Assembly (NCBI GenBank): GCA_040766655.1
Contig: JAXGQB010000013.1
Coordinates: 31-64,030, forward strand
Source: Anaerolineae bacterium
GTDB taxonomy: Bacteria; Chloroflexota; Anaerolineae; CG2-30-64-16
Direction of reading: 5' to 3'
Length of the DNA stretch: 64,000 nt
Shown: piece after piece, positions 1-64,000 of the stretch
Layout: each line of letters begins with the position of its first letter
Position numbering within the stretch: the first letter of the stretch is position 1
Notes under the pieces: model-generated
The model's database searches: none
Seen by the model: only the letters and a program-made list of their open reading frames with translations
Told to the model about the DNA's origin: nothing
Made by a program: the position numbers and the translations under genes

Positions 1-485
1 GCGAACGTGACGGTCGGCTTGTCGCCCGTGAAGACGCGCGCCCGGCTCTTCCCGAAGGACATCGCCTGGTTATTCGAGCCCTGCGCCTGGCGGAGGATCA
101 TGATGAACAGGCCGCCGATCAGCAACAGGGGCAGAATCGTGCCCAGGACGGTGAACCAGCCCGACATGTTGCTGGGCGGGGCGACCTTCAGCTCGACCTT
201 CGAGAGTTCTTCCGGCGTCACGCCCAGGCGCGTCAACGAGGTCGTCAGGTTGACGCCCTCTTCCTTGTTCGACACAAACACCGACTTGTCGTCCAGTTGG
301 ACGGTGAGCTTATCCCCGTCAACCACAATCCGGCCGACCTCGCCGCTCCGGATCAGGGCCGCGACATCGGTCAGCCCTTTCTCCGGCGGCCGGTCCGCCG
401 ATTGTGAGGCACTGTAGAATAGAACGGCCACTGCGACGACGATCAGGACGTAGACCATGCCGTTCTTGCGCCAATTGGCATTCAC
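1..485 (-). CDS. ftsH: ATP-dependent zinc metalloprotease FtsH, N-terminal part (gene runs off the window start)
   Basis: Reverse translation from GTG at 485 (alternative ATG at 458) reads VNANWRKNGMVYVLIVVAVAVLFY ... ILPLLLIGGLFIMILRQAQGSNNQAMSFGKSRARVFTGDKPTVTF. That is two TM segments around a periplasmic loop, then the SFGKSRA lead-in typical of FtsH. Absent from the ORF track because it is edge-truncated. Confidence 0.8.
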   Translation of the reverse strand, partial: MNANWRKNGMVYVLIVVAVAVLFYSASQSADRPPEKGLTDVAALIRSGEVGRIVVDGDKLTVQLDDKSVFVSNKEEGVNLTTSLTRLGVTPEELSKVELKVAPPSNMSGWFTVLGTILPLLLIGGLFIMILRQAQGSNNQAMSFGKSRARVFTGDKPTVTF

Positions 486-630
486 GATAGACAACCTCCA
501 AGCGGGCAGACTCGATGGTTCAAACGCGACGAGTTCGACCCGTTACCTCAAGGGCGATTATAACAGGTTTCTCCCCCCGGGACTAGGCGTCTGGATTACA
601 GTAATCGCACTCCATTATGATTTAGGTCAT

Positions 631-659
631 TTGACACCACCCGTGCCGTGTGATACTCT
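631..659 (+). promoter_or_regulatory. Sigma-70-like promoter TTGACA-N17-TACTCT upstream of the riboswitch
   Basis: ttgaca at 631-636 and tactct at 654-659 with a 17-nt spacer. It lies just upstream of the aptamer. Confidence 0.4.
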
Positions 660-667
660 CCATTCCG

Positions 668-890
668 TAAGAATCGAATAGATGTCGTGGAGACCCGGGG
701 TAAGCCGGTGCAATGCCGGAGCTGTCCCGCAACTGTAAGCCCTAAATGCCAGGGCGAGCCAGAAAACCCGCCTCCACTTCGTTCTCGACGACCTTCGTGG
801 TAAAGGGAGTGGGAACCGGCGAAGTGCGTGCAGGTAGATGGCACCGCCGGCTCAGATCGCTCCCCTTGCCGATTTCGGGCAGGGGGTTTT
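668..890 (+). promoter_or_regulatory. Cobalamin (B12) riboswitch with intrinsic-terminator expression platform
   Basis: The aptamer core ggtaagccggtgcaatgccggagctgtcccgcaactgtaagc (699-740) matches the conserved GGTG..AAT.CCGG.GCTGTCCCGCAACTGTAA core. A B12-box-like gagccagaaaacccgcc sits at 756-772. A terminator hairpin ccccttgcc/ggcaggggg (862-886) is followed by tttt (887-890). Confidence 0.75.
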
Positions 891-940
891 CATTTAAACG
901 AGCCCCCGATTGCCCTCGAAACATTCGGGGTTACTGCACC

Positions 941-1951
941 GTGATTACCAACCTACACAAGGCCGCACTGGCGGCCATCCTGGCGGTCTTTCTCCTGTCC
1001 GGCGGTTTCGTTCCTGCGCAGGCGGGCGGAGATGTAGAAAGCGCCGCATGCCGTGCCATCCAGTGGCTCGATCGGGAGCAGAAGGCGGACGGCGGCTTCG
1101 GGTTCACGACCCAGACCAGCCCGGCCGTCACGGCCGATGTGGTCTATGCCCTGGCGCTGTTCGGCGAGGACCTCACCGGCCCGCGTTGGACCACCCCGGC
1201 GGGCAAGAACCCGCTCGACGCACTTGCCGCAGTCGCCGTGCCCAACTTTGTTGAGGCAGACCCCGGGCAGGCCGGCAAGGTGGCCCGCGCGGTCGCGTTA
1301 GCCGGTGGGAACCCGCGCAACTTCGGCGGTGTGGACCTGGTCCAGCTGATCCAGGATTTCTACGATCCTGCCACCGGCCTCTATCATCCCAACTTCCTCT
1401 TCAGGCACGCGTTGGCCGTCGAGGGACTCCTGCGCAGTGGCGTGACCCCGCCGCAGGGCGCCTACGATGCGCTGCTGGACGCGCAGCTCGACGACGGCGG
1501 CTGGTTCTGGGCACTCGGCGGCACGCAGAGCGACGTGGACACCACGGGCCGCGTGCTCCAGATCATCAGCGGCGTGGCCCAGGTCCAGGCGCCGGACGCG
1601 TACGCCAGGGCAGGCGACTGGTTGGCCGAGATCCAGTTGCCGGAGGGCGACTGGAATACGGGGGCGACTCCGGGGCCGGCAAACTCTAACTCGACTGCAC
1701 TCGCGGTCGGGGGGCTGTTGGCGGCCGGCCACGATCCGCAGGCCGCGCCGTATCTCAAAGGGGGCGTCAGCGCACTGGAGGCGCTCCTGGCCTTCCAGGA
1801 GCCTTCCGGGGCTTTCATCTATATCAATCTGCCCGGCCAGGAGGAGGTCCGCGTGATGGCAACCGCGGACGCCCTGACCGCTTTGGCCCCGCTGATCAGC
1901 GGAGGGCCCGTCTGCAAGTCGATCTACCTGCCCGTGCTCCTGGCTCACTGA
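941..1951 (+). CDS. Secreted alpha/alpha-toroid protein with prenyltransferase / squalene-cyclase-type repeats
   Basis: GTG at 941 is in frame with track ORF 746..1951, whose 5' part overlaps the riboswitch. Signal peptide AALAAILAVFLLSGGFVPAQA. Repeated motifs QKADGGFGF, QLDDGGWFWA, QLPEGDWNTG and QEPSGAFIY are typical of the terpenoid-cyclase/prenyltransferase repeat. The start is uncertain because the RBS is weak. Confidence 0.65.
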   Translation: MITNLHKAALAAILAVFLLSGGFVPAQAGGDVESAACRAIQWLDREQKADGGFGFTTQTSPAVTADVVYALALFGEDLTGPRWTTPAGKNPLDALAAVAVPNFVEADPGQAGKVARAVALAGGNPRNFGGVDLVQLIQDFYDPATGLYHPNFLFRHALAVEGLLRSGVTPPQGAYDALLDAQLDDGGWFWALGGTQSDVDTTGRVLQIISGVAQVQAPDAYARAGDWLAEIQLPEGDWNTGATPGPANSNSTALAVGGLLAAGHDPQAAPYLKGGVSALEALLAFQEPSGAFIYINLPGQEEVRVMATADALTALAPLISGGPVCKSIYLPVLLAH

Positions 1952-2003
1952 GCGGGTCAGCCGGGCAAGGTCCGACCCATATCATTTTAGGAGAGATCGT
2001 TTC

Positions 2004-2582
2004 ATGTCCCACCGCAACCTTGTCACGCTTGTTCTGCTGTTGATCCTTGTTTCCCTGTCTGCCGGCGCAGCGTTCGCGCAGACCGATGCCACCAAGCAGG
2101 TCGGCCTCGTCGTCACATTCGCGGACGGCACGTCGCATAAGGAGATCGTCACGGTGCCGGCCGGCGCCACCGCGCTCGAGGTGCTCTCGGCCGCAAAGCT
2201 GACGGTCGTCACGTCTGAGACCGCATTTGGCCCCGCGCTGTGCAAGATCAACAACACCGGCTGTCCCGCGGAAGACTGCTTCTGCGACGCGGCGGCCTTC
2301 TGGGCCTACTACCACCTGGCCGGCAATGCCTGGGCCGGCGCGATGGAGAGCGCCGGTGCCTACGTTCCTGCGAATGGATCGGTGGAGGGGTTCGCCTGGA
2401 GCGGGTTCGACAGCTCGTTCAACCCGACCGTGCAGCCGCCCGTCTACACGTTCGCACAGCTCATGGCCGAGCTGACGCCCGAGCCCGTCCCGGTGCCCGA
2501 GCCCGCGACCATCCTGTTGCTGGGCAGCGGCGTGGCCGCGCTGGCGGGGTACGCGCGTCGAAAACGCAGCGCGGCAGCGTAA
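2004..2582 (+). CDS. DUF4430-like (transcobalamin beta-domain-like) secreted protein with C-terminal PEP-CTERM sorting signal
   Basis: Signal peptide VLLLILVSLSAGAAFA. A beta-grasp-like segment ends in FWAYYHLAGNAWAGAMESAGAYVPANGSVEGFAWSG, with a Cys cluster CKINNTGCPAEDCFC. The C-terminus PVPEPATILLLGSGVAALAGYARRKR has the PEP motif, a TM helix and a basic tail. Confidence 0.7.
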   Translation: MSHRNLVTLVLLLILVSLSAGAAFAQTDATKQVGLVVTFADGTSHKEIVTVPAGATALEVLSAAKLTVVTSETAFGPALCKINNTGCPAEDCFCDAAAFWAYYHLAGNAWAGAMESAGAYVPANGSVEGFAWSGFDSSFNPTVQPPVYTFAQLMAELTPEPVPVPEPATILLLGSGVAALAGYARRKRSAAA

Positions 2583-2603
2583 GCAGCTGGTGAGTTTGCT
2601 ACT

Positions 2604-4088
2604 GTGAAGAGGTTCATCCGCCCGGTTCGGTCCCTTCTCCTGGCAGCCCTCCTTGTGGGGACCGCCGGCATCGCCGCGCAGACGCGCTGGGTGACCGCGC
2701 AGGAAATCGGCGGGCAAGCTGCCCCCGCGCAGCAGATCGGTGAAGGACCGAACCGTGCGGCCCTGGTGGTGAGCTTCGGCAACGGCATCGTACAGTCACG
2801 TTGCGTTGCCTTTCCCGAAGCAAGCATCACCGGGCAGGATTTGCTTCTTCGATCCGGCCTGGGGCCCGTGACGTCGCCGGAAGGTGCCGTCTGCGCCTTA
2901 GATGGTCAGGGCTGCCCGCCGGACGATTGCTTCTGCGCTTGCCCGTTTCCCGATTGCGAGTATTGGGCCTATTACCACTGGCAGGGCGACGCGTGGTCGT
3001 ATTCCAACGTGGGCGCCTTCGGCCAGAAGATCACGGACGGCTCACTTGAGGGGTGGTCCTGGGGCCAGGGCGACTTCACCCAGGCCGAGCCGCCGCCGGT
3101 GATTGCGTACGAGGACATCTGCCCGGCCGCGGCGCCGGCCACCGCGACGCCGACCGCGACGCCCACGCAACAGGTGGTCGTCATACAGCGGCCGGTCGTC
3201 ACCTTTCAGGCGGGGGCTGCGACCCTGGCGGCCGGTCAGTGTACGGCCCTATCGTGGCAGACGCAGGGCGCGGTCACGGTCCTGCTCGACGGCTCGCCGG
3301 TCAGCCAACTGGGCAGCCAACAGGTTTGCCCGCCGGCGACACAGCGCTATACGTTGATCGCGGCCAACAGCGCGGGGCAGAGCGTGGCCTACGTCGACAT
3401 TCAGGTCAGCGCGCCTGCAACCGCGACACCAACGGTGGTGGCCACCGCGACTGCGACGAGTGCATTGGGGCAGCCCACGGCGCCGGTGTCGGCAGTGAGC
3501 CCGGCGGCCACCCCCGTGATCCAGCCGCGGCCGGGTGTCGTCCAACCCGTGCCCACAATCTTCTCTCCGCCGACCGTGATGCCCGCGGCGCCGGTCGCCG
3601 CGCCTGCGCCGGAGATGGTGGGAGGGGTTCCGTTGGCGCCGACCGCGCAGCCGGACGTCGTCATCATCGCGTCGCCCTATCCTACGCCCACGCCCTTCGT
3701 GCTGGCGCCGCTGCCGACCGAGACGCCGCGGCCGCGCCGCGAGCTGGGTGCGGATGGCCGCGCAACACCCACGCCCATTCTGCCGGCAGGCGGCCTGGCA
3801 TCGGGCGGCGGCGAGATCGCATCTGGGCCGGCATCTGCAGCGCCGCGCTCCGGAGTTCCTTCCGCAGCCGATCGCATGGCGCAGGCGCGTGCGTTCGACC
3901 CGGATCTGCTGCCTGGCTATGCCGCCTATGCCCTGGCCCTGGCGTTCCTGGCAGGGCTCGGCTGGTTCGTCATGCACCGGAAAAACGGCCATCATTCGTC
4001 AACGGTCAAGCGGCCCGCGCAGGCGGACAAGCGGCCGTCTGACAGGTTGCGCGAGCTTCACAACGAGCAGGCGGGCCAATTGTCTTGA
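2604..4088 (+). CDS. Membrane-anchored paralogue: DUF4430-like domain, Ig-like domain, Pro/Thr/Ala-rich stalk and C-terminal TM anchor
   Basis: GTG start with a signal peptide. It carries the same Cys motif (CALDGQGCPPDDCFCACPFPDCEYWAYYHWQGDAWSY) as the preceding gene. A long PTPTAT/PAAP low-complexity stalk leads to the terminal TM AYALALAFLAGLGWFVMHRK. Confidence 0.65.
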   Translation: MKRFIRPVRSLLLAALLVGTAGIAAQTRWVTAQEIGGQAAPAQQIGEGPNRAALVVSFGNGIVQSRCVAFPEASITGQDLLLRSGLGPVTSPEGAVCALDGQGCPPDDCFCACPFPDCEYWAYYHWQGDAWSYSNVGAFGQKITDGSLEGWSWGQGDFTQAEPPPVIAYEDICPAAAPATATPTATPTQQVVVIQRPVVTFQAGAATLAAGQCTALSWQTQGAVTVLLDGSPVSQLGSQQVCPPATQRYTLIAANSAGQSVAYVDIQVSAPATATPTVVATATATSALGQPTAPVSAVSPAATPVIQPRPGVVQPVPTIFSPPTVMPAAPVAAPAPEMVGGVPLAPTAQPDVVIIASPYPTPTPFVLAPLPTETPRPRRELGADGRATPTPILPAGGLASGGGEIASGPASAAPRSGVPSAADRMAQARAFDPDLLPGYAAYALALAFLAGLGWFVMHRKNGHHSSTVKRPAQADKRPSDRLRELHNEQAGQLS

Positions 4089-5161
4089 CCACGGAAGAGA
4101 CGTTTCATCCTTCTGCCTGGTTGGCCTGGCTGGCCGCGGCCGTGCTGCCGGCGCTCTCCACGCGCAATCCGCTCTACCTCAGCCTCGTCATGATCTCAGT
4201 GGCCATCACGTACGGGGCGCTCGGCCGGCGCAATCCGACGGCACGGAGCTGGAGCGCGTTCGTGCGCTTCGGCGCGTTCCTGTGGCTCCTCACGATCCCG
4301 TTCGTCACGCTCACGTCACATCATGGCACGATCGTGCTGTTTCGCCTGCCTGCCAGCTGGCCCATCATCGGCGGCCCGATCACGCTGGAGGCATTCCTGT
4401 ACGGCCTGACCGGCGGGTTCGCGCTCATCACGCTGCTGCTGATCTTCGCGACGTTCAACGTCGCGGTGGACCAGGCGCGCCTGCTGCGCCTGACGCCCGG
4501 CTTCCTCTACCAGGTGGGCGTGGTGGCCGGCATCGCCGTGGCCTTCGTGCCCACCATGGTGGCCACCTGGCAGTCGATCCGTGAGGCGCAGCAGGTCCGG
4601 GGGCACAAGGTGCGCGGCATCCGGGACATGCTGCCCCTGATCATGCCGCTGCTGGTCACTGCGCTCGAACGCGCGATGCAGTTGGCGGAGTCCATGGAGG
4701 CGCGCGGCTTCGGCGGGCAGGTGTTGGTGGCGACGCCGCGGCAGCGGCTGGCACACCAGCTGGCGCTGTTGGCCGGGCTGGGGTTGCTCGGGCTGGGGCT
4801 GGCGGTCAACGGCTTTCTGCCGGGGATGCGGCTGGCCGGCACCCTGCAGCTGGGCGGCGGGATGGCGCTCATGGCGTGGGCCTTCTGGGACGTGGGCCGC
4901 CGCTCGAAACGCACCCGGTATCATCGCTGGCCTTGGACCCGGCTCGATCGCGTCGTGATGCTGCTGGGGCTCATCGGCGCACTCGGCTGGCTGGCGATCA
5001 TGATCGCCCAGCCGCAGTGGCTGCACTACTATCCCTACGCGCCCTATTCGCCCTGGCCGGTGTTCAATCCCCTGCCAGGCGGCATCCTCCTGCTGTTGGC
5101 CCTGCCCGGCGCATTATTGCGCCAACCTTACCAAGAGAGCGAGGTTGCCACGCCAGCGTGA
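4085..5161 (+). CDS. ecfT: ECF transporter transmembrane (T) component, EcfT/CbiQ family
   Basis: Polytopic membrane protein carrying the coupling-helix signature TALERAMQLAESMEARGFG. The TTG start overlaps the upstream stop (TTGA). Confidence 0.75.
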   Translation: MTTEETFHPSAWLAWLAAAVLPALSTRNPLYLSLVMISVAITYGALGRRNPTARSWSAFVRFGAFLWLLTIPFVTLTSHHGTIVLFRLPASWPIIGGPITLEAFLYGLTGGFALITLLLIFATFNVAVDQARLLRLTPGFLYQVGVVAGIAVAFVPTMVATWQSIREAQQVRGHKVRGIRDMLPLIMPLLVTALERAMQLAESMEARGFGGQVLVATPRQRLAHQLALLAGLGLLGLGLAVNGFLPGMRLAGTLQLGGGMALMAWAFWDVGRRSKRTRYHRWPWTRLDRVVMLLGLIGALGWLAIMIAQPQWLHYYPYAPYSPWPVFNPLPGGILLLLALPGALLRQPYQESEVATPA

Positions 5162-6807
5162 TAAACCTTTCACACGTGACCTACACCTACCCGGACCAGG
5201 CGCGTCCGGCCCTGGCCGACTTCAGCGTGGCCCTGCCCGAGGGGGAGCTGATCCTGGTGGTCGGGCCGTCGGGGGCCGGGAAATCGACGTTTCTGCGCAC
5301 CCTGAACGGCCTCGCGCCGCACTTCTACGGCGGCATCTGGTCCGGCAAGATCGAAGTCGGCGGGCGCAACCCGGTCGACGTCGCGCCGCGCGGGATGGCG
5401 GACCTGGTGGGCTTCGTCTTCCAGGATCCCGAGGCACAGTTCGTGGTTGACACGGTCGAGGACGAGCTTGCGTTCGCGATGGAGAACTTCGCGCTGCCGC
5501 CCGCCACCATGCGCAAGCGCATCGAGGAGGTGCTGGACCAGATGGGCATCGCGGCGCTGCGCCAGCGGCGGATCAGCGCGCTGTCCGGGGGCGAGAAGCA
5601 GCGCGTGGCGATCGCATCGGTGTTGGCGCTGCAGCCCGAGATCCTGGTGCTCGACGAGCCGACCTCGCAGCTCGATCCCCAGGCCGCGGAAGAAGTGCTG
5701 CTGGCCCTGCGGCAATTGAACGAAGACCAGGGCCTGACGGTGATCCTGAGCGAGCACCGGCTCGAACGCGTGGCGCAGTACGCGGACAGCATCCTTTACC
5801 TGCCTGCGCTCGGCGCCGCGCCCGTGCTGGACGAACCGCGCGCGATCATGGCGCAGCTGCCCCTGGTCCCGCCCCTGGTGGAGCTGGGCCGCGTGCTGAA
5901 CTGGGAGCCGCTGCCCCTGACGATCAAGGAGGGCCGGCCGTTTGCCCGCCGCGTCATGCCCAGGCTGGCATCGGCCGTGGCGTCCGAGCCGCCGGCCGCC
6001 GTCGTTTCCGCAACCGGTCAGGCGCCTGTTCCGGCGCCGGCGGAGCCGGTCATCTCGGTGCACGACCTGCACTATTCGTATCATGGGCACCGCGCGCTGC
6101 GCGGGCCGACCTTCGAGGTGCAGCGCGGCGAGTTCGTGGCCCTGATGGGGCGCAACGGCTCCGGCAAGAGCACCCTGCTGAAGGCGCTGGTCGGCCTGCT
6201 CACGGGCGACGAGGGCCGCGTGACTATCGCCGGCCTCGACACGCGCCGCGCGTCGATGGACGAGATCATCCGCCACGTCGGTTACGTGCCGCAGCATCCA
6301 GGCTCGCTCCTCTTCAGCGAGACGCTGGACGCGGAGCTGGCATTCACGCGCAAGAGCCACGGCATGCCGCCAGATCCGGAGGGCGATGCCGCGCTGCTCG
6401 CGCAGCTTGGGCTGGCTGCGGTGGCCGGCCGTGACCCGCGGGACCTCAGCGGCGGCGAGCAGCAGCGCGCGGCGCTGGCTGCGATCCTGGTGGCTGAGCC
6501 CCAGATCATCCTGCTGGACGAGCCCACGCGCGGGCTTGACTATGTGCAGAAACGCAACCTTGCGGATCTGCTGCTGGACCTGCGGCAGCAGGGGCGCACG
6601 GTGGTGATGGCGACCCACGACGTGGAGCTGGCGGCCTCCTGTGCGGACCGCGTCATTCTGATGGGCGAGGGCCAGATCGTGGTCGATGGGCCGGCGCGCG
6701 AGGTGATGAGCGATTCCCAGGTGTTCGCGTCGCAGATCAACAAGCTCTTCCGCGATCCGCATTACCTCGTGGTGCAGGACGTGCTGGCCGCGCTGGAACG
6801 GGCGTAG
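5158..6807 (+). CDS. ecfA: ECF transporter ATPase, fused EcfA1-EcfA2 (two ABC domains)
   Basis: GTG at 5158 overlaps the ecfT stop (GTGA). There are two Walker A sites (GPSGAGKST, GRNGSGKST) and two ABC signatures (LSGGEKQR, LSGGEQQR). The track ORF 4876.. has a spurious 5' extension. Confidence 0.85.
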   Translation: MINLSHVTYTYPDQARPALADFSVALPEGELILVVGPSGAGKSTFLRTLNGLAPHFYGGIWSGKIEVGGRNPVDVAPRGMADLVGFVFQDPEAQFVVDTVEDELAFAMENFALPPATMRKRIEEVLDQMGIAALRQRRISALSGGEKQRVAIASVLALQPEILVLDEPTSQLDPQAAEEVLLALRQLNEDQGLTVILSEHRLERVAQYADSILYLPALGAAPVLDEPRAIMAQLPLVPPLVELGRVLNWEPLPLTIKEGRPFARRVMPRLASAVASEPPAAVVSATGQAPVPAPAEPVISVHDLHYSYHGHRALRGPTFEVQRGEFVALMGRNGSGKSTLLKALVGLLTGDEGRVTIAGLDTRRASMDEIIRHVGYVPQHPGSLLFSETLDAELAFTRKSHGMPPDPEGDAALLAQLGLAAVAGRDPRDLSGGEQQRAALAAILVAEPQIILLDEPTRGLDYVQKRNLADLLLDLRQQGRTVVMATHDVELAASCADRVILMGEGQIVVDGPAREVMSDSQVFASQINKLFRDPHYLVVQDVLAALERA

Positions 6808-6817
6808 GCGAGGGCGC

Positions 6818-7633
6818 ATGCGATCACAGCGCATTGTCTCCGGGGCCATCATGGTCGTCGCCAGCCTGATCGGGGTGGGCGCCTTCCTCTACCCGTTCTT
6901 CCTGCCGTCGTTGGGCGCGGAGGGCATGGCCGCGCACACGAGCGACGCGCCGCTGCTGACCGTCGTGCTGCTTGGACTGTGCCTGGTCGCGGTGTTCGTC
7001 AACCTGACGGGCCGGCAGATGACGAGCAAGCTGATCGCCGTGTTGGGCATGCTGACCGCGGTCAACGCCGTGCTGCGCGCGGTGCCCGGTCCTGCCGGCT
7101 TCAACGCGATCTTCGTGCTGCCCATCCTTGCGGGTTACGCGTACGGCGCAACCTTCGGCTTCCTGTTGGGCGCCCTGTCGCTCCTGGTCTCCGCGCTGAT
7201 CGGCGGCGGGATCGGGCCGTGGCTGCCCTATCAGATGTTCGCCACCGGGTGGATGGGCCTGCTCTCCGCCTTGCTGCCGAAGTTTCCCCAACACCGCCGG
7301 TGGGAGCCGGCCATGCTGGCCGTGTGGGGCGGGGTGTTGGGGCTGATCTTCGGCGCGATGATGAACATCTGGTTCTGGCCCTTCATGCAGGGGGGTGCGG
7401 GCGCGGTGGCTGAGGGTGGCGCCTTCACGCCGGGGATGAGCGCGTGGCAGACGCTGAGGAACTACGCGGTCTTCTACGTGGCCACCAGCCTGTGGTGGGA
7501 TGTTGCCCGGGCCGTGGGCAACGCGGCGCTCATCCTGCTCTTCGGTGGCGCGATCCTGCGGGTCCTGCGCCGGTTCAAGCGCCGGTTCGGCTTCGAGCTG
7601 GAGCCCGAAGTGCGCCTGGCTGAGACCGGTTAG
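6818..7633 (+). CDS. ECF transporter substrate-specific (S) component, probably corrinoid-specific by context
   Basis: Small, very hydrophobic multi-TM protein directly after ecfT and ecfA in the riboswitch-controlled operon. Substrate is inferred from context only. Confidence 0.6.
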   Translation: MRSQRIVSGAIMVVASLIGVGAFLYPFFLPSLGAEGMAAHTSDAPLLTVVLLGLCLVAVFVNLTGRQMTSKLIAVLGMLTAVNAVLRAVPGPAGFNAIFVLPILAGYAYGATFGFLLGALSLLVSALIGGGIGPWLPYQMFATGWMGLLSALLPKFPQHRRWEPAMLAVWGGVLGLIFGAMMNIWFWPFMQGGAGAVAEGGAFTPGMSAWQTLRNYAVFYVATSLWWDVARAVGNAALILLFGGAILRVLRRFKRRFGFELEPEVRLAETG

Positions 7634-7640
7634 GCGCGAA

Positions 7641-7663
7641 ACCTCCGAGGCAACCTCGGAGGT
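7641..7663. terminator. Bidirectional hairpin between the convergent ECF operon and selD
   Basis: acctccgagg-caa-cctcggaggt forms a perfect 10-bp stem. Confidence 0.5.
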
Positions 7664-7705
7664 TATCGGGGAGTGGCCCATCCTGCAGTCGGGCTGGTGA
7701 GTCGT

Positions 7706-8755
7706 CTAGACGATCTCGATCCCGTCGCCCTCGACGACCTCGCCGATCACCCACCACTCCTGATCCCGCTCGCTGCAGAAGTGCCCGAACGCGCCCAGGT
7801 TTGCCGCGGGCACCGCGATGAGCAGCCCGCCGGAGGTTTGCGGATCATGCAGCAGAATCTGCTGCCAGTCTGCGAGATCCCTGGCAATCGTCACGAGTTG
7901 GCCATAGAACGCCTGGTTGCTGAACGCGCCGCCGGCAAAGGTCCACCCCTCGGCGTAACCGAGGGCCCCGGGGAGCCACGGCAGGTCGTCGAACCGGATG
8001 CGGAAGCGTACCTGCGCGGCATCGCTCATCTCCAGCGCGTGGCCGAGGAACCCGAAGCCGGTGATGTCGGTGACGGCACGCACGCCGGACGCCTGGCAGG
8101 CCTGGGCCGCGACGCGGTTGAGGCGCGTCATGCTGCGGATGGCCGCATCGAGGTGCTCGGGCGCGACCGTGTCGCGCTTGACCGCGGTCGTGATGACGCC
8201 GGTGCCCAGGGGCTTGGTCAGCACCAGCGCATCTCCCGGACGCGCGCCGCCCTTCATCATGATGCGATGGGGGTGGACGATGCCGGTCACCGCCAGGCCG
8301 TATTTCGGTTCCATGTCCTGGATCGTGTGCCCGCCGGCAATCGCGGCGCCGACCGAGCGCACGACCTCGGCGCCGCCCCGCAGGATCTCGGCCAGCACGG
8401 AGGCCGGCACGTTGGGCGGGAACGCGGCGATATTGAGCGCGAACAGGACTTCCCCGCCCATGGCGTAGACGTCGCTCATCGCATTGGCGGCCGCGATCGC
8501 GCCGTACTCGTAGGGCGTATCGACGATGGGCGTGAAGAAGTCCACCGTCTGGATCAGCGCCTGTTCATCGTTGAGCCGGTAGACGGCCGCGTCGTCCGGC
8601 GTGCCGAGACCGACTAACAGATCGGGAAACTGGTCGGCAGGAAAAAGATTGTCGAAAGCGCGCAGAACCTGCGCAAGCTGCTCAGGCGGCAGCTTGGAGG
8701 CTCAGCCTGCGCAGGAGCTCAGACTGGTGAGCTTCAGGATCTCTTCACGGGTCAC
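7706..8755 (-). CDS. selD: Selenide, water dikinase (selenophosphate synthetase) SelD, a selenocysteine-containing form with in-frame UGA at 8702-8704
   Basis: Track ORF 7706..8545 is the SelD body (DVYAMGG, GGHTIQD, KPLGTG). Continuing upstream in the same frame gives [74 protein letters not shown]. Here TGA occupies the position of the catalytic Cys/Sec in the glycine-rich N-terminal loop. GTG at 8755 is preceded by the AGGAG RBS at 8762-8766. Confidence 0.85.
8674..8696 (-). promoter_or_regulatory. Bacterial SECIS-like hairpin 5 nt downstream of the selD UGA
   Basis: The mRNA reads UGA-gccuc-CAAGCUGC-cgccuga-GCAGCUUG, an 8-bp perfect stem with a 7-nt loop. Confidence 0.65.
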
Positions 8756-8796
8756 GAAATCACTCCTGCCCGGCGGTCGTGCATCGGGCGGGAGTG

Positions 8797-8825
8797 ATTA
8801 TAGGTCGCGTCGGCGAGCGGGTCAA
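8797..8825 (-). promoter_or_regulatory. Promoter TTGACC-N17-TATAAT for selD
   Basis: On the reverse strand, ttgacc (8820-8825) and tataat (8797-8802) are separated by a 17-nt spacer, about 40 nt upstream of the start codon. Confidence 0.5.
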
Positions 8826-8842
8826 ACGCCGCCAGCCTTCGT

Positions 8843-8871
8843 TTGACAATACTCGCACTTGCGGGTACAAA
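8843..8871 (+). promoter_or_regulatory. Promoter TTGACA-N17-TACAAA for the tandem DarA-like gene
   Basis: ttgaca at 8843-8848 and tacaaa at 8866-8871 with a 17-nt spacer. Confidence 0.4.
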
Positions 8872-8937
8872 AAGAGGACACCGTGGAAGACCGGAAGGAA
8901 TTTTGCCGCGCACGTCGTTGTTACGCTGGAGATCGCC

Positions 8938-9621
8938 ATGTTTCTGATGTTCCTCATCATACAAAGCGAGGACGCGGACGTCCTGACGCGGCGTCTCAAC
9001 AACTCGGGCGTGCGGGTCACCCGGCTCAACACGATGGGTGCATTTCTGTCGCGCGGCAACGTCACGTTCCTGGTGGGCGCTCGTGAGGATGAAGTCGAAC
9101 GGGTGATGGACGTGGTGCGCAGGACCTGTCACACGCGCAAGCGTTACATGAATCCCCTGCCGTCCGGCGCGGAGCCGGCCCATCTCGCGATGGCAGCACC
9201 GGCCTATCCGCTGGAGGTCATCATCGGCGGCGCCACGGTGTTCATCATACCGGTCGCGCGTTTCGCCCGTCTGGGGAGAGGCGCTTCTGCCGGTGAGCCC
9301 GAAACATCGCCATCCACGACTGGAGGAAAAGGCATGCAGATGGTAGTGAGCATCGTGGGTGCAGACGATGCGGAACCCGTGACCCGGGCATTGATCGCCG
9401 CGCGTTACCGCGTCACCCGCATGAACACTGCGGGCGGCTTCTTCCGCCGCGGCAACGTCACGTTGCTGATCGGAGTCGAGGAGTCGGAGGTGGATGACGT
9501 CCTCCGGGTGATCGACACGAGTGTCCGCCAGCGCGAGCAGGCCAACCCGGTCGAATCCGGCATGCCGATGTACGGTGCAACGGTGTTCGTGCTCGACGCG
9601 GCCCGCTTCGAACGCCTGTAA
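8938..9621 (+). CDS. Tandem-domain PII-like cyclic-di-AMP receptor family protein (two YaaQ/DarA-type domains)
   Basis: ATG at 8938 follows a GGAGA RBS. Domain 1 is MFLMFLIIQSEDADVLTRRLNNSGVRVTRLNTMGAFLSRGNVTFLVG. Domain 2 is MQMVVSIVGADDAEPVTRALIAARYRVTRMNTAGGFFRRGNVTLLIG. Both match the pattern of the single-domain paralogue at 19764. Confidence 0.7.
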   Translation: MFLMFLIIQSEDADVLTRRLNNSGVRVTRLNTMGAFLSRGNVTFLVGAREDEVERVMDVVRRTCHTRKRYMNPLPSGAEPAHLAMAAPAYPLEVIIGGATVFIIPVARFARLGRGASAGEPETSPSTTGGKGMQMVVSIVGADDAEPVTRALIAARYRVTRMNTAGGFFRRGNVTLLIGVEESEVDDVLRVIDTSVRQREQANPVESGMPMYGATVFVLDAARFERL

Positions 9622-9639
9622 GGAGTTCCGGCCCAGCGC

Positions 9640-10998
9640 CTAGCCGATCAGGAGTGTTTCCTCGGGGTAGAAGATCGGCTGAGGTGGCCTGGGCTTTGCG
9701 AGCGCGACCACGATCGTCAGCGCCCCCAGCCTGCCCCAGAACATCATCGCCATAATGATCATCTGGCCGAAGAGATTGAGCTGACCGGTAAACGAGAGCG
9801 ACATGCCGGTCGTGGCAAAGGCCGAGACCACCTCGAACAGGGCCACCGTGGCCGGAACCCGGTGCGTGATCAGGATCAGCCACGCGGCCGCGCCGACCGC
9901 CAGCAGCGACACGGTGAGCACCGCGCCGGCACGGCGCACCGTTTCAGCTGCCAGCGTGCGGTGGCCCACCCGTGTGTCCGGCAGACCGCGCACGTAGGAC
10001 CAAAGCGACAGGATCATGACGGCGAACGTCCCCGTGGTGATCCCGCCTCCCATGGAGGCAGGCGCCGAGCCGATGAACATGAGCGGCATCAGGAGCCACC
10101 GGCTCGCTTCGGTGAGGTATTCCCAGCTTGGCAGCACGGCAAAGCCCGCGGTGCGGGCTGAGATGGCCTGAAATGCCGCCAGCTGGATGGCCCTGAGCGG
10201 CGGCGTACCGGCGAGCGACGCCCCAGCTTCGCCGATGAGGATGCCGATTCCTCCGAGGAGAATGAGCGCGGCATAGGTCGCCAGCGTGACGCGCGTGTGG
10301 AGTGTCAGACGTTTGCGGCGATCGGGCCAGGTCAGCAGGTCCGCGACGACCGGTATGCCCAATCCTCCCAATACGATGAGAGATCCGATCACGGTGAGGC
10401 TGAAGCCATCGGTCGGAAATGAGGGACTTGGGGTCGATGACCCGGTGAACAGCTCGAAGCCGGCGTTGCAGAACGCTGACGCCGCATGGAACAGGGCGTA
10501 GAACGCCGCGGTGGCCGGCCCCAACTCATCCACCCAGTTCAGCCACAACTGCATCGCACCGATGACCTGGATGATCGCACTTGTCAGGATCACGCGCCAG
10601 GTAACGGTCAGGATGGCCCTCGGCTCGGGCAGGCCGAGCGAATCGCGGAGGGCCAACCGATCCGACAGGTAGACCTTGCGGCCCAGCAGGCGGAGGATTA
10701 CCACCGCGCCCGCCATGAACCCGACGCCGCCGATCTCGATGAGGCTGAGCAGGATGACCTGGCCGAAGCGGGTCAGATCGCTGGCAGGCGTGATGGTGGC
10801 CAGGCCGGTGACCGCCAGCGCGGAGGTGGCGGTGAACGCTGCCTCGGCCAGGCTGAGCGGCCGGGTGGCTGCCTGCGGCAGGGAGAGGGCCAGCGTCCCC
10901 ACTACGACGAGCAGCGCGAGTCCGGCGATTAACCTCAATGCCGAGGGCAGCAAGTAGTGCCGGCCCGGTTGTCGCAGGCCGGATGTCCGCCATCCCAT
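9640..10998 (-). CDS. ktrB: Potassium uptake protein, TrkH/KtrB family membrane subunit
   Basis: Polytopic protein with repeated pore-loop motifs (TATSALAVTGLATI, IEIGGVGFMAG, AFCNAGF, GGLGIPV). Confidence 0.85.
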   Translation of the reverse strand: MGWRTSGLRQPGRHYLLPSALRLIAGLALLVVVGTLALSLPQAATRPLSLAEAAFTATSALAVTGLATITPASDLTRFGQVILLSLIEIGGVGFMAGAVVILRLLGRKVYLSDRLALRDSLGLPEPRAILTVTWRVILTSAIIQVIGAMQLWLNWVDELGPATAAFYALFHAASAFCNAGFELFTGSSTPSPSFPTDGFSLTVIGSLIVLGGLGIPVVADLLTWPDRRKRLTLHTRVTLATYAALILLGGIGILIGEAGASLAGTPPLRAIQLAAFQAISARTAGFAVLPSWEYLTEASRWLLMPLMFIGSAPASMGGGITTGTFAVMILSLWSYVRGLPDTRVGHRTLAAETVRRAGAVLTVSLLAVGAAAWLILITHRVPATVALFEVVSAFATTGMSLSFTGQLNLFGQMIIMAMMFWGRLGALTIVVALAKPRPPQPIFYPEETLLIG

Positions 10999-11667
10999 CT
11001 ACGAGATCTCCACGAGTGCCTCGGTCTGTTCGTTCGTGCCGATGGCGACGAGAATGTCGTTCCGATCGAAGACAAAGTCCGTGGACGGCGCGACGATGAC
11101 GCCTGCGTCGCGTTTCACGGCCAACAGCGTCACGCCCCAGCGAGCGCGCAGATTGGCCTCGTGAAGCGTCCGGCCGACGAAACTGGGCGGTGTCTGAAAT
11201 TCGATCACGCTGTGTTGCGTGCCCACGGGAAGCTGTTCGAGCAGCAGCGGTGCGGTCAACAAGTGCGCGAGGCGCTGGCCCGCTTCGTGCTCGGGCAGGA
11301 TGACGCGGTCTGCGCCGACCTTCAGCAGCACCGCTTGCTGGCGCTCGGTGAGCGCCTTGCACACCACCTTCCGGACCCCCAGGCTCTTGAGCGCGACAGT
11401 GGTCAGCACGTTGTTCTCGAAGTCCTGCCCGATGGCGACGATCACGGTGTCGAAGGACGTGATGTCCAATGCGCGCAGTGCGTCTTCGTCCGTGGAATCC
11501 AGTGCGACCGTCTGCGTCAACTCGTCCGCCATGTCCTGGACGATCTGGCGGTCATGGTCGATGCCCAGTACCGTGAAGCCGCGGCGCACGAGGGTCAGGG
11601 CTACACCACGGCCGAATCGGCCCAGGCCGATCACCGCGAATTCCGGACGCGCGTTTCTCCGTGCCAT
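10999..11667 (-). CDS. ktrA: Potassium uptake regulatory subunit, TrkA/KtrA (RCK_N and RCK_C domains)
   Basis: Rossmann motif FAVIGLGRFGRGVA with a C-terminal RCK_C-like segment. It sits directly adjacent to ktrB. Confidence 0.85.
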   Translation of the reverse strand: MARRNARPEFAVIGLGRFGRGVALTLVRRGFTVLGIDHDRQIVQDMADELTQTVALDSTDEDALRALDITSFDTVIVAIGQDFENNVLTTVALKSLGVRKVVCKALTERQQAVLLKVGADRVILPEHEAGQRLAHLLTAPLLLEQLPVGTQHSVIEFQTPPSFVGRTLHEANLRARWGVTLLAVKRDAGVIVAPSTDFVFDRNDILVAIGTNEQTEALVEIS

Positions 11668-11771
11668 CGAGTCACTCCTTCACTCGCTGAATGTAGTGTT
11701 CCTGCCTGAGGCTCGATCAAAGATGTGCTATCTTTGTCCATCAGATTGACTGTTCTATGGACATTTATGCA

Positions 11772-11800
11772 TTGAGAACCTTGCGCGCATGTTATACAAT
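11772..11800 (+). promoter_or_regulatory. Promoter TTGAGA-N17-TACAAT
   Basis: ttgaga at 11772-11777 and tacaat at 11795-11800, in the divergent region between ktrA and the cooC-like gene. Inverted repeats CAAAGAT-N5-ATCTTTG and GTCCAT-N15-ATGGAC lie just upstream (11715-11765). Confidence 0.45.
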
Positions 11801-11851
11801 ATAGCCGCCATGGGGCAGTCAATATCAAGCACCGATCGTGAGGGAGCTATT

Positions 11852-12634
11852 ATGCCAAAGATTGCAATTACTGGGAAGGGCGGTGTCGGCAAGACGACCC
11901 TGACAGCGCTTCTGTCGAATGCGTATCGCGAGCGAGGGCAGGATGTCATCGCCATAGATGCTGACCCGGCGGGCAATCTGGGATTAGCCTTCGGCCTGAC
12001 TGCGCAACTTGACGCCGAACTCAAGCCGATCGCGGAGATGGAATCGTTGATCTACGAGCGGACGGGCGCGCAGCCGGGCACCGTCGGTGGCTGGTTCAAG
12101 CTGAATCCTAAGGTGGATGATATCCCTGAGACGCTGAGCATCACCCATCGCGGGGTCCGGCTTCTGCGCCTCGGCACCGTGCGCTCCGGCGGCGCCGGCT
12201 GTCTGTGTCCGGAAAATGCGCTGCTCAAGGCGCTGGTCACGCACCTGCTCCTGCGGAAGAACCAGACGCTCATCCTGGACATGGAAGCCGGCATCGAGCA
12301 CCTGGGTCGGGGCACGGCCGGTTCGGTCGATGCGTTCATCATCGTTGTGGAGCCTGGCCTTCGGAGCCTGGGCACGGCCGAGCAGATCCGCCAGCTTGCA
12401 TCCGAGATCGGCGTGTCGCGCGTCTACCTGGTTGCCAACAAGACGCGTGGGCCACAAGATGAAGCTTTCATCCGGGAACATTCCAATGGGGTGCCCTTGC
12501 TCGGGAGCTTGCCGTTCACATCCAACGCGGTTGCGGCGGACCAGGGCGGGCTGGCGGTGTTCGATGCCGCTCCGGACCTGGTGGAGGCGGCCAGTCGCAT
12601 TGTCGATGCCCTCGAGTCGGCATCGTCCGGCTGA
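11852..12634 (+). CDS. CooC/AcsF-type P-loop NTPase (Ni-insertion accessory ATPase family, MinD/ParA superfamily)
   Basis: ATG at 11852 follows a GAGGGAG RBS. The N-terminus MPKIAITGKGGVGKTTL carries a deviant Walker A. The metal-binding CxC motif GAGCLCPEN is typical of CooC. Confidence 0.7.
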   Translation: MPKIAITGKGGVGKTTLTALLSNAYRERGQDVIAIDADPAGNLGLAFGLTAQLDAELKPIAEMESLIYERTGAQPGTVGGWFKLNPKVDDIPETLSITHRGVRLLRLGTVRSGGAGCLCPENALLKALVTHLLLRKNQTLILDMEAGIEHLGRGTAGSVDAFIIVVEPGLRSLGTAEQIRQLASEIGVSRVYLVANKTRGPQDEAFIREHSNGVPLLGSLPFTSNAVAADQGGLAVFDAAPDLVEAASRIVDALESASSG

Positions 12635-12668
12635 GCGACCCGAAGCCGCGCAAGGGAGATGAAGCGCC

Positions 12669-13619
12669 ATGGCAGATGAACATCGCCTGAACAGCTACGA
12701 CGACAGGCCTGTCTACACCATCAAGACGGTGGTCCAGGACACGGGCATTGCACCGGCGACTCTGCGCGCCTGGGAGCGACGCTATGGGGTTCTTTCGCCC
12801 GGGCGCAGTGATGGCGGCTATCGGCTCTACTCGGAACGCGATGTTGCTACGTTGCGATGGCTCAAGGCCCAGGTGGATGCAGGGGTGTCCATCAGCCGTG
12901 CGGTTGCCCTGCTGCAGATGCATCACGAGGCAGGCGAGAATCCCGAGCTGGAGCTGCCGCGGGACGCGCGCTACGTGACTTCGTTCGGTGAGATTCGGGG
13001 CCAAGAGAGCCTGATCAAGGAGCTGGTTGAGGCGCTTGCTTCGTTTCAGGAGCCGCTCGCGGAAGGGGTGCTGAATGAGGCGTTCGCTCTGTACGCCGTA
13101 GATGTGGTCGCAGAACAGATCATTACGCCTGCGCTGGTCGAGATCGGCGAACGCTGGCATCTCGGTGAGCTGAGCATCGCACAGGAGCACTTCGCGACTG
13201 CGTTTCTGCGCCGCAGGCTGGCCATCCTCTTCCATGCCTATCCGCAGCCCTTAACAGGCCCGCTGGCGCTGACTGCTTCCGCACCTGCTGAGTGGCATGA
13301 TGTGGGCATCCTGCTCGTCTCCCTGGCCCTGCGCCGTCACGGCTGGCGGGTGCTTTACCTGGGCCAGAACATGCCGGCGGATGGTTTGGTACGCGAGGTG
13401 CGGAAGCTGAAGCCGGATCTCATTTGTATCTCGGCCGCCACAGAGGAAAGCGCAGTGGCCCTGGAACCCATCTACCGCGAGGTGATGGCGTTGTCGGAAG
13501 GGCGTCCCCAGCTCGCGTTCGGCGGCAACGCGTTTCGGGAGCACCCGGAGCTTGCCGAGCGTTATGCCGGGGCCAAGATTGCACAAAGTGCGACGGGGTT
13601 TGTCGAAGCGTTGAGCTGA
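12669..13619 (+). CDS. carH: CarH/LitR-type MerR-family regulator with adenosylcobalamin-binding domain (light-responsive repressor family)
   Basis: MerR HTH YTIKTVVQDTGIAPATLRAWERRYG. The four-helix-bundle signature W-x9-EH is present (WHLGELSIAQEH). The B12 lower-ligand motif is ExHxxG (EWHDVG), followed by ISAAT and FGG. Confidence 0.8.
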   Translation: MADEHRLNSYDDRPVYTIKTVVQDTGIAPATLRAWERRYGVLSPGRSDGGYRLYSERDVATLRWLKAQVDAGVSISRAVALLQMHHEAGENPELELPRDARYVTSFGEIRGQESLIKELVEALASFQEPLAEGVLNEAFALYAVDVVAEQIITPALVEIGERWHLGELSIAQEHFATAFLRRRLAILFHAYPQPLTGPLALTASAPAEWHDVGILLVSLALRRHGWRVLYLGQNMPADGLVREVRKLKPDLICISAATEESAVALEPIYREVMALSEGRPQLAFGGNAFREHPELAERYAGAKIAQSATGFVEALS

Positions 13620-13647
13620 TCGCACACTGTTTGTCCTGGTCCAGACG

Positions 13648-13675
13648 ATCCGCAGCCGCAGGGCTGCGGATTTTT
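13648..13675 (+). terminator. Rho-independent terminator after carH-like gene
   Basis: The stem atccgcagcc-gcag-ggctgcggat is followed by ttttt. Confidence 0.7.
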
Positions 13676-13764
13676 GTTGGCTGCGTCGCGACGCCCGCCG
13701 GCTCATGCGCGATAAAAGCAAATTTATAAATGATTAAGATTACATTAATGGCTTCGACAAAGTA

Positions 13765-13793
13765 TTGACATCGAGTCGCTTTCGTAGTATAGT
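13765..13793 (+). promoter_or_regulatory. Promoter TTGACA-N17-TATAGT, preceded by an unusually AT-rich tract (13715-13760)
   Basis: ttgaca at 13765-13770 and tatagt at 13788-13793. Confidence 0.5.
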
Positions 13794-13847
13794 AGCTTAC
13801 AGTCTGAGGCGAATTGCAGGTAAGTGAAGGTGTAGGAAGGACGGTCG

Positions 13848-14516
13848 ATGATGGTACACAAAGGTAAGCAACGATCAGTGCCGGAGATTCTCATCGAGCT
13901 TCGTGAGGATGATCCGGAGTTTAAGCAGGCGATAACAGCACAGTCATTCCGGCCGGGCCAGGTAGTGGCAGATCCGGAACACTTGAGTCGGAACCTTTTC
14001 ACCCTGATGAAGGGTCGTGTTCAACTGGTGCGAGAGGGCCCCAATGGCCGCCGCCTGGCCATCGCGACGCTGGGGCCAGGCTCCATGTTCGGCGAGGGTG
14101 CCATTCTGGGGGCCGTCGATCCGTCGGTGAAGGCGGTGGCGTTGACGGACTGCATCGTGTGGGCCGTGCCGCAACCCCAGGCGCAGAGCCTGACGTTGCG
14201 CTATCCGGTGCTGAGCTGGGGTCTGCTGCAGACCGTCGGCCAGCGGCTGGCCCAGGTCGAGAATCGCATGGAAGAGGTCGCCTACAAGCGGCTGCCGGAA
14301 CGACTGGCCGGCTTGCTGCTTGAGTTGGCCAACGGCGGACGGGCGATCCGTGGCACCAGCCACCAGGCCCTGGCCGACATGCTGGGAACCTACCGCGAGA
14401 CGATCAGTGCCATCCTGCGCAGCTTCAAGGATGACGGCCTGGTGGAACTGGGCTATCGCAAGATCGAGTTACGCGATCTTCCGGGACTGAAATTGGCGGC
14501 CGGCACGATCGAATAG
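13848..14516 (+). CDS. Crp/Fnr family transcriptional regulator
   Basis: A cNMP-binding-like beta-barrel (LFTLMKGRVQLV...GPGSMFGEGA) with a C-terminal HTH (SHQALADMLGTYRETISAILRSFKDDGLV). Confidence 0.8.
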   Translation: MMVHKGKQRSVPEILIELREDDPEFKQAITAQSFRPGQVVADPEHLSRNLFTLMKGRVQLVREGPNGRRLAIATLGPGSMFGEGAILGAVDPSVKAVALTDCIVWAVPQPQAQSLTLRYPVLSWGLLQTVGQRLAQVENRMEEVAYKRLPERLAGLLLELANGGRAIRGTSHQALADMLGTYRETISAILRSFKDDGLVELGYRKIELRDLPGLKLAAGTIE

Positions 14517-14582
14517 GATGGATTGACGCAGGACCCGCCGGCGCACCTACCGGTGACCGGCTCCAGGCGAATAGCCACGCAA

Positions 14583-14616
14583 CCGGGGGCAGCCACTTGC
14601 TGTGCCCCGGTTTTTT
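14583..14616 (+). terminator. Rho-independent terminator after crp-family gene
   Basis: An imperfect hairpin ccgggggcagc...gctgtgccccgg is followed by tttttt. Confidence 0.55.
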
Positions 14617-14747
14617 GTGGGACTTATCAAAACGGCGCGTTTGATGTATTATGATCATGTAACGAGGGCCGCGATCACGCACGGGAACCACGCAGGGTGA
14701 TCCCGGTCTCAGATCCGTGCCAGCTGCCGGAGGCTGCGGAGGACACG

Positions 14748-15437
14748 ATGGACGAGATAATCGAAACGATGGAGTTGCCGCTCTTCCCGTTGAACACGGT
14801 CCTGTTCCCGGGCCAGCTGCTGCCGCTGCACATCTTCGAAGAACGATACCGGCTGATGATCCGGCATTGCCTGGCGCAGGATCTGCCGTTTGGCGTCGTT
14901 CTGATCAAGCGGGGGCAGGAAGTGGGCGCCATGGCTGAGCCGCACAACGTCGGGACGATGGCTCGCATCATCGAAAGCACGCATCTGCATAACGGCGCGA
15001 TGAACATCGTGACCGTCGGGGTCGAGCGATTCAGGATCCGGCGGCTGCTCGGCGGCCAGCCCTACCTGAGGGGCGAGGTCCAATCGCTTCCGATGGCCGG
15101 GCTGGACGAAGCTGAGGCGCTGGCCGGGACGGCCAGCCATGTGCGCGAGCAGGTGGCGCAGTACATCTCGCTGATCTCCGATGCTGCCGGACTGCAGATC
15201 CAGGTGGACGAGATTCCCTCCACGCCCCAACAGACGGGCTACCTTGCGGCCGTCACGATGCAGATCGACAACCGGGAGAAGCAGGATTTGCTGGGCGCGA
15301 CCACCCTGGCCCAGATGCTCAGGCGCGAAGTCTCGTTGTTGAACCGGGAGAATGCGCTCCTGACCTGGATGTCGGGCAGTAAGGAATGGCCCGAGTCGGT
15401 GCAGTTCGGATTCAGCGGAACGCTAATGCCCAACTGA
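14748..15437 (+). CDS. Lon protease N-terminal (LON substrate-binding) domain protein
   Basis: LPLFPLNTVLFPGQLLPLHIFEERYRLMI is the hallmark of the Lon N-domain. There is no AAA or protease domain. ATG 14748 is preferred over the track start 14697. Confidence 0.7.
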   Translation: MDEIIETMELPLFPLNTVLFPGQLLPLHIFEERYRLMIRHCLAQDLPFGVVLIKRGQEVGAMAEPHNVGTMARIIESTHLHNGAMNIVTVGVERFRIRRLLGGQPYLRGEVQSLPMAGLDEAEALAGTASHVREQVAQYISLISDAAGLQIQVDEIPSTPQQTGYLAAVTMQIDNREKQDLLGATTLAQMLRREVSLLNRENALLTWMSGSKEWPESVQFGFSGTLMPN

Positions 15438-15493
15438 GACCCGGCTGAGACTCAGGGTGTAGCGCGTGTCTGTGTAACGCTTCGCACAGGTAT

Positions 15494-15522
15494 TTGACAC
15501 ATCGTCGTTTCGGTGGTATGAT
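15494..15522 (+). promoter_or_regulatory. Promoter TTGACA-N17-TATGAT, giving a leader of about 160 nt for cspA
   Basis: ttgaca at 15494-15499 and tatgat at 15517-15522. Long 5' UTRs are typical of cold-shock genes. Confidence 0.5.
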
Positions 15523-15689
15523 CCCGACCGTCGTGAAGCTTGCGATCGTCTGTCAGGGAGTAGGACAGTCACCAGTCACCGGTGCGTACGTCTGGCCCGG
15601 TGGCTTTTCTTTAAGTCTCTCCCTGCTCATGCTCGCAATGTAATACATCACGACGATCAGTTCTTACCATGCCAAGGAGGCACTTTCTA

Positions 15690-15899
15690 ATGGAAAGCAC
15701 GGGTGTTGTCAAGTGGTTCAGCCGGAGCAAGGGTTATGGGTTCATTTCGCCGGATGGCGGGGACAAGGACGTGTTCGTTCACTACTCCAACATCACCGGC
15801 GAGGGTTTCCGAAATCTTGATGCGGGCGAGCGGGTGCAGTTTGTCGTCGAGGATACCCCGAAGGGTCCGCAGGCCGTGATGGTAACGCCCGCCCAGTAA
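15690..15899 (+). CDS. cspA: Cold-shock protein (CSD)
   Basis: [35 protein letters not shown] carries the RNP1 (KGYGFI) and RNP2 (VFVHY) motifs. An AAGGAGG RBS lies upstream of ATG 15690. Confidence 0.9.
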
Positions 15900-15925
15900 G
15901 GGCTGGTCACAACCAACCAACTTGA

Positions 15926-15951
15926 CCCCCGGCAATAACCCCGGGGGTTTT
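15926..15951 (+). terminator. Rho-independent terminator after cspA
   Basis: cccccgg-caataacc-ccggggg is followed by tttt. Confidence 0.7.
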
Positions 15952-16089
15952 CGGTTTAAATGGCAGGTCGCAGGGCGACGGCGTAGCGCAAATCACTTGT
16001 CAAGCGCCTTCGTTGTGGTAGAATGCGATAACAGGCGGCAGTGTATGCCTGGCTGAGTAAGTTTCTGATCCAGGAGTGATGGCAGTTTC

Positions 16090-17196
16090 GTGATCCGCCC
16101 GTTTGGTTTGCACGACATCTGGATGGTGCGACGCCTGCAACGCAGTGGCATCACCTTGACCGTCGAGCAGATGTTAACACATCCACACGAACCGCTCTGG
16201 ACGGCGCTTACGGCGCCCTGGCCGTGGGCCGGCGGGTCGGTGGGCGCGCTTGGGCGCGGTGGCGTTGCCACATTCGTGTTCGATGAGACGATCGATGGGC
16301 AGCGCAGGCACGGCTTTGCGCAACTGATGAAGCGCGCCAGCCGGCCAGAAGCGGACCTCCTTCACATCGCACCTGCCGCGCCCTTTGCGGAGACTGATGA
16401 GCGCACCATCGAGGTGATCTGGAACCGGTTGCTGGGGCACTGCTCCCTGGCTGCGGCCAGTCACAGTCTGCAGCGCATCTTTGCCAGCGCGCCGGAAGGG
16501 TGCTTCGAGCAGACCAGCCTCAAGCAGGCTGGTTTCTCTCATTATGCGCGGGAACGGATCTATCGGTTGGCGGTCGCGCCGGTAACTACGGAACGCGTCG
16601 CCGGGATCAGGCCGCAGCTGCCGCGTGATAGCTGGGCGCTTCAACGGCTCTATGCCCGCGGCACGCCCAAGCTGGTCCAGCAGGCCGAGGGCGCGATGGG
16701 CGGCAACGCGGGCGCGCCGCTCCTTTCGTGGTGGGAGCCTCACGAGTGGGATGGCCTGGTGTGGGAGCCGGCCGGCGAAGTGCGCGGCGCGGTCCAGGTG
16801 CACCGCGGCCGATCCGGTCACTGGCTGAGAGTGCTCGGCGCTAACGAGTTGTCGGCCCGCGAAGTGCGGCTCCTGATCGGGCAGGGCCTGCAACGGCTTA
16901 CCGAGAAGGTGGCGCCGCGCGATGGCAGCGATGATGCCGTCTATGTGACCGTCCGCGACTATGACGTCAATCTGAGCGCGGCGTTGACTGGTTTTGGATT
17001 TGCCCTGTTCATGGAACGGGCTCGCATGGTCAAGCACACGTCGGCGGGTGTCCGGGTATCCGAGCCCATGCCGGCTGCCGGGCGTGAGATGGTCGGTGAG
17101 TTGCCGGTGCGCGGGCCGGCGGGCTGCGATGCGCTGGCCGACCGCTCCATGCCGCTCGGCCATAAGCCCTTAGAAAACACGAGGATTTTCAGATAA
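16090..17196 (+). CDS. Hypothetical protein (possible duplicated GNAT-like fold, not established)
   Basis: A 368-aa ORF with GC3-rich codon usage consistent with coding. A possible promoter TTGTCA-N16-TAGAAT lies at 15997-16024. No diagnostic motif was recognised. Confidence 0.5.
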
Positions 17197-17198
17197 GT

Positions 17199-18941
17199 AT
17201 GGTACAGAGAAAGATCACAGACGACCTGGATGCGCTCCTGCAGGTGCTGCCGCCGCGGGTCGAGGAGGCTGTGCGGGCGGCGAATCACGGAGACGATCTC
17301 CTGGAGATCGTGATGGACCTGGGCCGGGTGCCGGAAGCGCGGTTCGTGGACCACGAGCTGGTGTTGAGCCCGGAGGAGGTGACGCAGGAGGACCTGGACC
17401 ACGTGATCGTCCGCATCAGCGAGTTCACGGGGGATAACCGCGCGGGGATCGAGCGGACGCTGCACCGGATTTCGGCGATCCGCAACCGGCAGGGGAAGGT
17501 GATCGGGCTGACGTGCCGGGTGGGGCGGGCGGTCTACGGGGTGATCGAGATCGTCGAGGATATCATGAAGTCGGGGCACAGCATACTGCTGCTGGGCCGG
17601 CCCGGGGTGGGGAAGACGACGCTGCTGCGCGAGGCGGCGCGGGTGCTGAGCGAGAAACGCCGGGTGGTGGTGGTCGACACGTCGAACGAGATCGGGGGCG
17701 ATGGCGATATTCCGCACCCGGCGATCGGCCGCGCGCGGCGAATGCAGGTGGCGGATCCGGCGCTGCAGCACGAGGTGATGATCGAGGCGGTGGAGAATCA
17801 CATGCCGCAGGTGATCGTGATCGACGAGATCGGCCGGGAACAGGAGGCGGCGGCGGCGCGCACGATCGCGGAACGGGGTGTGCAGCTGGTGGGCACGGCG
17901 CACGGCAATAGCCTGGAGAACCTGCTGATCAACCCGACGCTGTCGGACCTGGTGGGCGGGATCGAGAGTGTGACGCTGAGCGATGAGGAGGCGCGGCGCC
18001 GCGGTACGCAGAAGGCGGTACTGGAGCGCCGTGCGCCGCCGACGTTCGATGTGCTGATCGAGCTGCAGGACCGGCAACGCCTGGCGGTGCATCCCAGCGT
18101 GGCGGCGGCGGTGGATGCGCTGCTGCGCGGCCGCATGCCGCAGCCGGAGATCCGGTGGGTAGATGAGGCGGGTGTGGTGCAGGTGGAGGCGCAGGTGCTG
18201 CCGGGGGCAGCCATGGGTAACGGCGATCGGGGATTGGGTAACGGGGGTGCTACCTTCGGAAGCCTGGGAGATTGGGGACGGGAGACTGGGGGTGCTACCT
18301 ACGGTGGCCGTGGTGCTGCCGGGGGCAGCCTTGCCTTCGGCGGCCGTGAGGAGCGGGGGACTGGGATGGGGCGGCTGCCGTTCGAGAGGCGGGCGGAGGG
18401 GGCTGCGCCTGGCGCAGCTGTGGTGTTGCCAGGGGCAGCCGTGCTACCGGGGTCAACCTCGCCTGCGGGAGCCGTGGGGAGGAAGGCGCTGCGGGTGTAT
18501 CCGTACGGGGTGGGACGCAGCCGGTTGGTGCAGGCGGCGCAGAATTTGGGCGTGCCGGTGACGGTGGTGGATGGGCTGGAGCAGGCGAACGCGGTGATTA
18601 CGCTGAAGAATTACTACCGCAAGCATCCGCAGCCGATCGCCGATGCCGAGCGTCGGCGCGTGCCGGTGTATGTGCTGCGCTCGAATACGGTGAACCAGAT
18701 GGAGGCGATCCTGGGGGATATCTTCGGGGTGCCGGTGGCGTACGAGGATCCGATGTCGCGGGCGGTGGCGGAGACGCAGGAGGCGATCCGGCGGGTGCTG
18801 GGCGGCTCGGCTGCGGAGGAACTGCCGCCGGCGGGGCCGGACGTGCGGCGGATGCAGCACGAGATGGCGCGCTCGGCGAACCTGATCTCGCACAGCTATG
18901 GCTCGGAGCCGCGGCGCCGGGTGCGGATCTTCCAGGGCTGA
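17199..18941 (+). CDS. Ycf45/SpoIIIAA-like AAA ATPase with C-terminal R3H domain
   Basis: N-terminal [18 protein letters not shown], Walker [17 protein letters not shown], Walker [13 protein letters not shown], and a C-terminal R3H-like [28 protein letters not shown]. It contains a Gly-rich repeat-derived insertion at 18205-18460. Confidence 0.75.
18205..18460. repeat. Degenerate GGGGAYT-type array and Gly-rich low-complexity block inside the ycf45-like gene
   Basis: ggtaacggcgatcggggattgggtaacggggg ... ggagattggggacgggagactggggg is translated as [31 protein letters not shown]. It lies between the ATPase core and the C-terminal domains. Confidence 0.6.
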
Positions 18942-19576
18942 TGATGCGCGAGCGGGGGGCGCTGTTCGTCAGCTTCGAGGGGCCGGAGGGCGGGGGCAAG
19001 ACGACGCAGATCCAGCTGCTGGCGCGCTGGCTGCGCGAGGCGGGCCGCGAGGTGATCACGACGCGCGAGCCGGGCGGGACGCGCATCGGGGATGCGATCC
19101 GGGCGGTGTTGCTGAACCCGCAGCACGTGGAGATGCGGCCGGAGGCGGAGATTTTGCTGTTTTCGGCCGCGCGGGCGCAGATCGTGGGGGAGGTGATCCG
19201 GCCGCACCTGGCCCGGGGGGGTGTGGTGCTGTGCGACCGGTTCGCGGATTCGACGCTGGCGTACCAGGGATATGGGCGGGAGCTGGACCTGGGGGTGCTG
19301 CGGCAGATCACGGGGTTCGCGACGGGGTGGCTGACGCCGGACCTGACGATCTGCCTGGATCTGCCGGTGGTCGACGGGCTCCGGCGCAAGCAGGGTGGTG
19401 ATCTGGCGGAATGGAATCGGATGGAGCGCGAAGAGCTGGCGTTTCACGAGCGGGTGCGGGCGGGGTACCTGGCGCTGGCGGCCGGGGAACCGGATCGTTG
19501 GTTCGTCGTGGATGCGCGCCAGCCGGTTGAGGCGGTGCAGGCGGAGATCAGGGAGCGTTTGGGGATTGGGGATTAG
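18941..19576 (+). CDS. tmk: Thymidylate kinase
   Basis: FVSFEGPEGGGKTTQ P-loop, TREPGGT and DRF motifs. The last residues (LGIGD) and the TAG stop lie inside the heptamer array. Confidence 0.9.
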   Translation: MMRERGALFVSFEGPEGGGKTTQIQLLARWLREAGREVITTREPGGTRIGDAIRAVLLNPQHVEMRPEAEILLFSAARAQIVGEVIRPHLARGGVVLCDRFADSTLAYQGYGRELDLGVLRQITGFATGWLTPDLTICLDLPVVDGLRRKQGGDLAEWNRMEREELAFHERVRAGYLALAAGEPDRWFVVDARQPVEAVQAEIRERLGIGD

Positions 19577-19735
19577 GGATTGGGGATTAGGGATTGGGGA
19601 TTAGGGATTAGGGATTAGGGATTGGGGATCAGGGACTGGGGATCAGGGACTGGGGATTAGGGATTGGGGATTGGGAGATCTGGGTTCCCAGTCCCCAGTC
19701 CCCAGCCCCCAGCCCCCAGTATCTGGTATCCGGTA
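19561..19735. repeat. Heptamer array (GGGGATT/GGGATTA/GGGGATC/GGGGACT, about 16 units) followed by the inverted array (CCCCAGT/CCCCAGC), forming a long imperfect hairpin
   Basis: ggggattggggattagggattggggattaggg...gggactggggatcagggactgggga (19561-19675) faces tcccagtccccagtccccagcccccagcccccagtatctggtatccgg (19686-19735). Confidence 0.95.
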
Positions 19736-19763
19736 ACCGACTGCACCAGGAGGATCCGACACT

Positions 19764-20090
19764 ATGAAGCTTCTCATGGCGATCGTCAGCAGTGATGACT
19801 CCCGCGATGTGCTCGACAAGCTGACCAAGGCGGGGTTTCGGGCGACGGTGATCAGCACGACGGGCGGGTTCCTGCGCGAGGGCAATACGACGTTTTTCCT
19901 GGGCGTGGATGATCACAAGATCGGCCAGGCGATCGAGATCCTGCAGAGTGTGTGCCGCAGGCGGACGCAATGGGTCTCGCCGCTGCCGACGCTGGAGGGC
20001 CCGGGCCTGGAGATGGCGGAGCCGATCGAGGTGAGCGTGGGGGGCGCGGTGGTGTTCGTGCTGAACGTGGAGCAGTTCGTCCAGGTGTGA
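19764..20090 (+). CDS. darA: Cyclic-di-AMP receptor DarA/YaaQ family PII-like protein (single domain)
   Basis: MKLLMAIVSSDDSRDVLDKLTKAGFRATVISTTGGFLREGNTTFFLGVDD. The position directly after tmk matches the tmk-yaaQ synteny known from Bacillus. Confidence 0.75.
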   Translation: MKLLMAIVSSDDSRDVLDKLTKAGFRATVISTTGGFLREGNTTFFLGVDDHKIGQAIEILQSVCRRRTQWVSPLPTLEGPGLEMAEPIEVSVGGAVVFVLNVEQFVQV

Positions 20091-20134
20091 GGGTCGCCTG
20101 CCAGCCGGCGGTTTCAACCGCAGGCTGGCAGGCG

Positions 20135-20160
20135 AAACCGGCGGCCCCGCCGCCGGTTTT
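20135..20160 (+). terminator. Terminator after darA, preceded by a second hairpin at 20095-20134
   Basis: aaaccggcgg-ccccg-ccgccggttt plus t. Upstream is cgcctgccagcc...ggctggcaggcg, a 12-bp stem. Confidence 0.6.
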
Positions 20161-20200
20161 CAGGCGTTTATCAGGCGGCGGTTTTGAACCGCCACCGCAA

Positions 20201-20273
20201 GTTACATGACGCCGGGAGCGAGACCCTTCGCTGCGCTCAGGGTGACGCGGGCGGCGGGTGTTACATGACGCCG
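20201..20273. repeat. 14-bp direct repeat GTTACATGACGCCG flanking a 45-bp GC-rich element
   Basis: Copies lie at 20201-20214 and 20260-20273. The enclosed ggagcgagacccttcgctgcgctcagggtgacgcgggcggcgggt belongs to the CGCTCAGG hairpin family. The second copy contains the stop codon and last codons of the zinc-ribbon gene. Confidence 0.8.
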
Positions 20274-20680
20274 AAGTCGTCGGCCCCAGGGCCGGCGCCG
20301 GGTGTGTCTCCGCCGCCCAGGTCCGGCATGGATTCTTCGATGCTTTCGGGGTCTTCGCCGGCCTCGAGGCGCCCGACGACTTCGGCGAACTCGGGGCCGA
20401 GGTCTTCGCCTGTCTCGTCGGCCATCTTGCGCATGAAGCGGGCGAGGGATTTGGGGTCGTTTTCGTCGAGGCCATCGAGGCCTCCGAGGTCGTCTGGGCC
20501 GCCTTCGGCCGCCAAAGCGCTTTCCGAGCGTAGGACGGCGACGCGCGAGATGAGGCGGGTGAGGTGTGTGCCGCCGCAGCGCGGGCAGACGGGCTCGCGG
20601 CTTTGGGCATCGGCGTACGAGCGCCAGAGCAGGCTGACTCTGCGCTGGCAATCGTGGCAGGTGTATTCGTAGATGGGCAT
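20261..20680 (-). CDS. FmdB-family zinc-ribbon putative regulatory protein
   Basis: MPIYEYTCHDCQRRV...CPRCGG is the CxxC...CxxC zinc ribbon typical of the family, with an acidic C-terminal tail. Confidence 0.8.
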   Translation of the reverse strand: MPIYEYTCHDCQRRVSLLWRSYADAQSREPVCPRCGGTHLTRLISRVAVLRSESALAAEGGPDDLGGLDGLDENDPKSLARFMRKMADETGEDLGPEFAEVVGRLEAGEDPESIEESMPDLGGGDTPGAGPGADDFGVM

Positions 20681-20760
20681 GGCTGACCTCGCTCCGGTGT
20701 TGTGGGTGGGATTATAGCGCAGGTCGGCTGTGTTCTCAATGCGGGGATGTTGGGTGGGCG

Positions 20761-21426
20761 ATGAGCAACGTTGAACGTGAGGCTTCGGCCGATCTGGAAC
20801 AGCTGTCGGCGGAGTGGTACGCTGCGCTGGCGCGGCCGCGGCCGCTGCTGGTGGTGCTGTCGGGGCCGTCGGGGGTGGGCAAGGATGCGACGATCCAGCG
20901 GATGAAGGAGCGGGGCTATTCGTGCCATTTCGTGGTGACGGCGACGACGCGCGCGCGGCGGCCCAACGAGATCGACGGGGTGGATTATCACTTTGTCTCG
21001 GAGGCGACGTTCCTGGACCTGATCGAGCGCGGCGATCTGCTGGAGCACGCGCTGGTGTACGGCCAGTACAAGGGGATCCCGAAGGCGGGGGTGCGCGCGG
21101 CGCTGCTGAGCGGCCAGGATGTGGTGATGCGCATCGACGTGCAGGGCGCGGCGACGATCCGGCGCCTGGTGCCCCAGGCGGTGACGATTTTTCTGACGGC
21201 TGAGTCGGAGGAGGAGCTGATCGAGCGGCTGTGCCGGCGCAAGACGGAGGATCCGGCGCAGCTGGAGCGGCGCATCGAGACGGCGCGCGGGGAGCTACGC
21301 TGCACGACGGACTTCAAGTATCGCATCGTGAACCGGGAGTGTTCGCTGGATGAGACGGTGGAGAAGGTGATCGCGATCATCGAGGCGGAGAAGGCGCGCA
21401 TTGACTGGGAGCCGGTGACGCTATGA
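20761..21426 (+). CDS. gmk: Guanylate kinase
   Basis: LVVLSGPSGVGKD P-loop, TTRARRPNEIDGVDYHFVS, and YGQYKGIPK. Confidence 0.9.
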   Translation: MSNVEREASADLEQLSAEWYAALARPRPLLVVLSGPSGVGKDATIQRMKERGYSCHFVVTATTRARRPNEIDGVDYHFVSEATFLDLIERGDLLEHALVYGQYKGIPKAGVRAALLSGQDVVMRIDVQGAATIRRLVPQAVTIFLTAESEEELIERLCRRKTEDPAQLERRIETARGELRCTTDFKYRIVNRECSLDETVEKVIAIIEAEKARIDWEPVTL

Positions 21427-22280
21427 CGGGGACTGGGGAACTGGGATCGGGGATTGGCGACCAGGGTCCTTCGACTGCGCTCCCTTCGGGAGCTCCGCTC
21501 AGGATGCCTGATGCTGGGGGATCGGGGACTGGCGACCAGGGGGCTCCGGCGCGGGGGGTGCGTCTGCCGCTGACGAAGCCGGTGATCACGTATGTGGTGC
21601 TGGGCGTGATCGTGGTGATCTTCGTGGCGGACACGATCATCGGCGCGGTGGCGGGCATGCCGATCCTGTCGTATCTCGGCGCGCAGATCAACAGCTGGGT
21701 GGGGGCGGGGGAATATTGGCGGCTGTTCTCGTCGATCTTTCTGCACGCGAGCCTGACGCACCTGGCGTTCAATGGCTGGGCGCTCTACAGTATCGGCCGC
21801 GATATCGAGGCGTTTTACGGCCATCGCTGGTTTGCGGCGATCTATTTTCTCGCCGGGCTGGCGGGCAGCCTGGCGTGGTATGTGCTGGGCCGGGACGGTG
21901 CGTCGGTGGGCGCGTCGGGCGCGATCTTCGGGCTGATCGGCGCCGAAGGGGCGTTCTTCCTGCGCAATCGGACGCTGTTCGGCAAGTTCGGCAGCCAGCG
22001 CCTGAGCAACCTGGCGGTCCTGATCGGGATCAACCTACTCTTTGGCTTTACGGTGCCCAACATCAACAACCATGCACACCTGGGTGGACTGGCGGCGGGC
22101 TTCCTCCTGGGATTTCTGCTGGCGCCGCGCTATGTGGTGCAGTGGTCGTACGAGGGGCTGGCGGCCGCGCCGCGGCTGGTGGACACGCAGTCGCGGGCCG
22201 CGCGAGCGGTGGTGGTGGCCGGTGCGGTGGTGGTGCTGGCGGTGCTGGTGGTGCTGGGGAACGCGCGGTGGGGGGCGTAG
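21423..22280 (+). CDS. Rhomboid family intramembrane serine protease
   Basis: WRLFSSIFLHASLTHLAFN, the catalytic GASGAIFGL and HLGGLAAGF motifs. ATG 21423 overlaps the gmk stop (ATGA). The first ~40 aa are encoded by repeat sequence. Confidence 0.85.
   Translation: MTGTGELGSGIGDQGPSTALPSGAPLRMPDAGGSGTGDQGAPARGVRLPLTKPVITYVVLGVIVVIFVADTIIGAVAGMPILSYLGAQINSWVGAGEYWRLFSSIFLHASLTHLAFNGWALYSIGRDIEAFYGHRWFAAIYFLAGLAGSLAWYVLGRDGASVGASGAIFGLIGAEGAFFLRNRTLFGKFGSQRLSNLAVLIGINLLFGFTVPNINNHAHLGGLAAGFLLGFLLAPRYVVQWSYEGLAAAPRLVDTQSRAARAVVVAGAVVVLAVLVVLGNARWGA
21428..21540. repeat. GGGGACT-type heptamers flanking a GTCCTTCGACTGCGC...GCTCCGCTCAGGATGCC hairpin module (within the rhomboid 5' end)
   Basis: ggggactggggaactgggatcggggattgg...ccttcgactgcgctcccttcgggagctccgctcaggatgcctgatgctgggggatcggggactgg. 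Confidence 0.9.
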
Positions 22281-22283
22281 GGC

Positions 22284-22313
22284 GGTTGAAGGTTGAAAGT
22301 TGAAGGTTGAAGG
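22284..22313. repeat. GGTTGAA heptamer array (intergenic)
   Basis: ggttgaaggttgaaagttgaaggttgaagg. Confidence 0.9.
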
Positions 22314-22346
22314 GGGAGGCCTGGCCCGAGGGGGCTGCGGAGGTGC

Positions 22347-23288
22347 GTGATGGCTGATGGTGTGCGGCCGTCGGCGATTGCGGGGCGGTGGTATCCGGGG
22401 GATGCAGGGGCGCTGCGCCGCGAGGTGGCGGGGTTCCTGGCGCAGGTGGCGCCGGTGGAACTGCCCGGTCCGCTCCTGGGGCTGGTCGTGCCGCACGCTG
22501 GCTATGCCTACTCGGGGCCGACCGCGGCGCGGGCGTTCGCGCAGGTGCGCGGAAGCGGCTTCAAGCGGGTGGTGCTGCTGGGGCCGTTGCACCGCCCGAT
22601 CTGGGGCAGCCGGCTGGGGTCGTTCATGGCGCCCGACGCGACGGCGTACCGTACGCCCCTCGGCGATGTTCCCATCGATCGTGAGTTCCTGCAGGCGCTC
22701 GACGCACGCGTCGGACTGACGACCGTGCACGGGGATGAGGAGCACGCGCTCGAGATCGAGCTGCCGTTCCTGCAGGTGGCGCTGGGCGATTTCTCGCTGG
22801 TTCCGATCATGATGGGGGATCATATCGCCGATCCACACGCGGCGGAACGCGCGGGACGGCTGGCCGCGGCGGTGGCGGATGCTGGATACCAGAAGCTGGA
22901 TGCTGGTTCCCAGTCGCCAGTACCCAGTATCCAGTCTCCAGTCCCCAGTCCCCAGTCCCCAGTATCCGGCATCCAGTATCCGGATACGCTACTGGTGGCG
23001 AGCACGGACCTGAGCCATCTGGAGGATTATGGGGCGGTGCGGCGGACGGACGAGCGGCTGGTGGACCTGGTGAATGCGTTTGACGTCGATGGGCTGCGGG
23101 AGGCGCTGGTGCGCGGGACGGTGCAGGCCTGCGGCGCGATGGGCCTGGTGACGGTTCTGGAGGCGTGCCGGCTGCTGGGCGCGCGTGGGGCGTCGGTGCT
23201 GGAATATACGACGTCGGGCGATGTGACGGGGCAGCGGGCGCCGGGGGTGTATACGGTGGGCTACCTGGCCGCTGCGATCTACGGCTGA
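22347..23288 (+). CDS. MEMO1-family protein (AmmeMemoRadiSam system protein B)
   Basis: AGRWYPGD, VVPHAGYAYSGPTAA, HALEIELPFLQ and STDLSH motifs. It contains an in-frame heptamer insertion. Confidence 0.8.
   Translation: MMADGVRPSAIAGRWYPGDAGALRREVAGFLAQVAPVELPGPLLGLVVPHAGYAYSGPTAARAFAQVRGSGFKRVVLLGPLHRPIWGSRLGSFMAPDATAYRTPLGDVPIDREFLQALDARVGLTTVHGDEEHALEIELPFLQVALGDFSLVPIMMGDHIADPHAAERAGRLAAAVADAGYQKLDAGSQSPVPSIQSPVPSPQSPVSGIQYPDTLLVASTDLSHLEDYGAVRRTDERLVDLVNAFDVDGLREALVRGTVQACGAMGLVTVLEACRLLGARGASVLEYTTSGDVTGQRAPGVYTVGYLAAAIYG
22881..22986. repeat. CCAGTAT/CCCCAGT heptamer array inserted in frame in the Memo-like gene
   Basis: gctggataccagaagctggatgctggttcccagtcgccagtacccagtatccagtctccagtccccagtccccagtccccagtatccggcatccagtatccgg. 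Translated as GYQKLDAGSQSPVPSIQSPVPSPQSPVSGIQYPD. Confidence 0.95.
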
Positions 23289-23290
23289 TC

Positions 23291-26071
23291 ATGCTGTACG
23301 CGGATGTGTGTGTCAATACGCCGCTGGGCGCGCCGCGGCCGGTGGCCGCGGCCGGAGGCCCGGCCCCGGCCGATAATAGATTGAAGATTGAAGATGGAAG
23401 ATTAGGACCCCAGGCCCCTGTCCCCAATTCCCAGTCCCCGGTCTCCAGTCCCCAGTCCCTGATTCCCAGTCCCCAATCCTTGGCATCCAGTTCCGTCTTC
23501 ACGTACGAGGTGCCTGCGGCGCTGGCGGCGCGGGTGCAGCCGGGCCACCTGGTCTGGGTCCCGTTCCGCGGGCGGCGCATCCAGGGGGTGGTGCTGCGGC
23601 TGCACGATGCGGCGCCTGATTTTCAGACCCGGGAGTTGATCTCGTTGGTATGGGCACAGCCCGTGCTGAACGAGGCTCAGCTCGCGCTTGCGTACTGGAT
23701 CAGCGAGTATTATCTGGCCCCGCTCATCGAATCGCTGCGCCTGATGCTGCCGGTTGGGCTGTCGCAGCGCGGGCAGACTGTCTTTCGCCGCACGCCGGCG
23801 CCGGCGCCGGCCGGGCTTTCAGCCAAACAGGGCGAGCTGCTGGCGCGGATCGCGCGCGAGCCAGCGGATTGGGCGGAGATCACGGCGGAGGTGAAGCGCG
23901 TGACGCAGCGCAGGGATCTCGAGCCGCTGATCGAGATGGGGCTGGTGGTGCGGGATGTGGCGTTTCCCTCGCCGCCGCCGCGGCCGAAGACGGATCGGCG
24001 GGTGCGCCTGATCGCGGACGCGGCGGCGGTGGCCGCCGCGCTGGAGGGCCTGGGGCGCAAGTCGAAGAAGGGGGTCGCGCTGCGGTGGCTGGCCAGGCAT
24101 AAGGCGGTGCTGGATCTGCTGGCGGCGCACGCGGAGCCATTGTGGATCGGCCGGGTGTATGCGGAGACGGGCGCGACGTTGCAGACGCTGCGCGACCTGG
24201 AGGCGGCGGGGCTGGTCACGGTGGCGGAGGAGGTCATCTGGCGCGATCCGCTGGCGCACCATGAGTTCCAGCTCGATGTGAAACCTGTCCTGACGGATGA
24301 CCAGGCGGCGGTGTGGGGGACGGTGGCCGCGGCTGTGGCCGCGGGATTGAAGATTGAAGATGGAAGATTGAAGATGGGGGACGCGGGCGGCAGAGACGTA
24401 GCCTGCTACGTCTCTGAAAGTGCGCCGTTGGGGACCGATCCCCAGTCCTCCGATCCCCAGTCCCCAGTCGCCAGTATCCAGCATCCAGAATCCAGTCCCC
24501 AATCCCCTGCCACCGATCCCCAGTCCCCGGTTCCTGGCAGCCGGGCATTCTTGCTGCACGGGGTGACGGGGTCGGGGAAGACGGAGATTTATCTGCGCGC
24601 GATCGAGGTGTGCCTGGCGCAGGGGCGGCAGGCGGTGGTGCTGGTGCCGGAGATCGCGCTGACGCCGCAGACGATCCGCCGCTTTGCGGCGCGCTTCCCG
24701 GGCAGAGTGACGGTGTGGCACAGCGAGATGGGCGACGGCGAGCGCTTCGATGTGTGGCGCCGCGTGCGCACGAATCACCCGGCCGCGCAGGTGGTGGTGG
24801 GCTCGAGGTCGGCGCTGTTCCTGTCTTATCCGCAGCTCGGCCTGATCGCGGTGGACGAGGAGCACGAGCCGTCGTACAAGCAGGAGCGCACGCCGCGCTA
24901 TCACGCGCGGACGGTGGCGCTGGCACTGGGCCGGGCGACGGGTGCGACGGTGCTGCTGGGCAGCGCGACGCCTGCGCTGGAGACGTATTACGCGGCGCGG
25001 CGCGGGGAACTGACGCTGCTGACCCTGCCCCAGCGCATCAAGTCGGAGCTGCCCCCGGTGACGGTGGTGGATATGCGCCAGGAGCTGCGCATGGGCAACC
25101 GGAGCATGTTCAGCCGGCGCCTGTCGCAGGGGCTGCAACGGGTGCTGGCGAACGGGGAGCAGGCGATCCTCTACCTGAACCGGCGGGGCGCGGCGACGTT
25201 CGTGCTGTGCCGCGATTGCGGGTACGTGGCGACGTGCGCCAAGTGCGCCTCGCCGCTGACGTTTCACGGGGAGGGGGACCTGGTGTGCCACCAGTGCAGC
25301 CGGCGCTATCCCGCGCCCGTGGTGTGCCCGGAGTGCGGCAGCAAGCGCATCCGCTATTTCGGCGCGGGCACGGAGCGGGTCGAGGAGGCGGTGAAGCAAG
25401 AGTTTCCCACCGCGCGCACGCTGCGCTGGGATCGCGATGTGACGGGAGCCAAAGGCAGCCACGACGCGATCCTGACGACGTTCGTCAAGCACGAGGCCGA
25501 TGTGCTGATCGGCACGCAGATGATCGCGAAGGGGCTGGATCTGCCCCTAGTGACGCTGGTGGGCGCGATCGCAGCGGACGTGGGGCTGTTTCTGCCGGAT
25601 TTTCGCGCGAGCGAGCGGACGTTCCAGCTGCTGACGCAGGTGGCGGGGCGCGCGGGGCGCAGTGCGCTGGGCGGGGAGGTGGTGGTGCAGACGTATCACC
25701 CGGAGCACTATGCGATCCAGGCCGCGAGCGAGCACGATTACGAGGGTTTCTACCGCGAGGAGATGGCGTTTCGCCGACAGCAGGCGTATCCGCCGCTACG
25801 ACGGCTGGCGCGGCTGGTGTACCACCACGGGCAGCGCGCCCGGGTGCAGGCGGATGCGGAGGCGCTGGCGGCGACGCTGCGGGGGGAGATTGCGGCGGGA
25901 GGGCTGGCAGATACGGATCTGATCGGCCCGGCGCCGTGCTTCTTTGCGCGGCAGCGCGGGGAGTGGCGGTGGCAGGTGGTGGTGCGCGGCCCGGAGCCGG
26001 CCGCGCTGCTGCGGCGGGTGGCGCTGGGGCCGGGGTGGCGGGTGGATGTTGATCCGGTGGACTTGCTGTGA
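23291..26071 (+). CDS. priA: Primosomal protein N' (replication restart helicase PriA)
   Basis: ATG 23291 gives MLYADVCVNTPLG. Walker A LLHGVTGSGKTEIY and DEEHE are present. The Cys-rich zinc region is CRDCGYVATCAKCASPLTFH...CHQCS...CPECGS. The track ORF start 23165 is a spurious extension overlapping the preceding gene. Confidence 0.9.
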   Translation: MLYADVCVNTPLGAPRPVAAAGGPAPADNRLKIEDGRLGPQAPVPNSQSPVSSPQSLIPSPQSLASSSVFTYEVPAALAARVQPGHLVWVPFRGRRIQGVVLRLHDAAPDFQTRELISLVWAQPVLNEAQLALAYWISEYYLAPLIESLRLMLPVGLSQRGQTVFRRTPAPAPAGLSAKQGELLARIAREPADWAEITAEVKRVTQRRDLEPLIEMGLVVRDVAFPSPPPRPKTDRRVRLIADAAAVAAALEGLGRKSKKGVALRWLARHKAVLDLLAAHAEPLWIGRVYAETGATLQTLRDLEAAGLVTVAEEVIWRDPLAHHEFQLDVKPVLTDDQAAVWGTVAAAVAAGLKIEDGRLKMGDAGGRDVACYVSESAPLGTDPQSSDPQSPVASIQHPESSPQSPATDPQSPVPGSRAFLLHGVTGSGKTEIYLRAIEVCLAQGRQAVVLVPEIALTPQTIRRFAARFPGRVTVWHSEMGDGERFDVWRRVRTNHPAAQVVVGSRSALFLSYPQLGLIAVDEEHEPSYKQERTPRYHARTVALALGRATGATVLLGSATPALETYYAARRGELTLLTLPQRIKSELPPVTVVDMRQELRMGNRSMFSRRLSQGLQRVLANGEQAILYLNRRGAATFVLCRDCGYVATCAKCASPLTFHGEGDLVCHQCSRRYPAPVVCPECGSKRIRYFGAGTERVEEAVKQEFPTARTLRWDRDVTGAKGSHDAILTTFVKHEADVLIGTQMIAKGLDLPLVTLVGAIAADVGLFLPDFRASERTFQLLTQVAGRAGRSALGGEVVVQTYHPEHYAIQAASEHDYEGFYREEMAFRRQQAYPPLRRLARLVYHHGQRARVQADAEALAATLRGEIAAGGLADTDLIGPAPCFFARQRGEWRWQVVVRGPEPAALLRRVALGPGWRVDVDPVDLL
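23378..23492. repeat. GATTGAA and CCCCAGT arrays, in-frame insertion 1 in priA
   Basis: agattgaagattgaagatggaagatt...cccctgtccccaattcccagtccccggtctccagtccccagtccctgattcccagtccccaatcc. It lies between the conserved NTPLG and VFTYEVP segments. Confidence 0.9.
24345..24533. repeat. Composite element (GATTGAA array, AGAGACGTAGC hairpin, then CCCCAGT/CCAGTAT array), in-frame insertion 2 in priA
   Basis: gattgaagattgaagatggaagattgaagatgg...cagagacgtagcctgctacgtctctg...gatccccagtcctccgatccccagtccccagtcgccagtatccagcatccagaatccagtcccc. It ends ~20 nt before the Walker A coding segment. Confidence 0.95.
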
Positions 26072-26652
26072 TTGAAAATGGAAGATGGAAGATGGAAGAT
26101 AGAAGATGGAAGGTGCTGATCCTGGTCGTGGCGCTTGCGGGGGCGGGGTGGATCGCCGTCAACCGGGTGCCGGGGCCGGATGTGGCAGGGGCGAGTGCGG
26201 AGGGCCGGCTTACAGGCCAGCCCCTACCGGCTGCGCCGGCGGTGGGGCATCCCGCGCCTGAAATTCAGCTGGTCGACACGGCGGGGGAGCGGTTCGAGCT
26301 CTCCGCGCTGCGCGGGACGCCGGTGGTGCTCAATTTCTGGGCCACGTGGTGCCCGCCGTGCCGCGCGGAGATGCCGGAGCTGGAGGCCGCGCACGTGAGC
26401 CTGGCGGACCAGGTGGCGGTGGTGGGGGTGAACCAGGGGGAGTCGCAGGCCGAGGTGGCCGCGTTCGCCCAGGGCATCGGCGTCTCCTTCCCGCTGCCGC
26501 TGGACGAGCGCATGGACGCCAGCCGGACCTATGCGGTGCGCAGCCTGCCCACCACATTCTTCATCGACCGGTCGGGGATCATTCGCCGGATCCAGGTGGG
26601 TCCGCTGACCGAGGCGACGCTGGCGCAGAGCCTGCGCGCGATCTATCCCTGA
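26068..26652 (+). CDS. TlpA/ResA-family thiol-disulfide oxidoreductase (membrane-anchored thioredoxin fold)
   Basis: VVLNFWATWCPPCRAEMPELE contains the CxxC motif, and there is one N-terminal TM (WKVLILVVALAGAGWIAV). All candidate start codons (GTG 26068, ATG 26078, 26085, 26092) lie inside a heptamer array. Confidence 0.8.
   Translation: MIENGRWKMEDRRWKVLILVVALAGAGWIAVNRVPGPDVAGASAEGRLTGQPLPAAPAVGHPAPEIQLVDTAGERFELSALRGTPVVLNFWATWCPPCRAEMPELEAAHVSLADQVAVVGVNQGESQAEVAAFAQGIGVSFPLPLDERMDASRTYAVRSLPTTFFIDRSGIIRRIQVGPLTEATLAQSLRAIYP
26070..26112. repeat. GATGGAA/GATTGAA heptamer array spanning the priA stop and tlpA-like start
   Basis: gattgaaaatggaagatggaagatggaagatagaagatggaagg. Confidence 0.9.
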
Positions 26653-26664
26653 GAGGCGGACGGC

Positions 26665-27456
26665 ATGCTTCCTGTGCTTCAGATCGGGCCTTTGGCCATC
26701 CAGACGTATCCGCTCCTGGTGGTGCTGGCGGGGTGGGCGGCCCTGGCAGTGGGGGCGCGCGCGGCCCGGCTCCTCCAGTTCGATGGGGATCACGTCTACA
26801 ACGCGGGGCTGTACGGGTTTGTGGGCGGGGTGATTGCGGCGCGGCTGGCCCACGTGGTCCGTTTCTGGCCCGCGTACCGGTCCCAGCCGCTCGAGATCTT
26901 CGGGTTCAATACGACGGCGTTCCTGCTGTGGCCGGGGGTGGTGGCGGCGGTGGCGGTGGCGGGTTGGTACATCTATCGCCGGCGGCTGCCGCTGCGCCCG
27001 ATGCTGGATGCGTTTGCGCCGGGCCTGCTGGTGGGGCTGGCCATCGCGGCGATGGGCGCGCTGCTGGCGGGGCGGAATGCGGGCGCGGCGACGGACCTAC
27101 CCTGGGCCATCGATCTGTGGGGCGTGCGCCGCCATCCGGTGCAGGCCTACGAGGCGCTGGGGTTCCTCGGGGTGGCCGCGGTGTCGTGCGCCGCCTTGCG
27201 GGCGGGCGCACGATTGAAGATTGCAGATGGAAAATCGAAGATGGGTGTGCGGCCGGGCGCGCTGGCGCTGACCGCGCTGCTGGGCTGGGGGTTGGTGGTG
27301 TGGTTTGTGGAGGCGTTTCGCACACCGGAAGTCGCGCCAACCTTCGGCTGGCCTGCGCTGTTGGGCGGGGTGCGGGTGTGGCAGGTGGTGGGGCTGGGTG
27401 CGGCGTTGGTCGCGATGGGTGCCCTGCGGGCGCGGGCGCGACCGATGGAAGATTGA
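26665..27456 (+). CDS. lgt: Prolipoprotein diacylglyceryl transferase
   Basis: Polytopic membrane protein whose N-terminus QIGPLAIQTYPLLVVLAGWAA...GGVIAARLAHV is typical of Lgt. It carries a short in-frame heptamer insertion and its stop lies within an array. Confidence 0.75.
   Translation: MLPVLQIGPLAIQTYPLLVVLAGWAALAVGARAARLLQFDGDHVYNAGLYGFVGGVIAARLAHVVRFWPAYRSQPLEIFGFNTTAFLLWPGVVAAVAVAGWYIYRRRLPLRPMLDAFAPGLLVGLAIAAMGALLAGRNAGAATDLPWAIDLWGVRRHPVQAYEALGFLGVAAVSCAALRAGARLKIADGKSKMGVRPGALALTALLGWGLVVWFVEAFRTPEVAPTFGWPALLGGVRVWQVVGLGAALVAMGALRARARPMED
27212..27245. repeat. GATTGAA-type heptamers inserted in frame in lgt
   Basis: gattgaagattgcagatggaaaatcgaagatggg, translated as RLKIADGKSKMG. 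Confidence 0.8.
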
Positions 27457-27531
27457 AGATGGAAGATTCCACGTTGTAGGTTGCAGGTTGCAGGTTGAAG
27501 GTTGTAGAGACGTAGCATGCTACGTCTCTAC
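27444..27531. repeat. Composite element: GATGGAA/GGTTGCA arrays plus the AGAGACGTAGC-ATGC-TACGTCTCT hairpin (intergenic, between convergent genes)
   Basis: gatggaagattgaagatggaagattcc...gtaggttgcaggttgcaggttgaaggttgtagagacgtagcatgctacgtctctac. Confidence 0.95.
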
Positions 27532-27545
27532 GTATTATGTACGTA

Positions 27546-29084
27546 TTATGGGGGCGGGCGGTAGTCGGCGGGGGTGTCGATGTCTTTGAGCACGTCGTCA
27601 GTGGGCCAGTCGACGTAGGCGACGCGGTGTTGGTGCTGGCGGATTATGGCGCGGGCGCCGGTGTCGCCGGTGAGTGCGGCGATGGCGGCGAAGGTGGTGC
27701 GGTCGAAGAGGACGGGGTTGCCCCGCTGGCCGGCATGCCTGGGCGCGACGACGGGCGCGAGGGTCTCGCGGTGGCGCTGGATGAGGGCGGTGAGGAGCTC
27801 GGGGGTGACCCCGGGCTGGTCGGCGAGGAGGAAAACGGCTGCTCCGGCGGGACCTGGGTCGGTCCCTACCGGCGGCGCCGGCGTGGGGGGCGCGCTGTGA
27901 CCTGGCCCTGCGGTGACGGCGGCGAGGCCGGCGCGCACGCTGCGACTCTGCCCCGCTGACCAGTCGGGCACGGCGACGATCTGCAGCCGGGGGTCGCCGG
28001 AGAGCACCCCCAGGGCGTCCCGAACTGCTGCCTCCTGCGCGCCGACGGTGACGGCGACCCGGTCGATGTCGGGGCAGGCCAGCGCCTGCCGGACGACGTG
28101 GGCGACCAGGGGCAGGCCTTCCCAGGGGAGCAGTTGCTTGAGAGAACCGTATCGCCGCGCCTCGCCGGCGGCCAGGACGACGGCATGGACGCGGCCCCAG
28201 ACCTCGTGGATGGGGTCGTCGGTCTGCGCCGCGCCGATGAGGACGGCAGACACGCGTGGGTGCTGGAGGAGGAGACGCGCGGTTTCGCGCGCGGCGGCCG
28301 GCGCCCGGGATTGAAGATTGAAGATGGGGCCAACTTCGTTGGCCCAAGATTGAAGATTTCGGTCCCCGGCATCTAGAATCCTGTCCCCAGTATCCGGTTC
28401 CCGTTCCGCAGTCCCCGATCCCCGTTCCCCGATCCCCGCTCCCACGTCGCTCTTGTTGATGAAGGGGACGAGGCGCGCGGCAGCCGTGCCTTTGGCGCCG
28501 CCGAGGGGGTGGGCAAGGACGGCGGCCACCATGGCGGGGGTAACGGGGTCGCCCAGGGATGCACCGGTCAGCGCGGCGACTCGCTCGGGGCGGTGGACGA
28601 ACTCGGCGGTCAGGGGGTGGCCGATGACGTCCAGCCCGACGATGGGCACGACGACGCTGGTGGCGGCGGGGATGACGGGCTCGTGAGCCGCCGGGGCCTT
28701 GAACGGCAGGCATCGGGCGCCGTCCGCCTCGATCACGATGACGTCGACCGAGGGGTGGGCGGCGATGCGGTCGATGAGTGCGCACCCGAGCCCCTGGACC
28801 TTCTCCTGCTCCACGATCGTGCCGCCCGCCAACAGCACGTGGCCGTGCTCGGCCAGGAGGCCGGGCAGCTGCGACAGGAGTGCACCCTCGCCCTGCAGCA
28901 CGAGCCGGGCCGGTGCGCGGGACATTTGCTCGACGAAGATCTTGGTGGTCATCGTGGTGACCACTTTGAGGCCATCCACCACGAGCTCATCGGCCAGCCG
29001 GAACATGAGCGTGGTCTTCCCGCCGCCGCCCACGAGGGCTACGACGTCGCCGGGGTGAATGCGGAGTGCGGTTCTGATCAACAT
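27546..29084 (-). CDS. Fusion protein: YqeC-type selenium-dependent hydroxylase accessory domain plus MocA/YgfJ-type molybdenum-cofactor cytidylyltransferase domain
   Basis: The N-terminal half has GDVVALVGGGGKTTLMFRLA...FINKSD (YqeC-like P-loop). The C-terminal half has VHAVVLAAGEARRYGSLKQLLPWEG...LLADQPGVTPE (MobA-like NTP transferase). Confidence 0.75.
   Translation of the reverse strand: MLIRTALRIHPGDVVALVGGGGKTTLMFRLADELVVDGLKVVTTMTTKIFVEQMSRAPARLVLQGEGALLSQLPGLLAEHGHVLLAGGTIVEQEKVQGLGCALIDRIAAHPSVDVIVIEADGARCLPFKAPAAHEPVIPAATSVVVPIVGLDVIGHPLTAEFVHRPERVAALTGASLGDPVTPAMVAAVLAHPLGGAKGTAAARLVPFINKSDVGAGIGERGSGTAEREPDTGDRILDAGDRNLQSWANEVGPIFNLQSRAPAAARETARLLLQHPRVSAVLIGAAQTDDPIHEVWGRVHAVVLAAGEARRYGSLKQLLPWEGLPLVAHVVRQALACPDIDRVAVTVGAQEAAVRDALGVLSGDPRLQIVAVPDWSAGQSRSVRAGLAAVTAGPGHSAPPTPAPPVGTDPGPAGAAVFLLADQPGVTPELLTALIQRHRETLAPVVAPRHAGQRGNPVLFDRTTFAAIAALTGDTGARAIIRQHQHRVAYVDWPTDDVLKDIDTPADYRPPP
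28308..28444. repeat. Composite element (GATTGAA array, GGGCCAAC-TTCG-TTGGCCC hairpin, CCCCGAT/CCAGTAT array) in frame inside the YqeC domain
   Basis: ggattgaagattgaagatggggccaacttcgttggcccaagattgaagatttcggtccccggcatctagaatcctgtccccagtatccggttcccgttccgcagtccccgatccccgttccccgatccccgctccc. Confidence 0.95.
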
Positions 29085-29103
29085 GGGCGGGACCTTCTTC
29101 CTC

Positions 29104-30756
29104 CTATGCCAGCCATCGCAGCCCCTTGGGATAGTGGCTCTTCAGGCGGCCGGCGACGCGCTTGGCCCAGCCGATGCCGAATTCATCGACGGTGACCAGG
29201 GTCCAGCCATCCTCGCCGGGATGGTCGACCGTCTCGCCGCGCAGGTAGCTTACCAGGCGCGGGTCATTGGGTGCAAAGTTGGCCGCGCGGCGGATGGGGG
29301 CGGCGATTGACGGTTGCAGGTTGAAGGTTGAAGGTTGCGCGTCGGGCTCGTGGGGCGCGGGCGCGGCGCTGCGTAGCGCGAGGGCGAGCGCGTGGCTCGG
29401 CTCGAAGCGGCCGCGCTTGGCCTCGCCCAACCACCAGCCCGGGTGCAGAAATCTGAGGCCTGTCAGGTCGGGCAGGCCGGGGGGGAGCGCGTACACGTAC
29501 GAGCCCACCAGGGCCAGGGAAGCGCTCTGCGGGACGATTGGAGATTGAAGATTGTCCTTCGGCTGCGCCGCGGCTCCGCCGCCGCTCCGTTCAGGATGCT
29601 CAAGGTGCGGCTGACCGAAGGTCAGCTGGGTGCGGAGGAAGGCGGTGAACTGGTCGCGGACGGCGCGCGGCGGCGATTGAAGGTTGGGCCAGCTTGGCTG
29701 GCCCAAGGTTGCAGTTTGAAAGTTGCGCGTCGGGCCGGCGGCGCGTGGGGCGGGCGCGGCGGCGTCTCTGGCGGAGCGGTCTCTTTGTAAGAGAGCGGCG
29801 AAGTGGCCTTCGCCCGGGCCGGTGTGGGGCCACAGGCGGACGCAGTTGACCAGGTCGGGACGCTGCAGGTCGTCGGGCAGCCAGTCGGGGCGGCCGGGGG
29901 TGAAGATTGAAGATTGGGATGCGGGCGGGGGAACGAGGCTGAAGTCGGGGTGCTGCTGCAGGAAGCGCGCGACGGTCCCCTCGTTCTCCTCGGGCGCGAA
30001 GGTGCAGGTGCTGTAGACGAGGCGGCCGCCGGGGCGCACGAGCCGGGCCGCGTGCTCCAGGATGCCGTCCTGCCGCGCGGCGCAGCCGGCAACGAGCGCG
30101 GGCGACCACGCGCGGCGCGCGGCCTCGCTGCGGCGGAACATGCCTTCCCCGGAGCAGGGTGCATCGACCAGCACGGCGTCGAAGACCCCGGGCCAGCGCG
30201 CGGCCAGGCGCTCGGGCGTCTCGGTGGTGATGGCTACGTTGGTGGCTCCCCAGCGCTCGAGGTTGCCGGCGAGCTCCCAGGCGCGCTTGTGCACGACTTC
30301 GTTGGCGATGAGCAGGCCTGCGCCCTGCATGCGGGCGGCGATGTGGGTGGCCTTGCCCCCGGGCGCGGCGGACAGGTCGAGGATGGTCTCGCCGGGCTGC
30401 GGCTGGAGCAGCTCGACGGGCGCGAGGGAGGCGGGGTCCTGCAGGTAGTAGAGGCCGGCCGCGTGGTAGGGGTGCTGGCCGGGGCGGGAATCGCCGGCCA
30501 GGAGGTATGCTTCGCCGGACCAGGGAATCGGCGCGAGGTCGAAGGGGAGCCGGGGCAGCAGGCCGGCGGGGGTGGCCTTGAGGGTGTTGACGCGCAGGGC
30601 GGTGGCGGGCGGCTGGTCGCAGGTGGCGAGGAACGCGGGATAGCCGGCGCGGAGGAGGGACTCCATGCGCGCGAGGTAGGCGGGGGGGAGGGGGATGGAA
30701 GATTGAAGATTGGGCCAACTTCGTTGGCCCAAGATGGAAGATCCGACTGCGCTCAC
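29104..30756 (-). CDS. RsmB/RsmF-family rRNA (cytosine-C5) methyltransferase with C-terminal PUA-like extension
   Basis: LRVNTLK, YYLQDPASLAPVELL, LDLSAAPGGKATH, DAVLVDAPCSGEGMFRR and VYSTCTF motifs. It is interrupted in frame by five repeat blocks. Confidence 0.8.
   Translation of the reverse strand: MSAVGSSILGQRSWPNLQSSIPLPPAYLARMESLLRAGYPAFLATCDQPPATALRVNTLKATPAGLLPRLPFDLAPIPWSGEAYLLAGDSRPGQHPYHAAGLYYLQDPASLAPVELLQPQPGETILDLSAAPGGKATHIAARMQGAGLLIANEVVHKRAWELAGNLERWGATNVAITTETPERLAARWPGVFDAVLVDAPCSGEGMFRRSEAARRAWSPALVAGCAARQDGILEHAARLVRPGGRLVYSTCTFAPEENEGTVARFLQQHPDFSLVPPPASQSSIFTPGRPDWLPDDLQRPDLVNCVRLWPHTGPGEGHFAALLQRDRSARDAAAPAPRAAGPTRNFQTATLGQPSWPNLQSPPRAVRDQFTAFLRTQLTFGQPHLEHPERSGGGAAAQPKDNLQSPIVPQSASLALVGSYVYALPPGLPDLTGLRFLHPGWWLGEAKRGRFEPSHALALALRSAAPAPHEPDAQPSTFNLQPSIAAPIRRAANFAPNDPRLVSYLRGETVDHPGEDGWTLVTVDEFGIGWAKRVAGRLKSHYPKGLRWLA
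29305..30742. repeat. Five separate repeat blocks inside the rsmF-like gene
   Basis: Blocks lie at 29305-29338, 29536-29600, 29675-29727, 29900-29920 and 30694-30742. Examples: gattgacggttgcaggttgaaggttgaaggttgcg; gattggagattgaagattgtccttcggctgcgcc...gctccgttcaggatgc; gattgaaggttgggccagcttggctggcccaaggttgcagtttgaaagttg; gaagattgaagattggg; gatggaagattgaagattgggccaacttcgttggcccaagatggaagat. Confidence 0.9.
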
Positions 30757-30855
30757 TGCGTTGTGCCAACCTTCGGTTGGCCCTCCGTTCGGGTTGCCTG
30801 TCGGGCCAACTTGCGGGCCGGCGGGCCGGATTGGCCCAGGGTTTGGGTTTCTTCA

Positions 30856-30886
30856 GGTGCCCGGCACTTTCGAAGTGCCGGGCACC
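30856..30886. repeat. GTGCCCGGCACTT palindrome (family H3)
   Basis: ggtgcccggcacttTCGAaagtgccgggcacc is a perfect hairpin. Confidence 0.9.
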
Positions 30887-30893
30887 TAAGTAC

Positions 30894-30918
30894 AAAAAGC
30901 CTGCGCACGGGGCGCAGG
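30894..30918 (-). terminator. Rho-independent terminator after ggt
   Basis: The minus strand reads stop-ccctgcgc-cccgt-gcgcagg-cttttt. Confidence 0.65.
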
Positions 30919-30919
30919 G

Positions 30920-32770
30920 CTACAGCGGCATGGCGCAGCCGTCGGCGCGGGGGTCGCTGCCGCCGGTCAGGACGCCGGTGGCGGGGTCGCGCAGGATGAT
31001 CTGGCCCCGGCCGAACAGGGCACGCGCGTGGCCGGTCACGAGGTGGACGGGGTGACCCATGGCCGCGAGCGCGGCGAGTGTGTCGGGGGACATGCCCTCC
31101 TCCAGTGCGACGTCGCCCGCTATGCCCGCGGGGGTGGCGGCGCCGGGGTCGGTGATGCAGAAGCGGGGCCGGTCGAGCGCGGCCTGTGGGTCGGCGCGGT
31201 CGTCGATGAGCGCGCAGGCCACCTGCATATGGCCCTGGGGCTGCATGAAGCCGCCCATGACGCCGAAGCAGGCGTAGAGGCTGCCGGCGTGCCCCGCACC
31301 GGCGGGGCCTGGGTCGGCCCCTACGGACGGGCCCAGGTCGAGCGTGGCGAGGGCGGGGATGATGGTGTGATAGGGTCGTTTGCGCGGCGCGAGCGCGTTG
31401 GGGTGCGGGAGGTCGGCGGGGCCTGGGCCGACGAGGCCCGGGCCGACACGCAGGTCGGCCCCTACGGCGCCGGCGGGCGGGGGGGCGGCGGCCGCGCCGG
31501 CGACCGGCGCGGCCAGGACGAAGTTGTGGCCGCGGTTCTGCAGGGTGAAGCCGCGGCCTCTCGGGACGGATCCCGCGGCATTGTCCCGCAGGCCTGACGC
31601 CTGGGGGACGATCCCGGTGCCGAAGCCAGCGTAGTTGCTGTTGATGAAGGAGCACGCGTTGCCCTCGCCATCGACCACCGAGAGGTAGACAGTATCGGAG
31701 CCACTGGTTGGGCTGCCGCGTTGCGGGTCGACCGCCGCGCGGCGCGGGTCGATGAGCTTGCGGCGGTCGTGTGCGTACGATTTCGACAGCAGGTTGTCCA
31801 GGGGCGCGGGGCTGAAGCGGGGATCTGCGACGTACCAGCGCGCGTCGGCGAACGCGAGCCGCATGGACTCGATCTGCAGGTGGAGGCGCTCCGGCGACAG
31901 GGGGGCGAGATGCGCCAGGTCGAACCCCTCCAGCAGGTTGAGGGCGAGGAGTGCGGCGAGCCCCTGGCCGTTGGGGGGGCACTCCCAGAAGCGGATGCCG
32001 CGGTAGACGGTGCTGATGGGCTCGTCCCAGGTGCTGGTGTGCGCGGCGAGGTCGGCCTCGGTGAGGACGCCGCCGGACTGCTGGACGGCGCGGGCGATGT
32101 CGGCCGCGATCTCGCCCTCGTAGAAGGCGGCCTTGCCCCCCTCAGCGACGAGCTGCAGGGTGTGGGCGAGGCCGGGGTTGCGGAAGATCTCGCCGGGCCG
32201 GGGCGCGCGGCCGTCGATGGTGAGGTCGAGGCCGCCCAGGGCGTGGCGGAGCTGGCGCTCGACGCCCAGCGCCCAGAAGTGGGCGGTGAGGGGCGCGACG
32301 GGAAAGCCGTCCGCGGCGAGGCGGATGGCGGGCGCGAGGACCTGGGGCAGGGCGAGCCGGCCGTGCCGGGCGACCAGGTCGCACCAGCCGGCGCATGCGC
32401 CGGGGACGGTGACGGTGTGGGCGTGGAAGGGGGGCAACGCGGCGCCGGTGGCGCCGGTGCCAAACCCCTGCCGGCGGAGCAGGTCGAGGGTGAGGGCGGC
32501 GGGCGCGCGGCCGGAGCCGTTGAGCGCGGTGACGCGGCCGGTGGCGGCCTCGTAGTAGAGGGCGAAGCAGTCGCCGCCGATGCCGGTGGAGGTGGGCTCG
32601 GTGACGTTGAGCGCGGCCGCGGTGGCCACGGCCGCGTCCGCGGCGTTGCCGCCCGCCGCGAGGATCTCGAGGCCGGCGGCGACCGCGAGGGGCTGCGAGG
32701 TGGCGACCATGCCGCGGCGGCCGTGGACGGGCGAGCGGCGGGAGGCGAAGGTCGGGTCTGACATGCTCAT
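30920..32770 (-). CDS. ggt: Gamma-glutamyltransferase family protein (cytoplasmic type, no signal peptide)
   Basis: The start MSMSDPTFASRRSPVHGRRGMVATSQPLA is at 32770. GIGGDCF, the nucleophile context SGSDTVYLSVVD, HPNALAPRKRPYHT and MGGFMQPQGH motifs are present. The upstream 192 codons of track ORF 30920..33346 are repeat sequence and overlap the nitroreductase gene. Confidence 0.85.
   Translation of the reverse strand: MSMSDPTFASRRSPVHGRRGMVATSQPLAVAAGLEILAAGGNAADAAVATAAALNVTEPTSTGIGGDCFALYYEAATGRVTALNGSGRAPAALTLDLLRRQGFGTGATGAALPPFHAHTVTVPGACAGWCDLVARHGRLALPQVLAPAIRLAADGFPVAPLTAHFWALGVERQLRHALGGLDLTIDGRAPRPGEIFRNPGLAHTLQLVAEGGKAAFYEGEIAADIARAVQQSGGVLTEADLAAHTSTWDEPISTVYRGIRFWECPPNGQGLAALLALNLLEGFDLAHLAPLSPERLHLQIESMRLAFADARWYVADPRFSPAPLDNLLSKSYAHDRRKLIDPRRAAVDPQRGSPTSGSDTVYLSVVDGEGNACSFINSNYAGFGTGIVPQASGLRDNAAGSVPRGRGFTLQNRGHNFVLAAPVAGAAAAPPPAGAVGADLRVGPGLVGPGPADLPHPNALAPRKRPYHTIIPALATLDLGPSVGADPGPAGAGHAGSLYACFGVMGGFMQPQGHMQVACALIDDRADPQAALDRPRFCITDPGAATPAGIAGDVALEEGMSPDTLAALAAMGHPVHLVTGHARALFGRGQIILRDPATGVLTGGSDPRADGCAMPL
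31305..31500. repeat. GTAGGGGCCGAC-type GC-rich hairpin repeats, two in-frame blocks in ggt
   Basis: Blocks lie at 31305-31340 and about 31408-31500. Sequences are gggcctgggtcggcccctacggacgggcccaggtcg and ggcctgggccgacgaggcccgggccgacacgcaggtcggcccctacgg. Translated on the gene strand as VGADLRVGPGLVGPGPADL and DLGPSVGADPGPAG. Confidence 0.85.
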
Positions 32771-32904
32771 GGCTCCGGGCCGCCCGGTGGGGCCGACCCA
32801 ATGGCGGCGGGTGTTTGCCGCAGAGGTCACAGAGGGCGCAGAGTGCTGGTCTGAGGCTGCGATGCCTCGACGGTCTCCGGGCGCTCTGTGCGATCTGCGG
32901 CGAG

Positions 32905-32993
32905 GGCGAGGAGACCTCGCCCCTACGCCAGGGCGAGGAGACCTCGCCCCTACACCTCGGCGAGGAGACCTCGCCCCTACATCTCGGCGAGGA
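32905..32993. repeat. Three and a half tandem 27-bp units, each a GGCGAGG-AGA-CCTCGCC hairpin followed by CCTAC
   Basis: Units start at 32905, 32932 and 32959. The last partial unit supplies the final codons and stop of the nitroreductase gene. Confidence 0.9.
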
Positions 32994-33558
32994 TCAGGTC
33001 GTCCAGCGCGCGCTTGGGCACGTGGTGGACGCGGTCCGCGTCGCGCCAGTACTTGATATCGCCGTCGGGGCCGACGGGATCGACGACGACGGTCTCCCTG
33101 GGCCGGCCCAGCGCGAGGACGGCGAGGATCTCGTAGCGATCCTCGATGGCGAGGACTTCGCGCAGCCGGCCGCGCTGGATGGAGCCGAGGATGCAGCCGC
33201 CGAGTCCGCGCTCGACCGCGCCGAGCAGGATGTTCTGCATGGCCAGGCCCTGGTCGATGCCGACGTAGGTCGGGACGGCGCCGGCCGTGTCGGACAGGAC
33301 GACGATGTAGGCTGCGGGCCGCTCGCCCTCCGCGGGGCCGGGCCACTCCTTGAGGTAACCGGCCCAGGCGAGGGTGGCAAAGATGGCGGCGTTGGTGTGA
33401 CGATCCGTGCAGAGGATGTAGCGCAGGGGCTGCAGGTTGCGTGCCGATGCGGCGAGGCGGGCGAGGGCGACGAGCTCGCGCAGGGTGGCGAGGTCGACCG
33501 GCTCCTCTTCGAAGAAACGGCGGTAGCTGCGGTTGTTCAGTGCCAGGCGGTCGAGCAT
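32977..33558 (-). CDS. Nitroreductase family protein
   Basis: NRRSYRRF, LARLAASARNLQP and a YIVVL...GIDQGLAMQNILLGA pattern typical of the NADH-oxidase/nitroreductase fold. Confidence 0.8.
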   Translation of the reverse strand: MLDRLALNNRSYRRFFEEEPVDLATLRELVALARLAASARNLQPLRYILCTDRHTNAAIFATLAWAGYLKEWPGPAEGERPAAYIVVLSDTAGAVPTYVGIDQGLAMQNILLGAVERGLGGCILGSIQRGRLREVLAIEDRYEILAVLALGRPRETVVVDPVGPDGDIKYWRDADRVHHVPKRALDDLILAEM

Positions 33559-33662
33559 GGGTGTCCTCCGGGATGGCGACGGACGGCGGCCGGCCGGTCG
33601 GGGCCCACGGGCAGCGGCGAGGCCGTGGGCCCGGCGGCGGATGCCGAGGGTGCGGGCGTATC

Positions 33663-36158
33663 TTACCCCTTGTCCCGCAGGGCGCGCCAGACGCGCTCGG
33701 CGGTGAACGGGAAATCGTCGATGCGGACGCCGGTGGCGTCGTGGATGGCGGCGGCCACGGCGGCTGCGACGGGCAGATAGGGCACTTCGCCCATGCCGCG
33801 CGCGCCCCAGGGGCCGTTGGGATCGGGCACTTCGACGATGATGGACTGGAGCTCGGCGGGCACGTCGAGGATGGTGGGGATGAGGTAGGTGCTGAGCCGG
33901 TCGCTCAACACCCGCCCGTCCTGCGTCTTCCAGTCCTCGAGGAGGGCGTAGCCGAGGGCCTGGACGACAGCGCCCTCGATCTGGCCGACGACCTGCTGCG
34001 GGTTGATGGCCCGACCCACATCGTCGGCGCAGATGAATTTCTCGACGCGCACCTGGCCGGTCTCCATGTCGACCGCGACCTGGACGGCCTGGGCCGTGTA
34101 GCCATAGGCGAAGTTGGGCTGGCCGTAGCCGGTGTCGTGGTCCATCGTGGTGGTCTTGGGCGCCAGGTAGACGGTCTCGCCGACGGCGGGGCGCTCCTCG
34201 CTCTCCCAGGCGGCCAGCGCCTTTTCGGCCGCGGCCTTGACTGCGTTGCCGCTCATGTAGGTCAGGCGGGAGGCGGACGCGCTGCCGGAGCTGCCCATGA
34301 GGGATGTGTCTGAGACGACGACGCGCACCTTCGCCAGCGGCAGGCCGAGCACCTCGGCCGCGGCCTGGGCGATGATGGTGTGGTTGCCCTGGCCGCAGTC
34401 GGCGCCGGCGTAGTAGACGACTGCTTCGGCGATCTCGGCGCTGCCGCGCAACTCGACGCGCGCGTAGCTGTTTTCCTGGTAGCCGAGGGAGAAGCCGACG
34501 TTCTTGAAGCCGGCGACGAAGCCGATGCCGCGACGGATGCTGGCGCCGGACGCGGCCGGCGCCGATTGAAGATTGTCCTTCGACTGCGCGGCCGCTGCGG
34601 CGGCGCTCCGCTCAGGATGCCTGGTATCCGGTATCCGGTCCTTCGACTGCGCGGCCGCTGCGGCGGCGCTCCGCTCAGGATGCCTGGTATCCGGTATCCG
34701 ATCCCCGGTCTCTGCCTCCCGGTCCCCGGTCTCTGCCTCCCGATCCCCGGTCCCCGATCCCCAGTCCCCGGTCCCCGATCCCCGGTCGCCGGGATCCAGC
34801 AGGGCGGGGCGATGCCAGTGGCCGGCGGGGTCCTGCTGCCAGCCGGCGGCGGCCGCGGTGGCGATGACTGCGTCGGTGAGCCCCACGCCGCCGGGGATGG
34901 GCGTCCCGACGGTGAGGAGCTTGTCGGCGGTCAGGATGTTCTTCAGCCGCAGCTCGACGGGGTCCAGGCCCAGGGCCTCGGCGAGGCGATCCATCTGCAG
35001 CTCGGCGGCAAAGTGGCCCTGGGGCCCGCCGAAGCCGCGGAAGGCGGCGCCGGGGACGTTGTTGGTGTAGACGGCGTAGGTGTCGACCGCGACGTGGGGG
35101 ATCTCGTACGGCCCGGTGCAGGTCTGCGTGGTGTTGCCGAGCACCTTGTTGCTGGTGTACATGTACGCGCCGCCGTCCGCGATGACCCGCACCTCGACCG
35201 CGGTCAGCATGCCGTCGCGCCTGGCGCCCCAGCGGGTGTAGATCTTCATGGCGTGGCGCTTGCCGTGGCCGATGAGTGATTCCTCGCGCGTCCAGATCGT
35301 CTTGATGGGGCGGCCGCGCAACTCCTCACGCTGGCCCAGGCGCCAGGCGGCCAGGGCCAGGGTGATCTGCACGGACATGTCCTCGCGGCCGCCGAACGCA
35401 CCGCCGATGGCGGGGTAGATGACGCGCACCTGGTCGAGCGGCAGGTCGAGGGCATGGGCGATCTGCGCCTGGTCCTCGTGCGCCCACTGGCCGGCGACCT
35501 CGACGGTCACGCGGCCGGCTTCGTCCAGGTAGGCGACGCCCGCTTCCGGCTGGAGGTAGGCGTGTTCCTGGACCGGCGTCTGATAGATGTTCTCGATGAT
35601 GACGTCTGCCTCGGCGAAGCCCTGTGCCAGGTCGCCCTTGCGGATGCGGTAGCTGTAGCAGACGTTGCTGTCCCGGTTGGGATGCAGCAGCAGGGCCCCG
35701 GGCTGCATCGCCTCTTCGGCATCGAGCACGAGGGGCAGGTCCTCCCACTCGACCCGGATGAGCCTGGTGGCCGCGCGGGCCTGGGCTTCCGTCTCGGCCA
35801 CGACGAGCGCCACCTGGTCGCCGACGAAGCGCACTACGTCGGCGCCTGGCGCGGCTGACCCGGGACCGCAGAGCACGGGCTGATCCTTGATCTGCAGGCC
35901 GTAGGCGTTGACGGGAACGTCCTGCGCGGTGAAGACGGCCACGACCCCGGGTGCGGCCGCCGCCGCGGTCGTGTCGATGCTGAGCACGCGCGCATGCACT
36001 TTACCCGCGAAGAGGGTGGCCATGTGGAGCATGCCGGGATGCGCGATGTCGCCGGGATAGAGGGTCTTGCCGGTGACTTTGCCCGGCGCGTCGATGCGGC
36101 GGGCGCTGGCTCCGACGCCATCAGGAGAGGGATTGGCTGCGGAAGATGGTGCGCTCAT
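33663..36158 (-). CDS. Xanthine dehydrogenase family molybdopterin-binding subunit (set 1)
   Basis: Start [10 protein letters not shown]...RIDAPGKVTGKTLYPGDI is at 36158, and ATGA overlaps the upstream stop. GGAFGGRED, AFRGFGGPQG and a GQIEGAVVQALGYALLE-type C-terminal motif are present. The track start 36746 is a spurious extension. Confidence 0.85.
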   Translation of the reverse strand: MSAPSSAANPSPDGVGASARRIDAPGKVTGKTLYPGDIAHPGMLHMATLFAGKVHARVLSIDTTAAAAAPGVVAVFTAQDVPVNAYGLQIKDQPVLCGPGSAAPGADVVRFVGDQVALVVAETEAQARAATRLIRVEWEDLPLVLDAEEAMQPGALLLHPNRDSNVCYSYRIRKGDLAQGFAEADVIIENIYQTPVQEHAYLQPEAGVAYLDEAGRVTVEVAGQWAHEDQAQIAHALDLPLDQVRVIYPAIGGAFGGREDMSVQITLALAAWRLGQREELRGRPIKTIWTREESLIGHGKRHAMKIYTRWGARRDGMLTAVEVRVIADGGAYMYTSNKVLGNTTQTCTGPYEIPHVAVDTYAVYTNNVPGAAFRGFGGPQGHFAAELQMDRLAEALGLDPVELRLKNILTADKLLTVGTPIPGGVGLTDAVIATAAAAGWQQDPAGHWHRPALLDPGDRGSGTGDWGSGTGDREAETGDREAETGDRIPDTRHPERSAAAAAAQSKDRIPDTRHPERSAAAAAAQSKDNLQSAPAASGASIRRGIGFVAGFKNVGFSLGYQENSYARVELRGSAEIAEAVVYYAGADCGQGNHTIIAQAAAEVLGLPLAKVRVVVSDTSLMGSSGSASASRLTYMSGNAVKAAAEKALAAWESEERPAVGETVYLAPKTTTMDHDTGYGQPNFAYGYTAQAVQVAVDMETGQVRVEKFICADDVGRAINPQQVVGQIEGAVVQALGYALLEDWKTQDGRVLSDRLSTYLIPTILDVPAELQSIIVEVPDPNGPWGARGMGEVPYLPVAAAVAAAIHDATGVRIDDFPFTAERVWRALRDKG
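34564..34790. repeat. Composite in-frame insertion in the Mo subunit: GATTGAA, then a 63-bp unit duplicated in tandem (34575-34637, 34638-34700), then a CCCCGGT/CCCCGAT/CCCCAGT array
   Basis: gtccttcgactgcgcggccgctgcggcggcgctccgctcaggatgcctggtatccggtatccg occurs twice. Translated as RIPDTRHPERSAAAAAAQSKD twice, preceded by GDRGSGTGDWGSGTGDREAETGDREAETGD. Confidence 0.95.
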
Positions 36159-37657
36159 GGGACCGCCTTCTCGACCGCTTCGAGTATCTTGTAGTAGCCG
36201 GTGCAGCGACACAGGTTGCCGGTCAGCGCTTCCTTGATCTGGCCCGGGGTCGGGTGTTCGACCTCTTCCAGCAGATTCGCGGCCGACATGAGGATGCCGG
36301 GGGTGCAATAGCCGCACTGAACCGCAGCGGCTTCGATGAACGACTGCTGCAGCGGGTGGAGGACGATGGTTTCGTCTTGCACCTGGGCCAGGCCTTCGAC
36401 CGTGACGACGTTGCAGCCCTCCGCGCGCTCGGCAGGCACCAGGCAGCTCATGACCGCGATGCCGTCGAGCCAGACGGTGCACGCACCGCACTCGCCCTCG
36501 TCGCACCCTTCCTTGGTGCCGGTGAGGCCGGCGTCCTCGCGCAGTGCGCGCAGGAGGGTCTTGCCGCGGGCGTGCGGCAGCTCGACGGGCTGGCCGTTGA
36601 GGGTGAAGCGGATCGGTGCATCCGGGCCGACGTGGCCTGGGCCGGCGGGGCCCAGGTCGACGGGGCCAAGGTCGGCCCCTACGGTGTCCCGGCCGCCCGT
36701 ATGCGGCGCCGCATGGCCGTTGCCATCGCGGCCGTGCTTGCCCCACAGCAGCACGGGCCGCTCAGGCCACCCGACCTGGCCCTGGCTGGCCTCGCGTTCG
36801 GTGCCGTCGCGCAACTGCCGCAGCGCGCGGGCGGTGTACACGCCGACCATCTCGCGGCGGTAGTCGGCTCCGGCCCGGATATCCGTGATCGGCCGGGAGG
36901 CCGCGGAAACGAGTTGCGCTGCGTGCTCGACCACATCCTCGCTGAGTTGCTTGCCGGCCAGGTAGGCCTCCGCCTCCGCCGCGCGCAGGATCGTCGGCGC
37001 GACTGCACCCATGGCAATGCGCGCCCGCGTGACCCGGCCGTCGCCGTCGAAATCGAGGACCGCGGCCACATTCAGCAGGCTGATCGCCTGTGCCTGGCGC
37101 AGGCCCAGCTTGAGAAACGTCCCGCGCTCGCTCGGCCTGAGGATCGGCACGTCGATACGGACGACCATCTCGTCGGGCTGGAGTGCGGTGCGGCGCACGC
37201 CGTGGAAGAACTCGCCGAACGCCAGGGTGCGCTCGCCGCGGGCCGCGCTGGCCAGCGTGATCCTGGCGTCCATGGCCCAAAGGGGCGTAATCGTATCGTT
37301 TGCCGGGCTGGCCGTCACCAGGTTGCCGGCCACGGTCCCGCGGTTGCGGATCTGTGGTGCGCCCACCAGCCAGCACGCACGCGCCAGGGGAAACGCATGT
37401 TGCACCGCCAGATCACTGCCGACGACTTGATTGTGGGTGACAGCAGCGCCGAGCGTCAGGACATCGCCGCTCAGAGTGATCTCGTCCAGCCCGGCCACGC
37501 GCGAAACGTCCATCAGGATTTTCTGCGAGCGCACGCCGCGCTCCAATTCCAGGATCAGATCGGTGCCGCCCGACATCACACGGCAGGACTCGCCGTGCTG
37601 GGCCAGCAACGCGAGTGCTTCTTCGATTGTCGATGGTGCATGATAGCTATGCCACAT
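36155..37657 (-). CDS. Fused FAD-binding (CoxM/XdhB-like) and [2Fe-2S] (CoxS/XdhC-like) subunit of xanthine dehydrogenase family enzyme (set 1)
   Basis: ATG 37657 ([24 protein letters not shown]) starts the FAD domain ([22 protein letters not shown]). After the linker comes [10 protein letters not shown]...[12 protein letters not shown]...CGYCTPG...LCRCTGY. Confidence 0.8.
36622..36685. repeat. GTAGGGGCCGAC-type repeat forming the linker between the FAD and FeS domains
   Basis: tccgggccgacgtggcctgggccggcggggcccaggtcgacggggccaaggtcggcccctacgg. Translated as [22 protein letters not shown]. Confidence 0.8.
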
Positions 37658-37672
37658 AGATATCCTCACTTT

Positions 37673-37837
37673 TGGGGACTGGGGACTGGGGATCGGGGAC
37701 TGGGGACCAGCATCCAGCATCCAGTATCCAGCATCCAGGGATGTAGGGCGTGCCACCAGGCTGGGTGGCCGGGCCACCAGGCTGGGTGGCCTTAAGGACG
37801 GGCACCAGGCCCTATGCTACTGGGGCCTGGTGCCCGG
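37673..37837. repeat. Intergenic mosaic: GGGGACT array, CCAGCAT array, two 21-bp GCCACCAGGCTGGGTGGC hairpin units, and a 12-bp-stem hairpin
   Basis: ggggactggggactggggatcggggactggggaccagcatccagcatccagtatccagcatcc...gccaccaggctgggtggccgggccaccaggctgggtggcc...gggcaccaggccctatgctactggggcctggtgccc. Confidence 0.95.
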
Positions 37838-37847
37838 GCCTTTGGGC

Positions 37848-39185
37848 TTAGCCGACCCGCTTCCAGACCTGCACGGCCAACTCCCGTGCACGAGCCATGA
37901 TCGCAGCTTCGTCGAGCGTTGTCAACTGGCGATCCTTCATCAGCACCTTGCCGGAAGCAATGGTGTGCGTCACGACCGCGGCATCCACGCCGAACAGGAT
38001 GTGCCACGGCAGGTTGCCCGGCGAAAGGGGCGTGGGCGGGTCATAATCCCACACGACCAGGTCGGCAAACGCGCCGGGCGTGATCTCGCCCAGCGGCTTG
38101 GGGAAGAATACCCGCGCCAGATCCGCGTTGTTCGCGTACTGCATGGCCAGCACCACGTCGCCCGGCATCGTGCGCGGATCGCGCGTGTTGTGCTTGTGCG
38201 CCAGGTAGGTGGCCTTCATCTCGTCGACCATGAAGTTCGAGAACCCGTCGTTGCCGAGCGCGACCGGGATGCCGCTTGCCAGCATGCCTGTGACGTCCGG
38301 CAGTCCGACCGCGTTGTTCATGTTCGAGCGCGGCTGGTGCGTCACGTGCGTGCGCGTCTCGCGCAGGATGTCCTTCTCGTACGCGTCGAGGTGCACGCAG
38401 TGGACGGCGATCGATTTTGGCCCGAGAATGCCATGGTTGTGCAGCCGCTCGACCACGCGCATGTTGTACTTGCGCAGGCTGTGGTCCTGATCGGCCTGAT
38501 CCTCCGCGACGTGGATGTGGAAGCCGGTGTCCAGGCCCTGGGCCGCGGCCACCGAGTTATCGAGCGTCTCGTCGGACAGCGTCAGGGCCGCGTGCAGGCC
38601 GAACGAGCCGGCGAGCTGCGGGTCCTTCTCCGCACGGCAGCGTTTGAGCCAGCGAACGTTCTCCGCGATGCCGGCCGCCGCGCCGTCCATGCCGTTACGG
38701 TCGGTCACTTCGTAGCAGAGGCTGGCGCGCAGTCCGGCCTCCTTGACCGCCTCGGCAATGACGTCCAGGCTGCCATCGATCGCGTTCGGGCTGGCGTGGT
38801 GGTCGATCAGCGTGGTGCAGCCGTGCTTCACGGCATCCACCAGGCAGATGAGGGCGCTGTACTTCACGTCCTCCCACAGCAGCGCCATGTCGAGATTCCA
38901 CCACAGCTTCTCGAGGATCTCCACGAAGTTGGTCGCAGGCGCGCCGGGAATGGCCATGCCGCGGGAGAACACGCCGTAGAAGTGGGTGTGGCCGCATGGC
39001 ATGCCGGGAAGGACGACCTTGCCGCCCACGTTGAGCCGCTCTGCGTGCGGATGGCGGGCGAGCAACTCCGCGGTGGTCCCGACCTCTGCGATCGTGTCGC
39101 CTTCGATGTAGACCGCGCCGTCAGGAATCAGCTCGTTGGCGGCCCCCAGGGTGAACACCCGCCCATTGGTTACCAGTAAACTCAT
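37848..39185 (-). CDS. ssnA: SsnA-type amidohydrolase (chlorohydrolase/deaminase superfamily, selenium-metabolism-linked family)
   Basis: The N-terminus MSLLVTNGRVFTL...VVLPGMPCGHTHFYGVFSRGM parallels the E. coli SsnA HNHFYSGLSRG region. Metal ligands HxH and a downstream HVAE are present. Confidence 0.75.
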   Translation of the reverse strand: MSLLVTNGRVFTLGAANELIPDGAVYIEGDTIAEVGTTAELLARHPHAERLNVGGKVVLPGMPCGHTHFYGVFSRGMAIPGAPATNFVEILEKLWWNLDMALLWEDVKYSALICLVDAVKHGCTTLIDHHASPNAIDGSLDVIAEAVKEAGLRASLCYEVTDRNGMDGAAAGIAENVRWLKRCRAEKDPQLAGSFGLHAALTLSDETLDNSVAAAQGLDTGFHIHVAEDQADQDHSLRKYNMRVVERLHNHGILGPKSIAVHCVHLDAYEKDILRETRTHVTHQPRSNMNNAVGLPDVTGMLASGIPVALGNDGFSNFMVDEMKATYLAHKHNTRDPRTMPGDVVLAMQYANNADLARVFFPKPLGEITPGAFADLVVWDYDPPTPLSPGNLPWHILFGVDAAVVTHTIASGKVLMKDRQLTTLDEAAIMARARELAVQVWKRVG

Positions 39186-39202
39186 GTGAGTCTCCTTGTT
39201 CC

Positions 39203-42200
39203 TTATTCGATGATCAGGTGCGGCAGCGTATCGGTCACACCCTTCAGGAGGACGGCCAGCTCGGCCGCATCGCGCAGAGACAGCGAGCCGGTGAACTGCT
39301 TCCGAACCGCTACGTCACGGACCTCGAAGTCGTGGGTCAGCACGATGCGCGCCTCGGGGCACTCATACACCAGGTGGCCGTTGTCGCGGCTGAGCCGGGT
39401 CTCGCGGCCCATATCGCGATGCCGGATGACGCGGCAATCGCTGTTGCGATTGCCGTTGGTGATGCGATAGGCATTGTGATTCTCTGCCAGGAAGTCCTTC
39501 TCGTTCAGGAAGAGGCGCGGCTTGTCCAGCCAGGGCTGGCCGTGATGCACGCAGAAGGTGGTGCAGTCGCCGCACGCATTGCAGAAGTCGTTGATGTTGA
39601 TGATCTGCCGCTCCTGGCCGATCACGAAGCGCTCGTAGCCTGTCACGCGCGCCGCGTCTCTCGTCATGGTCAGGCGGGGCAGCATGACGTCGACGGGGCG
39701 CATCAGGAAGGTCTGGTTCGCGCGGTTGGGGCACACCTCGACGCACTTGTCGCAGAAGGTGGTGCACTGCACGCAGCGCGCGGCCTCCGCCTCGGCCTGC
39801 TCGCGGGTGAAGCTCAGATCGATGAGGTCGAAGCTCTGGCGCAGCTCGATCGGCAGCATGTTGGTGGGCACCTGCGGCAGCTTGCGCGCGCGCACGTGCT
39901 TGACCTCGGTGATCTCCTCGGCAGTGAGGCGGGGCATGTCCGCCGGCGGCTGGTCGAACGGAACGCCGAACTGCCAGCAGATCGACTCGGCCGCGCGGCG
40001 TCCGTCGCCGCACGCAGCGATGATGCTTTCGGGCCCGGCCTCGGCCGCGTCGCCGCCCGCGTAGACGCCGGGGACGCCGGTGCTGCCGCTGGTGTGGTCG
40101 ATGGCGATGCCGCCATCGCTGCACACCGTCACGACGCTGCCTTCCAGGAATGCGAAGTCAGGGTTCTGGCCGACGGCCACGATCACGGTGTCGCAGGGGA
40201 TCTGGAACTCGCTGCCAGGGATCGCAACCGGCCTGCGACGGCCGTCCGGCCCGGGCTCGCCCAGCTCGTTGCGCAGGCACTCCAACGCCACGACGGCGCC
40301 GGCGTCTCCGGCGCTGGGGCCTTCCCCGGCGCGCACGACGCGCACGGGCGTGGTGAGCTCGAGGAGGACGTTGCCTTCCTCCAGCGCGCCCTCGATCTCC
40401 TCGATGCTGGCCGGCATCTCCTGGCGGGTGCGGCGGTAGACGATGGTGGTCGGGTTGCCGGTCAGGCGCTGCGAGGTGCGCACCGCGTCCATGGCCGTGT
40501 CGCCGCCGCCGATCACCAACGCTTTGCTGCCCAGGTGCGGCCTCTCGCCGCGGCGGGTGCGATCCAGCAGGGTGAGCGCGGCCCACACGCCGGGGCCATC
40601 CATGCCGGGGATGCGCAAGGGGGTGTCCCGCTGGAAGCCCGTTGCGAGATATACGGCGTCGAACCCCTGATCGAGTAGCTTTTCCGGCGCACCGGTGATG
40701 GGATGGTTCAGCGCCAGCTGGACGCCCATGCCCAGGACGCGATCCACGTCGCGCTGGATGACTTCCCACGGCAGGCGGAACACCGGCACCATGCGCATCA
40801 TGCCCGCGATGACGTCCTTCGCCTCGAAGATGGTCACGTCGATGCCGTTGAGCGCCAGGTAGAAAGCGGCCGACCAGCCCGATGGGCCCGAGCCGATCAC
40901 GGCCGCCCGCTTGCCCACTTTTTCCTTGGGAACCAGCGGGGTCGCGACGCCGTTTTCCTCCGCGTAGCGTTTCAGCGCGCGGATGGCGACCGTCTCTTCG
41001 TAGTCGTTGCGCACGCAGCGCGTCTGGCACAGGTGATTGCAGACGTACCCCGTGACGCCCGGCAGCGGATTGCGTGCCAGGATCACGTCCAGCGCCTTGT
41101 CAGGGTCGCCTTCCTTGATCCACCAGTTGTATTCCGGCACATCCTGGCAGACCGCGCATTGCTCCATGCACGGCGCCACGATGCAGTCCCACAGGCCCAG
41201 GCCCGACCGCACCTTGGGCAGGCCGTAGGGCACGTATTCCTTCTTCCACCGGTGATCGGTGAGCGCGGCGGCCGCGGCGGCCTGCAGGTTCTCCAGCTTG
41301 TTGGCGGAGAACTGCTCGAGGCTCGTCGCGCCGGCCGCAGCCATGGCGGCGCCGAGGTTGTCCAGCCACTGGGAGAAGCGGGCGTAGCCGCCGGGCTTCA
41401 GCAGGTCGGAGCACGCCGTGATGGGAACCGGCCCGCACGAGGCGATCGTGGCGACGTTCAGGGCGTCGGCGCCGGCCGAGTAGGAGACGCGCAGGTTGCC
41501 GTTGAACTCGTGCGCCAGCTTGTTGAACAGGTTCATGGTCACCGGGTAGAGCGCACGGCCCGACATGTACATCTCGTCGCCGGGCATCACCTGCTTGTGG
41601 TTGTGCATGGCGAGGGTGTTGCTCAGCTTGACGCCGAAGGCCAGCCCCTGCTGCGCAGCCACTGTCTGCATCCGGCGGATGAGTCCGACGGCCTTGTCGT
41701 ACGCGATGTCGTGCTCGAAGACGGAATCGGGGATGTAGATCTCCTTGAAGCCCAGGGCATTGTGCAGGATATCGAGCACCTGCTCTTTACCGAGCAGCGT
41801 GGGGTTCATCTTGACGATCGTGTGCAGCTTGCGCTCGGTCAGGAGATACTCGGTGATGCGCTCGATCTCATCCGGCGGGCAGCCGTGCATGGTGGACAGC
41901 GTGATGCTGTTCGCGATGCTGTCGGGAATCTCGATGTCGGCGAACTGGGGGAAGTCGCGGCGCAGGATGGCCTTGATCTGGGCCACCTCTTCCGCGGCGT
42001 TCTCCATCTTGTTCATGAAGTTGACCACGCGCGGGCTCTGGATGCCCTCGAGGTTATAGCCGACGCTCATGTCGAAGATGGCGCCCATCGAATGGGCGCC
42101 CACGGACTGGGCACCGACGGGCGGGGTGACACCGTCCCTGCCGTCCCAACCCAGGATGCGCGGCAGGAGGTGGAGGATTGCCCACGCGACCACATACTCG

Positions 42201-42583
42201 TGCGCGGACTCTTCCAGCTTCAGTTCCTGGGACCACTCGACGTTGTAGCCCTCGTCTTCCATATCGATGCAGGGCCGCGGGATCTCCAGCTCGTCCAGGA
42301 TCTGGACCGTCTTCAGCTCGATGAAGCGGCCGCCGCACAGCCACGCGCTGATGATGTTCTGGCTGAGCTGCGTGTGCGGGCCGGCAGAAGGTCCGATCGG
42401 AGTGGCAAGGTACTTGCCGTAGACGTTGGGGACGGCAAACGCGATGCCCGGCATCGGCGCATCTGGCTTTGGGGTGTAGAAGAACGACTTGTGGATGCCG
42501 AAGATGGACCCGTTCGCCTCGTACTCCTTCAGAATCCGTCGCAGTTGGACGGCGAAGGGTTGAATCATCAAGTAGTCGGACAT
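39203..42583 (-). CDS. ygfK: YgfK-type Fe-S/flavin oxidoreductase (putative selenate reductase subunit YgfK family)
   Basis: MSDYLMIQPFAVQLRRILKEYEANGSIFGIHKSFFYTP parallels the YgfK N-terminus. The order is a DHOD/DPD-like TIM barrel, then a GltD-like domain (AVIGSGPSGWSAA, VIGGGDTAMD), then C-terminal ferredoxin clusters (CVQCTTFCDKCVEVCP, CNACGDCTTFC). The start is 7 codons downstream of the track start. Confidence 0.8.
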   Translation of the reverse strand: MSDYLMIQPFAVQLRRILKEYEANGSIFGIHKSFFYTPKPDAPMPGIAFAVPNVYGKYLATPIGPSAGPHTQLSQNIISAWLCGGRFIELKTVQILDELEIPRPCIDMEDEGYNVEWSQELKLEESAHEYVVAWAILHLLPRILGWDGRDGVTPPVGAQSVGAHSMGAIFDMSVGYNLEGIQSPRVVNFMNKMENAAEEVAQIKAILRRDFPQFADIEIPDSIANSITLSTMHGCPPDEIERITEYLLTERKLHTIVKMNPTLLGKEQVLDILHNALGFKEIYIPDSVFEHDIAYDKAVGLIRRMQTVAAQQGLAFGVKLSNTLAMHNHKQVMPGDEMYMSGRALYPVTMNLFNKLAHEFNGNLRVSYSAGADALNVATIASCGPVPITACSDLLKPGGYARFSQWLDNLGAAMAAAGATSLEQFSANKLENLQAAAAAALTDHRWKKEYVPYGLPKVRSGLGLWDCIVAPCMEQCAVCQDVPEYNWWIKEGDPDKALDVILARNPLPGVTGYVCNHLCQTRCVRNDYEETVAIRALKRYAEENGVATPLVPKEKVGKRAAVIGSGPSGWSAAFYLALNGIDVTIFEAKDVIAGMMRMVPVFRLPWEVIQRDVDRVLGMGVQLALNHPITGAPEKLLDQGFDAVYLATGFQRDTPLRIPGMDGPGVWAALTLLDRTRRGERPHLGSKALVIGGGDTAMDAVRTSQRLTGNPTTIVYRRTRQEMPASIEEIEGALEEGNVLLELTTPVRVVRAGEGPSAGDAGAVVALECLRNELGEPGPDGRRRPVAIPGSEFQIPCDTVIVAVGQNPDFAFLEGSVVTVCSDGGIAIDHTSGSTGVPGVYAGGDAAEAGPESIIAACGDGRRAAESICWQFGVPFDQPPADMPRLTAEEITEVKHVRARKLPQVPTNMLPIELRQSFDLIDLSFTREQAEAEAARCVQCTTFCDKCVEVCPNRANQTFLMRPVDVMLPRLTMTRDAARVTGYERFVIGQERQIININDFCNACGDCTTFCVHHGQPWLDKPRLFLNEKDFLAENHNAYRITNGNRNSDCRVIRHRDMGRETRLSRDNGHLVYECPEARIVLTHDFEVRDVAVRKQFTGSLSLRDAAELAVLLKGVTDTLPHLIIE

Positions 42584-43449
42584 GGCAAACTCCTGTTCAG
42601 CCAATCGATCATGAATTGCAGCACCGCGGCCTTCTCGGGCTCGTTGTGCGTTTCATGGTAGTAGCCTTCCCACAGCTTCAGCGTGCAGCGCCCCCCTGGC
42701 ATCCGGGCCGCGAACTCCTCCGAAGCTTTCGCAGATGTGAGCTTGTCTTGCGTGCCGTGGACCAGCAGCAGGGGCAAGGGGAACCCAGCTGCGTGCGCTA
42801 ACGCCCACTCGCCGGACTCAAACATTCCCAGTGCCAGGCGCACGGAAATCTTGTTATGGACCAGGGGGTCGCTCGTGTAGGCGCGAATGACCTCGGGGTC
42901 GCGCGCCAGGCCCTCGAGGGCCAGTCCGTTGGTAATCTGGAGTCCCCCGTGGATCTTGTTGATGGCCTTGACCAGCGCGACCTGGATGGGCGGCGGCGTC
43001 GCCGTCAGGCGAAGCGCAGGGCTGGTGGCGACCACGCCGGCGATGCCGTGCTTGCTGTGCAAGCCGGGCTCCCTGCGCAAGCCGTAATTGAGCACCAGGT
43101 TGCCGCCCAGGCTGTGGCCGTAGAGGAAGCGCGGCAGGCCGCTGTATCGTGCAGCGGCCTCGTCCAGGAGCCGGTCGATGTCGGTCATGAGGTCATCGTA
43201 GGCCGGCGTGTGGCCGCGCGGGCCGCCCGAACGGCCGTGGCCGCGCAGGTCGAAGCCGAGGAGCACGTATCCCGCATCGTTGAGCGCGGCAGCCACGTGA
43301 GCGTAGCGCCCGCTATGTTCGCCGATCCCATGCACCAGGCAGACCACGGCACTGGGCGTTTCGTTCGGGGACCAGCACTGGTGGTACAGCGGCAGGCCGT
43401 CGTGTGACTGCCCGGTGAACTCGATGTGGCGTGGTTCAGTGCGCGTCAA
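42568..43449 (-). CDS. Alpha/beta hydrolase (lysophospholipase / monoacylglycerol-lipase-like)
   Basis: VCLVHGIGEHSGRY, the nucleophile elbow GHSLGG, and a late HGTQD...YHE. The preferred start is TTG 43449, 6 nt after AGGAGA. The track start 43500 lies inside a palindromic repeat. Confidence 0.7.
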   Translation of the reverse strand: MTRTEPRHIEFTGQSHDGLPLYHQCWSPNETPSAVVCLVHGIGEHSGRYAHVAAALNDAGYVLLGFDLRGHGRSGGPRGHTPAYDDLMTDIDRLLDEAAARYSGLPRFLYGHSLGGNLVLNYGLRREPGLHSKHGIAGVVATSPALRLTATPPPIQVALVKAINKIHGGLQITNGLALEGLARDPEVIRAYTSDPLVHNKISVRLALGMFESGEWALAHAAGFPLPLLLVHGTQDKLTSAKASEEFAARMPGGRCTLKLWEGYYHETHNEPEKAAVLQFMIDWLNRSLPCPTT

Positions 43450-43470
43450 TGTGTATCTCCTTGGCCCGCA

Positions 43471-43501
43471 GGTGCCCGGCACTTGCCAAGTGCCGGGCAC
43501 C
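43471..43501. repeat. GTGCCCGGCACTT palindrome (H3)
   Basis: ggtgcccggcacttGCCAagtgccgggcacc, between the PLP gene stop and the hydrolase start. Confidence 0.9.
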
Positions 43502-43526
43502 TACCTGTGGGGTCCTGGCCCCTTGG

Positions 43527-44987
43527 TTACGCCAGCCCAACCTTGGCGTTGAACTCCTCGATCAACGCGTCGATCTCATCGACCTGGCCGTGCACGCCGG
43601 TCCAGTAGTCCTTCTTGTGCCACTGATCCATGATTTCCTCATAGGTCTTGCCCTGCTGCTCGACCCAGGTGTAGTACTTCAGGTTGTGGACGCGTTTGCG
43701 CGCGGGATAGGTGAGCTCCTCGACGTAGTCGGTGGTGAGGCCGAGGATGTGCTGGTGGTAGACCGCCGCCGCGTCGCATGCCGTGAATTCGCCATGCCCC
43801 TCGACCAGTTCCTGCAAGCGGCTGGTGTACAGTTCCATGGAGTCGGTGAGCACGGTCACCACGACGTCGCCCTCGCCCCATTCGTACCACTTAGCCATCT
43901 TGATCGCGGACGCGATGTTGGCCGCGCCGGAGATGCCGACCAGGTCCAACTGCTCAACCAATTCCTCGGACACGCCCTGTTTCAACAGGTACTTGCGCCC
44001 TTCCGGCTCCATGAAGAGCCGGATCATCTGCATGGGGATCTCGTCATCGATCGCCATGACCATGTCGGTGTTCCTGAGATTGTGGATCCACGGCACGTGC
44101 TTGTCGCCGATGCCCTCGATGCGGTGCGCGCCGAAGCCATTCTGGAGCAGCGTGGGGCACTGCAACGCCTCGCTGGCGGCCACCTTGCTCTCGGGGAAGA
44201 GGGTCTTCAGGTAATCGCCCACCCCGATGGTGCCGGCCGAGCCGGTGGTGAAGACCGAGCCGGCCAGCCGGTCATTCGGGCCCATTGCCTTCTCGAGCAT
44301 CTCCTTCACCGCATTGCCGGTGACGTCGTAGTGCCAGAGATGGTTGCCGAACTCGTCGAACTGGTTGAAGATCACCAGGTCCTCGCCCGAGCGGCGCAGT
44401 TCCCAGCACTTGTCGAAGATTTCCTTGACGTTGCTCTCCGTGCCGGGCGTGGCGATCACCTCGCCAGCGACGTTCTGCAGCCATTCGAAGCGCTCGCGGC
44501 TCATGCCCTCGGGCAGGATGGCGACCGATTCGCACGCCAGCAGCGCCGAATCGTATGCACCGCCGCGGCAGTAGTTGCCGGTCGAGGGCCAGACGGCCTT
44601 CTGTGTGGTCGGGTCAAACTGCCCCGTGACCAGCCGGGGGACCAGGCAGCCGAAGGCCGCGCCGACCTTGTGCGCGCCGGTGGGAAACCATTTGCCCACC
44701 AGCACCAGGATGCGCGCATCCACGCCGGTCAACGCCTTGGGCAGCTCGAGGTAGTTGACGCCGCCGAAGCCGCCACCTTCAGCGACCGGCTCGTTCTTCC
44801 AGGTGATCCGGAAGAGGTTGCGCGGGTTGATGTCCCAGAGGCCGATGCCCTTCAACTCTGCCTTGATCTTGTCGGGGATCAGTTCCGGGTTACGCTGCTG
44901 GGCGAAGGTCGGGATGATGATGTTGCGCTCGCGCGCTCGCTGCACGGTGCGCTCGAGGCTTTCGGGATGGACAGTCAGATCGATCAT
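43527..44987 (-). CDS. Fold-type II PLP-dependent enzyme, TrpB-like / OrtB-like family (function unknown)
   Basis: A 486-aa protein in which FPTGAHKVGAAF resembles the TrpB-type HTGAHK PLP-lysine motif. A glycine-rich GSAGTIG loop is also present. No closer assignment is possible by eye. Confidence 0.55.
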   Translation of the reverse strand: MIDLTVHPESLERTVQRARERNIIIPTFAQQRNPELIPDKIKAELKGIGLWDINPRNLFRITWKNEPVAEGGGFGGVNYLELPKALTGVDARILVLVGKWFPTGAHKVGAAFGCLVPRLVTGQFDPTTQKAVWPSTGNYCRGGAYDSALLACESVAILPEGMSRERFEWLQNVAGEVIATPGTESNVKEIFDKCWELRRSGEDLVIFNQFDEFGNHLWHYDVTGNAVKEMLEKAMGPNDRLAGSVFTTGSAGTIGVGDYLKTLFPESKVAASEALQCPTLLQNGFGAHRIEGIGDKHVPWIHNLRNTDMVMAIDDEIPMQMIRLFMEPEGRKYLLKQGVSEELVEQLDLVGISGAANIASAIKMAKWYEWGEGDVVVTVLTDSMELYTSRLQELVEGHGEFTACDAAAVYHQHILGLTTDYVEELTYPARKRVHNLKYYTWVEQQGKTYEEIMDQWHKKDYWTGVHGQVDEIDALIEEFNAKVGLA

Positions 44988-45003
44988 GGTGATGCCTTTC
45001 TGT

Positions 45004-45038
45004 TAAGTGCGGGGCACTTCCGAAGTGCCCCGCACTTA
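45004..45038. repeat. GTGCGGGGCACTT palindrome (H3 variant)
   Basis: taagtgcggggcacttCCGaagtgccccgcactta. Confidence 0.9.
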
Positions 45039-45051
45039 CTGGTTGTATGTG

Positions 45052-46329
45052 CTATTTGCCGAGCGCGCGTTTCACGTCGGCCAGGTCTTTATTGACGATG
45101 TAGGGTTCCGACACGGACTTGCGGGCGGAGGCAATGTCCTTGAGGCCATTGCCGGTGACGAGCACGACGATGCGCTCCTCAGGATGCACCAGGCCCTCTT
45201 TGACCGCCTGGACGAGCCCTGCGTAGGAGGCAGCGCCCGCAGGCTCGGCGAAGACGCCGCTGCGCTGGGCCACCACCGGGATCGCGGCGATGATCTCTTC
45301 GTCGGTGACCTTCACGTAGGCGCCGCCGGTCGCCCTGACCGCGCGCAACCCCTTGATCCGGTCCGCGGGCAGTCCGGCCGAGATGCTGTCGGCGATCGTG
45401 TGCGCGTCGATCGGCTGCATGTCCATCGCGTCGATGCCACGCTGCCATGCGTCGTACAACGCAGCCGAACCTGCGGCCTGGACGCCCAGGATGCGCGGCA
45501 TCCTGGTGATCCAGCCGAGGCTGTACAGGTCGAACAGGCCCTTGTACAGCCCGCCGATGATGCAGCCGTCGCCGACCGAGACGACGATCCAATCCGGTGC
45601 GTCCCAGAGATCGGGTGATTGGCCGGCGGTCCTGGTCTGCGCGTTGAATTGCTCGCAGATCTCGAGGGAGGCGGTCTTCTTCCCCTCGCTCATGTAGGGG
45701 TTGTAGCCCGTGTTGCGGTTGTACCAGCCGAATTCCTTCGCGGCCCACGCACACAACTCGAACGCATCGTCGTAGCTGCCGCGCACCAGCATCACCGTGC
45801 TGCCGTAGACCAGCAACTGCGCCACCTTGGCGGGGGGCGCGGACTCCGGGACGAAGATCACGTTGGGCTGTCCCACGCTGGCGCAGATCGCGGACAACGC
45901 GGCGCCTGCGTTGCCCGTGCTGGACGTCGTGATGACCTCAGCGCCCTTTTCATGCGCCTTGACCACCGCGATCGCACTGGCGCGGTCCTTGAACGACGCG
46001 CTGGGATTGCGGCCGTCATCCTTGACCCACACGTGTTTCAGCCCCAGGCCTGCGGCCAGGCGATCGGCCCGGTAGAGCGGCGTCCAGCCGATGGCGAGCG
46101 GCGGCACCGGGCTGTCCGGCTGGATCGGAAGCAGGGGCCTGTAGCGCCAGATGGTGTTGTCGTGGTGCTGTGCCAGCGACAGCGGGCTGATACGGGTCTT
46201 GATCAGCTCGTAATCGTACTGCACGTCGAGGATGCCGTCGTCTCCGTGGTGCGGGCAGACGTATGCCACCTCATCCGCGCCATACTCCGCGCCGCAGATC
46301 AGGCACTTCAACGATTTTACGTGATCCAC
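45052..46329 (-). CDS. Threonine-synthase-like PLP-dependent enzyme with N-terminal zinc ribbon
   Basis: N-terminal zinc ribbon CLICGAEY...CPHHG. PLP lysine motif PSASFKDRAS, STGNAGAALS, and a GxGDG-like VSVGDGCIIGG loop. Confidence 0.7.
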   Translation of the reverse strand: MDHVKSLKCLICGAEYGADEVAYVCPHHGDDGILDVQYDYELIKTRISPLSLAQHHDNTIWRYRPLLPIQPDSPVPPLAIGWTPLYRADRLAAGLGLKHVWVKDDGRNPSASFKDRASAIAVVKAHEKGAEVITTSSTGNAGAALSAICASVGQPNVIFVPESAPPAKVAQLLVYGSTVMLVRGSYDDAFELCAWAAKEFGWYNRNTGYNPYMSEGKKTASLEICEQFNAQTRTAGQSPDLWDAPDWIVVSVGDGCIIGGLYKGLFDLYSLGWITRMPRILGVQAAGSAALYDAWQRGIDAMDMQPIDAHTIADSISAGLPADRIKGLRAVRATGGAYVKVTDEEIIAAIPVVAQRSGVFAEPAGAASYAGLVQAVKEGLVHPEERIVVLVTGNGLKDIASARKSVSEPYIVNKDLADVKRALGK

Positions 46330-46349
46330 AACGGGCTCCTCCCCTTGTT

Positions 46350-46382
46350 AAGTGCCGGGCACTTCCGAAGTGCCCGGCACTT
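46350..46382. repeat. GTGCCGGGCACTT palindrome (H3)
   Basis: aagtgccgggcacttCCGaagtgcccggcactt. Confidence 0.9.
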
Positions 46383-46413
46383 GGTGACGCGCCAGGCACC
46401 TCCGGTGTGCGTC

Positions 46414-47382
46414 TCAATCATGAACGATCCACGTGCCGGTCTTGCCGTCCAGCGCGTCGACGATGTGCGGCGGGTCGGTGATCAGGCCCTTGCCGTGCGG
46501 GTTCGCTTCCATGTAGGCGATCATGGCCTCGATCTTGGGCCCCATGCTGCCGGAGAGGAAGTGACCCTGCTTATAGAGCTCCTTGGCCTCGCTCAGCGTC
46601 AGCACGTCCAGCCATTGTTGGTCGGGCTTGTTGAAGTTGATCGCCACCTTCTGAACTGCGGTGCTGATCAGGAAGACGTCGACCTGCATCTCGGCCGCCA
46701 GGAGCGCGCTCGCGCGATCCTTGTCGATGACCGCGAAGACGCCCTTCAGGTCGCCGTTCTCCTCGCGGATGACTGGGATGCCGCCACCGCCCACGCCCAC
46801 CACGATGAAGCCGTTGGCGACGAGCGTCTTGATCGCCTCGATCTCGACGATCTCGAGCGGGATCGGGGAAGCGATCATGCGGCGCCATCCGCGGCCCGCA
46901 TCCTCCTTCACCATCCAGCCCTCGGCCTCGAACCGCTCCGCATTTTCTTTGGTGGTGAAGCCGCCGATGCCCTTAGTGGGATTGGTGAAGCCAGGATCAT
47001 CGCGGCCGACCAGCACCTGTGTGACCACGGCGGCGACGGAGCGCTTGATGCCCCGGCGGGTGAACTCGTTGTCCAGCGCGCGGGCGATCATGTAGCCGAT
47101 CGAGCCCTGCGTGTCCGCGCCGATGACATCCAGCGGCGTGGTGTGGACCTCGTGCTCGGCCAACTCGTTGCGACGCAAGATGAAGCCCACCTGCGGGCCG
47201 TTGCCGTGGGTCACGATCACGTTCCAGCCGCGCTCGACCATATTCGCAATATGCTTGCAGGTCTCTTCGACGGCTTGCACCTGCGACTGCGTATCCTCGT
47301 GCTGTTTGTCCAGGATCAGGGCATTGCCGCCCACGGCGACGACGGCGACCTTGTCGGTTCCGTCCGTGATGGAAATCGTCAT
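46414..47382 (-). CDS. arcC: Carbamate kinase
   Basis: VAVGGNAL, THGNGPQVG, GADTQGSIGY and GGGGIPV motifs. Confidence 0.9.
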   Translation of the reverse strand: MTISITDGTDKVAVVAVGGNALILDKQHEDTQSQVQAVEETCKHIANMVERGWNVIVTHGNGPQVGFILRRNELAEHEVHTTPLDVIGADTQGSIGYMIARALDNEFTRRGIKRSVAAVVTQVLVGRDDPGFTNPTKGIGGFTTKENAERFEAEGWMVKEDAGRGWRRMIASPIPLEIVEIEAIKTLVANGFIVVGVGGGGIPVIREENGDLKGVFAVIDKDRASALLAAEMQVDVFLISTAVQKVAINFNKPDQQWLDVLTLSEAKELYKQGHFLSGSMGPKIEAMIAYMEANPHGKGLITDPPHIVDALDGKTGTWIVHD

Positions 47383-47393
47383 ACGCTCGCTCC

Positions 47394-48383
47394 TCAGCCC
47401 ATCGTCAGGGCCATGACGGCCTTCTGCGCGTGGAGGCGGTTCTCTGCCTCGTCATAGACCACCGAGTTGGGCCCGTCGATGACCGCGTCGGTGACCTCGA
47501 TGTTGCGGTCCGCGGGAAGCGGGTGCATGTAGATGGCGTCGGGCTGGGCCAGGGCCATCTTCTGCTCGTCGGTGATCCAGTTTTTGAAGGAGTCCTGGAG
47601 CTTCTTGCCCTCGACCTTGTCGGTGGTGGTGAGCAGCGGGCCCCACGACTTGGCGTAGATGACATCCGCATCCTTGAAGGCGATGTCCATACCGTTGGGA
47701 TCCTCGACGATCTCGAAGGCGGTCTTGTACTTGCGCGCCTGTTCCTGGGCCATGCCGACGATGTCGGGCATCAACTGGAAGCCGGGCGGGTAGGCCAGGG
47801 TCACGTCCATGCCGAAGCGCGGCATCTGCAGGATCAACGACTGCGGCACAGAGATCGGCTTCAGGTAGGACGCGGCGTAGGCCCAGGAGACGACGATCTT
47901 CTTCTTGCGCAGGTCGCGGCCCTTCTTTTCCATGATGGTCATCAGGTCGGCCAGGCACTGGAAGGGGTGGTAGATCTCGCACTGCATGTTGAGCACCGGC
48001 ACGCGGGAGGCCTTTGCCACCGCGTTCAGGTACGCGTTGCCGATGGGCCAGTCGCAGTGACGGATGGCGATGCCGTCGAAGTAGCGGCCGAAGATCTCGC
48101 CGATCTCCTTCGGCGTGTCGCCGTGCGCGATCTGGGTCGTCGTGCTCTCGATGAAGGCGCCGTGGCCGCCGAGCTGGGCCATGCCGGCCTCGAATGAGCC
48201 GCGGGTGCGCGTGCTGCTGAAGAAGAACAGCATGGCGAGCACCTTGTCGCGCAGATATGCGTGAGGTTCGTTCAACGCGCGCTTGCGCTTGAGATCGAAC
48301 GCCACATCCAATACGGTCTCGACCTCCTCCTTCGAGAAGTCGAGATCGCCGATCATGTCACGCCCATGAAGAAAAGTCTGCAT
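47394..48383 (-). CDS. YgeW-like carbamoyltransferase (ATCase/OTCase superfamily, substrate unresolved)
   Basis: SSTRTRGSFE, HPFQCLADL, SWAYAASYLKPISVPQ (YgeW-like rather than the OTCase DVWxSMG) and MHPLPADR. Confidence 0.7.
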   Translation of the reverse strand: MQTFLHGRDMIGDLDFSKEEVETVLDVAFDLKRKRALNEPHAYLRDKVLAMLFFFSSTRTRGSFEAGMAQLGGHGAFIESTTTQIAHGDTPKEIGEIFGRYFDGIAIRHCDWPIGNAYLNAVAKASRVPVLNMQCEIYHPFQCLADLMTIMEKKGRDLRKKKIVVSWAYAASYLKPISVPQSLILQMPRFGMDVTLAYPPGFQLMPDIVGMAQEQARKYKTAFEIVEDPNGMDIAFKDADVIYAKSWGPLLTTTDKVEGKKLQDSFKNWITDEQKMALAQPDAIYMHPLPADRNIEVTDAVIDGPNSVVYDEAENRLHAQKAVMALTMG

Positions 48384-48413
48384 GTGTATATCTCCTTTGT
48401 AAGTGATTGGTGG

Positions 48414-48522
48414 TTAGGGACTGGGCGTCGGATACTGGATACCGGATGCCCGTTCCCAGTGACCAGTATCCAGTTCCTAGTCCCCGGTCCCCAGTCTCCA
48501 GTATCCAGTATCTGGTATCCGG
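48414..48522. repeat. Intergenic inverted heptamer arrays (GGATACT vs CCAGTAT, plus CCCCGGT/CCCCAGT)
   Basis: tagggactgggcgtcggatactggataccggatgcccgttcccagtgaccagtatccagttcctagtccccggtccccagtctccagtatccagtatctggtatccgg. It abuts the stop codon of the pyrB-like gene. Confidence 0.95.
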
Positions 48523-49503
48523 TCAGTCCACCGCGCCCAGGACGAGCGCCAGCAGGGCCATGCGCATCACGACGCCGTTGAAGGCCTCCTGCCAGTAGCG
48601 GGACCAGCGCGTTATGTCCACATCGAGCGGAATCTCGTCCATGCGCGGCAGCGAGTGCAGCAGCATCGCGTCGGGCTTGGCCTTGCGCTCGAGCAGATCG
48701 CGCGTGATCTTGTAGGCAGCTGGCGTCAGGCTGTAGTCCGTCGCAGCTTCCTGGCGGGCCTTGGTGTAGTCCGGCTGGATCACCGGTTCGACGAGGATCA
48801 CGTCTGCTTCCGAAATGACCTGCTCGACGTGTTCGGCCTCCTTGAAGTCGAGCGAATACTGCTTGAAGTCGTTCTTGTACTCTTCGGGCATGCGCATATC
48901 GGGCGACCCGGGGAACAGGTCGTCCGGGCCGGGCGAGACGAACGTGATGGGGCAGTCGAACTGCGTGAGCGCGTAGCCCAGCGAGTGCATGGTGCGCATC
49001 CGCATGTCGCCCACGGCCACCCACTTCAGCCCATCGATCCGGTGCTTCTGCTGCAGGACGGTGTACAGATCGGTGAGGATCTGCGTCGGGTGTTCGCCCC
49101 AGCCATCGCCTCCGTTGAGGACCGGCACCGATGCCCATTTCGCGGCCTCGTGCGGTGCGCCCTTCTGGAAGTGACGCATCACGATCACGTCGCCGTAGAA
49201 CTCCAGCATCTTGACGGTATCTTTGATCGATTCCTGGTACCAGTCACCGGCCCGGGTCATCTTGGCGTCCGAGAAGCCGGTGACGTGGCCGCCCAGCCGG
49301 TGCATCGCGGCCTCGTGTGCCAGGCGGGTGCGGGTGGATGGCTGGTAGAAGGCAGTGACGAGAATCTTGTCCTTCAGCAGATCCAGGTTGCGCCGATCGC
49401 GGGCAACCGGTTCCAGCCGCGTCGCTACGTCGAAGACGCGGAAGAACTCCTGGCGTTCAAAGTCTTTGAGCGAAAGGATGTCACGACCAATGAAGCTGCG
49501 CAT
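48523..49503 (-). CDS. Aspartate carbamoyltransferase-like catalytic chain (PyrB family paralogue)
   Basis: PSTRTRLAHE, GEHPTQILTDL, VGDMRMRTMHSL and LHSLPRMDEI (ATCase-type LPR..EI). Confidence 0.75.
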   Translation of the reverse strand: MRSFIGRDILSLKDFERQEFFRVFDVATRLEPVARDRRNLDLLKDKILVTAFYQPSTRTRLAHEAAMHRLGGHVTGFSDAKMTRAGDWYQESIKDTVKMLEFYGDVIVMRHFQKGAPHEAAKWASVPVLNGGDGWGEHPTQILTDLYTVLQQKHRIDGLKWVAVGDMRMRTMHSLGYALTQFDCPITFVSPGPDDLFPGSPDMRMPEEYKNDFKQYSLDFKEAEHVEQVISEADVILVEPVIQPDYTKARQEAATDYSLTPAAYKITRDLLERKAKPDAMLLHSLPRMDEIPLDVDITRWSRYWQEAFNGVVMRMALLALVLGAVD

Positions 49504-49534
49504 ACGAAGTTCCTCTCCTGTATGGGATGCAGTG

Positions 49535-49616
49535 GCCGGTCGTGCGAGGTCCGCCTCGCCAGCCGGTCGTGCGAGTTCTGCCTCGCCAGCGGGGTGAGTA
49601 AGATCTCACCCCGCTG
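49535..49616. repeat. Two tandem 27-bp units (GCCGGTCGTGCGAGG-TCCG-CCTCGCCA), then a 12-bp-stem hairpin
   Basis: gccggtcgtgcgaggtccgcctcgcca / gccggtcgtgcgagttctgcctcgcca, followed by cagcggggtgag-taagat-ctcaccccgctg. Confidence 0.9.
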
Positions 49617-49629
49617 CTGTGAAAACCCT

Positions 49630-50847
49630 CTATTCTTGTTCCTTCATGATCTTGGGCAAGGCCGCGTAAAACTCGGTGGCCTGGACGACCTCGTCCAGCG
49701 GCACGTTTTCGTTCCGCATGTGCGCGGTCTTCTCGTCGCCGGGGCCGAGGCCGATGGAGGGGATGCCCGCCTTGCCAGCCCAATAGGTGCCGTTGGTCGA
49801 GAAGTCCCACGTGCCGAGCCGGCGCGGTTCTCCCCACAGCGCCTCGACCGTGCGCTGCCCCGCCAATGCCAGCGGATGATCGTCCTCAAGCAGCCAGGCC
49901 GGGTAGTACTTGCTCACGGGGAAGACGAATCCGGTGTAGGACGGCTCCTCGTAGAAGAGCTCTTCCACGAGGATCTCCTTCTGCAGGTAATCGGGAATGA
50001 GCCCCTTGATCTGGTTGATCACGTGATCGTGGGGCTCATTCGACGTGATACGCCGGTCGAGGTAGATGGTGAACTCGTCGGGCACGGCGTTGAGAGAGGC
50101 CGTGCGAACATGCACGTCGGTGACGGAGATGGAGGGGTTGCCCTGCACGGGATGCATGCCCATGCCGAAACGGAAACGACGATCCAGCTCGCGAATCTGC
50201 GTGATGATCGACATCATCTTGTACACAGCGTTGTCGCCCAGGTAGTGCGAGGCCGCGTGCGCCGACCGGCCCGACGCCGTGATCTTCATCTCGATGCGGC
50301 CCTTGTGCCCCCGGTAGACCTGCATCTTGGTCGGCTCGCCGATCACCACGAAGTCGGGCCGCACCTTGGGGTCGACCTCGACGAACGTGTTGGGCGCAAT
50401 GCCGTCACACCACTCTTCCATGTTGCCGAAGTAGTAGACCGTGTAGCCGTCCAGCCAGCCCAGGTCGCGCGCCATGGCCAGGCCATACACCATGCCGGGC
50501 GTGCTGCCCTTTTCGTCGCACGCGCCGCGCGCATAAAGCCGGCCGTCTTCCACCTTGCCGATGAAGGGATCCCACTCCCATTCTTTGGGATCGCCGACGC
50601 CCACCGTATCGATGTGGCTGTCGTAGACGATGACCTTAGGCCCGTCACCGATGCGGCCGACGGTGTTGCCCATCTTGTCGAAGCGTGCTTCCTCCCAGCC
50701 GAGCTTGCGCATCTCTGCCTGGATGCGTTCGCCGACCGGGCCGATCTCGGAATTCATCGAGGGGATGGCGCAGATGTCGCGCATGAACTGGATGATGTCT
50801 TCACGACTCTGCTGAACGCGTGCCTGTAGTTCCTTCAGTTGATCCAT
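49630..50847 (-). CDS. ygeY: YgeY-type M20 family metallohydrolase (selenium-metabolism-linked hydrolase family)
   Basis: MDQLKELQARVQQSREDIIQFMRDICAIPS, SHIDTVGVGD, YARGACDEKGS and NMEEWCDG. ATG 50847 lies downstream of GGAGGGAGG. Confidence 0.75.
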   Translation of the reverse strand: MDQLKELQARVQQSREDIIQFMRDICAIPSMNSEIGPVGERIQAEMRKLGWEEARFDKMGNTVGRIGDGPKVIVYDSHIDTVGVGDPKEWEWDPFIGKVEDGRLYARGACDEKGSTPGMVYGLAMARDLGWLDGYTVYYFGNMEEWCDGIAPNTFVEVDPKVRPDFVVIGEPTKMQVYRGHKGRIEMKITASGRSAHAASHYLGDNAVYKMMSIITQIRELDRRFRFGMGMHPVQGNPSISVTDVHVRTASLNAVPDEFTIYLDRRITSNEPHDHVINQIKGLIPDYLQKEILVEELFYEEPSYTGFVFPVSKYYPAWLLEDDHPLALAGQRTVEALWGEPRRLGTWDFSTNGTYWAGKAGIPSIGLGPGDEKTAHMRNENVPLDEVVQATEFYAALPKIMKEQE

Positions 50848-50867
50848 TCCGGGTTTACCTCCCTCCA

Positions 50868-50950
50868 CAATTGAAAATTGAAGATTGAAGATTGAAGATT
50901 GAAGAGCGCGACCCGTAATCTGTGATTTTCAATTTTCAATCTTCAATTCG
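50868..50950. repeat. Inverted GATTGAA arrays forming a long hairpin between cistrons
   Basis: caattgaaaattgaagattgaagattgaagattgaagag ... tgattttcaattttcaatcttcaattcgg. Confidence 0.95.
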
Positions 50951-50957
50951 GATTCGT

Positions 50958-53333
50958 CTAGACGTGCTTCAAACCCAGCTTGCAGGCGCGATCGGACCCC
51001 TTCTGCCGCAGGTCGTGGCCGATCAGGACGCGCTCCAGGTTCGCCGGGAGATCCTGCACGCGGCGGCCAGTGGCGTGGTAGATCGCGTTGACGATGGCCG
51101 GTGCGGTGGGCACCATTGCGGGTTCGGCCACGTTCTTGGCTCCGAACGGTCCGGGGCTGAAGTACTTCTCCACGCAGTGCCCGTCGATATCGGGAACGTC
51201 CACCGCGGTGGGAATGAGATACTCGTCGAAGTTGGTGGCCTGCATGTAGCCCTGGTCGAACTCCACCCGCTCCATGAGCGCGTAGCCGAGCCCCTGGGTG
51301 ATCCCGCCGTAGATCTGCCCCAGGATGCCCTGCGGGAAGATCACGGTGCCGGTGTTGTGTGCGGCCCAGAGGCCGGTGACGTCCACCTTGCCCGTGCCCG
51401 TATCGACGGTCACCTCCGCCACCTGCGCGCCGTAGTGGTACGCGAAGTAGGGTTTGCCCGTGCCGTCCTCCATCGACCAATGGATCGAGGGCGCATCCCA
51501 CCGGCCGCGTGCAGACAGCGTCAGGCCCATCTCGCGCGCGTGATTTGCCACGTCGTCGAAGCTGGCCGGCTCCTCCTGCGGCCCGATGAAGAGCTCGCCG
51601 TCGCGCAGCACCTGCACCAGGCTGCACCCGAAGAGGTTGGCCGCGGCGTGGTGCAGCAGGCTATTGAGGCGTTCCGAGGTGATGCGCATTGCGTTGCCGC
51701 CCATCACAGTGGCGCGCGAGGCCACCGTGGGGCCGCTGCCGAGAGCCGTATCGGTGTCCGGCCGGTGCATGTGGAAGCGTTCCGGCTTGAGCCCGAGCAC
51801 CTCGGCCGCGATGAGCGTGAAGACCGTGCGCGAGCCCGGTCCGTAGTCGGTCAGGCCCGAGGTGAAGGTGATCGAGTTGTCGTCGTTGACCTGCATCGTG
51901 CTGACCGCGAAGTCGGCGCCCTCGGCGCCCAGGGAGATGCCGTGGAAACAACAGGCCACGCCGATGCCCCGGCGCACGGCCGCGCCCGGGTTGGGCGTGC
52001 CCAGCGTGGGCCGGCGGTTGGCCTCGCCGTACTCACGTCGTTTCCGATCCCAATCGGAGGCACGGCGCACGTGCTCCAGGCATTCGACCAGCGCGACGTC
52101 GTCGCCCAGGGGCTGGCCGTGCGCGGTCTCGTCGCCGGGCCGCAGGCAGTTCATCAGCCGCATGTCGATCGGGTCGATGTCCAGGCGATGTGCCAGGTCG
52201 TCGATGGCCTGCTCGATGCAGGCCGTGACCTCCGTGTTGCCGAAGCCGCGGAACGCGCCGGTGTACCCGTTGTTCGTATATGCCACGTGGGTGTCAACGT
52301 GGCACGCGTCATAGCGATACGAGCCCATGGCGTGAATGTTGCCGCGCCACGCGACGAACGGCGTGATCGCGGAGTACGCGCCGCTGTCCACCAGCAGGTT
52401 GACCTTGCTGGCGCGCAGTTTGCCGCTGCGGTCGGCCCCGAGCCGGATGTGCACCCGCATGGGATTGCGCTTGTAGGAGAAGATCATCGACTCTTCGCGG
52501 CTGAAGGTCATCTGGACGGGGCGGCCGGCGAGCAGCGCCAGCCTGGCCACCTGGCCGGTGGTCTGATAAATCTGGTCATCCTTGCCGCCGAACGCGCCAC
52601 CGACGGGCGGCTGGATCACGCGCACGTTCTCCTCGCCCAGGCCCAGGACACGGCACAGGTTGCCGCGATCGTTGAACGGGCTCTGGCTGGGCGAATAGAC
52701 CGTGACGCCGGTGCTGTCGGGCCAGGGAACGGCCAGCGCGGCTTCGGTCTCGATGTAGGCGTGCTCCTGGTGCGCGGTGCTATAGTGCTCGTCCAGCACG
52801 ACCTCGGCCGATGCCAGGATCGGGTCCGGGTCGCCGTTGCGGACGATGTGCTTCACCAGCAGGTTGCCGCGCGGCTCGGTCGGTGAATCCCAGGGCTGCT
52901 GGCCGACGAGGGGTGCGTCCGGCTTCAGCGCCTCTTCCGGGTCGAAGACGCCGGGCAGCGGATCGAGCTCCCAGATGATCGCGTCCAGGCCGGCTGCAAG
53001 CGCCTCTTCGGTCTCGGCAGCGACGGCCGCCATCGCTTCGCCCACGTAGCGGACGTGCTCGTGGGCCAGCATGTACATGTCCTGGACCGGATAGCCGAAG
53101 TTGCCGTGGTTGACGAAATCCTCGCCCGTGATGGCTGCCTTCACCCCCGGCACCTGCAGGGCCGGCGTCACGTCCAGGCGGACGATGCGTGCGTGCGGCA
53201 CGTCGCTGCGCAGGCAGCGCGCGACCAGGGTGCCCGGCAGACGATAGTCCGCCGTGTACTTGGCCGTTCCCAGGACCTTTTCCAGCGCGTCGACGCGGCG
53301 CGCCGGCTTGCCGACATACTTCAACTCAGCCAT
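50958..53333 (-). CDS. Xanthine dehydrogenase family molybdopterin-binding subunit (set 2)
   Basis: MAELKYVGKPARRVDALEKVLGTAKYTADY, GGAFGGKDD, AFRGFGNTE and GQIYGGITQGLGYALME. Confidence 0.85.
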   Translation of the reverse strand: MAELKYVGKPARRVDALEKVLGTAKYTADYRLPGTLVARCLRSDVPHARIVRLDVTPALQVPGVKAAITGEDFVNHGNFGYPVQDMYMLAHEHVRYVGEAMAAVAAETEEALAAGLDAIIWELDPLPGVFDPEEALKPDAPLVGQQPWDSPTEPRGNLLVKHIVRNGDPDPILASAEVVLDEHYSTAHQEHAYIETEAALAVPWPDSTGVTVYSPSQSPFNDRGNLCRVLGLGEENVRVIQPPVGGAFGGKDDQIYQTTGQVARLALLAGRPVQMTFSREESMIFSYKRNPMRVHIRLGADRSGKLRASKVNLLVDSGAYSAITPFVAWRGNIHAMGSYRYDACHVDTHVAYTNNGYTGAFRGFGNTEVTACIEQAIDDLAHRLDIDPIDMRLMNCLRPGDETAHGQPLGDDVALVECLEHVRRASDWDRKRREYGEANRRPTLGTPNPGAAVRRGIGVACCFHGISLGAEGADFAVSTMQVNDDNSITFTSGLTDYGPGSRTVFTLIAAEVLGLKPERFHMHRPDTDTALGSGPTVASRATVMGGNAMRITSERLNSLLHHAAANLFGCSLVQVLRDGELFIGPQEEPASFDDVANHAREMGLTLSARGRWDAPSIHWSMEDGTGKPYFAYHYGAQVAEVTVDTGTGKVDVTGLWAAHNTGTVIFPQGILGQIYGGITQGLGYALMERVEFDQGYMQATNFDEYLIPTAVDVPDIDGHCVEKYFSPGPFGAKNVAEPAMVPTAPAIVNAIYHATGRRVQDLPANLERVLIGHDLRQKGSDRACKLGLKHV

Positions 53334-53859
53334 GGGTGACCTCCTGGGAACGGGGACTGGGGATCGGGGATCGGGTATCGGTCGCCCCGGCGCCCTTGCG
53401 GCGATCTGCCGCCGTGACCTCGATAGCGTCGACGATCTGCTGATAGCCGGTGCAGCGGCACAGGTTGCCGGCGATGGCCTCGCGAATCTCGGCCCGGTCG
53501 GGCGTCAGGGTTTTCGCCAGCAGCGCCTCGCCTGCCAGGATCATGCCGGGGATGCAGTAGCCGCATTGCACCGCACCGTAATCGATGAAGTTCTGCTGCA
53601 GGTCGTTCGGTCCTCCGTCTGGTCCGCGGATCCCTTCGATGGTGACGACCTCGCGGCCGCCGGCCTGCGGCGCCAGAACCATGCACGAGTTCACCAGGCG
53701 GCCGTCCAGCAACACGCTGCACGCGCCGCACTCGCCGACGCCACATCCTTCCTTGGTCCCGGTGAGGTTCAGGTGATCGCGCAGGAGATGGAGCAGGCTG
53801 ATGTCAGCCGGAGCCTCGACACTGATCGGATGGCCGTTGAGCGTGAATTCGATTTTCAT
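53326..53859 (-). CDS. [2Fe-2S]-binding subunit (set 2)
   Basis: MKIEFTLNGHPI, GCGVGECGACSV, CGYCIPG and LCRCTGY. The C-terminal tail is encoded by a heptamer array and overlaps the Mo-subunit start. Confidence 0.9.
   Translation of the reverse strand: MKIEFTLNGHPISVEAPADISLLHLLRDHLNLTGTKEGCGVGECGACSVLLDGRLVNSCMVLAPQAGGREVVTIEGIRGPDGGPNDLQQNFIDYGAVQCGYCIPGMILAGEALLAKTLTPDRAEIREAIAGNLCRCTGYQQIVDAIEVTAADRRKGAGATDTRSPIPSPRSQEVTHG
53350..53381. repeat. GGGGACT/GGGGATC heptamers in the 3' end of the FeS gene
   Basis: acggggactggggatcggggatcgggtatcgg. Confidence 0.85.
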
Positions 53860-54746
53860 GCAAGCTGCTCCTCGTCTGCGAGGTTGAAGACGGACATGAG
53901 TGCGCGCGCCACCATGGCCTGCAGGGCAGGTTCCTTGAACTCGCTGGACCAGCGTTTCCCCGTGACCTCCAGCATCTCGGCGACCGCGGCCTGGCCGGCT
54001 TCCTGGCAGAGGGCGACGGAGGGCGCCTGGCCGAGCATGTGTGCCTCAGTCTGTGAGAAACGATGGATATGTGGCGTGGCAGAGCCGGGCGCGATCCGCA
54101 CCTCGGCGATGCGGCCCTGGCCGTCGAGGCGGCCCAGCGCAGCAACCGTCAGGCGGGAGATGGCCATCGCGTTGCGCCGGCCCAGCTTCAGAAACACGCC
54201 GCGGCTGCCCCGCGCTGGCACGAGGTAGCTCAGCGCGGTCAGCAGGCCGCCGGGCGGGAGCTGGGTGCGATTCGGCCGGGTGACGAAGTCGGCTACCGGC
54301 CACGCCAGCTCTTCGGTGGGGGTGACGACATGCGCAACTGCATCCAGGCAGACCAGCGCAGGCAGCGAATCGGCGCAGGCGGCCGCGTTGGCGACGTTCC
54401 CGCCCAGGGTGCCCATGTTGCGAATCTGTGTCGCGCCCACCGAATGGCAGGCGTCGCTCAGCAGGGGCGCGGTCTCGCGCACGAGCGCGGATGCGACGAT
54501 CTCGCTGAACGTTGCCCCTGCACCGATCTGCACATGATCTCCCGCGCCGTTGGTGACGCGGCGGATCTCGTGCAGCTCCGGCACGAGCGTAATATCCACC
54601 ACCCGATCGCAAAGGTTGCGTTGTTCGCGCGCCAGCAGCACCAGGTCGGTGCCGCCCGCCAGCACGCGGCTGCGCACGCCCGGAGCGTTCAGCAGCGTCA
54701 CGGCGTGCGGGATGCTCTCTGCCCGCACGTAGCTAAATCGTTCCAT
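53856..54746 (-). CDS. FAD-binding subunit (CoxM/XdhB-like, set 2)
   Basis: ATG 54746 gives MERFSYVRAESIPHAV, with AGGTDLVLLARE and IRNMGTLGGNVANA. A GAGGGA RBS is present. Confidence 0.85.
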   Translation of the reverse strand: MERFSYVRAESIPHAVTLLNAPGVRSRVLAGGTDLVLLAREQRNLCDRVVDITLVPELHEIRRVTNGAGDHVQIGAGATFSEIVASALVRETAPLLSDACHSVGATQIRNMGTLGGNVANAAACADSLPALVCLDAVAHVVTPTEELAWPVADFVTRPNRTQLPPGGLLTALSYLVPARGSRGVFLKLGRRNAMAISRLTVAALGRLDGQGRIAEVRIAPGSATPHIHRFSQTEAHMLGQAPSVALCQEAGQAAVAEMLEVTGKRWSSEFKEPALQAMVARALMSVFNLADEEQLA

Positions 54747-55608
54747 GCTCGGCTCCCTCTTGGTGTTTCTGATCCGACACCGCATTGCCCTCGCGCGAGG
54801 GTTCCCCGAAGGTTGCCCCGGAGCGGACGATGCGGCGGACGATCTTGAAGTTATAGCAGTCGGTCACGAAGTAGTTTCGGAAAAATGCCACGGGCACATG
54901 CTTGTCGCTGAAAACCGTCTCTGCCAGGTTCAGGATTGCCTTGCCCTCCGCCACGCCAAGTCGCGCCGCGAGCGCCCCGTCCGCCTCGACCGCATACAGC
55001 TCCGAGCGGGAGTATGAGACCGGCAGCTCCGTGTATTGGCATAGAAACTCGAGCAGCGATCCCTGACCGTCAGACAGCTGTTCCAGGGTCACCCATCGCC
55101 GGTCGATCAGCCCATCCAGGTACGCGACGGGCCGGTCGTCGAGGGCATTCGTGATCTCGACCCGCACGAGCTCGCTGCCCGGCGCCACCTGAAGCGCCTC
55201 GGCAACGGATTCATCGGCCCCCACCAGGCTCACCGAGCGATCCATCACGACCACCGATGCGCCGGCGAGCTCGGCGACCGAGCGAAAACTGGCCAGTCGC
55301 TCCAACCCGCTGGAGATGTGGTTGGTGTGTGGCGCCACAAAGGTGCCGATTCCGTGCTTGCGGACGATGAATCCGTCCTTCTCCAGGTAGCCCAGCGCCT
55401 CGCGCAGCGTCGAGCGCGAGACGCCCAGGTATGCGGCGAGCTCTCCCTCCGAAGGCAGCGACTGGCCGGCCGTGTACACGCCCGATTCGATCAGTTCATA
55501 CAATGCATCAACGGCCCAGATATACAGCGGTCGCGCAATCGGACGCGGACGGGGGCCAGTTGCCTGGCGCGGGTCAGATATCTGGCCTCTAGGCAGTCGT
55601 GGCAACAT
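54733..55608 (-). CDS. GntR family transcriptional regulator (HutC-like with UTRA-type effector domain)
   Basis: Winged HTH LPSEGELAAYLGVSRSTLREALGYLEKDGFIVRKHGIGTFV. It is embedded between the transporter and hydroxylase genes. Confidence 0.8.
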   Translation of the reverse strand: MLPRLPRGQISDPRQATGPRPRPIARPLYIWAVDALYELIESGVYTAGQSLPSEGELAAYLGVSRSTLREALGYLEKDGFIVRKHGIGTFVAPHTNHISSGLERLASFRSVAELAGASVVVMDRSVSLVGADESVAEALQVAPGSELVRVEITNALDDRPVAYLDGLIDRRWVTLEQLSDGQGSLLEFLCQYTELPVSYSRSELYAVEADGALAARLGVAEGKAILNLAETVFSDKHVPVAFFRNYFVTDCYNFKIVRRIVRSGATFGEPSREGNAVSDQKHQEGAEHGTI

Positions 55609-57175
55609 GAGCCGGCTGCTCCCCAGTTCCCAGGGCCTCGTCCATGGGCACGCCGGCCATCATCAGGCCAAGCTGCTCGATGGTGGCCTGGTCCCGATTC
55701 ACCACGCCGATGATCTGGCCCTCGTAGATGACCGCAATGCGATCGGACAGCGCGCGGATCTCATCCAGGTCCTCGGAGATCAGCAGCACCGCTTTGCCCT
55801 CCGCGCGTTGTTGCAGCAGGCGCTGGTGGATGTACTCCGTCGCACCGATGTCGACGCCGCGCGATGGCTGCGCCGCAATCAGGACCTTGGGCCCCCGCGA
55901 GAGCTCACGGGCCATGATCGCCTTCTGGATATTGCCGCCGGAAAGGTTCTTGATGGGCGTGTCGAGTCCGGGCGTCTTCACTGCAAATTCCTTGATCAGC
56001 GATTTGGCGTGCGCGGCCATCTTGCCGAAATCCATGAAGACGCCACGCGTGAACTGTGGTGAGGCGTGGTCCAGCAGGAAGAGGTTCTCCTGCACCGAGA
56101 ATTCCTTGATCGCGCCGTCACGCATGCGCTCTTCGGGAATGAAGGCCTGGCCGGCCTTCAGCCGATCATGCACCGAGGCGTGTGTCAGGTCCACGCCGTC
56201 GACGATGATGTTGCCCGCGGTCACCTTGCGCATGCCGCCCAGGCAGCCGGCCAGTTCGCGCTGCCCGTTGCCCGATACGCCGGCCATGCCGAGGATCTCT
56301 CCCTCCCGGATCTCCAGGTCGACGCCGCGCAGCGCTTCCACGCCGCGGTCGCCCATGGCACGCAGCCCTTTGAGCTGGAGGAGCGGCTTGCCGGGCTTCT
56401 GTGGCGGAGGCGCGATGCGCTTGATCTCACGCCCGACCATCATGGTCGCCAGCTGGTCGCGGGTGACGTCCTTCGTCGCCACCTCGCCGCTGAACTTGCC
56501 GTCCCGCAGCACGGTGATCCGGTCGCTGATCGCCAGCACCTCGTAGAGCTTATGCGAGATAAAGACCAGCCCGTGTCCTTCCTTGACCATGCGCTTGAAT
56601 GTCACGAACAGGTCGTTGACTTCCTGCGGGGTCAGAACGGCAGTGGGCTCGTCCAGAATAATCATGGCTGCGCCGCGGTAGAGTGCCTTCAAAATCTCTA
56701 CGCGCTGCTGTTCGCCTACGGAGAGCTGCCAGATGTAGGCGTCAGGGTGTACTTTGAGGCCATACTCCTCCGAAAGCTCGCGCACACGCTTCTCGACCCG
56801 ATCGAGATCCAGAAGTGGTTCGCGTGAGGAGTGGAGCCCCAGTGCGACGTTCTCCGTCACGGTCAGCGTGGGGACCAGCATGAAGTGCTGGTGGATCATG
56901 CCGATGCCGGCGGCGATCGCATCGGCTGGGGAATTGAAGACGACCGGCTTGCCGTCGATGAGGATCTCGCCTTCGTCAGGCTTATAAAGGCCAAAGAGCT
57001 GGCGCATGAGCGTGCTCTTTCCTGCGCCATTTTCGCCCAACAGGGCATGCACTTCGCCGGCATTGACGTCAAAACAGACCTTGTCGTTTGCCAGCACGCC
57101 AGGGAAGCGCTTGACAATATCGCACATCTCGATGCGCTGGATGCTTTTGAAACTCTGACCCGCTGGATTGTTCAT
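55589..57175 (-). CDS. ABC transporter ATP-binding protein, duplicated ATPase (nucleoside/sugar CUT2 type)
   Basis: GENGAGKSTLM with LSVGEQQRVEI, then GVSGNGQRELA with LSGGNIQKAIMAREL. Confidence 0.9.
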   Translation of the reverse strand: MNNPAGQSFKSIQRIEMCDIVKRFPGVLANDKVCFDVNAGEVHALLGENGAGKSTLMRQLFGLYKPDEGEILIDGKPVVFNSPADAIAAGIGMIHQHFMLVPTLTVTENVALGLHSSREPLLDLDRVEKRVRELSEEYGLKVHPDAYIWQLSVGEQQRVEILKALYRGAAMIILDEPTAVLTPQEVNDLFVTFKRMVKEGHGLVFISHKLYEVLAISDRITVLRDGKFSGEVATKDVTRDQLATMMVGREIKRIAPPPQKPGKPLLQLKGLRAMGDRGVEALRGVDLEIREGEILGMAGVSGNGQRELAGCLGGMRKVTAGNIIVDGVDLTHASVHDRLKAGQAFIPEERMRDGAIKEFSVQENLFLLDHASPQFTRGVFMDFGKMAAHAKSLIKEFAVKTPGLDTPIKNLSGGNIQKAIMARELSRGPKVLIAAQPSRGVDIGATEYIHQRLLQQRAEGKAVLLISEDLDEIRALSDRIAVIYEGQIIGVVNRDQATIEQLGLMMAGVPMDEALGTGEQPAHVATTA

Positions 57176-57213
57176 CTTTCACTCCTGGCCTGGCGGCGCC
57201 CCGTCGGACGCGT

Positions 57214-57333
57214 TGGTTGCAGGTTCTAAGGTTGAAAGTTGCAGGTTGTGTGCTCGGAGGCGCTCCTCGGTTGAAGGTTGAACGTCTGCTACAGAACTTT
57301 CAACCTTCAACCTGCAACCTGCAACCTTCAACC
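57214..57333. repeat. Inverted GGTTGCA/GGTTGAA arrays forming a long intercistronic hairpin
   Basis: ggttgcaggttctaaggttgaaagttgcaggttg...ggttgaaggttgaacg...ctttcaaccttcaacctgcaacctgcaaccttcaacc. Confidence 0.95.
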
Positions 57334-57352
57334 GGTGACTGGTCGTTCGGGT

Positions 57353-58354
57353 TTAGGGTTCGACCTTGATGGCCCCGCTCTTGATGCCCTCGATCGCGGC
57401 CTCGGCGGCCTGCTTGACATCGTCGGGCAGCTGATATGCCGAATTGTAGGCGATCTTCAGCCCGCCGTTCTTCAGCTCCAGAACGAAAGCTTCTCCGCCC
57501 AACTTGCCGTCCTTGCGGTTGGCAATCATCTGCTTCAGGATCCCGGTCCAGTCATACTGCTGGCTGGCGACCACGTTCTCCGGGGCGAGCGTAGCCTGGT
57601 CCTGCTGCGTGCCGAACCACATCACGCTGCCCGCTTCCTTCGCCGCGCCGACGGAGCCAACGACCGACTGAGAGGAGCCGGTCAACACATCCGCGCCGGC
57701 TGCGATGTGGGTCTTGGCGGCCTCGGTCATCAGCGCGACGTCCGAGAACGAGCCGGTCCAGGTCTTCGCAAGCTTGAGGCCGGGATCGGTGGCAGTCACG
57801 CCCTGCACGAAGCCGTCGACGTACGTCTTGGCATCGCCCGCTTCCACGGGGCCGGTCACGCCGATTACCTTGGTCTTGGAGAGCATCGCGGCCATGACGC
57901 CGTTGACGTACCCGCCCTGCTCCGCCGCGGCCGTGTACGCGTAGACGTTAGGCATGCCGAACGTATTCACCTCGGTGCCCCAGGCGAAGGTCGTCTTGGG
58001 GAAGTCCGGGGCGATCTCCTGGACCGACGAGCCGTACTGCGAGCCGTGGCCGAGCACGATGTCGAAGCCCTGGCTGGCATAATCGCGGATGGCAGCTGCC
58101 GCGTCCGCCACCTTGAACATGTTCTCCGAGTACTTCAGCTCGACTGCGGCCTCGCCGCCCATCTCGGCCTGGATGCTCTTCAGTGCATCCCACATCGATT
58201 GGCTGAAGGCCAGGTCGGTCGTGGCGCTGGGCATCACCACTGCGATTCGTAGCGGCTTGTCGCCGGTCTGTCCACCGGTGGTCGCTGCGCCACCGCCGCA
58301 TGCGGTGAGCAGTGCGAGCACCATCACGAGAGCGAACAACGTGCGAAACTTCAT
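57353..58354 (-). CDS. BMP-family (PnrA/Med-like) ABC substrate-binding lipoprotein, likely purine/nucleoside-binding
   Basis: ATG 58354 gives MKFRTLFALVMVLALLTAC, a lipobox. A AVVMPSATTDLAFSQS type BMP fold pattern follows. The track start 58474 reads through a heptamer array. Confidence 0.8.
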   Translation of the reverse strand: MKFRTLFALVMVLALLTACGGGAATTGGQTGDKPLRIAVVMPSATTDLAFSQSMWDALKSIQAEMGGEAAVELKYSENMFKVADAAAAIRDYASQGFDIVLGHGSQYGSSVQEIAPDFPKTTFAWGTEVNTFGMPNVYAYTAAAEQGGYVNGVMAAMLSKTKVIGVTGPVEAGDAKTYVDGFVQGVTATDPGLKLAKTWTGSFSDVALMTEAAKTHIAAGADVLTGSSQSVVGSVGAAKEAGSVMWFGTQQDQATLAPENVVASQQYDWTGILKQMIANRKDGKLGGEAFVLELKNGGLKIAYNSAYQLPDDVKQAAEAAIEGIKSGAIKVEP

Positions 58355-58370
58355 TCTGTGTTCTCCTTTT

Positions 58371-58419
58371 CTGGATACTGGTTGCTGGATACTAGATACT
58401 GGATACTGATCACTGGATG
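58371..58419. repeat. GGATACT heptamer array (intercistronic)
   Basis: ctggatactggttgctggatactagatactggatactgatcactggatg. Confidence 0.9.
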
Positions 58420-58427
58420 TTGTTGTC

Positions 58428-59360
58428 TTAGTGTGCTCCTCGTTCGAAGGGTTTGTTGAGTGCGGCCGGGCCACGCACCCGGCTCACCGTCAGCGCCAGG
58501 GCGACGATGGTGAGCAGGTAGGGCAGCATCACGGCCACGTCGGACGGAATCGGAACGTTGAGGACCTGCATCCAAAGCTGGAACGCGTTGACCGTGCTGA
58601 AGAGCAGCGCGCCCAACATGATGCCCAGCGGCCGCCAGCCGCCGAAGTAGACCAACGCCACGGCGATGAAGCCCTGGCCCGCGGTCAGGTTCTCCTGGAA
58701 CAGGTTGACCAGCGCCAGCGACAGCGATGCGCCGGCCAGCCCGGCCAGCAGCGCGCCGGTGACGGTGCCCACGTAACGCACACGATCGACGTTCACGCCC
58801 AGCGAGTCCGCGGCCGCGGGCGTCTGTCCGACGGCCTTGAGGCGCAACCCCCACGTGGTCTTGTCCAGGATGAACCACGCGATCGGCACCAGCAGGAACG
58901 CGCCGTATACGGGCAGGCTCTGGTTGAAGGCGATATCGCCGATGTAGGGGATATCACCGAGCAGCGGGAGCTTGATAGGCTGGAAGCCCGTGATGGTCTT
59001 CACCGTGCCGATGGTCGTCTTGAACAGAAGGCTGGAGAGCCCGAGGCCGAACATGTAGAGACCGATGCCGCTGATGCCCTGTTCGGCCTTCAGGGTGACG
59101 CTGATGAAGGCCATGAGGAGGCCCATCAACACGCCGATCAGCGCGCCGGCCAGCAGGCCCAGCCACAGATTGCCCGTGTTCAAGGCGATGAAGAAGGCGC
59201 CGTAGGCGCTCATCAGCATGATGCCGTCCACGCCCAGGTTGACGACGCCCGACAGCTCCGCGATCGCTTCGCCGATGCCCGCATACAGATACGGCGTCGC
59301 CAGGCGCACGGCCGAGGTGAGAATGCCGACGATGATTGCGGCAGTCGTGAGCTCATTCAT
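58428..59360 (-). CDS. ABC transporter permease (BMP-system, second permease)
   Basis: Polytopic membrane protein of the branched-chain/ribose-type permease fold. Its start overlaps the upstream gene's stop. Confidence 0.85.
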   Translation of the reverse strand: MNELTTAAIIVGILTSAVRLATPYLYAGIGEAIAELSGVVNLGVDGIMLMSAYGAFFIALNTGNLWLGLLAGALIGVLMGLLMAFISVTLKAEQGISGIGLYMFGLGLSSLLFKTTIGTVKTITGFQPIKLPLLGDIPYIGDIAFNQSLPVYGAFLLVPIAWFILDKTTWGLRLKAVGQTPAAADSLGVNVDRVRYVGTVTGALLAGLAGASLSLALVNLFQENLTAGQGFIAVALVYFGGWRPLGIMLGALLFSTVNAFQLWMQVLNVPIPSDVAVMLPYLLTIVALALTVSRVRGPAALNKPFERGAH

Positions 59361-60487
59361 GAGTGAGCCTCCAGCTTCTTAGCCATTTCGATTGTCCGGC
59401 GGGTGGCGAGGCGGCGTGACCAGACCTGCGAGCCGATGACCAACAGCACGATCAGGCCCAGCAGGGAGTCGATCAGCGAGGCCGGCACCTGGACGGCCCG
59501 CTGCATCATATCGGCGCCGACGAGCAGGCTGCCGAAGAGCCACGACGCGGGGATCAGGCCAAGCGGGTGCAGTCCGCCGAAGAGTGCGGCCACGATGCCC
59601 GTGAAGCCATAGCCGCTCGTGACGCCCTCGAGGAGCCGGTGCTGCACGCCGATCACCTCGACCACGCCGGCCAGGCCAGCGAACCCGCCCGCGAGCGTCA
59701 GCGACAAGGCCTGGTAGAACGGCACGGGGATGCCGGCGTACTTGGAGGCTTCCGGGCTGAGGCCCACTGCCCGGATCCGGTAGCCGATCGTCGTGCGCCA
59801 CAGGAAGATGTAGACCAATACTGCGAGCACCACCGCAATGATGGCGCCGCTATGCAACTGGGTCTGTGGGATCCGGCCAAGCCAGACCTGTGTCGGCAGG
59901 CGATCGGACTGGTGGATGAAGGTTCCGGCGGCCACGCCCGCGGGATCGATCAGCGGGCCGCGAAGGAGCAGGTTCATGAGCTGGAGGCCGATGGCGTTCA
60001 TCATCACCGTGCTGAGGATCTCGTTCACGTTCAGACGGGCCTTGAGGATGCCCGGGATGAACCCCCAGAACGCGCCGGCAAGGAAGCCCATGATCATGGT
60101 CGCGGGGATCAGGAGCAAGCCGGGCCAGGTGCGGAACTGCAGCGAGAACCACGTGGCCATCAGGGCGCCGGCGATGATCTGGCCCTCGCCGCCGATGTTG
60201 AGCACGCTGGCGCGGAATGCGATGCAGATGCCCAGGCCCACGAGGAGCAGCGGCGTGGCCTTGACCAGCGACTGCGTGAAGCCATAGAAGCTGCCAAAGA
60301 CGCCTTTGACCATGGTGGCATACGCGGTCACGGGGTTCGCGCGCAGCAGCAGCAGCATGACTGCCCCTATCACCAGCGCGACCAGGATCGCCAGGATGGG
60401 CGAGGCGGCTCTGAGCAGGAGTCCCTGCCAGTCGAACGCCGGCTTGCGAGCCGGGCGCAGGGTGTCAGTGGCCGGATCTGATGGCAT
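59357..60487 (-). CDS. ABC transporter permease (BMP-system, first permease)
   Basis: Polytopic membrane protein. A GGAGGT RBS lies upstream of ATG 60487. Confidence 0.85.
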   Translation of the reverse strand: MPSDPATDTLRPARKPAFDWQGLLLRAASPILAILVALVIGAVMLLLLRANPVTAYATMVKGVFGSFYGFTQSLVKATPLLLVGLGICIAFRASVLNIGGEGQIIAGALMATWFSLQFRTWPGLLLIPATMIMGFLAGAFWGFIPGILKARLNVNEILSTVMMNAIGLQLMNLLLRGPLIDPAGVAAGTFIHQSDRLPTQVWLGRIPQTQLHSGAIIAVVLAVLVYIFLWRTTIGYRIRAVGLSPEASKYAGIPVPFYQALSLTLAGGFAGLAGVVEVIGVQHRLLEGVTSGYGFTGIVAALFGGLHPLGLIPASWLFGSLLVGADMMQRAVQVPASLIDSLLGLIVLLVIGSQVWSRRLATRRTIEMAKKLEAHS

Positions 60488-60714
60488 GGCCTACCTCCGA
60501 GTGTCGATGCGTTGCACGGGCGAATACGAAGCGATCAGTCAGACGGGGTCTGCGGGCGTGTTGAACCAGGTCCAGTGGCGGGAAGGACGCGCGGCCACTG
60601 CAACGAATGTGAGGAAAGTTCGGATGGCTCGTCGGCATGGACGATGGCTCCAAACAGAGACTATTGCAGAAAGGGCGATGGCAGACATCCTCAGACGTCT
60701 GAGGTCTGAGGACC
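60488..60714 (-). promoter_or_regulatory. Long (about 220 nt) structured 5' leader of the transporter/hydroxylase operon; candidate cis-regulatory RNA of unknown class
   Basis: The minus-strand transcript contains CCUCAGACGUCUGAGG. A long-range pairing CGUUGCA...UGCAACG encloses the hairpins CAGUGGC-N14-GCCACUG and CAGAC-CCC-GUCUG. Confidence 0.35.
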
Positions 60715-60743
60715 AGATTACCACAAATTTCACAAGTTGTCAA
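60715..60743 (-). promoter_or_regulatory. Promoter TTGACA-N17-TAATCT
   Basis: On the reverse strand, ttgaca (60738-60743) and taatct (60715-60720) are separated by a 17-nt spacer. Confidence 0.5.
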
Positions 60744-60774
60744 TACGCTGTGAAGAAAATTTAAGGTTGTAATC

Positions 60775-60821
60775 AAACACCCCCACGAAGCCTGCCGGCA
60801 CGAGGCTTCGTGGGGGTGTTT
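60775..60821. terminator. Strong hairpin terminator after the DHOD-like gene
   Basis: aaacacccccacgaagcc-tgccggcacga-ggcttcgtgggggtgttt is an 18-bp stem, with U-rich flanks on both strands. Confidence 0.7.
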
Positions 60822-60868
60822 GAGGAGCGCCGGCATCTTTCTCCGGCAAGAATGGCGTCCGGTCAGCC

Positions 60869-61861
60869 CTACTGCCAGCTGCCCAACACCTTCATGTAGT
60901 TGGCACGCTCGAACATCTCGGGCTCGGCGCAGTTGCGCTGGCTGAGTGAACCCTTCATCTGCGCGACAGACTCGTACTCGTGCTCCACCATCCACTGCTG
61001 CAGGCCCATGGTCAGGTCGCTGAGCTTCTCGGGCCCTTCCTCCAGCAGGACGGACGCGACGTTCACGACGTCTGCACCGGCCATGATCGCCTTGACCACA
61101 TCTTCAGTCGTATGCACACCGGTGGTCAGTGCCAGGGATGCCTTGAGGTGGCTGTACAGGATGGCGATCCAGCGCAGCGGCAGGCGCATCTCGTAGGACT
61201 GGCTCAACACCAGGTGCGGCGTGACCGTGAGTTCTTCGAGATCGAAGTCGGGCTGATAGAACCGGTTGAACAGCACCAGCGCATCCGCGCCGGCATCGTC
61301 CAGCCGCTTGACCATGTTCGAGATGGAGCTGAAGTAAGGGCTGAGCTTCATCGCGACCGGGATCGTGACGTTGGCCTTGACGGCAGACAGGATGTCGAGG
61401 TAAAGCTGCTCGATCTGGGCGCCGGTCTCTTCGAAGATCGTGGGCAGCAGGTAGACGTTCAGTTCCAGCGCATCCGCGCCTGCGTCCTGGATCTTCCGGG
61501 CGTACTCGATCCAGCCGCCCGCCGTGATGCCGTTGAGGCTGCCGATGATCGGCACATCGACGGCTCGTTTCGCCTCGCTGATCAGGTCGAGGTAAGCCTC
61601 GGGGCCCCGGTTGAAGTCGCTGCCTTGGGGATAGTAGGTGAGTGCCTCCGCGTAGAGGTAGCTGCCCTGCTCCAGCCGGTTGTGCTGCGTGATGGCTTCG
61701 AGGGTGATCTGTTCCTCGAAGAGCGAGTACATCGTGATGGCGGCCGCGCCTGCGTCGGCCATCTTGACGATGCCCTTGATCGATTTCGACAATGGCGAGG
61801 CCGACGGAACGATCGGGCTCTCGAGGGTCAGGCCCATGAAAGTCGTCGTGAGATCAGGCAT
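60869..61861 (-). CDS. Dihydroorotate dehydrogenase-like TIM-barrel flavoprotein (PFOR-associated family)
   Basis: ATG 61861 gives MPDLTTTFMGLTLESPIVPSASPL. Further patterns are IGSLNG, ALELNVY, VAMKLSPYF and TTGVHTTEDVVKAIMAGA. Confidence 0.7.
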   Translation of the reverse strand: MPDLTTTFMGLTLESPIVPSASPLSKSIKGIVKMADAGAAAITMYSLFEEQITLEAITQHNRLEQGSYLYAEALTYYPQGSDFNRGPEAYLDLISEAKRAVDVPIIGSLNGITAGGWIEYARKIQDAGADALELNVYLLPTIFEETGAQIEQLYLDILSAVKANVTIPVAMKLSPYFSSISNMVKRLDDAGADALVLFNRFYQPDFDLEELTVTPHLVLSQSYEMRLPLRWIAILYSHLKASLALTTGVHTTEDVVKAIMAGADVVNVASVLLEEGPEKLSDLTMGLQQWMVEHEYESVAQMKGSLSQRNCAEPEMFERANYMKVLGSWQ

Positions 61862-61882
61862 GGTTATGTCTCCCCTTTGCGT

Positions 61883-61922
61883 GCGCATGTGGACCCTGCA
61901 GACCCGCAGGGTCCACATGCGC
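61883..61922. other. Perfect 17-bp-stem hairpin between nifJ and the DHOD-like gene
   Basis: gcgcatgtggaccctgc-agaccc-gcagggtccacatgcgc. Confidence 0.85.
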
Positions 61923-61933
61923 CTGTGATAGTC

Positions 61934-64000
61934 TTATTCGCCCGTCTTAACCGCGGCTGCGGCCAACATTTCGTATTGCTTCCAGCGCTTGTCCACATCG
62001 GACTGCGCGAGCTTCAGCAGCATCTCGGCACGCTCCTCGTCGGATCGCACCAGCATGCTGTAGCGGGTTTCATTATAGATGTAATCGCGCAGCGGGATCT
62101 TGGGCGCCTTCGAGTCCAGCGTGAGCGGGTTCTGGCCCGCCTCGGCCAGGGTCGGGTTGAAGCGGTAGAGCGGCCAATGGCCCGAGTCCACGGCCAGCTT
62201 CTGCTGATTCATGCCCTTGGACATGTCGATGCCGTGTGCGATGCAGTGGCTGTACGCGATGATGAGGCTGGGCCCGGGATAGGCCTCGGCCTCCAGGAAC
62301 GCGCGCACCGTCTGCTGATCCGAAGCACCCATCGCCACCTGCGCCACGTAGATCGTGCCGTAAGTCATCGCGATTGCGCCCAGATCCTTCTTGGGCAATG
62401 GCTTGCCGGCTGCGGCGAAGCGGGCCACGGCCGCGCGCGGGGTCGCCTTGGAGGACTGGCCGCCCGTGTTGGAGTAGACCTGCGTGTCCAGCACGAGCAC
62501 GTTCACGTTGCGTCCGCTGGCCAGCACGTGGTCGAGGCCGCCGTAGCCGATATCGTATGCCCAGCCGTCCCCGCCGACGATCCAGACGGATCGCTTGACC
62601 AGTGCATCGGCCAGGCTGCTGAGCTGCACGGCCCACGGTTCGCGATGGCCGGTCAGGGTCTGTTTCAGGGTCGCGACGCGTTCCCGCTGTTCCGCGATGC
62701 CCTTCTCGGTCGACTGATCTGCGCCCAGCATCTCTGTCGCCAGCACGTCGCCGATGACGTCGCGATGCGCGTCCAGCAGCTCCGCGGCGAATTCGAGTTG
62801 CTTGTCCAGCGTCAGCCGGAAGCCCAGGCCGAACTCCGCGTTATCCTCGAAGAGGCTGTTGGACCAGGCCGGGCCGCGTCCCTCTTTGTTGACCGCCCAC
62901 GGCGTGGTCGGCAGGTTGGCACCGTAGATCGACGAGCAGCCGGTGGCGTTGGCAACGACCATGCGATCGCCGAACAGCTGGCTCATCAGCTTGACGTAGG
63001 GCGTCTCGCCGCAGCCGGAGCAGGCGCCGGAGAACTCGAATAGCGGCTGGAGCAGCTGCGAGTTCTTGACCGTGTTCAGGGGGATCAGCGTGCGATCCAG
63101 CTCGGGCAGGGCCTCGAAGAAGGCCCAGTTCTCGCGCTCCACGAAGCGATGCTCGGGCTGGGACTCCATGTTGATCGCCTTGCGCCGCGGGTTGCTCTTA
63201 TCCTTCGCGGGACACGCCTCGACGCACAGCCTGCAGCCGGTGCAGTCCTCCGGCGCCACCTGCACCGTGTATTTCATCCCGGGCAGGTCGCGGCTCTTGT
63301 AGTCCACCGACTGGTAACTGGCCGGCGCATCCGTCAACGCCTCGGGCGCATACACCTTGGTGCGGATCGCCGCGTGCGGGCAGACCAGCGCGCACTTGCC
63401 GCACTGGATGCACAGGCTCGGCTCCCAGATGGGGATCTCCAGCGCGATATTGCGCTTCTCCCACTGGGTGGTTGCTGATGGCCAGGTTCCGTCGATCGGC
63501 ATGGCGGACACCGGCAGCTCCTCGCCGCGGTTGGCCATGATCTCGGCAGTCACATCCTGGACGAACTGCGGTGCTTCGGCGGGCACTACGGGCGGCATCT
63601 CGATCGTGCTGGTGACCATCTTCGGGTAGTCGACCTTGTACAGGTGCGACAGGGTGTGGTCGACGGCCGCGAAGTTCTGCTGGACGACGGCCTCGCCGCG
63701 GCGGCCGTAAGAATGGCGGATCGACTCCTTGATCTTCTCGATCGCCTCATCGCGCGGCAGCACGCCGGAGATGGCGAAGAAACTGGTCTGCATGATCGTG
63801 TTGATGCGCTGGCCCATGCCGGTGTCTTTGGCCACCTTGTAGGCATCGATCACGTACAGCTGGATGTTCTTGTCCAGGATGGTCTGCTGAAGCGGCCGCG
63901 GCAACTGGTCCCACACCTCATCGGGCCCGTACAGGCTGTTCAGGAGGAAGACCGCGCCGTTTGCGGCTTTTTCGAGCAGAGGGTAGCGCTCCACGAAGAC
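61934..64000 (-). CDS. nifJ: Pyruvate:ferredoxin (flavodoxin) oxidoreductase, C-terminal ~690 aa (5' end beyond window)
   Basis: Ferredoxin domain CIQCGKCALVCPHAAIR and CTGCRLCVEACPAK. TPP domain GACSGCGETPY and GGDGWAYDIGYGGLDH. The frame stays open to position 64000. Confidence 0.9.
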   Translation of the reverse strand, partial: VFVERYPLLEKAANGAVFLLNSLYGPDEVWDQLPRPLQQTILDKNIQLYVIDAYKVAKDTGMGQRINTIMQTSFFAISGVLPRDEAIEKIKESIRHSYGRRGEAVVQQNFAAVDHTLSHLYKVDYPKMVTSTIEMPPVVPAEAPQFVQDVTAEIMANRGEELPVSAMPIDGTWPSATTQWEKRNIALEIPIWEPSLCIQCGKCALVCPHAAIRTKVYAPEALTDAPASYQSVDYKSRDLPGMKYTVQVAPEDCTGCRLCVEACPAKDKSNPRRKAINMESQPEHRFVERENWAFFEALPELDRTLIPLNTVKNSQLLQPLFEFSGACSGCGETPYVKLMSQLFGDRMVVANATGCSSIYGANLPTTPWAVNKEGRGPAWSNSLFEDNAEFGLGFRLTLDKQLEFAAELLDAHRDVIGDVLATEMLGADQSTEKGIAEQRERVATLKQTLTGHREPWAVQLSSLADALVKRSVWIVGGDGWAYDIGYGGLDHVLASGRNVNVLVLDTQVYSNTGGQSSKATPRAAVARFAAAGKPLPKKDLGAIAMTYGTIYVAQVAMGASDQQTVRAFLEAEAYPGPSLIIAYSHCIAHGIDMSKGMNQQKLAVDSGHWPLYRFNPTLAEAGQNPLTLDSKAPKIPLRDYIYNETRYSMLVRSDEERAEMLLKLAQSDVDKRWKQYEMLAAAAVKTGE

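Follow-up and report, generated by a model that had tools for sequence, protein, structure and literature searches.

In Latilactobacillus sakei, the operon lsa1836-1840 encodes, in this order, an α-like toroid protein, a β-like protein, EcfT, a fused EcfA-A′ and an S component. Its authors proposed that the two extracellular proteins are the α and β halves of transcobalamin and feed the ECF transporter. The deletion of the operon decreased 57Fe-heme accumulation 5- to 8-fold, complementation or overexpression restored or raised it, and the authors left the choice between heme and cobalamin undecided. A split transcobalamin coupled to an ECF transporter is therefore not a new idea. The only ECF-type B12 importer proven biochemically is ECF-CbrT from Lactobacillus delbrueckii, for which the transport of cobalamin and cobinamide has been shown (PMC5997447).

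Here, we describe a locus that an earlier reading of the DNA (the initial annotation) had interpreted as a split transcobalamin-like pair with an ECF importer under a B12 riboswitch. It lies in a window of 64,000 nucleotides, the whole stretch of DNA that was analyzed, and the host is an Anaerolineales-like bacterium of the Chloroflexota.

Results

Six tightly packed genes, g1 to g6, lie downstream of a cobalamin riboswitch and a terminator hairpin (Table 1). The riboswitch and the five functional units listed by the initial annotation were all found where it had placed them; only the start of the unit, set at 631, is about 40 nt too early, as the aptamer begins at 674. The operon is tight, since stop and start codons overlap at 4085-4088 (TTGA, with the TTG start of g4 on the stop of g3) and at 5158-5161 (GTGA, with the GTG start of g5 on the stop of g4).

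Table 1. Features of the riboswitch-led operon (positions in the window)
Feature	Position	Strand	Basis
Cobalamin riboswitch aptamer of a compact type whose peripheral stems are shortened	674..789	+	RF00174
Expression platform: intrinsic-terminator-like hairpin, then U-tract	862..896	+	Terminator scan
g1: secreted α/α-toroid protein, 336 aa	941..1951	+	AF2, Foldseek, Pfam, NCBIfam
g2: signal peptide, transcobalamin-β-like domain, PEP-CTERM	2004..2582	+	AF2, Foldseek, Pfam
g3: signal peptide, β-like domain, stalk, TM anchor, tail	2604..4088	+	BLASTP, NCBIfam, hydropathy and sequence
g4: EcfT transmembrane (T) component	4085..5161	+	PF02361 CbiQ, 42.9 bits, E 5.5e-11
g5: fused EcfA-EcfA′ double ATPase	5158..6807	+	TIGR04520, TIGR04521, two ABC_tran domains
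g6: S (substrate-specific) component of the ECF importer; 271 aa with some 7 hydrophobic segments	6818..7633	+	Homologues
Hairpin directly 3′ of the g6 stop, 9-bp stem, 3-nt loop	7642..7662	+	Read directly from the sequence

The claimed riboswitch was borne out by a match to RF00174 that scored 49.0 bits (gathering score 31.5, E 3.3e-9) and covered the full model (1-189). Between the aptamer and g1, a hairpin (862-886) with a 9-bp G+C-rich stem that includes 7 G-C pairs is followed by TTTTCATTT, and the same hairpin is part of the minimum-free-energy fold of 790-900. The hairpin behind g6 may terminate the operon, although its U-tract is weak and the terminator scan made no call there.

The GTG codon at 941 is the right start of g1, because the upstream ATG (746) falls within the aptamer and orthologues with 91% identity have a length of 336 aa. 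The protein has a signal peptide ending in AQA and a C-terminal tail with a conserved C-x3-YLP motif, and it is devoid of a membrane anchor. Its AF2 model, which like that of g2 was built on a shallow alignment (36-37 close orthologues), is an α/α toroid (pLDDT 91.8, pTM 0.86), in agreement with the secreted toroid proposed initially. In Foldseek, this model matched best the single-domain SHC-like structures 8paj/8pak (E 2e-9), as well as MstE and drimenyl-PP synthase, while the transcobalamin α domain appeared from rank 30 only (E 1e-4, TM 0.44-0.51). As modeled, the toroid is structurally nearer to class II terpene cyclases than to the transcobalamin α domain. The description of g1 as a transcobalamin-like α half thus keeps a significant match, although the cyclases match better. 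At the sequence level, PF13243 (SQHop_cyclase_C) is just at threshold (26.5 bits versus a cut-off of 26.1) and the NCBIfam SCO2321_fam model scores 73.7 bits, under its cut-off; in place of the DxDD motif of class II cyclases, g1 has the degenerate form DVDTT.

The g2 protein consists of a signal peptide (aa 1-25), a domain of about 130 aa with four conserved Cys (aa 29-155) and a PEP-CTERM sorting signal (aa 163-188; PF07589, 27.7 bits versus 20.7). Because of this signal, g2 is probably surface anchored and not freely secreted, so that its initial description as secreted holds for the signal peptide but not for a free protein. The AF2 model (pLDDT 87.4) retrieved first the human transcobalamin β domain (5np4/5no0, TM 0.79-0.82, rmsd 2.2-2.7 Å), then 4kki, 2pmv and 3u7z, the last being the solved DUF4430 protein; haptocorrin and intrinsic factor are among these top matches. 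A sequence-level match of the β domain to transcobalamin is absent.

The N-terminal domain of g3 is 32% identical to g2 over 131 aa (BLASTP, E 7e-19), which makes the two proteins paralogues. Behind this β-like domain (aa ~47-175, nt 2742-3128) come a small globular stretch (aa ~190-270) and a stalk rich in Pro, Thr and Ala; one TM helix (aa 435-458, nt 3906-3977) then leads into a cytoplasmic tail, an architecture that fits the membrane-anchored, stalked paralogue of the initial annotation. The label "DUF4430-like" given there to both proteins stands at the level of the fold; however, PF14478 (DUF4430) did not match g2 or g3 at E≤0.1 in the Pfam scan, and their β domain belongs to the SCO2322 family (PF28005), which g2 homologues carry. 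The NCBIfam SCO2322_fam model gives g3 28.9 bits, under its cut-off.

The three ECF components also correspond to what had been claimed. Both halves of g5 score above their cut-offs (TIGR04520, 378 bits; TIGR04521, 358 bits), and g6 has >1400 homologues, most of which carry PF12822 and bear the name "ECF transporter S component." Neither g6 nor its family profile showed similarity at E≤10 to solved S components, which presumably include the ECF-CbrT structure. The initial annotation had named a CbiM- or ThiT-like S component as an outcome that would speak against it; g6 resembled neither in the Pfam, NCBIfam and solved-structure comparisons. Specifically, g6 has no CbiM match (PF01891) in Pfam/NCBIfam and no CbiM-type N-terminus, and the operon contains no CbiN gene.

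The order toroid, β, β, T, AA′, S is kept, as far as contigs reach, in 47 related GTDB loci, all from Chloroflexota, with the toroid gene missing in 9. Of 48 related loci, 45 have a cobalamin aptamer ahead of the genes, and the upstream sequence is cut short in two of the remaining three; all but one of the 45 leaders have a terminator-like hairpin and U-tract after the aptamer. In one locus (L026), a single leader drives cobO, cobT, cobS and cobU (assigned by eye from the translations), then the toroid, both β and the ECF genes. These four cob genes form a cobinamide-salvage set. P0366, P0370, P0387, P0415 and P0410 each carry β and toroid domains as a single-chain fusion, and a protein of the SCO2322 family has a BtuF-type Peripla_BP_2 domain (E 2e-34) fused to it.

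BtuF/BtuCD, cob genes and CbiM were all absent from the 38 genes scanned among the 43 predicted in the window outside the operon, in line with the absence of BtuF/BtuCD noted initially. A CarH-type B12-binding regulator is encoded 5 kb from the operon, which indicates that the organism uses B12.

Discussion

The best-supported reading of this locus remains the one first proposed, corrinoid capture feeding an ECF transporter: it is consistent with the folds of g2 and g1, the widespread riboswitch, the cob genes of L026 and the domain fusions. We consider it likely that the operon is B12 repressed and serves the uptake of corrinoids (cobalamin and/or cobinamide) through surface capture proteins, binding and hand-off being the steps that we infer. 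When cobalamin is abundant, it would bind the leader aptamer, and the hairpin and U-tract would terminate transcription and switch the operon off; the leader contains both aptamer and terminator, and the riboswitch family predicts the ligand response. When B12 is scarce, the six proteins would be made, and g2, through its PEP-CTERM anchor, and g3, on its stalk and TM helix, would capture corrinoids outside the cell, a binding role suggested by the modeled β fold. The anchorless g1 would dock on a β domain and close over the ligand like the α domain of transcobalamin. This docking, the least certain step, is probable in view of gene fusions and synteny. Finally, the ligand would be handed to the S component g6 and imported by EcfT and EcfA-A′ using ATP; whereas the ECF family assignment is direct, the corrinoid substrate of g4 to g6 is putative.

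The natural fusions argue for the split α and β pair of the initial annotation, but an obligate pair is not established, because the toroid is nearer to terpene cyclases and nine loci lack it. These nine riboswitch-led loci retain β, β and the ECF genes, raising the possibility, which we hold to be rather unlikely, that the transporter and the β proteins import corrinoids while g1 is no transcobalamin-like partner. The β domains would then bind the ligand alone (the human transcobalamin β domain was crystallized by itself with cyanocobalamin, 5np4), and g1 would have another extracellular role, e.g., binding a different ligand or a cell-envelope component, or serving as a scaffold. The Foldseek ranking of g1 and the doubled toroids of some loci (L048 and L044) point the same way. 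Nevertheless, the toroid gene opens 36 of the 45 riboswitch-led loci, and those without it form one subclade. Moreover, toroid/β fusions recur in differing architectures, the cyclase DxDD motif is present only in degenerate form, and an anchorless g1 would be expected to diffuse from a cell without an outer membrane unless bound to an anchored partner.

An alternative to corrinoids is heme or another non-corrin tetrapyrrole, as proposed for the L. sakei operon, whose deletion phenotype speaks for heme, and the orthologous locus of L. curvatus (L050) shares the gene order, with an S component 30% identical to g6 and a toroid 34% identical to g1. At 30% identity, however, the substrate need not match. 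Near the L. curvatus locus lies a Dyp peroxidase gene, and no cobalamin riboswitch was found there, whereas such a riboswitch occurs here, in 45 of the 48 Chloroflexota loci and in two Actinomycetota loci, and L026 ties the genes to cobO, cobT, cobS and cobU. Heme import by the present system is thus very unlikely. The operon lsa1836-1840 is, however, the sole homologous one studied experimentally, and its heme link touches the refutation clause of the initial annotation. Most improbable of all is the import of cobalt, as by the B12-riboswitch-controlled CbiMNQO, or of dimethylbenzimidazole, α-ribazole or another small building block of B12: transporters for cobalt and precursors are common targets of B12 riboswitches and the T component matches Pfam CbiQ, but PF02361 is a generic ECF T family, the CbiM and CbiN hallmarks are missing, and three surface proteins with corrinoid-carrier folds are hard to explain for a metal ion.

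Returning to corrinoid capture, several known systems share parts of this arrangement. Homology to g6, g4, g5 and g1 is detectable for the S, T, A and toroid proteins of the lactobacilli, but their toroid is LPXTG anchored, unlike g1, and their single β protein, versus two here, belongs to Pfam DUF4430, is anchored at its N-terminus and shows no profile similarity to the present β domain.

Closer in regulation are the SCO2321/SCO2322-type Streptomycetaceae loci (NCBIfam NF053823 and NF040672; Pfam PF28005). In Streptomyces sp. SAT1 (NZ_CP016083.1, L049), where a riboswitch-controlled metE adjoins the locus, and in Embleya (L052), a same-strand cobalamin riboswitch precedes toroid and β genes, EcfT, a fused ATPase and an S component, as here. 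The SAT1 S component is 41% identical to g6, the Streptomycetaceae β domain is homologous to ours (hhalign probability 88%, E 3e-6), and the second β protein has a Pro-rich stalk and TM anchor reminiscent of g3. On the other hand, Streptomyces has a 911-aa protein that unites β with two toroid domains and a TM anchor, and these loci lack the PEP-CTERM signal of g2. Since g1 (74 versus 300) and g2/g3 (24-29 versus 85) score far under the NCBIfam cut-offs, they are relatives, not members, of these models.

ECF-CbrT is likewise an ECF-type ABC importer that would serve an organism without BtuFCD, although CbrT works with a group II ECF module, which is shared, and toroid/β proteins are not described with it (PMC5997447), whereas the operon here encodes a dedicated (group I) module. 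Transcobalamin, intrinsic factor and haptocorrin combine a toroid α and a small β domain, as do the folds of g1 and g2/g3, but in a single soluble chain, α then β, while here the genes are separate and the β proteins anchored; similarity at the sequence level is absent, and in the Pfam scan none of the operon proteins matched a transcobalamin-type (cobalamin-binding) family. Lastly, BtuF-BtuCD has an unrelated binding-protein fold and transporter class, yet it shares with the present system the extracytoplasmic capture of B12, ATP-driven import and, often, control by a B12 riboswitch.

Operon structure and riboswitch leader

The six genes stand behind a cobalamin riboswitch that is as clear as the initial annotation had stated. 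Its aptamer matches the full-length Rfam model RF00174 (model positions 1-189) with 49.0 bits against a gathering threshold of 31.5 (E 3e-9), and this is the sole Rfam family detected across the entire 64-kb window. Its peripheral stems are shortened, which makes it a compact variant. Located 73 bases 3' of the aptamer, a G+C-rich, 9-bp hairpin, recovered by our terminator scan and also present in the minimum-free-energy fold of 790-900, is followed by TTTTCATTT. This terminator-like hairpin and its U-tract make up the kind of expression platform expected of a cobalamin riboswitch, able to switch genes off, and a response to ligand is predicted. We placed the start of g1, the toroid gene, at GTG 941 rather than at ATG 746, because the latter falls within the aptamer and orthologues 91% identical to g1 are 336 aa long. 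Downstream, stop and start codons overlap at the g3/g4 (TTGA) and g4/g5 (GTGA) junctions, and the ECF genes g4 to g6 overlap or abut.

Coordinates of the features discussed, in window positions
Feature	Position	Strand	Basis or remark
Cobalamin riboswitch aptamer	674-789	+	Rfam RF00174
Terminator-like hairpin	862-886		terminator scan
Predicted expression platform (hairpin and U-tract)	862-896		
g1, toroid protein	941-1951	+	gene prediction
Conserved C-terminal tail of g1	1915-1951		
g2, beta-domain protein with PEP-CTERM	2004-2582	+	gene prediction; AGGAG ribosome-binding site
g3, stalked paralogue of g2	2604-4088	+	gene prediction
g4, EcfT	4085-5161	+	gene prediction
g5, EcfA-A'	5158-6807	+	gene prediction
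g6, S component	6818-7633	+	gene prediction
9-bp hairpin	7642-7662		sequence; 3' of g6 stop
Tandem c-di-AMP receptor protein	8779-9621	+	two CdAMP_rec domains
TrkH/TrkA pair	9640-11667	-	
MerR-type, B12-binding protein	12669-13619	+	5 kb from the uptake operon
368-aa ORF	16090-17196	+	GC3 0.78
Mo-hydroxylase-type cluster	27546-55608; also 7706-8545	mostly -; -	

The last three genes encode the EcfT, fused EcfA and S components that had been read from the sequence. The T component g4 matches PF02361 (E 5.5e-11), and g5, a fused double ATPase, exceeds the cut-offs of both NCBIfam ECF-ATPase equivalogs (TIGR04520, 378 bits; TIGR04521, 358 bits). The Pfam scan gave no match for g6; its homologues number more than 1,400, most of them carrying PF12822 and named ECF S component by the source databases. 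A cobalt-type S component would have spoken against corrinoid uptake. The Pfam and NCBIfam scans found no CbiM-type (PF01891) match in g6, and no CbiN-like gene lies among the operon's predicted genes, so that g4 to g6 do not appear to form a CbiMNQO cobalt transporter, of which both are hallmarks. When a 27-sequence g6 family profile was compared with solved structures, among which the S components presumably include CbrT, nothing significant was returned and no solved S component came below E 10; a FolT match to this profile, at E 1.4, was taken as chance. A search of the PDB with the g6 sequence itself likewise gave no significant match. Since the ECF parts match and likeness to solved S components is lacking, g4 to g6, with T, two ATPase domains and S in one operon, are best described as an ECF importer of the dedicated (group I) kind, with an S component from none of the structurally solved subfamilies.

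Extracellular proteins

Between its signal peptide and a PEP-CTERM sorting signal, g2 consists of a 130-residue domain, the predicted structure of which (AlphaFold2, pLDDT 87.4) leaves little doubt about its fold. Indeed, its sixteen best PDB matches in a Foldseek search are all beta domains of transcobalamin, haptocorrin and intrinsic factor. They include the isolated human transcobalamin beta domain with and without cyanocobalamin (5np4 and 5no0, respectively), which superpose with TM scores of 0.79-0.82 and rmsd values of 2.2-2.7 Å (E 6e-6). Next comes 3u7z, which we take to be a solved DUF4430 protein (TM 0.85; E values for solved beta domains range from 6e-6 to 1.5e-3), and below it the scores drop to generic ubiquitin-like folds. 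By superposition of the model, g2 thus has the transcobalamin-beta/DUF4430 fold.

The term "DUF4430-like" is therefore right as a fold and wrong as a family assignment. Neither g2 nor g3 matches PF14478, the Pfam DUF4430 model, at E≤0.1, and NCBIfam likewise gave no DUF4430 match; the beta domain found nothing significant in the PDB, whether by sequence or by profile (an AcrIIA2 match at E 0.85 was taken as chance), and hhalign of the beta-domain profile against the DUF4430 domain of Latilactobacillus curvatus gave a probability of 0.1. Homologues up to 93% identical instead carry a precomputed PF28005 assignment ("SCO2322" in gene tables), marked "weak" in the one locus that lists strengths. 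NCBIfam NF040672 scores 24.2 and 28.9 bits for g2 and g3, against a cut-off of 85.

The two beta-domain proteins appear to be tethered in different ways. The signal peptide of g2 agrees with its description as secreted, but the protein is not expected to be free, because its PEP-CTERM signal lies above the cut-offs of both PF07589 (27.7 versus 20.7 bits) and TIGR02595 (23.6 versus 16); the window genes that were scanned include no exosortase. As had been proposed, g3 is a membrane-anchored paralogue of g2 (32% identity between the beta domains, E 7e-19), in which a signal peptide, the beta domain and a short further segment are followed by a long stalk rich in Pro, Thr and Ala, a single TM helix (aa 435-458) and a basic tail. 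A tblastn search of plasmid sequences with the g3 beta domain gave no match.

The secreted alpha/alpha-toroid protein was also recovered. The g1 product has a signal peptide, no further hydrophobic or TM segment, and an AlphaFold2 model that is an alpha/alpha toroid (pLDDT 91.8, pTM 0.86). Foldseek ranks single-domain proteins of the squalene-hopene-cyclase type (8paj, E 2e-9), MstE and drimenyl-diphosphate synthase highest, and the transcobalamin alpha domain is a lower but significant match, from rank 30 (E ~1e-4, TM 0.44-0.51). Cyclase activity is nevertheless unlikely, because the position of the class II DxDD motif reads DVDTT in g1, with D198, D200, T202 and G203 invariant in the family; assignment to the class II terpene cyclases of the squalene-hopene cyclase superfamily was rejected on this ground and in view of the signal peptide. 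We also rejected NCBIfam NF053823 (SCO2321 family membrane protein), which scores 73.7 of the required 300 bits and supposes a membrane anchor that g1 lacks. The g1 C terminus is a short, family-conserved tail, P-x-C-[RK]-x-x-Y-L-P-x-x-L, modelled with low confidence, which could be a docking or sorting peptide.

Conservation and relatives

A pattern scan across GTDB, with one genome for each species, yielded 47 related loci, all from Chloroflexota MAGs (Anaerolineae, Caldilineales and "Chloroflexia"), to which one was added by exact-protein look-up. The closest has a g2 that is 93% identical. Searched by tblastn with the six proteins of the window, these loci keep the order toroid, beta-PEP, beta-TM, EcfT, EcfA-A', S wherever the contig extends far enough. 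A same-strand cobalamin-type aptamer lies upstream in 45 of the 48 loci; two of the other three are cut off upstream, and the third is a sister of a locus scoring just above the threshold. In our custom scan, all of these 45 leaders except one carry a terminator-like hairpin and U-tract shortly 3' of the aptamer.

One Chloroflexota MAG links the operon to corrinoid metabolism. In this locus (L026), four genes resembling cobO, cobT, cobS and cobU, as judged by reading their translations by eye, occupy 3588-8634, between the riboswitch and the toroid gene, and are followed by toroid, beta, beta and ECF genes. Enzymes of this set convert imported cobinamide into adenosylcobalamin, and the locus would thus be a joint corrinoid salvage and uptake operon.

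The toroid gene is absent from nine loci, in which the beta-PEP gene directly follows the riboswitch. Since the four-cysteine motif takes the form of a CNCA variant in every one of them, this looks like a single loss in one subclade. The variant also occurs in five loci with a toroid, which makes it a lineage trait, and the four invariant g2 cysteines were accordingly discarded as a marker of toroid pairing. Two other loci, L048 (at 7509-9809) and L044, carry a doubled toroid gene: a 766-aa ORF that contains two toroid domains stands ahead of the beta-PEP gene.

Beyond Chloroflexota, tblastn of g6 against PLSDB found relatives at 35-41% identity on large linear replicons of Streptomyces, Embleya, Kitasatospora and Arthrobacter, and at 30% on a replicon of L. 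curvatus. The genes of Streptomyces sp. SAT1 stand behind a cobalamin riboswitch on the same strand: first a 911-aa protein in which a beta domain is joined to two toroids and a TM anchor, then a 313-aa beta-stalk-TM protein, EcfT, an ATPase and an S component; a riboswitch-controlled metE adjoins the locus. The beta profile aligns with the N-terminal domain of the 911-aa protein with a probability of 88% (hhalign, E 3e-6). In Embleya, the riboswitch precedes toroid, beta, T, AA' and S, each as a separate gene. The upstream cobalamin matches of the Streptomyces NBC_01237 and Kitasatospora operons, being partial and on the minus strand, were not counted as riboswitch control. Further strong cobalamin riboswitches (82-87 bits) near the Kitasatospora and Embleya loci, at 9739-9935 (+) of L053 and 344-564 (+) of L052, would control other genes.

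The L. curvatus locus comprises an LPXTG-anchored toroid, a "DUF4430 domain-containing protein", EcfT, an ATPase and S, with a Dyp-type peroxidase a few genes off and no cobalamin riboswitch in the Rfam scan. Gene order is that of the window, with identities of 30% for S, 34% for AA', 25% for T and 34% for the toroid; the beta proteins have the fold alone in common. This locus agrees with what has been published on L. sakei lsa1836-1840 and lsa1831, the authors of which left open whether the lsa1836-1840 system is specific for heme or for cobalamin. By gene content and order and by its homologous transporter parts, our operon belongs to the same type of ECF system, in which the extracellular proteins are alpha-like and beta-like.

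The beta domain defines a large family, present at least in Chloroflexota, Actinomycetota and Bacillota, that joins transcobalamin-like surface proteins with a dedicated ECF pump. Its profile retrieved 2,791 representatives of 50% identity clusters at E≤1e-3 and 1,406 at E≤1e-10, the usual architecture being signal peptide, beta domain, Pro-rich stalk and anchor. Beta and toroid domains share a single chain in five proteins (P0366, P0370, P0387, P0415 and P0410). A sixth (P0362, 437 aa), with toroid then beta in the order of transcobalamin, is 61% identical to g1 and was left out of the count, because it probably stems from read-through or a mis-call across neighboring orthologues. P0496 (461 aa) joins an SCO2322-type beta domain, at aa 43-175, to a Peripla_BP_2 domain of the BtuF/FhuD type (PF01497, E 1.8e-34), by its domain content a second kind of link between the beta domain and B12, heme or siderophore uptake. 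PF14478 matches occur in 2 of 132 diverse family members, one identified as P0380 (28.6 bits), and would provide a thin sequence bridge to DUF4430.

Genomic surroundings

As noted initially, the classical BtuF/BtuCD arrangement does not turn up in the window: scanning 38 of its 43 predicted genes outside the operon revealed no BtuF/BtuCD, cob/cbi enzymes or CbiM. A nearby gene encodes MerR-type HTH, B12-binding_2 and B12-binding domains, an architecture suggesting a CarH/LitR-like cobalamin-dependent regulator, probably light-sensing, which argues that the organism uses B12.

An AIR-synthase-family gene, which could be SelD-like, is convergent to the ECF operon and also adjoins it in at least 7 related loci. 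The tandem c-di-AMP receptor protein adjoins the convergent TrkH/TrkA pair, plausibly as a c-di-AMP/K+ regulatory module. The 368-aa ORF has a good coding signature and no Pfam match at E≤1e-5. The large Mo-hydroxylase-type cluster, which we take to resemble the E. coli ygeW-ygfK/xdh "selenium-dependent molybdenum hydroxylase" region of purine catabolism, includes a YqeC plus MobA-like fusion, two xanthine-dehydrogenase-type Mo subunits with FAD and 2Fe-2S subunits, a YgfK-like 1133-aa Fer4_20/Pyr_redox_2 protein, an amidohydrolase, two OTCase-like genes, a carbamate-kinase-like gene, an M20 peptidase, two PLP enzymes and a GntR/UTRA regulator.

Discussion

Taken as a whole, the initial annotation is confirmed with small corrections. 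Its central proposal, corrinoid capture outside the cell followed by ECF import, stands as the best available reading, although not as a new one, having appeared in the literature for a homologous operon. The ligand of this operon is probably a corrinoid: the riboswitches in Chloroflexota and Streptomycetaceae point clearly in that direction, whereas the one tested relative has been assigned to heme. Import of heme or another tetrapyrrole, the main rival, seems to us improbable for an operon under such a switch; that the ligand is cobalt or a small precursor seems a little less probable still.

Under the corrinoid reading, the beta domains would bind the ligand, which would then be handed over to g6. 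Whether g1 closes over the ligand as in transcobalamin is a near-even question on which we lean slightly to the negative, because of the toroid-less subclade and the closer likeness of g1 to cyclases. Docking of g1 on a beta protein would fit, as a matter of argument, with g1 having no anchor while both beta proteins are tethered. We tentatively suggest, with more doubt than confidence, that the system could be a bacterial, non-covalent, two-chain counterpart of transcobalamin, in which tethered beta and free toroid enclose a corrinoid and deliver it to the ECF S component. ECF transporters would then be able to draw on extracytoplasmic binding proteins, against the textbook view, and a fusion of bacterial parts of this sort would be a plausible ancestor of the eukaryotic B12 carriers, fused forms being already found in Streptomyces.

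The routes by which B12 enters bacteria that lack BtuFCD or an outer membrane are only partly known, and to our knowledge ECF-CbrT is the single proven ECF-type B12 importer. SEED's naming of SCO2323-2325 as a predicted cobalamin ECF transporter reportedly goes back to Rodionov et al. 2009. Our literature search found no paper testing corrinoid binding by any bacterial member of the family. At stake are the substrate of the family, the use of external binding proteins by ECF transporters and the origin of the eukaryotic B12 carriers; for the first of these, the riboswitch-controlled members make the cleanest test cases.

In eukaryotic carriers, alpha and beta domains form a single chain, whereas here the two parts are encoded by separate genes; for this reason, and with no Pfam or PDB sequence match, we do not place the proteins in the transcobalamin/intrinsic factor/haptocorrin family. 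Since the concept is already in the literature, the present operon is of value for the breadth it adds and for a cleaner regulatory argument rather than as a new kind of system. Compared with its published relatives, it is distinctive in its Chloroflexota host, its two tethered beta paralogues and its PEP-CTERM anchor.

What the first reader, a model, noticed from the sequence alone, without database searches (positions are those of the whole stretch)
7706..8755. selD is itself a selenoprotein: in-frame UGA with SECIS hairpin, truncated in the ORF track
The 279-aa track ORF lacks the catalytic N-terminal loop. Reading through TGA at 8702-8704 restores a 349-aa SelD whose active-site loop reads SSCAG-U-ASK. 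An 8-bp-stem hairpin follows 5 nt downstream, and a good RBS precedes GTG 8755, with a TTGACC-N17-TATAAT promoter upstream.

This implies a complete Sec-insertion machinery (selA, selB, selC) elsewhere in the genome. It also provides the selenium donor for the hydroxylase cluster 19 kb away.
Basis: partly seen in the sequence, partly recalled or inferred. Interest (0 to 1): 0.6.

Follow-up and report, generated by a model that had tools for sequence, protein, structure and literature searches.

The report
Selenocysteine-type selD, ordinary and genuine
The gene is a normal selenophosphate synthetase (SelD) that carries selenocysteine at its active site, encoded by an in-frame UGA; this is real, but it is a long-known and very common arrangement, so the "truncated ORF" is only a gene-calling artefact.

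Summary
On the minus strand a 349-codon frame (GTG 8755 to TAG 7706) has one in-frame TGA (8704..8702). Read through, it is a full-length SelD (TIGR00476, 379 bits against a cut-off of 125). The TGA falls on the column of E. coli Cys17.

The same TGA is present in 108 of 110 related selD loci, mostly Anaerolineae. The genome also encodes selA, selB and tRNA-Sec(UCA), and at least three other selenoprotein genes (fdhA, a peroxiredoxin, a DsbA-like protein). The promoter, RBS and start codon are confirmed. The link to the selenium cofactor is supported too: YqeC, an XDH-family hydroxylase, SsnA and YgfK lie in the window, and YqeB lies elsewhere in the genome.

One correction concerns the SECIS. 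However, it is too close to the UGA (13 nt) and its loop lacks the G[G/U] motif.

A second hairpin right after it (HP2, 8674..8660, GCGCA-GGUUC-UGCGC, 32-33 nt from the UGA) meets all three sequence and geometry criteria of the published bacterial SECIS model. It resembles the SECIS loops of this genome's other Sec genes. Cys-type relatives have lost it. HP2 is probably the SelB-binding site.

Sec-type SelD is the second most widespread bacterial selenoprotein, so novelty is low.

The parts
7706..8755 (-). selD coding sequence: 349 codons plus TAG, GTG start, Sec at codon 18
   Evidence: TIGR00476 scores 379 bits (cut-off 125) and NF002098 scores 361 bits (cut-off 299). AIRS and AIRS_C domains. 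E = 2e-74 to E. coli SelD 3u0o.
8702..8704 (-). Sec codon UGA (codon 18), on the column of E. coli Cys17
   Evidence: TGA at this column in 108 of 110 related loci, TGC in two.
8674..8696 (-). Probably an accessory or spacer hairpin.
   Evidence: A hairpin at this place occurs in nearly all Sec-type relatives, with different sequences and registers (AAUGCC/GGCAUU, GGGCC/GGCCC, GGUCC/GGACC, GAGUC/GACUC). It is weakened in Cys-type relatives.
8660..8674 (-). HP2: GCGCAG-GUU-CUGCGC (or GCGCA-GGUUC-UGCGC), 32-33 nt from the UGA to the loop. Probable SelB-binding SECIS core.
   Evidence: 98.7% of cells are paired in the window's lineage and 88.7% in the rest. Compensatory pairs occur (GC to AU/GU at 48-52, GC to UA at 43-57; GCGC to GCUC/GAGC). 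Mean -10.5 against -4.7 kcal/mol for synonymous recodings. Lost in Cys-type relatives that keep the AQVL peptide. Fits the bSECIS model quoted from PMC13188914. The loop resembles those of fdhA, Prx and DsbA-like SECIS elements in the same genome.
8763..8767 (-). Shine-Dalgarno AGGAG, 7 nt before the GTG start
   Evidence: The start column is a start codon in 24 of 24 orthologues.
8797..8825 (-). Sigma-70-like promoter TTGACC-N17-TATAAT
   Evidence: 11 of 12 matches, one site found against 0.1 expected.
8543..8545 (-). Internal GTG where the table-11 ORF call (279 aa) begins; an artefact of treating the UGA as a stop
7640..7664 (-). 11-bp hairpin AACCUCCGAGG-UUG-CCUCGGAGGUU between the convergent selD and the 6818..7633 ORF. 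A possible terminator, but with no U tract.
   Evidence: Read. Not flagged by the terminator scan.
27546..29084 (-). YqeC (selenium cofactor biosynthesis) fused to a MocA-like cytidylyltransferase; a second consumer pathway for SelD's product
   Evidence: TIGR03172 scores 172.6 bits (cut-off 73). PF19842 and PF12804.
33663..42604 (-). Cluster of an XDH-family molybdenum hydroxylase (large subunit; FAD/FeS subunit), SsnA and YgfK
   Evidence: PF02738, PF20256 and PF01315. TIGR03314 SsnA scores 513 bits (cut-off 455) and TIGR03315 YgfK scores 889 bits (cut-off 835). The hydroxylase subunits score below every equivalog cut-off.

Best explanation
This is an ordinary, functional selD gene of an Anaerolineae (Chloroflexota) bacterium, and its catalytic N-terminal loop carries selenocysteine.

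Shown:
- A full-length SelD frame is interrupted only by UGA at the Cys17-equivalent column.
- That UGA is conserved across the class and much of the phylum.
- The complete bacterial Sec machinery (selA, selB, tRNA-Sec) is in the same genome.
- UGA is otherwise an ordinary stop codon here.
- Two conserved hairpins follow the UGA.

Inferred mechanism: transcription starts from the TTGACC/TATAAT promoter and translation from GTG 8755. When UGA 8704..8702 reaches the A site, SelB-GTP-Sec-tRNA(Sec), tethered to the mRNA just downstream, delivers Sec instead of release.

The tether is most likely HP2 (8674..8660, loop GGUUC, 32-33 nt from the UGA); I put this at about 0.65. It may fold away about 17-23 nt so that HP2 sits at an effective distance near the 10-13 nt spacer seen in this genome's Prx and fdhA genes, or it may pause the ribosome at the UGA.

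The product, selenophosphate, feeds Sec synthesis (including SelD's own). It very probably also feeds the YqeB/YqeC-dependent selenium cofactor of the molybdenum hydroxylase cluster in the window. The 279-aa ORF is an artefact of reading the UGA as a stop.
For: Identity of the gene:
- TIGR00476 scores 379 bits against a cut-off of 125, with the match starting at residue 8, upstream of the UGA.
- AIRS and AIRS_C domains are present.
- U18 aligns to Cys17 and K21 to Lys20 of E. coli SelD 3u0o, and to Aquifex 2yye/2zod.

Conservation:
- All full-length selD matches in the 39 relatives that have a match (of 41 genomes searched) carry exactly one in-frame TGA.
- 108 of 110 loci have TGA at the column and 2 have TGC.
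- In a sample of 301 genomes of the phylum, 220 have selD, and about 90% of the listed matches carry 1 TGA.

Machinery and other Sec genes:
- selA scores 573 bits. selB scores 303 + 38 bits in one 653-aa frame. tRNA-Sec scores 74 bits and has anticodon TCA.
- Other Sec genes are fdhA and a Prx and a DsbA-like protein.
- TGA is a normal stop for 4 of 15 window genes.

Start of the gene: promoter; the start column is ATG, TTG or GTG in 24 of 24 orthologues.

HP2:
- Pairing is 91% overall, with 4 of 6 pairs changed on both sides, and 98.7% / 88.7% by group.
- It is 5.8 kcal/mol more stable than synonymous recodings, and falls within the best 5% of recodings in 57 of 103 sequences.
- Cys-type genes in the mixed family f44 keep the AQVL peptide, but HP2 falls from about -9 to about -3 kcal/mol and HP1 from about -11.5 to about -6.5 kcal/mol.
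- HP2 is conserved with covariation in other families of the phylum.
- It fits the bSECIS model: loop of 3-9 nt, stem of 4-16 bp, G in the first two loop positions, 16-37 nt from the UGA (PMC13188914).
- Its loop resembles the GGUC and GGUCU loops of Prx and fdhA in this genome.

Selenium cofactor link: YqeC, SsnA, YgfK and an XDH-family enzyme; YqeB.
Against: - There is no direct evidence of translation or selenium incorporation; everything is comparative.
- The genome is an 88%-complete, 75-contig MAG with 4.5% contamination. Co-residence of selA, selB and selC with selD on different contigs is therefore inferred, although relatives show the same pattern.
- In most relatives HP1 starts 11 nt after the UGA. 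From memory, that is where the E. coli minimal SECIS hairpin sits. HP1 also covaries and decays in Cys forms, so it could be the SelB site.
- In the window's own sequence, a fold that includes the UGA prefers an extended HP1 that consumes half of HP2 (-21.7 kcal/mol). The two-hairpin fold scores -19.2 kcal/mol for the piece without the UGA.
- The GU of the HP2 loop is also the first two bases of a conserved Val codon.
- The hydroxylase subunits score below every NCBIfam equivalog cut-off, so their dependence on selenium is inferred from context.
Confidence: 0.92

Rival explanations
1. The gene is a Sec-type selD as above, but the first reader's hairpin HP1 (8696..8674) is the SelB-binding SECIS. 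HP2 is then only an accessory or a coding-constrained element.
For: - HP1-type hairpins occur in nearly all Sec-type relatives, with many compensatory changes.
- In most relatives HP1 begins 11 nt after the UGA, with the loop 15-17 nt away. From memory, that is the classical position.
- HP1 weakens in Cys-type genes.
- In lineages lacking HP2, HP1 alone must serve, and its loop then often carries G[GU] (11 of 19).
Against: - In the window the HP1 loop CGCCUGA lacks G[G/U], and the distance from UGA to loop is 13 nt, below the model's 16-37 nt.
- HP1 loops are unconstrained where HP2 is present (CCGA, CUGA, UUC, CCG, AUG ...). Only 16 of 110 fit G[GU].
- The three other Sec genes of this genome all use G/C-GU loops.
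- HP1 is only 3 kcal/mol better than synonymous recodings, against 5.8 for HP2.
- The register and length of HP1 drift between lineages while HP2 is fixed.
Confidence: 0.25
2. The TGA is a true stop. The gene is a pseudogene, or is expressed as a 279-aa protein from the internal GTG 8545 that lacks the N-terminal loop.
For: Under table 11 the ORF caller gives only the 279-aa piece.
Against: - The TGA sits at the same column in 108 of 110 relatives spanning about 53-94% identity.
- The 17 residues before it are conserved, and the start column, RBS and promoter are intact.
- The SelD HMM match begins upstream of the TGA.
- The truncated product would lack the catalytic Sec/Cys and Lys residues.
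- The Sec machinery is present.
Confidence: 0.01
3. The UGA is read through by something other than Sec-tRNA: an alternative genetic code (UGA = Trp or Gly) or near-cognate suppression inserting Cys or Trp.
For: None specific. It is only that read-through itself is not demonstrated.
Against: - TGA ends PriA, AhpC/TSA, the XDH FAD/FeS subunit and Memo at their expected C-termini in the window (domain coverage).
- The column is Cys in Cys-type homologues, as expected for Sec.
- Dedicated tRNA-Sec, selA and selB are present.
- The downstream hairpins co-vary with the presence of TGA.
Confidence: 0.02

Closest known systems
Sec-type bacterial SelD (selenophosphate synthetase, TIGR00476), for example in Haemophilus influenzae, Aquifex aeolicus, Moorella, Geobacter and many Deltaproteobacteria and Clostridia
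   Same: Same family, same domain order, and Sec at the same single position in the N-terminal Gly-rich loop. The gene autoregulates in kind, because SelD needs its own product to be made. The literature calls FdhA and SelD the most widespread bacterial selenoproteins (PMC1794560) and calls SelD the second most expansive family (PMC13188914). 19% of SelD genes in a reference set are Sec-type, always at the same position (PMC4561486).
   Different: Nothing essential differs. The host is an uncultured Anaerolineae MAG. The loop reads CAG-U-ASK rather than the GAG-C-GCK of E. coli.
E. coli SelD (Cys17 type; PDB 3u0o)
   Same: Alignable over residues 4-343 (E = 2e-74). Lys20, the AIRS fold and the conserved ATP-site motifs match.
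   Different: E. coli has Cys (UGC) at the catalytic column and no SECIS. Here the column is UGA/Sec followed by two hairpins.
Consensus bacterial SECIS (bSECIS model of Zhang and Gladyshev, as summarised in PMC13188914). From memory, the E. coli fdhF and Moorella fdhA SECIS have GGUC-type loops.
   Same: HP2 has a 5-6 bp G+C-rich stem and a 3-5 nt loop beginning G-G-U. Its spacing of 32-33 nt lies within 16-37 nt. It sits inside the coding sequence directly after the UGA.
   Different: The spacing is near the upper limit, and the interval is filled by a separate conserved hairpin (HP1) rather than by a lower stem of the same hairpin. The fdhA and Prx genes of the same genome use the classical single hairpin at 17-18 nt.
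Selenium-dependent molybdenum hydroxylase trait (SelD + YqeB + YqeC; Haft and Self 2008, PMC2276186)
   Same: YqeC and YqeB score above their curated cut-offs. An XDH-family enzyme lies with SsnA and YgfK neighbours, as in the E. coli ygfK-ssnA-xdhD region.
   Different: selD is not adjacent to yqeB or yqeC. YqeC is fused to a MocA-like cytidylyltransferase. The hydroxylase fits no named equivalog.

Membership tests
SelD / selenide, water dikinase (TIGR00476, NF002098) | Whole-protein HMM score above the curated equivalog cut-off | tested here: met
   TIGR00476 scores 379.1 bits (cut-off 125) and NF002098 scores 361.4 bits (cut-off 299).
SelD / selenide, water dikinase (TIGR00476, NF002098) | AIR-synthase-related N- and C-terminal domains in order | tested here: met
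   PF00586 covers residues 54-160 and PF02769 covers residues 172-348.
SelD / selenide, water dikinase (TIGR00476, NF002098) | Cys or Sec at the E. coli Cys17 column and Lys at the Lys20 column of the N-terminal loop | tested here: met
   U18 aligns to C17 and K21 to K20 in the alignment to 3u0o. The Aquifex 2yye alignment places the same column.
SelD / selenide, water dikinase (TIGR00476, NF002098) | ATP-dependent selenophosphate synthesis | not testable with these tools
   This needs an enzyme assay.
Bacterial selenoprotein gene (Sec-UGA recoding) | In-frame UGA aligned to Cys in homologues and conserved among orthologues | tested here: met
   TGA in 108 of 110 loci and TGC in 2. Cys-type genes occur elsewhere in the phylum. 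E. coli has Cys17.
Bacterial selenoprotein gene (Sec-UGA recoding) | selA, selB and tRNA-Sec in the same genome | tested here: met
   All score over their cut-offs, but the genes lie on other contigs of an 88%-complete MAG.
Bacterial selenoprotein gene (Sec-UGA recoding) | bSECIS downstream of the UGA: loop of 3-9 nt, stem of 4-16 bp, G in the first two loop positions (usually G[G/U]), 16-37 nt from UGA to loop | tested here: met
   HP2 at 8674..8660 has a 5-6 bp stem, a GGUUC/GUU loop and 32-33 nt spacing. I did not see the model's free-energy threshold and did not test it; bSECISearch itself was not run.
   HP1 has 13 nt from UGA to loop (below 16). Its loop is CGCCUGA, where G is followed by C.
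Bacterial selenoprotein gene (Sec-UGA recoding) | Selenium actually incorporated at the UGA | not testable with these tools
   This needs 75Se labelling or mass spectrometry.
Selenium-dependent molybdenum hydroxylase trait | YqeB and YqeC marker proteins together with SelD | tested here: met
   YqeC (TIGR03172) scores 172.6 bits (cut-off 73). YqeB (TIGR03309) scores 338 bits (cut-off 220).
Selenium-dependent molybdenum hydroxylase trait | A hydroxylase recognised as a selenium-dependent equivalog (TIGR03311 or TIGR03313) | tested here: not met
   The large subunit scores 446 bits against 830 for TIGR03311 and 294 bits against 1102 for TIGR03313. It is in the XDH family, but selenium dependence rests on gene context only.

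The most novel reading that the evidence does not exclude
In Chloroflexota, selD may use a two-hairpin SECIS. A sequence-variable, covarying hairpin (HP1) sits where the classical SECIS sits. A sequence-conserved G-GU-loop hairpin (HP2) follows at 32-33 nt and is the actual SelB site. HP1 would serve as a fold-away spacer or pause element.

The roles appear to swap between lineages. Where HP2 has been lost, the HP1 loop itself tends to carry G[GU] (11 of 19, against 16 of 110). If this is real and not yet described, it would be a distinct architectural class of bacterial SECIS.
Probability: 0.3. Interest if true: 0.4.

Novelty: already known. Interest (0 to 1): 0.17.

Why it matters
For annotation, the 279-aa call should be replaced by a 349-aa selenoprotein with a translation exception at codon 18. 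The organism should also be scored as using selenium in two ways: for selenocysteine, and for the YqeB/YqeC selenium cofactor. No selU (selenouridine synthase) was found in the 88%-complete assembly.

Biologically this adds nothing unexpected. Sec-type SelD is among the two commonest bacterial selenoproteins, and it is the rule in this phylum.

The only mildly new point is structural. The selD recoding signal in this clade consists of two conserved hairpins, and the one a reader spots first is probably not the one that binds SelB. That matters for SECIS predictors and for heterologous expression of such genes.

Tried and rejected
- An Rfam scan of 7000..9500 at E <= 10 gave only chance hits (IRES, snoRNA, miRNA), all far below their gathering scores.
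- Folding the single sequence is not convincing on its own (z = -1.76).
- A single fixed-register structure for HP1 across all 103 sequences fits poorly: 70.9% of cells are paired. The hairpin shifts register between lineages, with loop spacing of 13-17 nt. I therefore used per-sequence hairpin finding and synonymous-recoding controls instead.
- selU (TIGR03167) was not found in the genome, which is 88% complete.
- The earlier-findings index had nothing on selenoproteins in this genome.
- My own TGA-plus-hairpin scan gave 109 candidates, most of them noise. Only the four sites (three families) recognisable by motif and Pfam were kept. The scan also missed selD itself, because it required 30 open codons upstream of the TGA.
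- I considered and rejected a pseudogene, the internal start, and an alternative genetic code (see rivals).
- I did not run the large protein-database searches or a structure prediction. The family assignment was already unambiguous.

Full report
**Observation**

The minus strand of 7706..8755 was read and translated.
- Under table 11 the ORF list holds only a 279-aa ORF, 8545..7706.
- The same frame stays open upstream to GTG 8755..8753, apart from one TGA at 8704..8702.
- Reading that codon as Sec gives 349 aa with the N-terminal loop [13 protein letters not shown].
- AGGAG (8767..8763) lies 7 nt before the GTG.
- A TTGACC-N17-TATAAT promoter lies at 8825..8797. It is the only sigma-70-like site found in 1.5 kb, against 0.1 expected.
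- The hairpin CAAGCUGC-CGCCUGA-GCAGCUUG occupies 8696..8674 and begins 5 nt after the UGA.

Every stated feature is therefore present.

**What the protein is**

- The read-through product scores 379 bits on the SelD equivalog TIGR00476 (cut-off 125) and 361 bits on NF002098 (cut-off 299). The match begins at residue 8, upstream of the UGA.
- It has the AIRS and AIRS_C domains.
- Against solved structures it aligns over residues 4-343 to E. coli SelD (3u0o, E = 2e-74). U18 falls on Cys17 and K21 on Lys20. It also aligns to Aquifex aeolicus SelD.

The UGA thus sits exactly on the single column where SelD proteins carry Cys or Sec.

**Is the UGA decoded as Sec?**

- The window's genome is a 75-contig, 88%-complete MAG. 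It encodes selA (573 bits). It encodes selB, as one 653-aa frame that matches both the EF-Tu-like part and the C-terminal part.
- It encodes a tRNA-Sec (74 bits on RF01852; ARAGORN calls tRNA-SeC with anticodon TCA).
- TGA is otherwise a normal stop. It ends four of fifteen family-assigned genes in the window.
- In 41 genomes searched (the window's own plus 40 relatives of the same class), 39 have selD, and every full-length copy has exactly one in-frame TGA.
- Over 110 loci from that search and from a scan of GTDB species genomes, the column is TGA in 108 and TGC in 2. The alignment is ungapped and the residues before the UGA are conserved. The record titles place these loci mostly in Chloroflexota, class Anaerolineae.
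- In a sample of 301 genomes of the phylum, 220 have selD, and about nine in ten of the listed matches carry the TGA.
- The codon at the column of GTG 8755 is ATG, TTG or GTG in all 24 orthologues of the window's lineage.

A pseudogene, an internal start at 8545, or an alternative genetic code are therefore all very unlikely.

**Other selenoprotein genes in the genome**

- An fdhA-type formate dehydrogenase has HCARL-U-HSP.
- My own scan for open frames around a TGA with a downstream hairpin found two more families. Two copies of a peroxiredoxin have DFTFV-U-PTE, and a DsbA-like protein has FSDFQ-U-PYC. Pfam confirmed both as AhpC/TSA and DSBA/Thioredoxin_4.

The organism clearly has an active Sec trait.

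**The recoding signal**

Two hairpins follow the UGA.
- HP2 is GCGCAG-GUU-CUGCGC (8674..8660). It can also be read as GCGCA-GGUUC-UGCGC.

Both are supported comparatively.

*HP1.* A hairpin always occupies this place, but with very different sequences and shifting register. Examples are GCUGC/GCAGC in the window's lineage, AAUGCC/GGCAUU, GGGCC/GGCCC, GGUCC/GGACC, GAGUC/GACUC and AUCGG/CCGAU. These are many compensatory changes.

*HP2.*
- It is paired in 98.7% of cells in the window's lineage and 88.7% elsewhere. Compensatory and wobble variants occur (G-C to A-U or G-U at the loop-closing pair, G-C to U-A at the base).
- Other families of the phylum show GGCUCAG/CUGAGCC and UGACGCA/UGCGUCA variants.

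*Controls.*
- Against 200 synonymous recodings per gene, drawn with each gene's own codon usage, the HP2 region is 5.8 kcal/mol more stable on average (-10.5 against -4.7). It falls within the best 5% in 57 of 103 sequences. The HP1 region is 3.0 kcal/mol more stable.
- One family contains both types. Its Cys-type genes keep nearly the same peptide (KMGxxxLAQVLQP) but use codons that no longer pair. HP2 falls from about -9 to about -3 kcal/mol, and HP1 from about -11.5 to about -6.5 kcal/mol.

Both hairpins are therefore tied to the UGA.

**Which hairpin binds SelB?**

The published consensus model, quoted from PMC13188914, asks for a 3-9 nt loop and a 4-16 bp stem. It also asks for a G in the first two loop positions, usually G[G/U], and 16-37 nt between the UGA and the loop.
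- HP2 meets all of these (loop GUU/GGUUC, 5-6 bp, 32-33 nt).
- HP1 in the window does not (13 nt; loop CGCCUGA).
- The other Sec genes of the same genome use UGGCGGC-GGUC-GCCGCCA at 17 nt (Prx), GUCUCC-GGUCU-GGGGAC at 18 nt (fdhA) and CCGGCU-CGUGA-AGCCGG at 26 nt (DsbA-like). All are G/C-GU loops like HP2.
- Across 129 distinct Sec-type selD 5' regions, 110 have an HP2 with such a loop. In these the HP1 loops are unconstrained, and only 16 fit G[GU].
- Of the 19 without a clear HP2, 11 have a G[GU] loop in HP1. This suggests that HP1 can take over the role. The sequences are related, so this count is suggestive only.

I conclude, at about 0.65, that HP2 is the SelB site and HP1 is an accessory. 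Folding HP1 away would bring HP2 to an effective 10-13 nt from the UGA, close to the 10-12 nt spacers of Prx and fdhA. That step is inference.

Evidence on the other side:
- In most relatives HP1 starts 11 nt after the UGA. From memory, that is the classical position of the E. coli minimal SECIS.
- In the window's own RNA, an extended HP1 that invades HP2 is a competitive fold (-21.7 kcal/mol with the UGA included).

**Selenium cofactor link**

- 18.8 kb from selD lies a YqeC-MocA fusion (TIGR03172, 172.6 bits against a cut-off of 73).
- It is followed by an XDH-family large subunit, a FAD/FeS subunit, SsnA (513 bits against 455) and YgfK (889 bits against 835).
- YqeB is on another contig (338 bits against 220).

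This is the marker set of the selenium-dependent molybdenum hydroxylase trait (PMC2276186). The hydroxylase itself is below every equivalog cut-off, so its dependence on selenium is contextual. selU was not found.

**Comparison with what is known, and verdict**

[quoted passage not shown] - 19% of SelD genes in a reference set are Sec-type, always at this position, and such genes are "usually misannotated" (PMC4561486).

The finding is therefore correct but already known in kind. The truncated ORF is the standard gene-caller artefact. The only modestly new point is the conserved tandem-hairpin layout of the selD recoding signal in this phylum, and the likely mis-assignment of the SECIS to the first hairpin.

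Noticed in passing
G000 C56:513682-516552 (+), TGA at 514837: An fdhA-type molybdopterin formate dehydrogenase has in-frame UGA (HCARL-U-HSPTV). A classical SECIS follows: a 12-nt spacer, then GUCUCC-GGUCU-GGGGAC.
   Followed up: partly
G000 C10:28632 (+) and C56:436718 (+): Two near-identical peroxiredoxin (AhpC/TSA) genes carry Sec at the peroxidatic position (FYPGDFTFV-U-PTE). The SECIS is UGGCGGC-GGUC-GCCGCCA, 17 nt from the UGA. They may be true paralogues or an assembly duplication.
   Followed up: partly
G000 C12:141222 (+): A membrane-anchored DsbA-like oxidoreductase has a U-P-Y-C active site (FSDFQ-U-PYC). The hairpin CCGGCU-CGUGA-AGCCGG lies 26 nt from the UGA, inside a longer stem.
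   Followed up: partly
window 8779..9621 (+) and 9640..10998 (-): A protein with two cyclic-di-AMP receptor (PF06153) domains is divergent from selD. It lies next to a TrkH-family potassium transporter, a plausible c-di-AMP / potassium regulatory pair.
   Followed up: no
window 27546..29084 (-): YqeC (selenium cofactor biosynthesis) is fused to a MocA/YgfJ-like molybdenum cofactor cytidylyltransferase in one 512-aa ORF. The fusion joins Se-cofactor and MCD-cofactor maturation.
   Followed up: no
window 7640..7664: A perfect 11-bp hairpin (AACCUCCGAGG-UUG-CCUCGGAGGUU) lies between the convergent selD and the 6818..7633 membrane-protein ORF. Neither strand has a U tract, so the terminator scan did not flag it.
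   Followed up: no
relatives G014, G020, G021, G022, G024: Several genomes of the same family carry two full-length Sec-type selD paralogues, about 56-59% identical to the window's protein. The window's genome shows only one.
   Followed up: no
L092, L108, L119, L160, L164, L165, L169, L174 (5' regions of selD in other Chloroflexota): These Sec-type selD genes lack the conserved second hairpin. In all of them the first hairpin's loop carries GG or GU (GGG, CGGGC, GUC, GGC, CGGGU), unlike the loops seen where the second hairpin is present.
   Followed up: partly
L069, L077, L094, L114, L118, L122, L124: Near-identical Anaerolineae-type selD 5' regions, with the same two hairpins, occur in MAGs labelled Acidobacteriota, Chitinispirillaceae, Fermentibacteria, Spirochaetales and Eisenbacteria. 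This is either horizontal transfer or mis-binned contigs.
   Followed up: no
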